Source of the DNA: Selaginella moellendorffii
Lineage: Eukaryota > Plantae > Lycopodiophyta
NCBI RefSeq assembly: GCF_000143415.4
Contig: NW_003314295.1
Coordinates: 1,172,997 to 1,220,420, forward strand
Length of the DNA stretch: 47,424 nt
Reading direction: 5' to 3'
The position numbers were made by a program, and so were the translations under genes. The notes under the pieces were generated by a model. That model was given only the letters and a program-made list of their open reading frames with translations. It ran no database searches and had not been told where the DNA came from. Below are positions 1 through 47,424 of this stretch, in pieces (the first letter of the stretch is position 1; every line of letters starts with the position of its first letter).

Positions 1-246
1 AATTAGCACTTCCATTTCTGCATTCAATCTACCAATCCTTCCATTATGTAAATTAGCTATTTCATGTGAGGCAATTAGTCATCCACCTGTATTGCAGTCC
101 TACGGTGGATATCTTCGTCCGTGGATACTCCACACAAAAGGAAGGATGTACACATGGATGCTCAATATGTACAATTTCAAATTCAAGGGTGGGAATATAC
201 CTTGCTCAAGGGTATATTATATTTTTAAGTAGCCATTAATCAATGA

Positions 247-442
247 GAATCGAACCCATGCCATTTGCTCCGATACCATATGTAATCCACTTTATCTCTT
301 TCCTTTTAAGTCAATTGGAAAAGGAGCAATTGCTTGATGAGAAAGCCTTTAGTAGCTATTTTATTTTCATTTATCCCCCAAGGTTCTAAGGATCTATAGT
401 GATAGTATATCCAAATCTCATCCTATAATCACATGCGTTACA
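247..442 (-). mobile_element. LTR + tRNA-Met PBS junction of a small (TRIM-like) LTR retroelement; internal part runs toward the window start
   Basis: 281-442 begins TGTAA and ends TTACA (terminal inverted repeat). On the minus strand it is followed after 2 nt by TGGTATCGGAGC (267-278, one mismatch to the tRNAi-Met PBS TGGTATCAGAGC), then a B-box-like GGTTCGATTC (247-256). Confidence 0.6.
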
Positions 443-449
443 AATAAGG

Positions 450-2340
450 AACATCAAGAGAGAGGTGGGTGATATGACTAGTCTATAATAGCTATCCCAT
501 AACTAAAGATTTCACCATGCACATAAAGTGTTAAAGTCAACTTGCCTATACTAGCCCGAACAAAAAGATTAAAAGATGGACTTAGAGACAATAATATCTT
601 AAAGACTTAATTATCAGTGAATAAATTGTATATGAGAACACAAAAGTATTCCAATGCAATTATCATCCAATAAACTAGTACTATAGGAACCACTAAGATT
701 ATGAAAGGTTAAAGTCAGCCAACAAAATTCAATAGTAAGAATATAATCAAGAAAACTTAATGATAAAGCTTAACTTATGAATGTATCATTAAAAGAAAAT
801 AACATTAAAATCTATCAGAACTAACTTAATGCAATAATTAATAAAACAAAATGATTGTTACAAGGGCCAACAAATATTCATACATGCCAATGATGGCACT
901 TATAAATTTGAATAGATCTCAGTTAACAATATAAAGGAACTCAAGTTGTTTAAGTAAGAGTCTGCAATATCCTATTAATATCTCAAACCTAAAGACTAGT
1001 TTAGAGTAAACCACAAAGAACATATAGTAATGCAAAAAAACCAAAATCTATTAAACTAACAACTAATTAATAATAAATCATCAATCATCCTATCAATAAA
1101 AAGATGCATAATCATTGTCAAAAAAAGAATCCATAATTTTGAAGAATGGCATATCAAGCAAAATCTTTGATAAAGATAATCAATTATTCTAGATAATAAT
1201 CAATCATCATCAATGATTGTCAAATGCAAACACCAACTACAACATCAAAGCTAATGAGATAAAATGCCTTCCTCAACAACTCTTAACAAATGGAATAATG
1301 AGCATAAAAATTCAAGGAACCAAAAGTTTAAAGAAGCCTATATCGAAGTTTCACATAATAATACAAGTCTCACATGAACTAATGGTAATACCAAAGAAAA
1401 AATTATAGTATAACCCATAATATCCTTCTTAACACATCAAGAAGCTAAACTTTATAATGCTAAAGTTAATTAAAAGCATGTTTACATCAATCCAAAAACT
1501 AAACGCAACAAAGTTATGCTCAACAAGTGATCACCAAATGATCTTCCATGAATCTATCTTCTATAGCAAGACATAACTCATTTCATAACAAACATAAGAA
1601 AAATCATTAATGGTCTATATATCCTTAAGTCAAGTTCAACAAGAAACCAATAACTCAATATTAATCACTAACTCTTTCCCTTATAAAGCTAGTAAAGTCT
1701 ATGATTAAATCATGTTTCAAGAAAAAGCTAAAGATTAATCTTTATTAAACAATCTTGTTTAGAAAATACCTAACTTAACTTGCCACTTAGTTTATTTGAA
1801 TATTAACATAGTTATTAACTAGCAAATGCATTAATGCTAATAACATAAAGTTATAGCTAAGTCATCAACACTATTTATATCAAGACTAATAAAACTCAAT
1901 ATCAATCCTATGGAAATATATTTCATTTCACTCTAATCTTAACATCAATAATGTCAACAACAAGGCATCACTCCAATGTTACCAACATCATAACAAAACT
2001 AAAAGATAGCAAGAGTGAACCACCACTCAAAACTCTTTAGTAACCAATCTAACCAAAGTCAAAGATACTCAGTATCGGAAATTAATCCTTCAACAATACT
2101 CAACTACAAATAACACATCATCAAAGAGTAATTCACCACATTTAAGACTCAAAGTAATCTAACACCATAAACTAAACACAACCAAATAGTACCGATAGAG
2201 GTAGAATCAACATGCTAACATAAAAAAACCATATAAGTTTTACTACATAATCCTCTGTAATACCATCTAGTAAAGCATACCCATCATTGTTAAATCATTA
2301 TTAAGCGGAGCAAGTGTCACTTGTCTTCGACAAAGTTTAT
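450..2340 (+). mobile_element. Heavily decayed retrotransposon-like internal sequence (possible Gypsy integrase/3' region)
   Basis: A/C-rich, G-poor, CpG-depleted and stop-riddled. About 1580-1690 reads FITNIRKIINGLYILKSS..NINH*LFPY, only faintly like the GPF/Y integrase C-terminus. Confidence 0.3.
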
Positions 2341-2660
2341 TGTAAGAAACTAAAAAGAACAACTCAAGAGACGATCCATAAGGGCTTAAATATAAAGGGA
2401 AAGGGCCTATGAATAATAATGCACCTTCTTTTCTAATTAGTTAAGGGTCTTGGGATATTTGGGGTTAAACATCCTTGGGTTTGAATAGTACTGAATTGGG
2501 TGACCTCCCGGGAAGTCCAAACTTAGGAGCTTACATTTGGTATCAGAGCGGGTCTCGAGTCCGACTCTGTTGGTTGGTTAGGGGAATCACACCATATGTT
2601 GATTGATATCTGATAGGTCCAATTTGCTCCTACTGGGCTTGACCCAAGGGGTAGGGTGTC
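2341..2660 (+). mobile_element. Cassandra-like TRIM: 5' LTR (2341-2535) with 5S-derived domain, PBS (2538-2549), ~95-bp internal region, PPT (2646-2656); 3' LTR missing or interrupted
   Basis: TGTAAG...CTTACA LTR termini, perfect TGGTATCAGAGC PBS 2 nt after the LTR, AAGGGGTAGGG PPT followed by TGT, and a 5S-like segment inside the LTR. Confidence 0.8.
2463..2518 (+). promoter_or_regulatory. 5S rRNA-derived Pol III internal promoter (A box / intermediate element / C box) inside the LTR; not a 5S rRNA gene
   Basis: GGTTAAACATCCTTGGGTTTGAATAGTACTGAATTGGGTGACCTCCCGGGAAGTCC aligns ungapped at about 44/56 (by hand) to the plant 5S rRNA segment AGTTAAGCGTGCTTGGGCGAGAGTAGTACTAGGATGGGTGACCTCCCGGGAAGTCC as recalled. 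The 5S 5' and 3' ends are absent. Confidence 0.85.
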
Positions 2661-5600
2661 AATTTAATAATAATCACTTTATAATCACTTTAATAATCTT
2701 TATAATCACTTTTTAATCTAATCAAACCATAATAAACTCACTAACACATATAGCCAATATCTCTAATTATAATTAAAGAGGCTAGTTACATATGATCAAC
2801 ACTTAGCTGTAACTAAAGTGCAAACCATGAAATGGATTCATACAAGTACACAACTTCTTAATAGACAAGGCTATAGTGGGTACTAATACTTTAACTATAA
2901 ACAACTAAATTGGATATCATTATCCTTAGCTAAAATGCAAAGCTACTAAGACTAAATTAAGAGTAATGAGAGCTCACTACTTTTATAAAGTGTAACGAAA
3001 TGCAAGGTGCAACCTACCACCAAATATAATACTACAAAGGAAAAGTATAAAGGTCACCATTCTAGAAAAGTGCAACAACCACTTTTCATATGAATTCTAG
3101 ACTCTATCCAACTCAATTGTTTTAGCCTTAAAAATTAACATCTCTTTTAGGCCACGCCATACAAATTACTTACTAAAGTATAAGCCAATTGAAGTAAATT
3201 CAAACCCCTTCACTAATTTGTATTGGCTTACGAAAATGGAATAAGTGATTAAAAGATCAACCATTAGAAAAGCCTAAAAATAATTTGTGGAAAAATTTCC
3301 AACCTAGAGAAAGAATGACTTTCAATTTAGGAATGCAAATTCTCCAAACTTAGCCAACTTCCTCTTATTTACAACTTTACATAAATTCACTTCAACATAA
3401 ATTTTTATGACCCAATAATATGCTTAAGCATCAAACATCATGCCTATATTTTCAACATCCAATATTAAGATCCACAAATGCTTATGAATACTTAAAAACT
3501 TGATTACCAAGATCACATCTTCAGATATCTATATTGCATTAACACTTTTCTTTAATCATCTTCAAGATAAAATGTGAAGCCAAAACACTAACAAAGAAAA
3601 TGACATGAAAAATCAAACTCTAAGGACAACTTCTTATCACTCAATATAATAATGCCACTTTCACTAACACAAGTGCTAATAATGTCAATGCTTCAACTAT
3701 ACACTTTTTCCATCTAACAATTTACTCGAAGTGTTAATGGATAAACTAACAAATCATAACAAGTGAATGCTATAACCTTTTGCAAAACTCAATGGGCAAC
3801 TCTAAAAGAACCAAAGTACCAGCATAATGGATCACTTTCGAGAACTTAGCTAAAGCTACTATAATGCTACTTCTTGCAAGTAAACTAGCATTACTATCAA
3901 CCACTTTGGATTGATTATCATTTCATCAATCAATTTTGTAAACACATTACTCACATTCACATGGATATAATATAATAATCACAATGACTTAATCATTAAT
4001 CAAGAAATACCACAAATACTGCCCATGTCACTACTATAAAGGTTTATTTAAGTATTAAGTGCTAACTTGATTCGACAAAATGTAATATAAATGCCATACT
4101 CCACTAATAAAAATTTATAATATCTAACACCACTAACTTACTCAAGGAACAATAGCAAAGTTCTATGGAAAAGAGTTGAGCATTACAACCCAAACTTTTC
4201 AATAACAATCCTATGGTTTAATGCTTCATCACTATTCATCCCATAACTCACCACTTGTAAGGCCATTATACCTAATATACACCAAAATAGAAACTCTTGA
4301 TTGCATGGTGTGAATTTGAGCAATGAGATCATACTTTGTTGTGAATCATCTCAGGAAAAAAGAATTATGTGTTTGATTTTTCATCCCTGATAACTTTCCT
4401 TTTGTCTTAACTTGACTAAACCTCAAATTTACATTTGCATTGCCTTCAGTCCAATTTAAGAAAAGTTTATGAGAGAGCTCAGTAATAACTACTTGAATTA
4501 ACAAATTAATCCCTATAGTTTTGATTGATCCATTTATAATCATACTTAAGAAGGATCTACTAATACTGTGTTAATAGCTACAGATTACCCTATTTGCCAC
4601 TCTTTGCAAACCCAAGGGAGGTTTAGTTTTACCCACAGTAACATAAAACCACTTATGGTAACCACCAATAGGTTAACATTAATCTTGCCAACTCAAACTA
4701 TATCCTTAAGTTGCTAATGTACCTCACTTGTGAGCCTAAGTGCAAATTCGTGCAAATAGTACATTTCTATCCATTCTATGAGCCCAAGTGCAAGCTCACA
4801 CAATATAATATAAAAAAGTAACCAAAATCCATACCCAAGGAACAAATATAAAGTCATAGCACCCAAACATGTACCCACTTGAATTATCATTTTCATCTCC
4901 ATGTATTCAACAAGACTATAGCTGCCCAATATCATTGGATAGTACTCGCTAAGATTCATCCTCTTATACCAAATATAGCATATGTGGTTTTCACTCTTTA
5001 TCCTATAGTGATTTATTATAAAATAACCATAAAGCGAAACCTAAACCCTCCATATGCATATGTTATATGTCATGTGTCAATGGAGTGGAACTTGAATTTC
5101 AAAGCTTTGGACTATTGAATGAAGGAATGGAGCTAAATAGAGCTTAGGAGTGAAGGAAGTGGGACTCATGAGCATAAGCCTAAAGAATGAAGGGATAGGG
5201 GCACAAAGCAACTTAGAACAATCCTAAAGCATTGAGCATCACCAATATGCAAAACGAAGATAAATGGAGTCTAATGCTATTTTAACATACTATTGGCTTA
5301 ACATGAGGATATGGGTACACCATCATCTAGCATGGTATAGAGCTTGGATTTGGACCCAAATTAGACATAAAACAAAGATAGACATGTAAACAAGAGTTAA
5401 ACTATACCTCAAGTTAGTTAGTTATGCTTGACCTACCCACTATCCCCATTATATATTTGAACCCCCCCTTAAGGAACACAAGCTTTGGACTTTCACTCTA
5501 GTCTTAAAAGTTAGTTTCTAGAACAATCACAAAAATTTACTAAATATAAAATGACACTAATGTAAGATATAAATTTTTCCTTTCCAATTTACTAACTTAC

Positions 5601-8600
5601 CTTATCTCTTTGACTACTATGGCCTTGGCTTTAGTTAAATTCCTTCGCCAAGGTTCCCATCTATTATACTAGCTCATACTTGGTCTTATTTGGTTTCAAC
5701 AAATCATTGCACAAGCAATGAAGCATTAGATATCCATCTATGGGTTCCCAAATTCTTTCCTAATCCCCTTCCCCGGGTTAGACTAGATTTAAAGTTCAGC
5801 TACATTCCTCACATACACAAGTAGCCAAACACACCAAGTTTTTAGGTTCTTAATATGTCTTGGTACAACAAAACTTGATTATAAGACCCTTTAATCCCAA
5901 GCCTAAATCCCAAGCCTTGGGTGTAAAACTTGCTTTGGGACACCGGAGGGAAACACCATGGCTTAACAGCCTGATGTAGGTACTTCTATTCCCCCACTTT
6001 TATCCCGAAAGGAAGGCCCAAGCCCCTAGAAAGGGTAAGGACTAATAACTTGCAAGATACTCAAGTAAGGCACCACTCCATATAAGCTAGAAGCACCATA
6101 GTTGGTTTCCCTTCTAAGAGTGAGAGTTGCTTTTAAGCACTTTTTTAAGTGGCCCCTTTGGCACCACCTGAGTCCATGCTCACTCCCACCCAAAGCCCTT
6201 AAACCCTAACCTTAACCTCAAGTTAGTTTGGAAGCACTATTGAAGAGTTCCTTCAAAACTGATTCCTAAACTTCACTATCCCTACTATACTTTTGGAACC
6301 TTCTATAGCCCCTCCCCCGGGAGACATATGCTTTGGGCTTTCACTCTACAACATATATTAGTATTCGAACTCGGTGTCAGACTTGACGTCGAACTTGATC
6401 TCAGACTTGACCTCGGACTCGGTCTCGGACTCGGTCTCGGACTCGATCTCAGACTCGATCTCGGTCTCGATCTTGGACCTAACCTCGGACTCGATCTCGG
6501 ACTTGGTCTTGGATCTGATCTTAGATCTTGGACTTAGTTTTGAACTCGATCTTAGACTCTGTCTCGAACTCGGTTTCAGAGTTGGACTTCATCAGATAAG
6601 ACTGAATTTGAGATCGAGTCCAAGACCGACTTTGAGACCAAATTCAAGACCTAGTTTGAGATCGAGTTCGAATTCTTTTTCATTTTGGTCGTGCTTTTGG
6701 GGATCCTTTAACCTATGACACCTTGGGGAGTTGGTTCCTCACAACTGGATTGCAAATTTGGACATGAGAACAACACTATTATATTTAGGACAATCTCTAC
6801 ATTTTATAAATATATCCAACTAGCAAATCTAAACCCTTTCATAAATAGTCAATAGGACCTAATAGAACCAACACATAGGGTATGATAATGAGGGTGTTTA
6901 GCAAAGATGGTAAGTTATCATTTGGCAATATTAAGGGACTAGAGCTCAATACATAGGGGTTTTTGTCATTAGTCAATGCAAGACACAATGAGATTGGAAC
7001 TCTTTACCAAGTTAAATATGTTTAGCTAATACTATGCATGAATTCTATCCTTATGGTTGTTTGGTCTAAGTACACTTTAAATGCCCAGTTAACTTTACTA
7101 GCATAAGAGGGATTGATAAAGGGAACTGGCAAAACTAACCTTATGTCATCGTGGCAGTAAGAAAAGAATATCCAAAAAGACTTGTCGACAAGTAACTTTC
7201 AATACTTGCAATCACATTTATAAGGCTTGAGCTAAAATAATATCAATTTCCAAATCCCTAGAAGTTGTCATTGCATGTAAAAAGAAAGTTTAAACCCCTG
7301 CCCTTTTGAACAATTTGATGCATTTCGTAAAAAAATTTAAATGCCTTATACATAGCAAATGCAACATATTTCTACAGGTCCATTGTTGGTTTACATTCCA
7401 TATATTTATAGTTATTGAAATCGACTTGATAGTTTTCTGAAAGTAGCTAGTTGAATTTAGAAAAGACCAACCAATTATAATTAAGAAAACAAAAGAGAAC
7501 AAAGAAAGAAAGAACTTAATTGTATATACTAGCCAACTACATTATCATCATCATGGAAACTAAAAGCCATGTACTTAAGGTCATACAACTCTTTTTTACC
7601 TTGCATATGGAAGAAGTTCATTGAGAACAATACTAGAAGTCTAAACAATTTATTTGGAGTGGTTGGGAGGAACTCTAGTAATGCTAACATAGGTTTCAAT
7701 TCAGACATTGAAAGGTAGACATGTTTAGAATCAACAGTTGTACCCTTTGTAATTTTCTTGGTAGACTTTTGGATAACATTGTTTGCAATGTTTTTGGATC
7801 AATAAGAAAAATATTAGATATAGCAAGAATATAAAACTTACTAAATTACCTTGCTTCAACTAAACATAGATCATTTATAATATCAAGTTTTCCCCCATTA
7901 CACCTTTTCATGCCACTTAAGTGTTTTTAGTGATTTTGAGAGCATGATTAAAACAAAATAACATATCTTATAGTGACCATGAAGGATGAGACTTGCTAAC
8001 ATTTTGGAGTACATCTCAAGTTGATTTGCCAAAGTGCCTCCCTTGGGGTGGAGTTTGTATTGGTTCAAATTTCCACTCAAGCAGCTATTGGTAAAATAAT
8101 GCCATTTGATAAAACAACTTTTGTAAAAATCAAAAAAACAATTTAGTTATAAAGAGAACAATAAAAAAATAAAATAAAACAAAGAACAACAAATTTTAGG
8201 AGGAAGTTTTTCAATCAGTCATATGTCTTTCATGCAATTCAGTTCTTTTTTCATCATATCAAATATAAAATTTCAAAATAGCCCATTCATTTTTTTGTTG
8301 GATCATTGTTGCTATTATAGGTTCAAATGAGCTTTTATCCAATTGATTGTAATCTACTGGCCTAAATACCTATTGTCTACTTTACAACAAAATTAAGTAA
8401 GAACCAAAAGATCTAATCAATATAACTTACCCATCCATGATCATAATTACCACCACCACAATTTTGAGCTTTCTATGCCTTCCTTCAAATTGTTGAAAAA
8501 ATTAGTAATATAAAACTAAAAAAGGAAGCACTCAAAAAAACCTAGATAATTGAGAATTTTTAGCTAAATCAAGACTATTATGAGACAACCCAAGATCAAA

Positions 8601-10900
8601 AGAAAGAACATCCATCTAAGATTTACAAAATTGAAAGTGGAGAAATTAAATAAAGAAAAAGAAACCAAAAGAACATACTTGTGTCGGTGTGAAATAAAAC
8701 ACTAGTAGACTCAGTGTTAAAATACAATCTAGAGCTATTGTGCAAGCTATTGCAGCCATTAGAGACAATAGGAGAAAATCCTAAGCAAAAGAAAAAATTT
8801 CCAAGCCATTATGTCACTATTGAGAATTAAACTGTAATTTGAGCCACTATGCCATAGCTGTACAAGAAATATAAGTTGCACTATAAGTGGTTGTACTAGA
8901 CTAGAGGTGCCATGATTTAAGTTGTGAGTTGTTATGCCAGATCCAAGCTCAGTATTCGATTAAGAAAAATATAAATAATTTAAGCTTGTAGAGTTTTATA
9001 TTAAAAGAAAATTTAGTACATGTGGCAATGTTTAATTTGACCTACTTCAACCTCCAATTACACACTACCATGTATCACCTCAATAGGTTTGCTATATACC
9101 TATTACGTGAGTTCATGGGCACAAACTCACCTAACCCACTAAAACCCATTTCCCAGACTAATGTTTAGCTCACTTGTTCTAAGCAGGAATAGGCTTGCCT
9201 TACCCATAAACCAATCTTCTTTTTAAAATTTTAGTTTTTTGTGATTATTTCCTTTTTAAAAAGTTTTGATAACATATATAAATCTACATAAAAAATAATG
9301 ACACACTCTAAGTGAATAAAAGTTGCTAAGAATTCTCAAGGTGATCGAAAATATAATAATATAAAAAATAAAAAAAACATGAGGATAAAATTGGTGATAT
9401 CATTTGTATATAACATTTATTATTTATTATTGGATGTGTAGTTTAATGAGTTCTAAAAAGGATAATATAGTTATAACTAAAACTTTATATTCTTATTTAT
9501 CATAATATTTTATATAATAAATTATCACACTTAATAAAAGGTATGAAAAATTTATATTTCCATGTGATAAAAACTAATTTATTTTTATTATTCATATTGT
9601 ACAATAAGACATTTTATATTAAAAATTTTTATTTAAATATATTTGCTTAAATGAGTAAAATTTCTCAATTAAGTAGTATTAATATTTTTCTATAGTATAC
9701 TATACTTTCACTATTTACAAAAATGTAATTTAGTTATTTTTATAAGTGAAAAATCCTAAAGAATTAAAAAGTGTAAATAAAATAACTAGATTTTTACTGT
9801 AGTTCTTTAAACTATTACTATAAGTGTTTAAATATACCTATATAATAACTATATTTAATATGAAGATAAAGAAAGTTAATTGTGAATTCATATTACACAA
9901 TTATAATATAAATATAGTAATGTGAAATATTGTTTTTTTATTATTATTGTTATTAATTGTATTTAATCCAAATTTTAAACATGATATATGTTAAAGTATT
10001 GCTGAATAAATTTAATATTTTTTTAATCATTTACTCAAACCATTTTTATATAAATATAGAGAATATAATAAGTTATAAAATTTTAGCTATGGTTTTTAAA
10101 ATAGAATTTAAAGTTTAAAATGACTTTTAATAGTTGTAATTTATAACCAGTTTTAGTTAAAAATATTTTATTTTAAAACTATTAAAATATTTTATTGATT
10201 TGTCAATTTTTATAGTAATTCTCTATTATATTTTACTAGCATATAGACTACTACTAAACACAGTTGGCAAGAAAAATTTAGTAAAATATTTTTTTTAGAT
10301 TCATAAAAATCCTAAGTTTATGCTTTAAATTACAAGTGACAATTCCAACTATTGTAGTGATTATATTATAACTTTTAATGATTGAGTTTGGCACAGTTGA
10401 AGTAATAGTGCTTGATTAGGGGTTTAATGTTGTCAAATTTTCCATTTATAATTTTGACAAAAGAGTTAGATGTTGGAAATGTACTTATTATTGATGTAAA
10501 TTAGACTTGAATTTATTTTTATAAAGGATGAAAGCTAAACAAATCTTCTAAATGAAAATATAAAAATTGTTAAAGAAAATAGTAGAAAAAGTTGCTGAAA
10601 CTCCTAAAGAAGATGAATGGTTTGTTTACTTTTATTATTTTAGTTTTACTAAAATATATATATATACCTGATTGTGGTTATCGACCGATTGTGAAAGTGC
10701 CAAACAACAGATTAATTCACAATTCGAAACAATCGGGACCATTCATGGTTAATAGTGAATATAAGCCCAATTTAAAAGTTAAAATATTCAAAAGTTACAT
10801 ACCAAAAGTCTTTTGAAGATGAAGGAAAAAATCCCCACCTTTCTAAAAGACCTAAATTAATTCCTAGAACTTTTAAAAAATGTTTAAAGAGATTCGAACC
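2661..10900. other. AT-rich, CpG-depleted degenerate repeat/transposon DNA with no credible intact gene
   Basis: Only short low-complexity ORFs. Extreme AT content at 9200-10600. Abrupt compositional switch at ~11,050. Confidence 0.6.
6363..6672. repeat. Degenerate 6/12-bp tandem array (CTCGGACTCGAT-like) whose last ~70 bp is in inverted orientation
   Basis: Repeated ctcgga/ctcggt/ctcaga/ctcgat units at 6363-6590. The end AGTTTGAGATCGAGTTCGAA (~6653-6672) is nearly the reverse complement of the start TTCGAACTCGGTGTCAGACT. Confidence 0.8.
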
Positions 10901-11583
10901 TTTAAAAGGAAAGCCATAGCAGATTTCAAGTCTACAAACTATCCAACACTTCTTTCATCACACACTTAACACAATGCTTGTTTGACTGATACTGACATAT
11001 AAAATCATATATGTACTACAAAGATTTGAATTAGAATATCCAGAGCATTTTGTTTGTGGTGGTATCTAGAATCTTGCTGATCCAGTTTCACCCAATGGAA
11101 ACTTGACGCGTGGCATCACTTGGTTCCTACCCCCGTTAAATCTAACCCTGCCTCCACTAAAATAAAAAGAAAAAAGCTCTAGGGCTTGCGTGATTAGGTC
11201 TGGAGCGGCCTCGCGAGTTTTGCTCGACTTCGATGCGATTCCACCCCCCTGTGAGGATTCTGTGAGCTCCGGCGCCTCCCGATGAGCAGGATGTGCTCGA
11301 TCTTGATGAGCATTGCCCGGATTGACAATTCGCTGATAGCATTCTTCGTGTGGATCGATACTTAGCGCACAGGGATGGGGGACGAAGACGCCGCCGAGAT
11401 TGGCTGATTGATGCCAAGGCCGCCCTGCGCCAGGCCAAAATCTAGGTATTCTTCCTTCTTTCTTTCTTCTTCTTCTTCCTCTTCCTCCTCCTCCTCTTCT
11501 TGCGCATCGCCATCGGCAAGAAATCCAGAGATTTCCACCAGCAGCAGCAATCCGGCAGAGATTCTTCTCCGGGAAGAAGAAAT

Positions 11584-14500
11584 ATGGACGATTTCGAGAA
11601 GGCAATCTTTTTCAGCTTCAATCCCACCGTGGACGCCAATCTCAAGGCGCAGGCGACGGCGTTCGTCCAGCAGGCCAAGCAATCGCCGACGATAATCCAG
11701 GCCTGCGTCGAGAAGCTCCGCTACTCGCAGTACGCCGAGGTCCAATTCTGGTGCCTCCAGGCGCTGGAGGAGATCGTCAAGCAGCGCTACTCTTCCCTCG
11801 CATCGCAGCAGCGCCACCTCATCCGATCGTCTCTCCTGGCGGCGGTGTGCTTCTACGATCGCGACGCCAGCAGCGCTCCAGCGGCGCCGCCCTTCATCCG
11901 CAACAAGCTGGCCCAGGTGGTGGTGCTCCTCCTCTGCATCGAGTATCCATCCCAGTGGCCGGGGGCGTTCGTGGAGCTCATCTCCTTCCTCTCCAAGGGA
12001 CCGATGGTGGTGGACATGTTTTGCCGGATCCTCATCGCCCTCGACGAGGAAGTGATCAGCCTCGAGTTCCAGCGATCGCCGGCGGAGCTGGCCCTCGCCA
12101 CCCGGATCAAGGACGCGATGCGGCAGCAGTGCATCGGCCAGATCGCGGCGGCGTGGTACAATCTGGTGGCGGTGTACAGGTCCGCTAGGCCCGACCTCGC
12201 GGCTCTGGTGCTCGAGACGATGCAAAGGTATGTTTCCTGGATCGACATTGGATTGGTGGCGAACGAGAGCTTTATCCCACTCATGCTGGAGATCCTCGTC
12301 TCGCCGCAGGAGAACCGGGGGCTCCGTGGTGCCGCCGCGGATTGCTTGCTGGCCGTGGTGTCCAAGAGGATGGATTCGTCGGCCAAGCTTGCGCTCCTGC
12401 GCCAGCTCCGTTTGGGACCAGTTTGCGCGAGGTTGACGAGCGCCGAGGATGGCGAGTTTGGGAGCAAACTTAGCGCTCTTCTCACTGGGTTTGCTGCGGA
12501 GATTTTGGAGTGTGGGAAGGAGCGTGACACGGGCGACATGCTAGACGAGATCCTTCCATCGGTTTTCTACTTCATGCAGCACGGTGACGAGGATATATCT
12601 TCGACGACGTTCCTGTTTCTCAGCAACTTTGTCAAGTCGGCCACCGGGAAGCAGGCTACTCACTTGAGGCACATATTGGAGCTCATTCGGTACAGGATGC
12701 GGTACAGTGCCGACATGAAGGATGCTCTGGATGTTTTTGACCGGGAGGGGGAGGAGGAGGAGGAGAGGATGGACGAGTACCGGAAGGAGCTCCTCGTTTT
12801 GTTCCGTAGCGTCTACCGAGTTGCTCCGGAGGTGACAACTTCGTTCGTCAAGGGTGTGCTAGTTTCGATTCTGGGAAGCTCCGGGACGCCGTTTGAGGAG
12901 GTTGAAGCCGGGTTCACGCTGCTGTATTGCCTCGGGGAAGGCGTTCCTGAGAGTAGTTTGAAGGCGGACAGTGGAGACTTGCCGGAGATGCTCGGGGCGA
13001 TTTTGACAATGACTGTTCCCCGCACGTCGCACCGGGCAGTGGCGATCGTTTTTCTGGAAACAGTCATCAGATACGTAAAGTTTGTACAGCACCACGAGGC
13101 GTACGTTCCTGCTGTTCTTGGGGCGTTTCTGGATGGCAGAGGGATTCACCACCCGAATCCTAATGTCAGCTCCAAAGCAGGTTATTTATTTTCGAGGCTG
13201 GTGAGAACTCTTCGGTTGCAGTTGCTTCCTTATGTCGACAGCATCCTACAGGTGTGTTTCTTTTCTTTCATTGAACTCTCTTCTTCTTTTCGATTTTTAC
13301 TCGTTTTTTCGTGTTTCTTTTGCAGAGTTTGCAAGACACCTTGTGCATTTCGGCAAAAAAATCATCTCCAGAAGAGAAATTTTACACTTTCGAGGTATTT
13401 TATACGAAAACGCTTGAGGTAGCTTGATATGTGCCTTTCAGGCTGTTGGCTTTCTTATTGGAGCGGAGGATTTACCGCGTGATAAACAAGAAAAATATCT
13501 CTCGGCCGTTCTTCTTCCCCTCTACCAACTGGTAACACGTTCTTTTCAAAACGAGCATGAGTTTGAAAATTCTTCCAGGTTGAGTCTACATTGGCAAGCA
13601 AGGTCTCCTATGCCGATGGTAATCAGGCTGCCACCGTCGCACTTCTGCAGCAAATCGTGCTGGCTATCAATCACTTTAGCAAAGTGAGTGCGATTTGCAT
13701 TCGACCTAGGGACTTACCGCGGTCTTTCAGGGTTTTGGAGAGCAGCTGCTTGTGAATAGTCGTCCAGAACTTGGGAACACGTTCAAACAGGTTGGTTCAT
13801 TGTCAATTGTCATTTTTCTCTTATCTAATTGATGTGTTTGATATTTAGTCCGTGGACGTCGTGTTGAGAATTCTTCTCGCGTATCCCAGAGTTGATGCTC
13901 TCAGAAGCAAGGTAAAAATGAAACGAGCATTTTCACCTCTATCCTGTGACATTCTTTCAGGTTATTTCCTTTCTTCACCGGATGGTAGACATTCTTGGTA
14001 GTTCAGTATTCCCTATTTTGCCAACTGCGATACGGCAGCTGCTCTTGCAAAGCGAGGTAACTATTTTGTATTATTTTTTCTCTAGAAGTGATATCAAAAG
14101 GTTTCTTTTCAGTCCAAAGATTTGGTGGAGTTCATCCAGCTGCTTAACCAACTCATAAACAAATTCAAATCTGCTATGAACACAATCATTCAGGAGATTT
14201 TTCCTTCAGTCGTAGATCGGGTATTTTTTCTTCTTCCAAAGGGCTCTATTCCGGAGAATGTTGTCAGCAATACCGAGGTATGCATTATTGTTTTCCGAGA
14301 TTTTCGACTAATCGACGATCTTCTTTAGGAGATGCGCGAGCTTCAAGAGCTACAAAAGGCATTTTTTAACTTTTTGCATGCGGTTACGTCGAACGACCTT
14401 TCTTCGGTGCTCCGTTTCCAAACCGGTGGAAGGCTCAATGAGATCATCCTACTTTTGTTAGACAGTAGTTGCGGCCACAAGGACATACTTGTGAGAAAGG

Positions 14501-15124
14501 TATGTCCTTTTGTCATCTGTCATCTATGCTGCTCACGAGCTCGTTAGCAATGCAGATTTGCGTACAAGTCTTATCTAGATTGGCGTTGGACTGGTGCGGT
14601 ACCAGCACAGTTGTGGAACAGGTGATAAAACCTTTCCACTGTGATAACACGAATGTTCTCAAAGTCGTGCATTTATGCAGGTTCCTGGATTCCACCGGTT
14701 CGTGATTGACAGGTTTGCCGCAGATTGCTGCATCCGAAGTATTCTGCAGGCTTCGTTCAACCTCAACGATGCCAATACGGTAGCTGCATTTACTTCGCAC
14801 TGATTCCCATGCGTTTGATCGTTTTCTAAATTCGTTTCCAGGTGTCCTTGCTCAATGAGATTGCATCCGCGCAGAAGACTTTGTATGAGAGGTGTGGCGA
14901 AGACTTTTTGATACAGATGGCAACCAAAGTCCTCCCGGCTGTTCGCTGTCCGCCGAACATGGCCGAGGAGTATTGCTTGCACATTCAGGTAGAGCGCTGT
15001 GCGAGTGTGTGTTTTTAAATTCTTCTTGCGGTTGTTACAGCGATCGGATCCCAAGGTCTTGAAAACGTTCTACAGGAACTTTGCGGAGAAGCTCCGCTTC
15101 CAATACAACTCCGGCAACCAATAG
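11584..15124 (+). CDS. PSD: Exportin-T (tRNA export receptor, PAUSED/Los1 orthologue), multi-exon
   Basis: MDDFEKAI...VQFWCLQ...FIRNKLAQV...YPSQW...RIKDAMR...YVSWIDI typical of plant exportin-T. Large first exon 11584-13251, then many short GT-AG introns. Last exon RSDPKVLKTFY...NSGNQ* ends at 15124. Confidence 0.93.
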
Positions 15125-15251
15125 CACGTCTAACAGTTTTGATTGAGAAATAAAAAAGAATGGCTATTTTATAGAACGATTGATTCTTGCAAGCTTAAGT
15201 TACCCGAACTAATGCTTGGATTCCATAATGGAAGCAATCGAAAGAAACAAT

Positions 15252-16108
15252 TCACTTGAGAAGAGATCTCGTTAGATGTTCCTTGGCTGTAGCAAGTGCT
15301 TGAGAAAACGTCTGGAAAAGAAATCAAAAGTGAGGACAGTGGCAAAGGGAATTGTTAGAATCACCTGTTCTGAGAATGGGACGTCGGACTCCGCGCCGCG
15401 CATGGCTACCTTTGAAGCTATGCTGTTGGCATCAGTCTCCAAAATGGTGCTGGTTATACAACAAGAACAAAACAACGCCAGCATGAGAATGAGAGAAACA
15501 AAACGAAGGAAAAAAGGAGACTCACCCTCCATCGACAATCTCGTCCAAGCACAAAAGGATCAAATCCAGGTTCTCCAGGACCGTCTTCTTGTCCACATTG
15601 CCTCTACACGCGATCGAAGCCTCGTTTCAAGGTGTAGCAATGGCGGAAGAACTCACCTGAGTAGAATCGACACCGCGTCGAAAAACGCTTGAAGAACAGT
15701 CGCGAGGATGAGCTCGTTCTCGTCCTCCCTGCCAGTCACGTAGAAGTAGAGGTCGGCCACGAACTTAAACACCACGACATGGCCCTCGTACAAGCCAATC
15801 TCCGCTGCGAAAGGGAGAAGTCTGAGAAAAGGAAAAACTCGGCCTAGTTTTCTCTATTTGCTCACCTTCCTGGCGGGCGTTCATGCGCTGCGTCTTGGTG
15901 AAGACCGACTTCTCGAACGTGAGCTTGGCCGCGTTGTTGGGCCAATAGTCGCTGTAGTACTTGACGGCCACGCGCTTGCCCTCGTCGTCCAGCAGCAGTA
16001 TGTTGCTCACGAACGGATCCAGCAGCTGTGCGCGAGGGTTTGGAGGAGAATCAGTCAGATCTGGAGAGCAGGGAGCAAGATCAAGATCACAGAGCATACC
16101 TCTCCCAT
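15252..16108 (-). CDS. Coatomer subunit zeta (zeta-COP), multi-exon
   Basis: MGE|[25 protein letters not shown]...[41 protein letters not shown], and C-terminal [19 protein letters not shown]; GT-AG introns join these exons. Confidence 0.93.
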
Positions 16109-16524
16109 TTGCGCAGCGAAGACGATCCACTAAAAACCCTAAAGCCCAAAAAACGAATATGCCTCTCCTTGGCATATACCGCTCAGGAATATTCAGTCTC
16201 TTGCCCCTTCAAGCATATTCTGTCTCCTCAAAAAGCACATTCCGTTTGTTTTTATTAATCTCTTGACCAAAACGATGTGAGAATTTTCTAACACTTTTTC
16301 GAGTGTGCGCACGTCAACATTGGTGCGTGGGGCTCCTTAGAGTGGGGCGGGGTATATTCCATGCCTTGCGTCCCAAGGGAGAGAGATAGCGCTTGCCTTG
16401 CCATGGATGACTTCTCCTCCTCGCGCAATGCGTGGAAGGGAAAGAAGAGCAGCGCGGGGATTTCGATCGCGACGCAGCGGGAGCGGAGAAGCGAGGGCGA
16501 GGACGAATTTGGCATAATTGGATC

Positions 16525-18240
16525 ATGAAGAGCAGGGGAGGGCATAGCACCTGGCGGAAGATCGTCTATGGCGGAGTCTTGGCGCTGGCCATCATCGCGC
16601 TGCTGGCAATGCGCCCGGGATCGGAATCACGCGACGTTGGTGAGTTCCTCCCTCGGGAGATTAGAGGTGAAGCCAACAGGGTTGTCAAAGAGATCGTGGA
16701 GGAGAGCCACGCGATCAACAGTAAAATTGACCATATCGTGTCTCTCCCAGACAACGAATTCCTCTTCATTGTCTCGAGATCCTCGGCGCGAGATGAGAGG
16801 ATCGTCAAGGACCTCGCAAAGGGTCACTGTTACTTGAGATTCCCGTCGGGACCGAGGCCCATCGCCGCGAGGATTGTGGACAATCTTCGCGGCGATGGCG
16901 GGAGGAGGATGATCCGGTGCCGAGCAATCGACCAGCAGCTCCCATTGCAATCCCCGCTGGTCGCCACCGCCCAGATTCAATCCAGCGACGGCAAGATCAC
17001 TCTCGGGAGCCGTGGCCGATCGCTGGAGCTCGTGAATTGGAACAGGATCGTCTTTGCGGCGCTGGCCAGGGAAGAAGATCTTGTGCTCTTCACAAAGGGA
17101 ATTTTCTCGGTGAAGAAGGAGACTCCCCCAAAGCGCGCGAGATGCGTCTTCTACACGGACAATGGCGTCGCGGTCACATACACTCGCGTGCTCGGGCTCG
17201 CTCAAGAGATTATTCGCTGCGAATATCCGCCGGGACAGGGAAGATCTAGGGGCAGCCTGGTGTCGGTGGTTCCAGGAGAAGGTACAGGGGGCGACGCCGC
17301 GGCGCCGTCGGTGGCGGTCTACGGCGGCGCCGCCAGGGAGGGGCAAAGTGCCCGGCCCCGGCATTTGCTATGCGCGTGCACGATGGTCCACAACGCCGCC
17401 AAGTTCCTGCGCGAGTGGATGCTCTACCACTCGCGCCTTGGGATCGAGAAATTCGTTCTCTACGACAACAACAGCGAGGACGGGCTCGAGGAGGCGGCGG
17501 CGGAACTGCGGAATCGCGATGGATTGGCGGTGGAAATCGTGCCCTGGCCGTGGATCAAGAGCCAGGAAGCCGGCTTCTCGCACTGCGCCGCCAGCCGCAG
17601 GGACGAATGCCAGTGGATGGCATTTGTGGACGTGGACGAGTTCCTCTTCCCCAAGCTCTGGCTACATTCCGGCGCCAAATCCACAAACGCAACCGGGACC
17701 GTCGGATCGTCCCCTCTAGCGCGGGCGATCGCCGCCGCCACCCGGAATCGCTCGCAGATGGTCGGCCAGATCTCCTTCCACTGCCGCGATTTCGGGCCAT
17801 CCGGGCAGGCCACGCATCCAACGGCGGGGGTCACGCAGGGGTACACGTGTCGTGTGGTCAAGGAGCAGCGCCACAAGTCACTAGTCCGGCTGGAGGCCGT
17901 TGACCGGGGACTGGTCAACGTGGTCCACCACTTCACGCTGGGTCAACGCTACGCGACCGCGAGGATGCCGTCGTGGAAGGGCGTGGTCAACCACTACAAG
18001 TTCCAGGCGTGGGACGAGTTCAAGCAGAAGTTTGAGAGGCGGGTGTCGGCGTACGTGAGCGATTGGAAGGAGGAGCGCAACATCAAGTCGCAGGATCGAA
18101 CGCCCGGGCTGGGGAGCAAGGCGGACAAGCCCGCCGACTGGGAGCGCCGCTTCTGCGAGGTCCAAGACACCGGGCTCCGGGATTACATTCTCAAAACCAT
18201 GGCTTCTCCGGACAAGTTGGAGCTTCCCTGGCAGTCGTAG
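16525..18240 (+). CDS. Glycosyltransferase family 92 (DUF23) type II membrane protein, intronless
   Basis: N-terminal TM segment, LCACTMVHNAAKFLREW, YDNNSED, WPWIKSQEAGFSHCA, DVDEF (DxD), GVTQGYTCR, NVVHHF, NHYKFQAW. First in-frame ATG at 16525. Confidence 0.92.
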   Translation: MKSRGGHSTWRKIVYGGVLALAIIALLAMRPGSESRDVGEFLPREIRGEANRVVKEIVEESHAINSKIDHIVSLPDNEFLFIVSRSSARDERIVKDLAKGHCYLRFPSGPRPIAARIVDNLRGDGGRRMIRCRAIDQQLPLQSPLVATAQIQSSDGKITLGSRGRSLELVNWNRIVFAALAREEDLVLFTKGIFSVKKETPPKRARCVFYTDNGVAVTYTRVLGLAQEIIRCEYPPGQGRSRGSLVSVVPGEGTGGDAAAPSVAVYGGAAREGQSARPRHLLCACTMVHNAAKFLREWMLYHSRLGIEKFVLYDNNSEDGLEEAAAELRNRDGLAVEIVPWPWIKSQEAGFSHCAASRRDECQWMAFVDVDEFLFPKLWLHSGAKSTNATGTVGSSPLARAIAAATRNRSQMVGQISFHCRDFGPSGQATHPTAGVTQGYTCRVVKEQRHKSLVRLEAVDRGLVNVVHHFTLGQRYATARMPSWKGVVNHYKFQAWDEFKQKFERRVSAYVSDWKEERNIKSQDRTPGLGSKADKPADWERRFCEVQDTGLRDYILKTMASPDKLELPWQS

Positions 18241-18786
18241 TGAAGAGATGGTTTCTACTATAGGCTTTTGACACATTCTATACCATCGCCCGAGAAACCC
18301 GTGAGACGAGCTTGACTCCTTGCTTGATGCGCCAGTACAGTCGGTTGGGTGGTCGAATCGCGATTTTGAAAGTTTACTTTTTGGGTTGAAGTTCTCATCA
18401 TTCAAGCGGTTGCGCAGTCGTTTCGTCATGCATCTCGGAAAACACTGCCCCCCTCGAGCACTGCAAAGCATATTTCGGCCAACGTAACGATACGTGCTTT
18501 CGTTTTCAGTTTTCCACACAATGAGCTCCATTATTTTTAGCTTGGACGAGGGACCAAATCGATCGTGACCGATCGTGATGAGCACCATCTCGATCGTATC
18601 GGGCAGAAAAAGCCGACTCGCAAGCGAAGAATCGTTCGCACTCAGAGGCGGACGATCTCGAAGGCTTCGACAGCCTCGGCGATAGCGAGCTGGAAACGTA
18701 GCGAGAAAACCAGCTTGGAGCTCTACAAATCGACTCAAGCTCTTCTTGAGCTAAGGCTGTCATTCACATTCAAGCTTTAGTTTTAC

Positions 18787-18809
18787 CTCTCTCTCTCTCT
18801 CTCTCTCTC
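18787..18809. repeat. (CT)n microsatellite
   Basis: ctctctctctctctctctctctc run. Confidence 0.9.
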
Positions 18810-19275
18810 CGTTTTCGTTTGTTCGAAAGTTTAGCAAAGAGAATTTCCCTGGTGAAGTAGCCCACTTGCATCTGCGCAGCACTAGTGGAACCCGACTGCT
18901 CCAGTATAATCCGTGAGACTCTGACGGGAACAGCTTCCCTGTGCAAAAGACACAGTCCCATACCTAGCAATGCGTGAAAAGGAAGTAAGAATCCATAAGA
19001 ACCACAACTTGTGACATGTTGTCGATTAGCGAAGATTTGAGTCAGTGCGATCATCTATGGTTTACGCTTTGTCTTCCAGGCAAACATCCGTTAGGAAAAA
19101 CGAAAAGAAGTCCACAGTACCTGGAACTTAATAAATCCTTCCTAAGGAGCTGGCAGCTTCCGGTGCCGCCATGACGAAAACTATCAAGGTGGCCATCACA
19201 AGAGATCAAAACTTAGAAAAAATGGACGTGTCGACAGATCAAAGAAAAAGAATGTAAAATTGATCTCAAGCTCGA

Positions 19276-19832
19276 TCATTCGTTCTTCCTGGCTCGAGTG
19301 GAAGGATCTTCGGCACTCTCGACGAACATCATAAACAAGTAGCCAGCACACCACAGAGCGATGAATCGAAACGGGATCCAGTAAACGCAGCCAAGCAAGC
19401 TCAAAATGGAACCAAAGTACTGCGGATCCCGCAAGTATCCGAATGGAAACTTGTCTACCCAGGGAATGCTCTTGCCGAAGCGCACGCCATAGTAGACTCC
19501 ATCCTCGCCAAGCAGCTGATAAACCCTGAAACCATCAATCGACACCGACAGTGAGCAAAATCTTCCCAAATCTTTCAAGATACACACCTGATGTTCAATG
19601 CCTGACCCACAGCGATGGGAATCCACACCCACAGCGGCGGCCAAACAGAGAAATCAGCGACGGATGCCAGCGCCAGGAACTGCACAGCCTTCATTGCCGT
19701 GGACGCGAGCGCCATCGCATGGCACGGATCTGCTCCACCGCACAGGCGCGTCCATAGCGAGGGCCGCATCCAGAGAAGCGCGTAGAATGGGAAGGGCAGC
19801 AGCACTCCCGCTGAGACCAATATCGCTTCCAT
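19276..19832 (-). CDS. PLMT: Phosphatidyl-N-methylethanolamine N-methyltransferase (phospholipid N-methyltransferase), 2 exons, intron 19526-19587
   Basis: GVLLPFPFY..LW..P..W..LC..DPCH.MA; GQALNIR|VYQLLGEDGVYYGVRFGKSIPWV.KFPFGYLRDPQYFGS; ends EDPSTRA. The GT-AG intron restores the frame. Confidence 0.92.
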
Positions 19833-20040
19833 TGCTTCCTAAGAACCCTAAACCTCTGTGCGGCTGCCACGTGTAAAGGGCAAATTAACAAAGGACAAAC
19901 ACGAGCATATTCCTTAATTTGAATTTGTTCTAACGCAAAATTAGATCTGGCATGAACTTTTCACCATTTTAGTATCGACAACTGGGAAGATCAGTGACAG
20001 TTACCTTTGTTGGTTGACAGGCATTGTCTCCGCAATCAAT

Positions 20041-20224
20041 TCCCAGTTTGATCGTTCGCAACTTCTCTTCGCTGAGCAAATGTTGTCGCTCTCAAGCTTG
20101 CTTCCCCCAAAATGTCGCGGTTGAATACCCAGTTCGATCGTTCGCAACTTCTCTTCACTGAGCAGACGTTGTCGCTATCAAGCTGTTCGTTTTCGCTGCT
20201 TCCACCAAAAACATGTCGCGGTTG
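20041..20224. repeat. Imperfect tandem duplication of ~85-100 bp
   Basis: cccagttYgatcgttcgcaacttctcttcRctgagca...atgtcgcggttg occurs at ~20041-20123 and ~20126-20224. Confidence 0.85.
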
Positions 20225-20281
20225 TTCTGTCGATCCGTGGGTGAGAATTGACAGCAAAATTACCTCCACGAGAGGAGCTTG

Positions 20282-22098
20282 CTACTGCCACGCCATTTTC
20301 CTTACACCCCTTCTGCCACGCTGCGAAAACTCCCGCAAGACGTAGTCCCTCAAGCTCGTATCGTTCACCTCGCAGAACTTGTGCTTCCAGTTGACAGGCT
20401 CCACTTCCTGGGTGCCGAGGCCGGGAGTCCTGTCGTTGGAGTCCAAGTTCTTCTTCTGCTTCCAGTCGGAGACGTAGGCCGAGACTCGCCTCCGGAACTT
20501 GCCCCGGAACTCGTCCCAGGCCTGGTACTTGTAGTGGTTGATGACGCCTTTCGACGATGGAACGCTGGCGTTGGCGTAGCCCGGCCGGAGCTGGAAGTGG
20601 TGGACGACGTTGAGCAGCGAGGGATCCAACGCGCTCAGCAGCACAATCGACTTGTGGCGCTGGAGCTTTCTCGTCCGGCAAGTGTAGCCTTGGGTTACTC
20701 CACTCACGGGATGTGTCTTCTGTCCCGACGGGCCGAAAACTCTGCAGCCGAGGAAGATCTGGCCAACTTTGGTCATCTTGTTGCTCTGCCACGGCCTCCA
20801 AAGACCAAAAACTTTCTTCTGAGCTCTCTTAGAGGAACTCATGCTCTGCACCAGTGCCGTGAGGGGCCGGGAGTTTTTCTTGATCCACGCGGTCGGATAG
20901 ATGAACTCGTCGACGTCTGCGTAAACCATCCAAGTGCATTCCGCCTCAGCACGAAGCGCACAGTGGGAAAAACCAGCTTCCTGGGATTTGACCCAAGGCC
21001 AGAAGTGCCTGCTGACGTTGTACTGCTTCAAGTCCTCTAGAACCGCGGTGACATTGTCCTCGCTGTTGTTGTCGTAGAAGAAAAACCTCTCCACTCCAAG
21101 CTCCGAGTGGAAAATCACCCATTCCTTCAGAAACTTCGCCACGTTGAAAACCATGGTGCACGAGCACAGGAAGTACTTCCTTGTCACCTCCATCTCTGCC
21201 TTCCAAACCCCGAGGCCCTGCTCGTAGTAAGCCACCGAAGGCATCAGAGCCTTGTCCACGCTCAGCGTCACTTTCTTCCCAGCAATCGCCCTCCAAGAAC
21301 TCAATGGCGGATGCGCACAGCGGAAGACTTCCTGGGCAGCACTGGTGACTTTGGTGATCTCAACTCCATCACCAAACACACAGTTCAAGTCCTTGACACG
21401 ACGCTGCTGGCCCCTCTTTGTAACGATGCCCTTCGCGAACACCAGAACGTCCAGTGGCGTGACCACAGCCTCGAAAACCAGAAAGTTCCACTGCAAAGCT
21501 TCCACCTGTGGCGAAGAAACTAGCGCCCGGCCGCTGTCTACGTCCGTGAGGGACACCACGCCTCCACTAGCGCCGATCTTGACCTGGGAGGAGGAGGAGA
21601 AATTGCAGCGCACAGCCAGCCTGCGATTGTCCATATCCATCCCCTGGACGCTAACAAGCGTCCCATCGCCGAGAACGCAGCCCAGACTCTGGCGCTGACG
21701 AAGAAAATCGCTCGAAGCTGGGGTCTTGATCAGCAGAAGGACTTCTTCTGGCAGCGCCACAACGTCCTGGATGTAGACATGATCCACGCTCTCTGGCTCC
21801 CAGAGTTCTGCCTCCTCGACACGCAATTTACTCCCGGTCAGAAGATTGGTCCCAAGAACCGGCAAGAACACATCCCCTGTGCAAGAATCCGAGAGACTTA
21901 GCCTCCGATCGATCGAAATGCGAGGGGGGAAATACCTGGAGACGAGCTCGACATGAGAAATCCAGCTGCGACGAGCGAGAAGACGACGAAGACACCGCAC
22001 AGCGCGTCCAGGCGCTTGAATCTCGAAATGCCGAGCGCCAAGACTGCCGCGGCGGCTTGAGCTCCGCTCTGCGCGTTCTTGGAGATGGATCTTGCCAT
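20282..22098 (-). CDS. Second glycosyltransferase family 92 (DUF23) protein; exon 1 22098-21936, intron 21935-21877, exon 2 21876-20282
   Basis: Same motifs as the first GT92 (LCSCTMVFNVAKFLKEW, YDNNSED, DVDEF, NHYKYQAW). Splicing the 59-nt GT-AG intron joins MARS...LCGVFVVFSLVAAGFL (TM anchor) in frame to GDVFLPV. Confidence 0.9.
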
Positions 22099-22531
22099 AT
22101 TTCCTTGCTGAGAGGTGATCCACCCTAACCCTGGCCTCGAGGCTCCCACATCACTGCGCTACTCTCATTGTCACTCCCATTCGACGTGGCAGAGAGGCTC
22201 GCATTTAATCCTCCAATCTATGCTGCTCTGACTGACAGTGTAAGGAATCGAACCCGGCGTGGTCTCGAAAAAAGAAAGAACAGAAATTGAACTGGCGACC
22301 ATTCTTTGATAAAGGAAAGAATGTTATTGGCAGGAATCGAACTAATGACCATTCCTTGAAAAGAAAAAAGAATGCCATTCTTTCATTAAAATTTCTTGCT
22401 TTGTACACTTTGTGGTCACCAATGAAGAGAGAAAGACGACGATCTCTCTCTCTCTTTGTGGTGTCGTCCAAGCGATCAATCATCCATCCTTTCCCCCTAC
22501 TTCCGGGAAAAATGCCGCAAGTTCTTCTTCT

Positions 22532-24800
22532 TTAGCCCGAGGACTCTCCCACCCAGTAGCTCTTGACTGACACTAGAATCTTCTCTCGATTGAAAGGCCC
22601 TGTTTCGTGATCCACCATGCGGCTCTCCCACTTCATACCGCTCGCGATCCTCTTGACTTTGTTGAGAACATCCACCTCGTCCCGGATGATCACAGCTCCT
22701 TCCGGGCGAAGAATTCTGTCCATTTCCAGTAAGATGTCCACCAGATCGCACTTGTTCCTGCCAGAAAAGAAACCAGCTTGAGAAACGAAGAGACTGTAAG
22801 CTTCACGAGAACTTACCGCGCTCTGTACATGCTAAACACCCGGTTTGCATGGATGAAGTCGTAAGTCCTGGGGTACGTCGAGAATGCTTCGCACCAGTCG
22901 TGGTACACCCCAATGAATCCTCGCTCGTAGATCACACCCAGCGTCGTGTTGTCCATGAACGAGCTCGGCTGGGGAATCTCTCCGAGAACGTCCGCGTTTC
23001 CGGACGAAAATGGTGGCACCGCGTTCATCACCCATACCCGGTTATCGTTGGCAAAGGCAGCCGCGAATCCACCCAGCCCCGCGTTCATGTCCATGATGTT
23101 CCTGTATCGCCCCTGCCCCAGTGGAGGAATGACGGAGTTCTTGTAGTAGCCTACTCGCTCGTTCCACAGCTTTGTGTCCGCCTCGTAGACATCCGGTGTG
23201 ATACCCGGGACCAGTCCGGTTGCAACTCGTGGTGGGACCTCGGTTGCCCGAGATGGCCATTTCGCCAGCTTTCCGCCGGACACTTCCGATCTTTCGGCCA
23301 CTGCTGGGAGTGGAGTAATGCATGCCTGCATTGGCTTGTACCTGAAGTCACGATGAGTGAGATCTATATCAATGACTAGAAATGGAAACACCTTTGATTA
23401 CTTACCACGCCTCGTCAGCGTCCTCTGCCTTGCAAATAGGAGGATCCCTGTACACCTTCTTCCGGTTCCTCACGCAATCGTAATGGTTTGTTGGTTTCCT
23501 CCACACTGCCAGATTTCCCCTCTCCACCACCTTCTTCCAGCAGAGAGCTTTCGCGAGCTCCTCAATGGCGGTCATCTCGCCCAGCAAATCTTCCTGGGTC
23601 CGCTGCCAGCCCTTCCAGTGCGTCTGCCAATTCACCGGCGGCCCCGACAGCACCCAGTATCCTCCAGCCTCAAGACGCGATCAACTTCGGCGAGATAGAC
23701 ACCATCTGCAAAGCCGAGGCATTAATTGGCATGGAAAATCGGAAGAGCGGGATCTAAATCAGAGGCAGCCTAGACAGGGAGTGAGATTGGCGTGAGCTTG
23801 GGAGGGAAAGAATAAAAAACCCACCGTAGTCCTTCCAAGGAATGAGGCAGCGGGAGCAGTGGGCGAGATCAAAGGCCCTGGCAGGATACAGCAGCCTTTG
23901 CGACGCCATAACTCCCAGCATTGCCGGTACGCCTCGCTCCAGAGCAAACTGCACTTGGCCCTCGTGCGTGTCTCTCGGGGCAAACGACATTGTCAAGACA
24001 TTTCTGCTGAGAAGAAATGCTCCAAAGCTCGCAACCTACATGATCCATGGCCGATAACTTACATCATAGATAGCCAACGAAACGTTTTCCATAAAGCAAG
24101 GAGGAAAACTTACCCCGCAGCCAGTATCAAGCGCCGTCCGGATCGATCCATCCTTGAGAGGAACGAGCTTGCCAATGTCATCAATGTAGGCGTCGGCTCC
24201 TTTCGGGAACATAGTGCCACCGCCAGGGAACTTGAATCGATCGCCCTCGTATTGGATCCAGTTCTGGACCGCCTTCTCGACGGTGAGCTCCTTGTGAGGG
24301 ACATTGGCGTACCAGGCGAAATCCCTGCTCTTGGGCCAGGGGAAGGGATTGCGATACCCGGGAGGGGCCGGGATGAGGCATCTGAGACGCTCCGAGGCTT
24401 GGGCGGGGCAGTGGCGCTCCCGGTAGATGAGGCGATCGCGGTCGAAGCGGAGCGATCGCTCGATGTCCTCACAGGGCGTGTACTCGCTGAATTTGAGGGC
24501 GCAGGAATCGAAGGCGAGATCGAGGAGGGCTTGATCATCGTCGCCTCCTCCCGCGTGGTGCGCGGAGAAATCCAGCGACGAGGCATCGCCCACGGCGGCT
24601 TGCTGCTCCGGCCGATCGCAGTGAGTGAGATGAACTCGCGTGGTGTCGATCTTGACGGTGGAGCTCGGCTGCTGCTGCCATGCCCCAAGAATGTAGAAGA
24701 AGAAGCACAGCCCGCCGGCGCCAAAGATCCAGGAGAGATTGCACCTCTTGTCGCCGCCGGGCGCGTGGAGCTTTGGCGACGCTGGAAAATCCTTCCCCAT
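22532..24800 (-). CDS. DUF248/Methyltransf_29 Golgi SAM-dependent (putative pectin) methyltransferase, PMT2/PMT14-18-like; 1-nt frameshift at ~23667 in this sequence
   Basis: EYTPCED..RSLRF...[33 protein letters not shown]|[58 protein letters not shown]. The conserved [10 protein letters not shown] lacks one base. Confidence 0.9.
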
Positions 24801-26220
24801 CCTTCTTTGAGATCGAAATATTTCGATCTCCTTTCACCCCTGGGGTGCCGCTCAAGAATCAATGGCACCGCATCGAAAAGAGCGCTGCAAAGTCCCGATT
24901 ACCGGCGCCCTGGCGCGCGGCAGAAAGAACAATGCGCGGCAAAGATGAGGCCGCTGCCTCGTCGCAATCGATCACCAAACAGCCCGAAATTTCACTGGGA
25001 GAACGCCCGACGCGCCTGGAGCGAGGACGAAAAGAGATCTTGATGGCCTTAGCTGGTGATCTTTGCGCACATTTCGTGTGCCAGGACTGGAAAAGCCCTG
25101 GGACAAAGGCGAGATCGTCGTGGCTGCTCAAGGAAGAACCCTAAAGCCTAGACAGAGAGAAAGAGCTAGCTCTTTTAGCTAACTTCCCTTCCCTCCAAGT
25201 CCAAGAGAAAGAGAAAAAGACGGAGAGACTCGCCCGTGTCGAGATGATATCGAATGATTCCAGGGAATATTTACGTTGGCTCCGCGAGTTCGATTCCTGT
25301 GCCTGTCCTGTGGCAGTTTTCTAACAAAATATAACAGAACGACCTTGGCTAACCGACCGACACTCACTAGCCTGACCATGTTAACACCTCCAGTTTAGCT
25401 CTTAAACAAATAGTTTTAACGTGTTCTTCCGGTGTTCTCGCTCGCAGCGAACTTCTCCTCGACAATCCTTTGTTTTTGCGCTGGATTTGACGTTGGAGCT
25501 CGCCGAAAGGAATCTTGGGGTGAAAGCAACGTTTGCTGCGGCTGGGCTATACAAATCACTGGCCCGCTTCGTCAATGGATGGAAATGTCTCGCCCAGCTA
25601 ACGCACAGCTCGCATTGTCCACACAGGCTTAATCGTTACGTCCACTGGGAGGAGCTCTGAGAGGATCACGGCACGAACGCAAAAAAAGTCTAGGATGATC
25701 GACCCCTGTCCCTGGAAACTTGGAGGTGTCAGTAGACAAAAGACTCAAGTGACCTGGCCAAGTTGCAAGCAAGAATGAAATGAAAATGAAATGCTTACGT
25801 GAGATGAGATTGACAAGCTTGAGCCACGCTCGATGGAAAAACTGCGATCGATCCAATGGAAGAGAGCCTTGACATCAATCGCGCTTTGTTTCGTTGTCCT
25901 GCGTGGCTATGGACGAGTCCAAAGCGCCGACACTCGTCAACAACGAATCTTCTGTGATTGTTTAAAGAGTAAATGGAAGTACCTCGCTCGCTCGCTCGCC
26001 ATCGCTAGGAGTTAAGCGGAGGAGTTAAAGCGTCGTCGTCTAGCTCTCTCGCCCAAGCAGGGCTCCCGCGGGCTGTTTCCAGCGCCATCTTCGCTACTCC
26101 ACCAAACTCCAACCGATTGCACAGCGAAAACAAGGTGTGAGACGACGACCTCGCAACAAAACAAAGCAAAAAACATTCAAGAGTAACTAGACAACAGAAG
26201 AAACGAGACAATGAAGCCGC

Positions 26221-26238
26221 AAAAAAAAAAAAAAAAAA
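26221..26238. repeat. Poly(A) tract
   Basis: Run of ~18 A. Confidence 0.8.
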
Positions 26239-28064
26239 GAACTAACTACGAGGTTCATGGCTAACTAAACAAGAACAAGCAAAGAATGAAACCCAGAGCT
26301 TCCATGCATACGAACCTGGAGTGTCGTGGTACCCGCACACGCAAGGCTCGTGTTTTGCTCGCTCGAGCACGTAAACATCGTTGCTTTGGAGAAGCAAGCC
26401 TGCGAAATAATGTGTCAATCGCTTTAAGCGAGAGATCTTACATTACATCCAGGCTTTGGCCGAGAAAGAAGAATGACACACAAAATCTCGCGATCTTGGT
26501 GGACATGGACGGCTCTGGCGGTGTGTCAGGGGGGTGTGAATGCCCAACAGGGGGAAACAAACAAAGAACATTGGAAGTCGATGCCGCGGGGACGCATTTA
26601 GAGCAAGAGATCGAGTTGACATCGCGAGAATACCTTGCGAGGAGCGATCGATCCATCGGAGGCGCTAATACGCCGCAACTGGATGTTAACGCCTATGGCG
26701 GCAAAACCCTAGAATGGAAAATGGACTTCCTTGATGTTGGCTGTGAAATATTTCTTATTGATCAAGCTTCCATTTTTCAAGCGCGTGCCGATTAAAATCC
26801 AAAGTTCGTTACATTGCCACAAATTTTTTATTCCTTGAATAGTTTCTCTGCTGTGTTTAAGACTAATCTACCGAAGAAACGTCAGTGCGTGATTTTTAAA
26901 GTTTTCACCGATCAATCCAGCAGGGCTCCAAACATATGTGGACAAAGATAGGCTTTCGTCGAGATCAAAAGAACCCAACCCCTTGGCTCGCAGCCTTTAT
27001 GGGTTTTGAGGAGCGGTGCTAGAAAATGTTCAAGGTTTTCAGGTTCGCAACTTAAGAAATGACTTGATGTGCTGAGCACAAACTCGATCCCTAGGGAACA
27101 GCGTCACCATTTCTAAACGCAAAAAGGGCGCTCTCGATCCCTGACAAGCGTCGTGGATGCCACCATTGTGAGGCCTGGAACGCTGCAAATTATATCCAAT
27201 TCTGCAAGCTCTGAGGGAGATCACGAGCGTGAGTGAGTGAGTCGGTTCACAACTTTGGAGAAAGTTGTTTCAAGCCAGGCTGATCACAGTGCTAAGTCTC
27301 ACTATCATCGAATTGTTTTGGCAGCTTTGCGCGTGTACAGGCCAGCAAAAGCATATTAACGCGAACTCACAAGTTCGAGATACTCCAGTAGCAATCAAAG
27401 CTTTGGACCATAATTTGATATCTCGGGAGCTTTAAAAAAAGTCCAGGGACTTGCGAGAGCATTTCATCAGCGCTCCAAAGATCAAAGCCTCGTCTCTCGA
27501 CATTACAAATCTATTCCATGGATTGGATGTCTCTCGGGGGAGCAAATATGTTCCCTACAATAGCTCTATTTGTTCTAAGTTCCAATCGCTCCAAAAGAAA
27601 GTATAGCTTGGAAGGAAGCCTTCTTTATAAAGTACTACAGCCTTACATTATATTTTCCTTCCTGCCTTCCACTCCCGCAGTGTTGATCATGCCACGAATG
27701 ATCCAGCTGGACGGCAGTGATGCAGAAGATCCAAGTGCTTTAACTGCTACACCTGGCGGCATCTCTGACCGTCCATTGCACGATAGCATTTTTTAAATAA
27801 TCGTTCTAAGCAACAAGGAAGCCTTTGTGCTGTGTGGCGCTTTGCGGGAGGAGGACGAAGGCGCGTTCTCGCTGTTGGCGCCGTGTTCGTGAGCTCTGCC
27901 GCGCCTCCCCCGACGGTGAGTCTGCCGATGGCGAAGATTTCGTGAATGATCTCCTGCGGGATCTGCATTGCTAGGGTTGTGGCGTGCCGTGGATCCGAGC
28001 ATTGGCGCCGCTCGATGGGATTCGCGTGCCTGTGAGGCGGATTTGCGAGATTATCGGCGCCAGG

Positions 28065-30299
28065 ATGAAGGACAGGGAGATGAAGCTCAATGTGGAGAAG
28101 AAGCAGCAAAGATTCGTGCCGCTGGCGTTCATGGTGATCTCGCTGTGCGCGATCTCGTTCTACCTCGGCGGCGCCTTCAGCTCTACCAAGGCGCGCGTGA
28201 TTCAAGTCACGAGCGGCGGCCCCGCCTCGAAAGATCCGATCAGTATCCAGTTAACCAAGGCGGATTGCTCCAGCGCTTTCAAGCAGGAGCCATTCCCAGA
28301 GTGTAACATCACATTCCAAGATGTGACGCCTTGCACCAATCCACTGGTACGTTATCTTCCTTTTTCTCTCCCTTGTTCTTTCTTTTACTTAATACTAAAT
28401 GGGTGTGGCCGCAGCGATGGAGGAAATTCGATAAGCACCGCATGGCATTTCGCGAGCGGCATTGTCCTCCAACGTCCGAGAGGTTTCAGTGCCTAGTTCC
28501 TCCGCCCGATGGATACAAGGTTCCTATCAAATGGCCGAAGAGCCGAGACGAATGCTGGTATAAGTACGTCCGTCTTCTTCTTTTTTGTCTTTGGTTTTGG
28601 TTGCTCAAGCCTTGTTGTTTTGATGGCTAGAAACGTTCCATTCGAATGGATCAACTCGGAGAAGGCTAACCAGAATTGGCTTCACAAGAGTGGGGAGAAG
28701 TTCATTTTTCCGGGTGGAGGAACCATGTTTCCGAATGGAGTGAACGAGTATTTGGATCAGATGGAGGAGCTGATTCCTGGCATGAAGGATGGATCGGTTC
28801 GAACAGCATTGGATACTGGTTGCGGGGTAAGAGGAGAAAAAACGCATTCTCGTAAGCCTTAACAGTCTTTTTCCTTTAAACTTTCAGGTGGCAAGCTGGG
28901 GTGGAGCTCTGCTGGATCGTAACATCATAACCATGTCACTGGCACCAAGAGATAACCACGAAGCGCAAGTTCAGTTTGCTTTGGAGCGGGGTATTCCTGC
29001 AATCTTGGGCATTCTTGCGACCCAGCGCCTTCCTTTCCCGGCCAATGCTTTCGATATGGCACATTGTTCGCGATGTCTGATACCTTGGACAGAGTTCGGT
29101 AAGCCGATACTAAAGCTTCTCGTGTTTTCAACGGACATGCTTCTCTTACAGGAGGAGTTTTCCTTTTGGAAATTGACCGTGTGCTGCGTCCTGGTGGTTT
29201 TTGGGTCCTTTCTGGTCCGCCTGTCAACTACGAGGTGCACTGGAAAGGATGGGATACCACAGAAGCGAAGCAGAAGGCCGATCTGGACGCCATCAAGGGC
29301 CTACTCAAGAAAATGTGTTACACCCTGTATGCGATGGAAGGTGATATTGCTGTGTGGCAGAAGCCTGTGGATACGACTTGCTACGAGAGTCGAGAGCCTT
29401 TGACGCATCCTCCAATGTGCGACGATAGCATTGAAACCGACGCTGCTTGGTAAGTCACCATATTTTCTTGTTCTCTCACGGAACTAAATTGCTTCGGTTG
29501 AAAAGGTACGTGCCAATCAGAGCGTGCATCGTTCCCCAGCCATACGGTGCGAAAGGCCTCGCAGTTGGTCAAGTTCCAAAATGGCCACAGCGGCTGTCCA
29601 GTTCGCCAGACAGGCTCCGATACATCTCGGGTGGCAGCGCCGGCGCTTTCAAAATTGATTCGCGCTTTTGGGAGAAGCGCGTGAAGTACTACAAGACTCT
29701 CCTTCCGGAGCTGGGCACAAACAAGTTCCGAAACGTCATGGACATGAACACAAAGTATGGAGGCTTCGCAGCAGCTCTGGCGAACGATCCCGTCTGGGTG
29801 ATGAACACTGTCTCCTCCTACGCAGTGAACTCCTTGGGCGTTGTTTACGACCGAGGTCTCCTTGGCACACTGCACGACTGGTAAGTATCGATCTATTTCT
29901 CTTACTGCTGAAGCTTACCAAAACTCTTTCTCAGGTGCGAGGCGTTCTCGACGTATCCACGAACGTATGATCTTCTCCACTTGTCCGGCCTCTTCACTGC
30001 CGAGAGCCACAGGTATGCGAGAGGGAGAGCAGCAGCTCTGATTCAGATACTGATACTTCTATCACAGGTGTGAGATGAAGTTCGTGATGCTGGAGATGGA
30101 TCGCATTCTCAGGCCGGAGGGCCACGCGATCATCTCCGACTCGCCAGAGTTCGTGGAGAAGGCGGAGATCATCGCTCGGGCAATGCGGTGGGACTGCACT
30201 CGATACGACAGTGCAAAGAATGGCGAGGACCCGGTTCTCATCTGCCAAAAGGAGCTGTGGAAGGCATCACCTGCATCCGACAGTGACGTGATTGAGTGA
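28065..30299 (+). CDS. DUF248/Methyltransf_29 Golgi methyltransferase, PMT20/PMT21 (ERD3)-like, multi-exon, probable 5'-UTR intron 27916-28063
   Basis: TM anchor ([16 protein letters not shown]), [45 protein letters not shown]|[44 protein letters not shown]; GT-AG introns are consistent. Confidence 0.92.
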
Positions 30300-30536
30300 A
30301 AGAGTAGTAGGCCGCGATTCGTTGGGCGTTGTAATCGAGCGCAGTGGCGACGGCCACGCCCCAAAATTTTGTCAAAGTTGTATTAACTGCTTGGAATTGG
30401 TTTCTCTTAAACTTGAGTCGTTGACTTTTGTAAGCTTTAATATGACTTTTATGTTGACTTTTTCTACTAGAACGTTTGATCCTTGACTGCACTTGCTATG
30501 GCAATCTCAGCAAGAAGAGAATGAAACCGCAAATGC

Positions 30537-30595
30537 GCCTCCCGTTAAACACCATCCGGAGAGAGAGTGAATCAGGATGGTGTTTAACGGGAGGC
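30537..30595. repeat. Perfect 21-bp inverted repeat with 17-nt loop (hairpin; small-RNA precursor candidate)
   Basis: GCCTCCCGTTAAACACCATCC (30537-30557) is the exact reverse complement of GGATGGTGTTTAACGGGAGGC (30575-30595). Confidence 0.9.
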
Positions 30596-30885
30596 AAGCT
30601 TTGCTATCTCAGCAAACTTTGAACTGTAAAGGATAAGTACAAAGCCACAAACACAGACAAAATGGAGAACGTACTAGCTCGAGACCCTCTTACAGTTTCT
30701 TAGAACTGCAAAGACCTGCTCCAGTCTACAGTCTCATTTTTTTCGGACAAACGTACCCCTGCAGCAATGAAGTTTAAGCAACAATCAGCTAGCAGAAACA
30801 AAAAAACGCCACTAGATACCTTTGCTCTGCTCGGCTGCCACCTTGCCAATCTCTGGCCACGACAGACCACTCCCTGAAAGAGCCT

Positions 30886-32097
30886 TCAACCCTGAAAACA
30901 TAGAGCAATGTGAGCGATCAGTGCTGCATTCATCAACGTACCTGAGAAGCATCGAGTCATCCCCCGAGCGAAGAAGGCATTGCGATACCGGCTAGCACAA
31001 ACTTGCTTCATCTTCTCACTGGGTGTGTTGATATTTGCCACAGCAGTGAAGTCGAGCTCCACACTCAGGAGCTTTTGCATGATAATTTCAGCCTTGCTTC
31101 TCTTCTCGAGCCAATCCCATTTCAGGCTCTGAGAATCAAACATTAGTATCCCTCTCCCCCACACTGCAAATGTAAGACTGCCCACCGTACAGCACTCCCC
31201 TAATAAATACGCCTGTTTCCTGATTAGGAAGGATGACACTTCGTTCCACGTCCAATTCCCCCTATCCAACACCAACACTCTAAGTCCACCAGACGCGACC
31301 TCCACAAGCACCCCGATTTCGCCTCCAACTTCCAGCATGTAAGACTTGTAAATCCCAACTTCTTTCATACACCAAGCGTGCACCCACTTGGCGGAGTTAA
31401 TGGCTGCCATATCGTCGATCTCCAGCAGCACCAGCGCACCGTGCTGCCAGCACTCCCCGAGGCGATAGCACACGCCCCCAACACAGACCGTGTTGGAGGA
31501 CAGCATGGACACGGTCTGGTACTGCGGCACCGTCCAAACGCCCAGCCTCGAGTCGAACACATACGAGTTTAGCCAGATCCGGAAGAACACCACCCCCTCA
31601 TCGCTAGCATACGTTGTCAGCATGCAGGAACAGATGTTAGCTTGAACCCCAGGAACAGATACCCATTGCTGCGTCAGCGGATTTCCCACCAGGAAGCCTT
31701 GCTTGTTCATGAAGGTCTTTCGCTCCATGAACCGGCACAAGACGAGGCCACCGTGAGAGACCAAAGGCTGCGAGTTTTGTGGTGCTAGCCACTGCTTCCA
31801 GCCGGGAGGGACGTGCTTCAGCCTCGTCACCTTCCCTTTGTGCTTGAAGATCGACACAAAAGGGCCCCTGTAGTGGTACCGTGTTTGCAGCCTGCTCGTT
31901 TTCCTGTTCACTCCGTGATGCAGCAGGAGGAGCGTCTTTGCTGTGTTGCGGCCGTGTTTCCGCCACAGCGCCTTGAAGCGTGAATCGCCGCGCAGCAGCG
32001 CAGCCCAGGCCTTGCACACCAGCTGCGCCCGCACTGCATCGCGGGCTGACAGCCACGAGAGGATTTCCAGCTCCAAGTCCGGTGACAAGCTGGTCAT
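30886..32097 (-). CDS. F-box protein with beta-propeller/kelch-like C-terminal region, intronless
   Basis: N-terminal LSPDLELEILSWL...AQLVCKAW F-box, then SHGGLVLC...VGNPLTQQW, VFDS..GVW and FDS...KW repeats typical of plant F-box families. Confidence 0.8.
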   Translation of the reverse strand: MTSLSPDLELEILSWLSARDAVRAQLVCKAWAALLRGDSRFKALWRKHGRNTAKTLLLLHHGVNRKTSRLQTRYHYRGPFVSIFKHKGKVTRLKHVPPGWKQWLAPQNSQPLVSHGGLVLCRFMERKTFMNKQGFLVGNPLTQQWVSVPGVQANICSCMLTTYASDEGVVFFRIWLNSYVFDSRLGVWTVPQYQTVSMLSSNTVCVGGVCYRLGECWQHGALVLLEIDDMAAINSAKWVHAWCMKEVGIYKSYMLEVGGEIGVLVEVASGGLRVLVLDRGNWTWNEVSSFLIRKQAYLLGECCTVGSLTFAVWGRGILMFDSQSLKWDWLEKRSKAEIIMQKLLSVELDFTAVANINTPSEKMKQVCASRYRNAFFARGMTRCFSGTLMNAALIAHIALCFQG

Positions 32098-32395
32098 TGC
32101 CCGATCTGGTCAATAGTCTTTTATATAATCTAATATGTCTGATTGATTTGCGGGGTGATCTTTTGAAAAACGATTTCTCGACTTGTGCCTGTCACCGGGC
32201 TATGTAAATCTTCTCTGTATCGTTCTTGGTGTCTCCCAAAAGACTTTGAAAAGGATTAGAGTTATACTAGATTTTAGAGTTTTATATAGATTATTTAGCT
32301 GACATATACTAGATTATCTTTTAGGGTTATTTAGTTAGATGAGGTTCATTCGTCTCTTCTCCTGTGAATGCTCTCGGTTCAGCTGCGCATCGCCA

Positions 32396-33841
32396 ATGTG
32401 GAGGATGAGTCGGAGAATCCGTTCATTTGCGAGCTCGGCGAGCCTGGATGGCCACTCCGACTCGAGGAAGTGAGTGTGTTTAGATGAATGGATCTTTTAA
32501 GCTGCGATTTTTGTTTGAAGGAAGAAGAAAAGGAGATTGGATGAGCTCTGCGTGGAAAGATATCCTCAGTTCGCGCGGAATGTGGTACAATCCTGGATCA
32601 TACAAGGCAAGGCAACGGTCGTTTCTTCTTCTTCTTTGTTTTTTCCGTGTGTGTGGGTGTGTGGTCTTTCTTATTCCAGTGTTTTTTTTTTGAACAATGG
32701 AAGAGTGTTTCCGTGTGTCCAGGGAAAGTTTTCGTGGATGGCAGGCCAGGAACAAAGTCTGGGATGCAAGTCGCGGAAACATCAGCAATCGAAATCACAG
32801 CCCAGCCTCCAAAATACGTTTGCAGGCACGTCTTATTCCTTTTTTTCTTCTGTTTTTTTTCTTAGTCATAAAGGAAATGACGATCAATCCAGGGCTGGAG
32901 ACAAGCTCGCAGCAGCGCTTGAGCGATTTGGGTGTGATTTAAATGGTAAAGTGGTGCTCGACTCGGGGCTCTCCACCGGAGGCTTTACTGACTGCATGCT
33001 ACAGCATGGTGCCACGCGAGTGTATGGAGTCGACGTTGGCTATGGCCAAGTAAGTCTTTGTGTTTCTTTGGAAGGGAAAAAGGAAAGCGCTAACTTGGAT
33101 TAAACTCTCTCAAGGTTGCGGAGAAAATTCGAACCGATAAAAGAGTTCGCGTCATGGAGAGGACAAACTTACGTCTCTTAACTCGGCTACCCGAGATGGT
33201 AGACTTCGTCACTCTGGATTTGTGCTTTATCTCGGTTTTGTTGGTGAGATTCTCGCAGTTCCAGCAATTTAGAGGATTGACAAGCTTGTTTTTCCTTTTT
33301 CCAATCTTAGGTGATGCCTGCCGTGTGCTCGGTGATGAAGCAGGATGCGAGCGGCGTAATTCTCATCAAGCCACAGTTTGAAGCGGCCAGATCTCAGGCG
33401 AGTCTCTCTGTTTTAAGCGTAAGCAGGCGTATCATCGTTTTTTCTCGCAGGTTGGCGGTGGTGGGATCGTGAGAAAGCCCGAAGTTCACAGAGAGGTCTG
33501 TAGCAAAATGGAATATTTATATCTTTGCTTGACCTCTTTTTCTCTTGCTTTTGTGTGTAGGTTCTTGAGAAGGTCATAGATGGTGTTGAGGAGTTTGGCT
33601 TCGCTTGCAAAGGCTGGATGGAATCCCCAATCAAAGGCACCGACGGCAACACAGAGTTCTTGGCATACTTCCACAGGATGACTAAACAAACACCAGCGCA
33701 GGTTCATCGTGGTATCTAACACTCGCTTGCTGATTATCTTTTTTTCTTCTTCTTCTTCTTCTTGCGCAGGAAAAACGCGAATTTGTTGCAAATAAGTCAA
33801 AGAGTTACTACTTGGATCTTCTTGAACGCAAGGGATCTTAA
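32396..33841 (+). CDS. TlyA/YqxC (hemolysin A-like; S4 + FtsJ domains) rRNA methyltransferase with organellar transit-like N-terminus; ~9 exons
   Basis: [98 protein letters not shown]. The stop is at 33719 if unspliced or 33841 if a final intron is used. Confidence 0.88.
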
Positions 33842-34389
33842 TTCTCTTTGGAGCAACGGAAGATTCTGTACAAGAACTTTGTTTCATCTTTGCAAAGTTT
33901 GGGTTTTTTTCTTCTGGAGATCAAAATCTATTCTAAATGCTAGACGTGAGCACATAAGCAGTAGCATTCTTGTGGTCGACCTCAAAATGTGGCAACATAA
34001 TCAAAGCACCGGAATTTTGTCTCTTGGACGGTTCTAATGTTGGTGAACGACAGAATGATGGTCTTGCAGCTTCTCTCGAATGCAGTGCTTCGAAGGAGAG
34101 TCACAGATTCCAAGCTCTCGGGCTTCCGTAGCAGTGATCCAGGCTGCAGCGGACAAAGCAGCCTTGGCAGCGGAAAAAACGCTTGCGAGAGAGCATGCTC
34201 CAAGGAGTTCGTCCAAACGCCCGATGCAGATGCAGAGCCAGTTTGGTAGTTTGCGAACCAGATTGACAAGCGGATGGTGGAGAGCCTTGAAGTGACTTGG
34301 ATGTCCACAACAGCTGACAGCAATGCTGCTGAATAAATAAAATTGCTGCACGTTGTATTGTATGGTTTGCTTTTTTTATAAAAAAAACA

Positions 34390-36946
34390 TTATTATGATA
34401 ATTAATTTGTTATGATCTATTCCTGCTTTTGTATTAGTTTCTTATTACGTGTATTTTTTTTTAATTATCTGTATGTATCCTTCTTTCTCCATTATTGTTT
34501 GAAATGGTTTTGCTTCTTCTTTTTGATAGTTAATATTAAAACCTCCTGTAATTATTATTGGATTTTTATTATCTATTTTAAATATATTTTTGTAGTTGTT
34601 TTGTGAATATTTGTATATTTGTTACAGGTTTTCTATGTAAATTTATTATCTGTAATTGTTTTTTTATTTTTTTCTAGTGATGTATATGACATTGCCATTG
34701 TTTCTGTTTTTAAATGTTCTACTTTTTTCTATTTATAGCTATTTGTATGCAATATTGCTATATGTGGGGGCCATTCATGTATATATGATTTATATTTATT
34801 AAAATATAAATCCTCATGTTTTTGTGTTTTTACTTCTTGCATATATATTATATCTGATGTTATTAATTGTGAATCACTCTTTATATCTTCTTGATGTGTG
34901 GTAATAGATGTTGTGTTTGAAACTTGTATAAAAGTTTGGTTAGCTGTTTTTTTCTTCTTGTAAATATATTAAATCAATTTGCCATGGTGCTTCTATTGTC
35001 ATTTGTATTATTTCTTTACCTGCATCTTTATTGATTTTAATATGTTTATATTCAATTGGTCTATATAAATGTATACCTTTTAGTGTTTGTGCTCTTGATA
35101 ATGTTGTATATGCTTGTCCTGGAGGCTTTACTTATAACATAAAACAATTTAGTACTATTTATTATTCTTGTTTTTTATTGGTGTCTAGTTTTTTTCATTA
35201 TTTTAGTATTATATTTTCTTTAGCTCTTGTTTTTCACCTGTTTCTATATTTTGGAATTCTATCCATATTATTTGTTTTTCTTCAATCTGGGTTACATATT
35301 GTAATACTCCATTTGCTCCATTTACTAATGCATCTTCTGTTGCTATATTTTGTGTTATTTCAATTGCCATTTTCCTTTTAAAATGTAATATTTTATGTAG
35401 TCCTTGTGTTTTTCTTGTGTCATCTAATAACCTGAAATGTGTAGCACAAGAATTTCCATGGTTGTCTTGTGCTTCTATAATTATATCTATACTTTGTATG
35501 TGTTGTGTTATGTTCACTTACTTGTTCATTAGTTTCAAATGTATGGAAACATCATTTTCAGGTCTATATATTTTTGTTGCATAAATTGATGTTTCAAATG
35601 TAAGATTTAATTGATAAAAATAACCTATAAAAATACAATCCATCCCACCAAAATCTATTCCATATGTTGTTTTGAAACTTTCACATCTTCTATTTATATA
35701 TTGTAGCATTTCTATACTTACCATTAATATTTCATCTATTACTAAGAATTTTATTGTTGAAAATTTTCTCCTATATTTATCTAATGTGTCACTTGTTAAT
35801 ACTGTTTGACGTTGTTATTATATTTTCTTTAGCTTTTGTTTTTCACCTGTTTTTATATTTGGGACATGCAAAAGCTGAATGTATTGTTGAACCATTTATA
35901 TTACAAGTTAGTTTTCTTGTAGGTGTTGTTATTAATATTTTTTGTCCTTGGTTTATTATTTATATCTTGGTTTGTTTTATAATATTGTTTGAGTGTTTCT
36001 ATAATTGTATTCAAAAGCATTGATTTTACAGTTCCTGCTCCTCCTGTTAAAAATAAGCATAACTGTTTTTTAAGTTTTTAAATTTTTTTTAATATGAAGT
36101 CATCATATATTAGTCTTTGCTTTTTATTTAGAGTTCTTAATAATTGACGGTATTTACTAATCTCCATTAGGTAATCATCTTGTATTGTAATTGTTGTATT
36201 TGTTAATAATATATCTTTAAAATTAAAACTATTTTATTGTTATATTTCATTTTGAATAAATCTTTCCCAATATCAAATTCATCTGTTTGATTTGTATTTA
36301 TTTCTTGTATATATTATGCTTGTTCTTTTAATATTTTATTTTCTTCTTGTTCTGGGTTCTCCCAATGAATTTTATTCTCATTTGTTACTTTTTTATATAT
36401 GTATTTGTATTGTTTTTCATCTATTTGTTCTATCATATGCATTTATGTTATGTTTTTCTTTGCTAAAGTTTATAAATTTTATTATAGTTTTTGTTTTACG
36501 TTGTTACTTCCTTTTCAATTATATATTCAGCTGTTATCTTTATTAATGTTAAGTCTTCTAATTCTTCTAATGTTTGCATATATTTTTAATTAGTTCTAGT
36601 ACTGCTATATTTGCACCATATTCTTGCATTCTTGCAAGATCTTGCTTCATTTTTTTAACATTTTGTTCATTGTTCTTGTGGTTGGTATCAATGAACTTTA
36701 TAGTTTTAAACATGTGATGAAATGGGATTGACAATATTTAAAAAAATGTTTATTGAATTGGCATTTCTTTACCAAGTATGAAGTTATTTCTTAATAACCA
36801 AACTTTGTTAAATACATCTATTCCTTATTCTTGACACTTTTTTTATACAGTTGAAATAGCAAATGTCTTTGTTATTTCTATTTCAATACATGCAATATAT
36901 GATAAAGAATATGCTGACGCTACATATGGATTAGGAATTATTTGTA
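34390..36946 (-). mobile_element. Degenerate Helentron-type rolling-circle element: Rep C-terminus, PIF1 helicase, APE-type endonuclease (pseudogenised)
   Basis: Minus-strand remnants in order: (I)QIIPNPYVASAYSLSYIA (~36945-36890), LFLTGGAGTVKS Walker A (~36055-36021), VIDEILMVS, FGGMDCIFIGYFYQL, QAYTTLSRAQTLKG (~35120), then SNTTSITTHQEDI...DIIYMQE, INLHRKP, IIITGGFN and GIDH endonuclease-like motifs (~34930-34410). Confidence 0.75.
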
Positions 36947-37619
36947 CTAGTAAGGATCCCAGCTCCACTGGGAGTAATAGAGAATAATTTCAATTTGTAA
37001 AAATGTAATTGTAATTGTAACTGTTCAATCTATTTATTTAATGTACTTTAAGTACAATAAAATATAATAATGTTTAAAAATATAGATTTAAAACTCACTG
37101 AAACTATATACATAATATAAATTTTAAAAATATAAATTGTTTTATGGAGTTTAGCATATCATTAACATTAATTCTGTATATGTTTTTATATAGAGAAAAT
37201 GCTTATTCATTCATTTAACTCTTATCCATTCAACTCTTATATTTTAAGTTATGAAATATATCAATTTCTATAGTCACTACTTTATTTACTTTTTAACTTT
37301 ATAATATATTTTTTATTGTATCTACTATATATGATCTTTGTACAACAAAATTGTGTTTTATTTTACTATCAAATCAATCAAATACTCTTTGTTCTATAAA
37401 GGTTTAATTCTATAGATCAAAGAGTATGCTGAAATATCTGCTGGGAGATATAGCAGGCCAAAGACAAATAAATCTTCTCTTGTAATTTTACAATGTTAGA
37501 AATTTTATTGTATACAAGGTTCCTCACCTAAGCAAACTAAGAAAGGTTTTATCACCAAAATTGTGATAATATCGTCATCCAGTTTATGAGGTTTATAATG
37601 TGTTCATATGAAGCTCATT

Positions 37620-38412
37620 TTCCACATCTTTTAGCATTTTAAATGCCTTTGCATATGGATTAATTTCTCGTAATAAAGCATCTAATTCATTCATCAATTC
37701 TGTGTCACACTTACTGTTATATTTATTTTTCATTCTTGTTTCTGTAGCTTCTAGTGTGTCTAAATATAAAGCTGAGAATATTTTGCATCATGACCTTGCT
37801 TAGGACGAAAACTACCAATTGAATGGTATACTTGTCCATGAATTTTGAAATAATATGGTCCATTGCCAATCATTTCATCAATATTTGCCCCCATAGATGC
37901 AAATGCCAAAGTCGAATTAATTCTTTAAATTTTCCTCGTTAGTCTGTTCCATCTAATAATTTATGAATCAGTTCAGGGAACTCAATTTGTTTTCCTATAG
38001 GCACACATCCACCATGACAGCATTGTGATTGTGTTTCTGTAGCAAAAAGAAAAGCTTTACAATAGTCACAATGTTTATCCATGACTCCAATATAATTTGC
38101 TTTACATTTACCGTCTATGTTGTTTTGCAAGAGTCCTAAATATTTAGTATTTTCCATGCTTTCTGTTCCATTTCTAGGATTTACTTCATTAACAGGTAGG
38201 GTAATAAATTCAACAGTGTTTATAAAAGTGTTTTCTATGGATATCAATCTTGGAATTGTTGGGGGTTCTTCAAAGGATACTAGGTTTCTCACACTTCCAT
38301 CCATGCTTTTATTCATATATAGAGATGAATTCAAGCTTGCTGAACTTCTTTTTATTATACAGCCTTCATGTAAAATTAGATCACATGTTTTCCTCTTTCT
38401 TTTGCCACCCAT
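37620..38412 (-). pseudogene. Helitron RepHel N-terminal fragment
   Basis: MDKHCDYCKAFLF.....QCCHGG zinc-binding motif followed (after a stop/frameshift) by NSTLAFASMGA...GPYYFKIHGQVYHSIGSFRP and LLREINPYAKAFK, typical of canonical Helitron N-termini. Confidence 0.8.
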
Positions 38413-38961
38413 TGATCTATAGGAGATTTTACAATCTCTTTTAGAAATAGAAACTTAGACAGCGTGTGCAGGCTCTAGATGGTGAAAATAAGTAAATAGA
38501 CAAATAGCCAGACCACAAGAAAATAGAAACACACTGAATGTTGCCCTTAGGACTTTCTAATTATCTCTCAGAGAACACAGAAACAAAATTACCTCTTGAC
38601 AAATGCATAAGGCAACCTAATTGTGTAGTCCTTTTTTCTATGATTCGAAACAGCTTTTCTTAACCTATTTAGTTACACTCTCAAAAAGTTTACCACAGCT
38701 TTTTAAGGTAATATTGTGACATTGTAATAATCTTATCTAATATTGTGATAAGTGATTAGAGGAAATAACATCCCCTTCAACCACGACATCAGAAATGTGA
38801 CAATTTGTTTGATTCTAACATACAGTTGCCATCATAGTCCCATAAACTAAGAGGCAATGTGATCCCAGAGCCAGCCAACGTAGATCCTAGGCTCTGCCCT
38901 TGATGCTTATGGCAATCTGCTGCAATTGGAAGGAAAAGAGAAAAAAACTCAGTTAAAACTG

Positions 38962-39345
38962 GATCTTACAAGTACAAAACAAAACAAAGAAAAATGCTAC
39001 CTGTACACTGGTTTGGAGAGCTTGATCAACGTATTTTAGTGGTTGTTTCTCCATTTGAAGAGTTCCCCTGCAGGATAAAAGTTTATTGCTAAGCAAACAT
39101 GAGTCGCAATCTGCAAGGAAAAGGTCAATTTAGAAAGCAAGATCAATCCCCTAGATCTTACAAGTACAAAACAAAAAAAAGAGAAAAATGCTACCTGTAC
39201 ACTGGTTTGGAGAGCTTGATCAACGAATTTTAGTGGTTGTTTCTCCATTTGAAGAGTTCCCTTGCAGGATAAAAGTCTATTGCTAAGCAAACATGAGTAA
39301 CAATCTGTAAGGAAAAAGTCAATTTAGAAAGCGAGATCAATCCCC
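38962..39345. repeat. Tandem duplication, ~192-bp unit
   Basis: gatcttacaagtacaaaac...gatcaatcccc begins at 38962 and again at 39154. Confidence 0.9.
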
Positions 39346-39497
39346 GAATCTCTCTTTCAGCACATGCACAATTAACCTATTCAAAAGATCAGTGCAAGTT
39401 TTAAGTCAGAAATATCACATTGTTTCTGCTGATTATGAAGCTCTTATCTGTGCTCTTCATGGCAAAATACTGGCAGGAACCTTTCAACTCTACTAAA

Positions 39498-41310
39498 TGT
39501 ACACTTGCATCACAAAAAGGCTTTTTAATCCCATATATAAGAAACGACTATGAAAAAACTCACCTTCTTGTGTTACCAAAACCAAGAGATTTGACTGGCC
39601 GAAAATGGTGGAGTCAGTTTCTCGCTACTAGTTTGAATCTGCATTTAAAACAAGCAAGAAAACTGGAGAAGTCATCAGACTAAACATGAGCTCATGAATC
39701 TTTCTAATAGCATCCCAAGAGTTTAGATAAACGATTTTAGAGTGTTTAGCCCAAAGTCGTTGGTTGTCTGGACACGAACAAAAGAAAAAAAATCTTGAAC
39801 TCCCAAACAGCCCTCTGTTACTCGCTCCTGCACAACAAGAATCAAGTTAGCCACAGAGATCAAGAGAAATGAGAGATCATCTTAAAACCTAGATCCATAT
39901 GTATGCTGGGAATCTTGTTGCAAGCCCTTGGCATGACAGGATAAGAGATCCAGGAGCACCAGGCAGTCTCTTCATTGCTTGATCATATATGAGCTGCCCA
40001 AGCACGTACTCCTTGTTGTACATAAAAAGAGGCAGTAAAATATGCACATGTAAAGAAGCACTGAGAATATGCATACATTTGAACCAGGTCTGCAGCTGCA
40101 TCATGTCTTGACAACACTGTCACCTCCAAACCTCACTGCATATCTCTGGCCTAAAGAAATCGTCAACAAGAACAACACAAGAAAGAGAAAACGTAACATA
40201 AAATTCACAGTCTCTTGATCTTCCAAAGTCATATCAAACAATGACATGACCACTGAGTGGGTATAAATATTTTTCCTTTGACAAGACTGTATGACACACA
40301 CAACATGGCGAACAGGAGGGATTGTACACTTGCATCACAAAAAGGCTTTTTAATCCCATATATAAGAAACGACTATGAAAAAACTTGCCTTCCTGTGTCA
40401 CCAAAATCAAGAGATTTGATAGGCTGAAAATGGTGGAGTCAGTTTCTCGCCACTAATTTGAATCTGCATTTAAAACAAACAAGAAAACTGGAGAAGTCAT
40501 TAGACTAAACATAGGCTTATGAACCTTTCTAATAGCATCCTGAGAGTTTAGATAAACGACTTTAGAGTGTTTAGCCCAAAGGTCATTAGTTATCTGGACA
40601 CGAATAAAAGAAAAAAAATCTTGAACTCCCAAACAGCCCTCTGTTACTCGCTCTTGTGCAACAAAAACCAAGTTAGCCTCAGAGATCAAGAGAAATGAGA
40701 GATCAGCAATATGCACACTGGGAATCTTGTTGCAAGCCCTTGGTGTGACAAGGTGAGAAATCCGGGAGCATCAGCCAGTGGGGAAGTTGTCACGGAGCTG
40801 GAGATCGTGTTCTTCAAACTGTCCACCATTGACCTGTGTGTGTGTTGCGAATGGTGATGAACAATCAACGATCCAGCCTTTTGCTTTTGCCACCAAAATC
40901 AAGAGATTTGACAGGCTGAAAATGGTGGAGTCAGTTTCTCGCCACTAATTTGAATCTGCATTTAAAACAAGCAAGAAAACTCGAGAAGTCATCAGACTAA
41001 ACATGCGCTCATGAATCTTTCTAATAGCATCCCAAGAGTTTAGATAAACAACTTTAGAGTGTTTAGCCCAAAGGTCATTGGTTGTCTGGACATGAGCAAA
41101 AGAAAAAAAATCTTGAACTCCCAACAGCCCTCTGTTACTCGCTCCTACGCAACAAAAACCAAGTTAGCATCAGAGATCAAGAGAAATGAGAGATTAGCCA
41201 TACGCACGCTAGGAATCTTGTCGCAAGCCCTTGGCGTGACAGGGTGAGAAATCCGGGAGCATCAGCCAGTGGGGAAGTCGTCATGGAGTTGGAGATCGTG
41301 TTCTTCAAAC
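39498..41310. repeat. Three diverged copies of a ~420-500-bp unit with minus-strand splice-like signals
   Basis: Copies at ~39498-39960, ~40323-40822 and ~40889-41310 share aaaatggtggagtcagtttctcgc...ttgaatctgcatttaaaaca...cagccctctgttactcgctc...gaatcttgt.gcaagcccttgg. Confidence 0.88.
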
Positions 41311-41634
41311 TGTTGAAGAGGTGTGAAAACTCCTCTTCGCTGGAAATTTATTGTTAGTAAGAAAACAAAAGAGAAAAGGGCCTAATCTCCAAGGGCTGAG
41401 AAGAAACACGAGTAAAAGAATGTTGTGTATTAATAAGAAAAATGATGGAATGGAAATAGGGATCCACAATTCGAATTCCCCCCTTTGAAAGGCTAGCGGT
41501 TCTAACTGCTAGTATATACTATATGCTGTGCATGATTTAATCTATGGCTCCGATGCAGCCCTGGGTTCAAAGTCAGAGTCCCCTGAGCCTGGGTTTTTGG
41601 TTGATACACTCTGCTCCCCTGACAGAACTAGACA
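41311..41634 (-). repeat. Putative 3' LTR (inner boundary uncertain)
   Basis: Outer end TG at 41311, defined by loss of similarity to repeat copy 2. Candidate inner end CA at 41633-41634 next to a short purine tract GAGGATGG on the minus strand (41635-41642). Confidence 0.5.
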
Positions 41635-41711
41635 CCATCCTCGGTTCGAACATAGTCAGTTTCCATCGCTTGTTGTTACTGTTGCTCAAGTCGATAGAAG
41701 CGACGTTTTTG

Positions 41712-43506
41712 CTACGGGAGTGTAAGCTCGTGGTTAGGGACACTGTCTGGTGGATCTGTTCCATCTTCCTGGAGGTCGGCTACCTCAGCCAGTAGGGCGG
41801 TATGATCATCCTTGAGCTTCCCGTAGCGGGTGTTGAGCTCTTCGTATTTGAATTTGTAGGTGAATTCGTGAGCTGCTGATGGGGTTGATGGCTGCTTGGA
41901 GACGATCTTCCTGATGTCCCGGAGGTCAGTGCGGATCTGCTTCATCTCTTCGAGCTGATTATCCAGCCGGTGGTTTAAAGGCTTATAGAATTCCTTCTTG
42001 ATCACTCCCCGGGTGTCTATGAAGGAGTCTTGCTTGAGAAGATACTATGCGATGTCGGCTGGTGTTGGGAAGTAGTTTGCTTGCTCGCGGTGCATGTGTT
42101 GATCGAGGGCTTCAAACAACTTGCGGGTGCAGTAGCTTGGGTTGCGAAGTTTATCTTCGTACTCCTTCCTGATCTCATCATAATCACGGCATACTTGACT
42201 CTGTGGCTGAGGCATGGCTGCTGCTCCTGCTCCTACTCCGTGATCTTGGTGTTTCTCGCTAGGGTTCACTGTGTTCTTGGTCCCGGGAGTTGAAGTTGCT
42301 GGAGGCTGAATCTGCTTCATTGGATGTGGGTGACGTGGTCGGGCCAGATTCTTTGAGGTGGTTGGAGATGAGCTTTTCAGTTGGATGGTGGATGAATGGC
42401 CCAGATGTGGCGCTGAAATTAATTTAAATTTTTCGCTTGGAATTTTGTTGAAGAGGCAGAATTTTTGTGAATGCTGGTCGTGGTATTTGCTGGAGGAGGC
42501 ATGGTTGCGTGTTCTTCAAGTGATTGGCGAAGGTAGTTAATATTTTCTTTTGTGGAATGTGTCGAGGAGGTCGGGGCGTTGAGAATGTTGTTCTCAGCTG
42601 GTGGAGAAATTGAGTTCTGGGCGAGCAGCTGACGTTTTCCTTTGGCGATGTTGATGTGTTTGTGAGANNNNNNNNNNNNNNNNNNNNNNNNNNNNNNNNN
42701 NNNNNNNNNNNNNNNNNNNNNNNNNNNNNNNNNNNNNNNNNNNNNNNNNNNNNNNNNNNNNNNNNNNGAGTTGAGCCTGATTGTTGAGATGCTAGCTTCG
42801 GTTTCTTGCTGGGAGTTGCTCCTTCTGATTCTGACTGTTCTTCGGAGCTGTCACTTTGTTCTGTGGAGTTTGTTTGGGTTGTCCACGGTTGTTTGTTGGG
42901 AAGAGCTTGGTGTAGAGCGATCAGCAGTGGGAATATTACTGTCCGCATGGTCTTCTTGTTGAGTGTGGCGAGGATGGCACGGTCGAGAAGCTTGAGAAGG
43001 AGCTCGTGGAGATGATGAGCCACGTTCACATGTTTGCCGTCGAGTAGAGCTCTGTAGACTTCTGCTGTGCGCTTGCTGATGGTGTGATCTGTTGGGCGAA
43101 GTTCGTAGTAGAGGAGGAGGGCTTTGAGGTGATCCATATGGTGCTCCTCGATGTCCTCCCATGTGAGCTCACCAGTAATTTCTCAATTGGCCTTGGTGAT
43201 TTGCTGTGGAACTTCTCCTGAAAATTTGAGCAGTCCCTTGTTGGAGATTTTGAAAACAGAGGTGATTCTTGCTGGGCTGAGGGTAATCTCATTGGTGCCG
43301 TCGGTTATGGTGCTGTTCTTGGGGTTGAAGGAGGCAGCCAGCTTCCTCACTAGTTTTTGATCAGGGTGTGTTGAAAAGGCCTTGTGGAGGAGCTCGAATC
43401 CATGGTCCTTGAGCCAGGTGGTTGTGTCGTTGCTGGGAAGCCTAGGAATATGGTGTATGACGTATCTGAGGCGCCGGGGTGGATGAGCTGGCATCTTTCT
43501 CTTCAT
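41712..43506 (-). pseudogene. Extra sense ORF downstream of integrase (plant-retrotransposon accessory ORF with C-terminal coiled coil), broken by stops and a gap
   Basis: Consecutive ORF pieces 43183-43506, 42424-43137, 42045-42320 and 41712-42005: LVRKLAASFN..TITDG..EITLSPARITSVFKISNKG, ALLDGKHVNVAHHL, PSKKPK, heptad-rich tail. Confidence 0.6.
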
Positions 43507-45781
43507 TTTCTGTGGTCGAAGTGCTCGCCCCGTTAGGGTTCTTGAAACCTGTAACTGTTGGTTGGCTGATCGTGTGGCGCTCGATTGCTGGTGATGAATG
43601 GTAGAGATTTGTTGACAGAATTGATGTGGTTTGATTTGGCTTGATTGCAGATCAATGGTGGATATTGCTGATGAAGTTAACTCAAGTTCAACTATTGATA
43701 TTTGCTCAGGTGGCGTTGATCCAACAGTAGCTTGGGACTTAAAGATTTTTGCTGCTGTTTGTTGCTGAAGTTGGTGTTGAGTTGAGTTGAGTTGTGTCGA
43801 ACTGATTTGAGTTAAAGTTTGTCTGCCGGGGTGATTGTCGATTGTTGGTTTTGGGGTGTTTGTTGGTTTGGGTCGGAAATTTGCTGAGGTGCTGATGCTG
43901 AATATGTCGACGTGATATGGTTGAAGCTTGTTGAGGTTGATGATCTCAGCGAAGTCTTCAGCAAGTGTGCTGACTTTGGCAGTGCTGTTGGGGTATAGTT
44001 CAATGATTTTGAAAGGTCCTTGCCAGTTGGTGTGGAGTTTTCGGCCAAGTTTGCCGATGGGTCCTCAGTACCAGAGAACATGATCGTCGATGCTGTATTT
44101 GGGAATGTTATGCCGGGGATGCTTGTCAGTCATGCCGAGCTTTTCTCTGTTTTTGGATGGCGTGAAGTNNNNNNNNNNNNNNNNNNNNNNNNNNNNNNNN
44201 NNNNNNNNNNNNNNNNNNNNNNNNNNNNNNNNNNNNNNNNNNNNNNNNNNNNNNNNNNNNNNNNNNNNAGAGGGCGTTGAGTCGGAGTTTGTCGAGATGT
44301 TCGAGTTGCTGAAGCCTTTCTCGAACTGCATGTTGCTGTTGCTTAAACTCAGAATAGGTTTGAGTCAGGTAAGTCGTCGGTAAGTCTTTGGGGTTTGTTG
44401 CCGGTGGTGATCGGGCTGAGATAACCTGCTTGCTCGTGATTTTTGCTGGGTTTGTGGACGATCTTGAAGTTGTATTCTTTTAGTAAAAGGAACCATCTTG
44501 ATATTGGCGCAGATAGTATCGGCTTGTTGATGAGGTAAAGGAGTGCCTTGTGGTCGACGAAAAGGATGACTTTGGTTGATAGTATGTAGTGTCAGAACTT
44601 TTGAAGTGAGTAGATCATGCCAAGAGCTTCTTTCTCGGTGGTGGTGTAATTTCGTTCAGCTGGGATGAGTAGTCGGCTGGCGTAGTAGATCGGTTGATCT
44701 CGGTTGTCGTGTTGAGTTTGGCTGAGAATTGCACCAGTGGCAATGTTGGAAGTGTCGACATGAATGTGGAACTCTTGTGTCCAATTGGGCTTGGAAAGGA
44801 TCGGTGCTATTGTTAGTTTGAGTCGGAGATTGTCAAATGCTTGTTGCTGTTCAAACGTCCATGTCCATTGGGCATCTTGCTTCAGTCCATCGGTGAGTGG
44901 TTTGGCAATGTGAGCGTACTTGTGGATGAATCGTCGGTGATATCCAACTTTGCTGAGGAAGCGCCGAAGTTCTTTCTGGTTCTTCGGCGGTTCGAGTTTG
45001 GAGATGACGTCGACTTTGTCCTTGTCGATGAGAATGCCGTCTTTGCAGACAACATGGCCAAGAAGTACTCCAGATTTGATGAAGAAAGCACATTTGTCGG
45101 GGTTGAGTGCTATGTTGTTCTCCTCGCACTTGTTGAGGCATTTCTCCAGGCATTCAAGATGTTGATCTTCCGAGCTGAAAACACTGAAGTCATCCATGAA
45201 GACTCTCATGAAGTTGGTGAGGTAGTCTTGGAAAGTGTTGGTGACGAGCCTTTGGAAGGTGAATGGGGCGTTGTAGAGTCCAAAAGGCATTCGCCAGTAA
45301 GCATAGGCTCCCCATGGATTGATGAATGCTGTCTTGTGCNNNNNNNNNNNNNNNNNNNNNNNNNNNNNNNNNNNNNNNNNNNNNNNNNNNNNNNNNNNNN
45401 NNNNNNNNNNNNNNNNNNNNNNNNNNNNNNNNNNNNNNNNNNNNNNNNNNNNNNNNNNNNNNNNNNNNNNNNNNNNNNNNNNNNNNNNNNNNNNNNNNNN
45501 NNNNNNNNNNNNNNNNNNNNNNNNNNNNNNNNNNNNNNNNNNNNNNNNNNNNNNNNNNNNNNNNNNNNNNNNNNNNNNNNNNNNNNNNNNNNNNNNNNNN
45601 NNNNNNNNNNNNNNNNNNNNNNNNNNNNNNNNNNNNNNNNNNNNNNNNNNNNNNNNNNNNNNNNNNNNNNNNNNNNNNNNNNNNNNNNNNNNNNNNNNNN
45701 NNNNNNNNNNNNNNNNNNNNNNNNNNNNNNNNNNNNNNNNNNNNNNNNNNNNNNNNNNNNNNNNNNNNNNNNNNNNNNNNN
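42668..45781. other. Three assembly gaps (42668-42767, 44169-44268, 45340-45781)
   Basis: Runs of N. Confidence 0.98.
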
Positions 45782-46764
45782 TCTCAAAAACTTGCCGAGA
45801 TGTCGGTGGCGAGTACAATGTAGTTTTCGTTGCTGTTGTCGGCAAGGCTGACTTTTTCAAGTTTTTGGTCAGCTGGAATTGACGGAATGTAGGCAAATTT
45901 GTTGTGGTTGTTGACTGTGAATGCCAGTGGCACTTCGAGTTTTGTATCTCGAGTGACTGGATTTTTCAGTGCTGATGTAATCGGGGGTCGTTCTCGTTGG
46001 AAGTCGGCAACAATTTGGAAGAGGTCGATCTCGGCCAAAGGTTCAAGATTGGGGTAGGCTTTGAGAATTTGTTGTTCTTCATAGTCGTCGAGGCCATCTT
46101 CGAGATTATATTCTTCCAAGTCAATAGGTCGATTGTGGCTGGACAGCGATTTGGTCGCTTTTGTCGACACAGTTGTCGGTCCGTCTGGTCCGCGAAGGAT
46201 AAGATTGTCATTGGGCCAATCTTGATAAACTTGGGCAGTTCGGAGCCAAGGTTGACCGAGGAGAATTGAGTATACGTCGGTCTGCTCCGGTAGTTTGAGA
46301 ACAACATAGTTGACTGGTATTTCGACGCCTTGAATGGTGGTGTTGACTTTTTGGATGATGCCTTTGGGTTGAACAGATCGGTGGTCGGCCATTCGGACAT
46401 TGAAAGGTGCTGGGTGAACTGGGCCGATGTTGAGTTGTTGAACAAGACTTTCTTCAATAATATTAATGCTGGAGCTGCCGTCAATTATGGCTCCTCGAAC
46501 AAGATGTTTGTTGAGTTGTAGGTCGATTGTCGGAACATCATTGTCACAATCGCCTGGTTGAATCTTGGTTTGAAATGTGTCAACAACTGTCTGTGTCGAG
46601 TTGAGTGTGGGCGAGTCTGTCAAAGTGTTGGTTGGTGCAGATGTCAGATCGGTGAGCTGTTTGGTAAGGTAGGGTGCAATCTTCAGCAATTGGCCGATGG
46701 TGATCTGAATATTTTGGTTGAGGATAGTCTCTGCTATTGCTTGGATTTTGTCAAAGTTTGCCAA
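43910..46764 (-). pseudogene. Gypsy pol (protease, RT, RNase H, integrase end) with assembly gaps and an in-frame stop
   Basis: AIIDGSSSINII and ILLGQPWL (protease); KTAF..PWGAY....MPFGL.NAP.TFQR and FMDDF (RT); HVDTS and NYTTTEKEALGMIY, F*HY, VDHKAL (RNase H); WQGPFKI (GPF motif, ~44020). Confidence 0.9.
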
Positions 46765-46928
46765 ATTGTGTTCTGGTGTTGGTGTCGATGTTGGACGAGT
46801 TGTCTGTCAGTTTTCTGGTATTGAGTCTTGGCATTGTTGTCGAGCTGGTGATGGTTGAGCTTCATTGTTGGAGTCTAAAATCACTAATTCGGGTGGTTGT
46901 AGAGCGAGTTGCCGTTGTATCTTGGTGG

Positions 46929-47424
46929 CTAACTTCTGCTTCTTTTCCCATTCCCGGGGTTTTGTCGGGCTCTCAGGGCCTTTCTCTTTACTATCTCCAG
47001 AATCTCTGTCTGATTGTTGTTGTTTTTCTGCTTGAATTTGTGCTCAGGTTTGTACTGCCATGACTTGAGGATCTGAGTCATCATTGTCAGCATAAGGTAG
47101 TTTGTCAGTCTCAACCATCCTTGTTGTTGGTGGTTGCTGCTGGTTCTAATCTTGTTGTCGAGGAGGCAGTGGACCAAGTCTCGGCAGGCCGCCTTGGTTT
47201 TGAAGTCGAGGTTGCCATAGTCGGTTGTTATAGTTGCCTTGGTAGCCGTGGTCTTGATAACCTTGGCCTTGGTATCTTCGGTTTTGGTATCTTGGGTATT
47301 GTTGGTATCCTTGGTTGTAGTTGTCTCGGTTTGCTGGGTAGTTCCGGTTTGGCAGGTGTTGTCGATGGTTGTAGTTGTTGTTGTAGTCATTGTGAAATTG
47401 TGTAGTTGTAGCGAGGTTGATCAT
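46929..47424 (-). pseudogene. C-terminal low-complexity gag-like region (N/Y/Q/R-rich)
   Basis: YNQGYQQYPRYQNRRYQGQGY...PLPPRQ directly upstream of the protease. Confidence 0.5.

Follow-up and report, generated by a model that had tools for sequence, protein, structure and literature searches.

A probable Helentron (HLE2) relic with a fused endonuclease in Selaginella moellendorffii, bounded in one haplotype by the insertion of a canonical Helitron

Helentrons are reportedly the subject of papers by Poulter in 2003 and by Thomas and Pritham in 2015. In the model for Helitron-like elements the Rep nuclease nicks the DNA and becomes covalently linked to it, the helicase unwinds the DNA in the 5′-3′ direction and the strand is then transferred (PMC8788227; PMC11417382). 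The role of the additional endonuclease (EN) carried by some of these elements has not been established even where they are intact (PMC8788227). Canonical Helitrons (HLE1; Helraiser, PDB 7LCC) have no EN. The HELIANO survey (Li et al., NAR 2024; PMC11417382), in which DUF6570 is a marker of HLE2, found HLE2 in 13 land-plant species belonging to 6 of the 8 classes sampled. Land plants are among the hosts of the EN-bearing, EN-rich subgroup b, and the survey overturned an earlier view of land plants as being without HLE2 (PMC11417382). The suggestion in an earlier note on the present DNA that the lineage is rarely reported from vascular plants is not borne out by that survey.

Land-plant elements of this type having been on record since 2024, the relic described here is an ordinary new example. 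It matters little alone, adding a lycophyte case to the recently recognised land-plant Helentron/HLE2 elements; we found no paper in the searchable literature that pairs Helentron or Helitron2 with Selaginella. What is new is the insertion of a Helitron at 36946 that bounds the relic and is present in one haplotype only.

The window (i.e. the whole stretch of 47,424 nucleotides that was analysed) contains an AT-rich island at 34300-38500 with a GC fraction of 0.16-0.34, lying between flanks of 0.44-0.55. The island is crossed by no long reading frame. The part that runs from 36946 down to ~34363 (about 1207359-1209942 on GL377599.1) is, with a probability that we put at about 0.85, the remnant of an old and dead EN-bearing Helentron (HLE2), comprising the 3′ two-thirds of its transposase gene. 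Along the minus strand the order is Rep nuclease tail, Pif1-type helicase and AP-endonuclease (Table 1), and a match to a full-length HLE2 HMM is colinear with the relic from 36737 to 34448. The GC content is ~24%, the coding strand being A-rich, and the pieces are separated by six or more frameshifts and by several stops in frame. The upper limit is the breakpoint of homology between the haplotypes, while the lower limit is set by a change in both composition and haplotype identity.

Table 1. Features of the relic and of its neighbour, with the segments aligned to the second haplotype (L001).
Feature	Window coordinates	Strand	Basis or score	Model positions
Probable Helentron (HLE2) relic: Rep tail, helicase and EN	34363..36946	minus	lower end approximate	
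Rep C-terminal motif (V)QIIPNPYVASAYSLSYIACIE	36846..36946	minus	allele piece matches HLE2 Rep HMM	
Rep-to-helicase linker	36081..36845	minus	Rep-set HMM, tblastn	
Pif1-like SF1 helicase	34943..36077	minus	Pfam PIF1 and HLE2 HMM	
Predicted AP-endonuclease (EEP-fold) domain, C-terminal to helicase	34379..34968	minus	Helentron-EN HMM	
EN piece 1	34732-34968	minus	E=7.7e-6	23-71
EN piece 2	34581-34673	minus	E=0.56	129-157
EN piece 3	34448-34621	minus	E=1.1e-4	152-205
3′ terminus of canonical (HLE1) Helitron	36947..36973	minus	haplotype breakpoint, hairpin and CTAG	
AT-rich non-coding interior (GC 16-30%)	36974..37595	minus	simplest reading: inserted Helitron	
Putative N-terminal coding remnant of canonical Helitron RepHel, decayed	37596..38454	minus	Helraiser matches	
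L001 840-1455	36946-36326		81% (blastn); 92% (global alignment)	
L001 1441-2640	35755-34541		93-95%	
L001 7597 onward	34547 downward		93.7% (blastn) to 30596; 97.6% in host flank	

Three of six defining features assign the element to the EN-bearing Helentron/HLE2 group, i.e. its Rep motifs, the probable affinity of its helicase and the fused EN. DUF6570, inverted repeats with a TT target, and subterminal palindromes, which complete the six, would lie in the ends that are missing. Neither terminus survives: on the 5′ side the inserted Helitron truncates the element, and on the 3′ side the relic stops within ~60 bp of the end of the EN. It resembles the Helentrons of HLE2 subgroup b in its HLE2-type Rep motifs (HUH, CRFNFP and NxDIQ..YxxxY in the allele; YxxxY in the window), in having a Pif1-like helicase followed at the usual spacing by a C-terminal EEP endonuclease, and in having best database matches that combine DUF6570, Helitron_like_N, PIF1 and Exo_endo_phos. 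Unlike intact Helentrons it is a dead fragment without the DUF6570 region, without the HUH core in the window haplotype and without either terminus, and the catalytic Asp of the GDFN motif has been lost. With these losses, frameshifts and stops the copy is non-functional now. No second copy was found within the window by self-comparison, the 5′ half that the Helitron displaced was not found there either, and exact look-ups of the window ORFs gave no recorded match.

The locus could be compared with a second genomic sequence (L001). An F-box ORF near the relic is 100% identical to SELMODRAFT_417415, and a 96%-identical paralogue or allele led to L001, on GL377591.1. The locus of SELMODRAFT_417415 itself (L002, on GL377599.1) corresponds to window 42097-20700 at 100%, which places the window at 1172997-1220420 of GL377599.1. 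In L001 the gene order is the same as in the window (FtsJ, F-box, two Methyltransf_29 and Glyco_transf_92) with flanks that are 97.6-98.5% identical, and it is treated here, on this shared order and identity, as the other haplotype of a two-haplotype Selaginella assembly. The same relic is present in L001, at 81-93% identity by blastn and 92-95% in global alignment. It lacks window 35756-36325 (570 bp, including Walker A), with 15 nt of microhomology at the junction, and the L001 sequence analysed ends inside the Rep domain.

The predicted EN was sought using a profile (Helentron-EN HMM) based on nine Helentron EN domains; it was run on every stop-free piece of the six-frame translation of the window (n=2,099). 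Three of the source proteins (P0058, P0094 and P0002) match Pfam Exo_endo_phos or Exo_endo_phos_2 at the coordinates used, P0094 falling below the cut-off, and for a fourth (P0050) the 90%-cluster relative P0165 has a match of Exo_endo_phos type; the remaining domains were recruited by BLASTP similarity to P0058 and P0094. The three EN pieces listed in Table 1 were the top three of the 2,099, and are colinear on one strand. The fourth-ranked piece had E=6.6. Read as one sequence joined by X at the breaks, the EN scored 38 bits, where the maximum from 200 shuffles was 3.9.

The first EN piece contains QVSNTTSITTHQEDIKSDSQLITSDIIYMQE, which includes DIIYMQE as the catalytic Glu motif, and the match to the HMM covers the stretch 'hiddiradvn..sdiiilaE'. 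INLHRKP lies in the second piece and IIITGGFN in the third, where ITGGFN comes from GDFN with loss of the Asp. The terminal D-H of the EN is provided by AGIDH at ~34410-34424 on the minus strand. Thus the motifs quoted in the earlier note from helicase motif VI through the EN are all present in the three-frame translation of the minus strand, and in the order given there. The gap from motif VI to the start of the EN is ~58 codons, equal to the spacing in the intact protein P0165.

Pfam Exo_endo_phos has no significant match on any EN piece of either haplotype, and single-sequence searches of the PDB, including one with the EN of the L001 allele, found no EEP structure. Because neither the curated Pfam model nor the PDB searches give a match, the EN call rests on our home-made profile. 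An EEP-family match had been anticipated at 34410-34930, along with matches to the Exo_endo_phos and PIF1 profiles. With the generic Pfam models this was borne out for PIF1 (E=8.6e-5 and 2.5e-3 on pieces of the relic) and not for the endonuclease, which is matched by the lineage-specific profile. Across 28 stop-free pieces Pfam gave weak matches to PIF1 or AAA only, with no EEP, Helitron_like_N or DUF6570. The allele strengthens the assignment. In L001 the EN has an open piece of 155 aa with E=7.9e-7 against the Helentron-EN HMM, and it also keeps GEFN and LIDHIW, so that with the two haplotypes combined the whole EN is represented, as far as the terminal D-H. On these profile matches we consider the predicted EN domain to be confirmed. 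Decayed Helentron endonucleases can evidently be missed by the generic EEP model of Pfam and caught by a profile specific to the lineage.

The AP endonucleases of LINEs have the same EEP fold family and the same order of motifs (N, E, GDxN, D, SDH) as the relic EN, and Helentron ENs are themselves kin to LINE ENs (PMC8788227). It could therefore be proposed that the stretch, which is unassigned by Pfam, is a fragment of a non-LTR retrotransposon that adjoins a Helitron-type helicase by chance. We consider this highly improbable. The stretch matches a Helentron-specific EN profile. It shares strand and composition with the helicase and begins ~58 codons past motif VI, a distance also found in intact Helentron proteins. 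The junction between helicase and EN is common to both haplotypes. Unlike LINEs, the relic has an EN that follows a helicase in one gene and has no reverse transcriptase; none lies downstream, where host sequence shared by the haplotypes at >99% starts within ~60 bp of the end of the EN. LINE copies are usually truncated at the 5′ end, so that the EN is lost and the reverse transcriptase is kept. The fused EN of a Helentron remains the preferred reading, and the earlier proposal of a fossil EN-bearing RepHel of Helentron/HLE2 type in a land plant is upheld by the EN ranking, the HLE2 HMM and the ~58-codon spacing.

The helicase retains Walker A as GGAGTVKS at 36021-36044, motif Ia in 35846-35959, motif II as VIDE at ~35731-35742 and motif VI as YTTLSRAQT in 34943-35131, all on the minus strand. 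Its pieces match the HLE2 HMM colinearly with E=1e-21, 1e-9, 4.6e-6 and 2.3e-4. A phmmer search using a 98-aa piece of the helicase against 1.84e9 cluster representatives gave 148 matches at 29-47% identity, the best scoring 62 bits. The long matches score 36-62 bits, compared with ~21 bits for PIF1 proteins in the PDB, and Helraiser is absent from the PDB matches of the helicase piece at E<=1.

Five long matches were analysed with Pfam; all have Helitron_like_N and PIF1, and DUF6570 is found in four of the five. The C-terminal domain is of Exo_endo_phos type in P0058 and P0094 and OTU in P0085, while P0165 and P0002 also have a C-terminal Exo_endo_phos. Where the long matches include the Rep region, Helitron_like_N is present in 7/7 and DUF6570 in 6/7, and every long match that extends to the helicase has PIF1. 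An EN follows the helicase in ~10 of the matches to the helicase piece. By their predicted domains, the nearest long relatives of the helicase have the Helentron/HLE2 layout (DUF6570, Rep and PIF1, with EN or OTU). The provisional placement of the helicase within HLE2 was made from the best matches, their domain layout and the missing match to Helraiser.

The nearest helicase matches that carry a name come from a nematode, thrips, wasps, bivalves, a spider, a moth and Fusarium and include no plant; they are 31-45% identical over 98 aa. Together with an island that is much more AT-rich than its flanks, this might suggest that an AT-rich animal genome was the source of a recent horizontal transfer, accounting for both the 24% GC and the animal best matches. 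Such an origin is very unlikely. Identity to the animal and Fusarium sequences is only 31-45%, the copy is full of stops and frameshifts, and the relic is present in both haplotypes and has been struck since by three later events. Moreover, the substitutions between the haplotypes show no drift from GC to AT, and the composition is therefore old or at equilibrium. The missing plant matches count as weak evidence because protein databases cover plant transposon ORFs poorly, and with such ORFs rarely annotated an identity of 31-45% over 98 aa is no evidence for horizontal transfer. A separate idea, that the lycophyte Helentron lineage may be closest to animal or fungal Helentrons and not to other plant HLE2s, is unlikely. 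If true, it would mark an ancient transfer between kingdoms, with early vascular plants as recipient (or donor).

Of the Rep nuclease only QIIPNPY..YSLSY remains in the window. It is part of VQIIPNPYVASAYSLSY at 36897-36947 on the minus strand, ~1.8 kb upstream of the start of the EN, and has two tyrosines of catalytic type (YxxxY, YSLSY) at 36909-36911 and 36897-36899. The earlier note had described a tail resembling DIQ...PY...Y..SY. The PY..YSLSY part is present, and its HLE2 match comes by way of L001; the literal DIQ is absent, the window reading LVQ. The Rep motif NVDIQ is intact in L001, but in the window its Ile codon is interrupted by the inserted Helitron, hence the altered reading.

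Three Rep motifs can be followed in L001 using an HMM of 15 HLE2 Rep domains. The sequence TPHEHAIIWLEN lies at the HUH position (TPHEHAIIW) with a weak match of E=0.013, KCKFNYPIPLMQQTKILEP (KCKFNYP..TKILEP, a motif of CRFNFP type) has E=4.5e-8, and NVDIQIIPDPYGAAAYSLSYIA (NVDIQ..YSLSY) has E=1.3e-7 at model positions 334-375, where the consensus is ranmDiqyildeyavaaYvvsYis. The three are colinear with the model and correctly spaced, and a PDB search with the piece carrying the tyrosine motif gave no match to Helraiser. Since these motifs fit the HLE2 Rep HMM, the Rep is of HLE2 type and its tail corresponds to the catalytic YxxxY motif. Within the linker that separates it from the helicase, 36570-36737 matches positions 407-458 of the Rep-set HMM with E=0.0013, and in tblastn P0162 aa 726-866 and P0165 aa 73-213 align to 37031-36573 with E ~6e-7.

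Homology between the haplotypes begins exactly at window 36946. On the minus strand the window reads TCCCAG-TGGAG-CTGGGA-TCCTTA-CTAG followed by TACAAATAATTCC; at the same breakpoint L001 has AATGTAGATA followed by TACAAATAATTCC, so that GTAGATA|TACAAAT is an empty A|T site. The additional sequence in the window is the 3′ end of a Helitron, with the hairpin TCCCAG-TGGAG-CTGGGA (36957-36973), a 6-nt spacer TCCTTA, and CTAG (36947-36950). A hairpin with CTRR-T occurs once on this strand within 36900-42200, at the breakpoint. Insertion of a canonical Helitron, in the window haplotype only, explains why the relic ends at 36946.

Upstream of the CTAG end by 0.65-1.5 kb, and on the same strand, are remnants that resemble Helraiser. 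They comprise a Cys-rich open stretch of 171 codons, followed by INSTLAFASMGANI..GPYYFKIHGQVYH..QLYI and then by ..NPYAKAFKML. Within them 37763-37924 matches Helraiser (PDB 7lcc_A) aa 187-239 with E=3.1e-14, and 37596-37787 matches aa 234-290 of the same protein with E=2.2e-6. This coding region has no similarity to 170 HLE2-type proteins or to the HLE2 HMM, and in the Atlas its neighbours are fragments of plant Helitrons. The 171-aa N-terminal stretch gave nothing in a word-index search of proteins. The interior between these remnants and the terminus has no Pfam, PDB or HLE2-HMM match, and PDB searches with pieces from 37397-37603 gave nothing useful. No Rep or helicase of HLE1 type was found in the inserted Helitron using Pfam and the PDB, and a pattern search of the window for its 5′ end (TC start and (TCA)n) gave nothing convincing. 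The Helraiser-like remnants and the CTAG end are probably parts of one internally deleted Helitron, and the reading frame at 37596-38454 most likely belongs to this canonical element and not to the Helentron. The neighbour, extending from 36947 to at least 38454, has the N-terminal region, the 3′ hairpin with CTAG and the A|T target of canonical Helitrons. By contrast, the helicase, Rep tail and EN of the relic do not match Helraiser.

A different view of the island would be that 38454-34380 is one chimeric RepHel from a recombinant lineage, with an HLE1 N-terminus fused to an HLE2 Rep tail, helicase and EN. The two parts are indeed adjacent on the same strand, both are AT-rich and decayed, and their matches differ, to Helraiser for the N-terminal pieces and to HLE2 for the helicase and EN. 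Yet L001 has an uninterrupted HLE2 Rep (HUH, CRFNFP, NVDIQ..YxxxY) running through the position of the window junction. The junction itself has the textbook form of a Helitron 3′ end, placed at an A|T for which L001 shows the empty site. The haplotypes share no homology in the stretch that separates the two parts, the compositions of these parts are unlike (GC 30-34% for the Helraiser-like region and 24% for the relic), and a fusion at this point would be without the HUH core. A chimera is thus extremely improbable, and a single RepHel or HLE1/HLE2 chimera over 38454-34380 is contradicted by the empty A|T site and the continuous HLE2 Rep of L001. An alignment of window 36946-37685 to L001 196-844 at 70% was also considered. 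It is AT-rich noise, the outer part scoring no better than shuffles, and is not homology because the differences are mostly transversions. We therefore retain the reading of two separate elements, a Helentron relic and a Helitron inserted into it.

By analogy with its relatives, a living member of the Helentron family would use the HUH/Tyr Rep to nick an end of the element and join one strand covalently, the Pif1-like helicase would strip that strand in the 5′-3′ direction, and the freed strand would be ligated into a target, where the fused EN may assist by nicking the DNA.

Comparison of the haplotypes shows the order of events. The Helentron came first, and three changes followed that are each confined to one haplotype: insertion of the Helitron, insertion of the LTR element and loss of 570 bp. 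Since both haplotypes carry the relic, the Helentron would have inserted before they diverged. In the window haplotype the canonical Helitron would then have entered at the A|T within NVDIQ, cutting off the 5′ half of the Helentron, and the other haplotype would have gained a 5-kb LTR retrotransposon in the EN and lost 570 bp of the helicase by deletion. The comparison dates three later events in this way, and guards against the false annotation of a hybrid Helitron/Helentron. The retrotransposon in L001 is 4.96 kb in length and splits the EN just before GEFN; it has TG..CA ends, 176-bp LTRs that are 93.75% identical, and a target duplication of about AGGAG.

The two haplotypes differ by 5-8% within the dead Helentron (HLE2) relic (window 34541-36946), compared with 1.5-2.4% in the flanking genes. 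No net GC-to-AT bias was seen between the haplotypes across the same interval, and the 24% GC of the relic therefore seems to be old or at equilibrium and not a product of decay that is still under way.

The haplotypes also differ in structure (see table). In L001, the locus on GL377591.1 that we treat as the other haplotype of the region, the part of the helicase containing Walker A and motif Ia has been lost through a 570-bp deletion, with 15 nt of microhomology at the junction. The LTR retrotransposon in the AP-endonuclease domain (EN) is present only in L001, and the window has the empty site. This element has TG..CA ends, LTRs of 176 bp that are 93.75% identical to each other, and a target duplication of about 5 bp (AGGAG).

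The canonical Helitron remnant ends at its 3′ side in a hairpin followed by CTAG, and its target is an A|T site within the Helentron Rep motif. What is probably its N-terminal coding region, which includes a Cys-rich open stretch of 171 codons, resembles that of Helraiser. A search for the 5′ end of this remnant (36947-38454) did not find one.

Within the helicase each copy of the 49-nt repeat encodes ..ETGEKQELKKI. The one further downstream is consistent with the helicase 2B region. Its upstream counterpart is located between motif Ia and motif II and has the appearance of a templated patch.

Features of the relic, its L001 counterpart and the neighboring sequence
Feature	Position	Strand	Remarks
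570-bp deletion in other haplotype	35756-36325; L001 ~1441-1455		
LTR retrotransposon, 4.96 kb	L001:2641-7596 (GL377591.1); equivalent to window ~34545		sits in Helentron EN
Canonical (HLE1) Helitron remnant	36947-38454	minus	haplotype-specific insertion
Direct repeat, 49 nt	35207-35255 and 35816-35864		inside helicase; 94% identical, 609 nt apart
Tandem 194-bp duplication	within 38976-39345 / 39498-41313 region		93% identical
Three-copy repeat, unit about 430-470 bp	within 38976-39345 / 39498-41313 region		88-92% identical
Ty3/gypsy-type retrotransposon coding sequence	42400-47424		RT and protease-like ORFs

Additional AT-rich islands (GC 0.21-0.34) occur in window 1-11000. Neither HLE2 Rep nor helicase gave a signal there, and a profile built from nine Helentron EN domains matched them at noise level only. 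The three-copy repeat lies upstream of the Helitron remnant. The Ty3/gypsy-type sequence is broken by three assembly gaps (42668-42767, 44169-44268 and 45340-45781).
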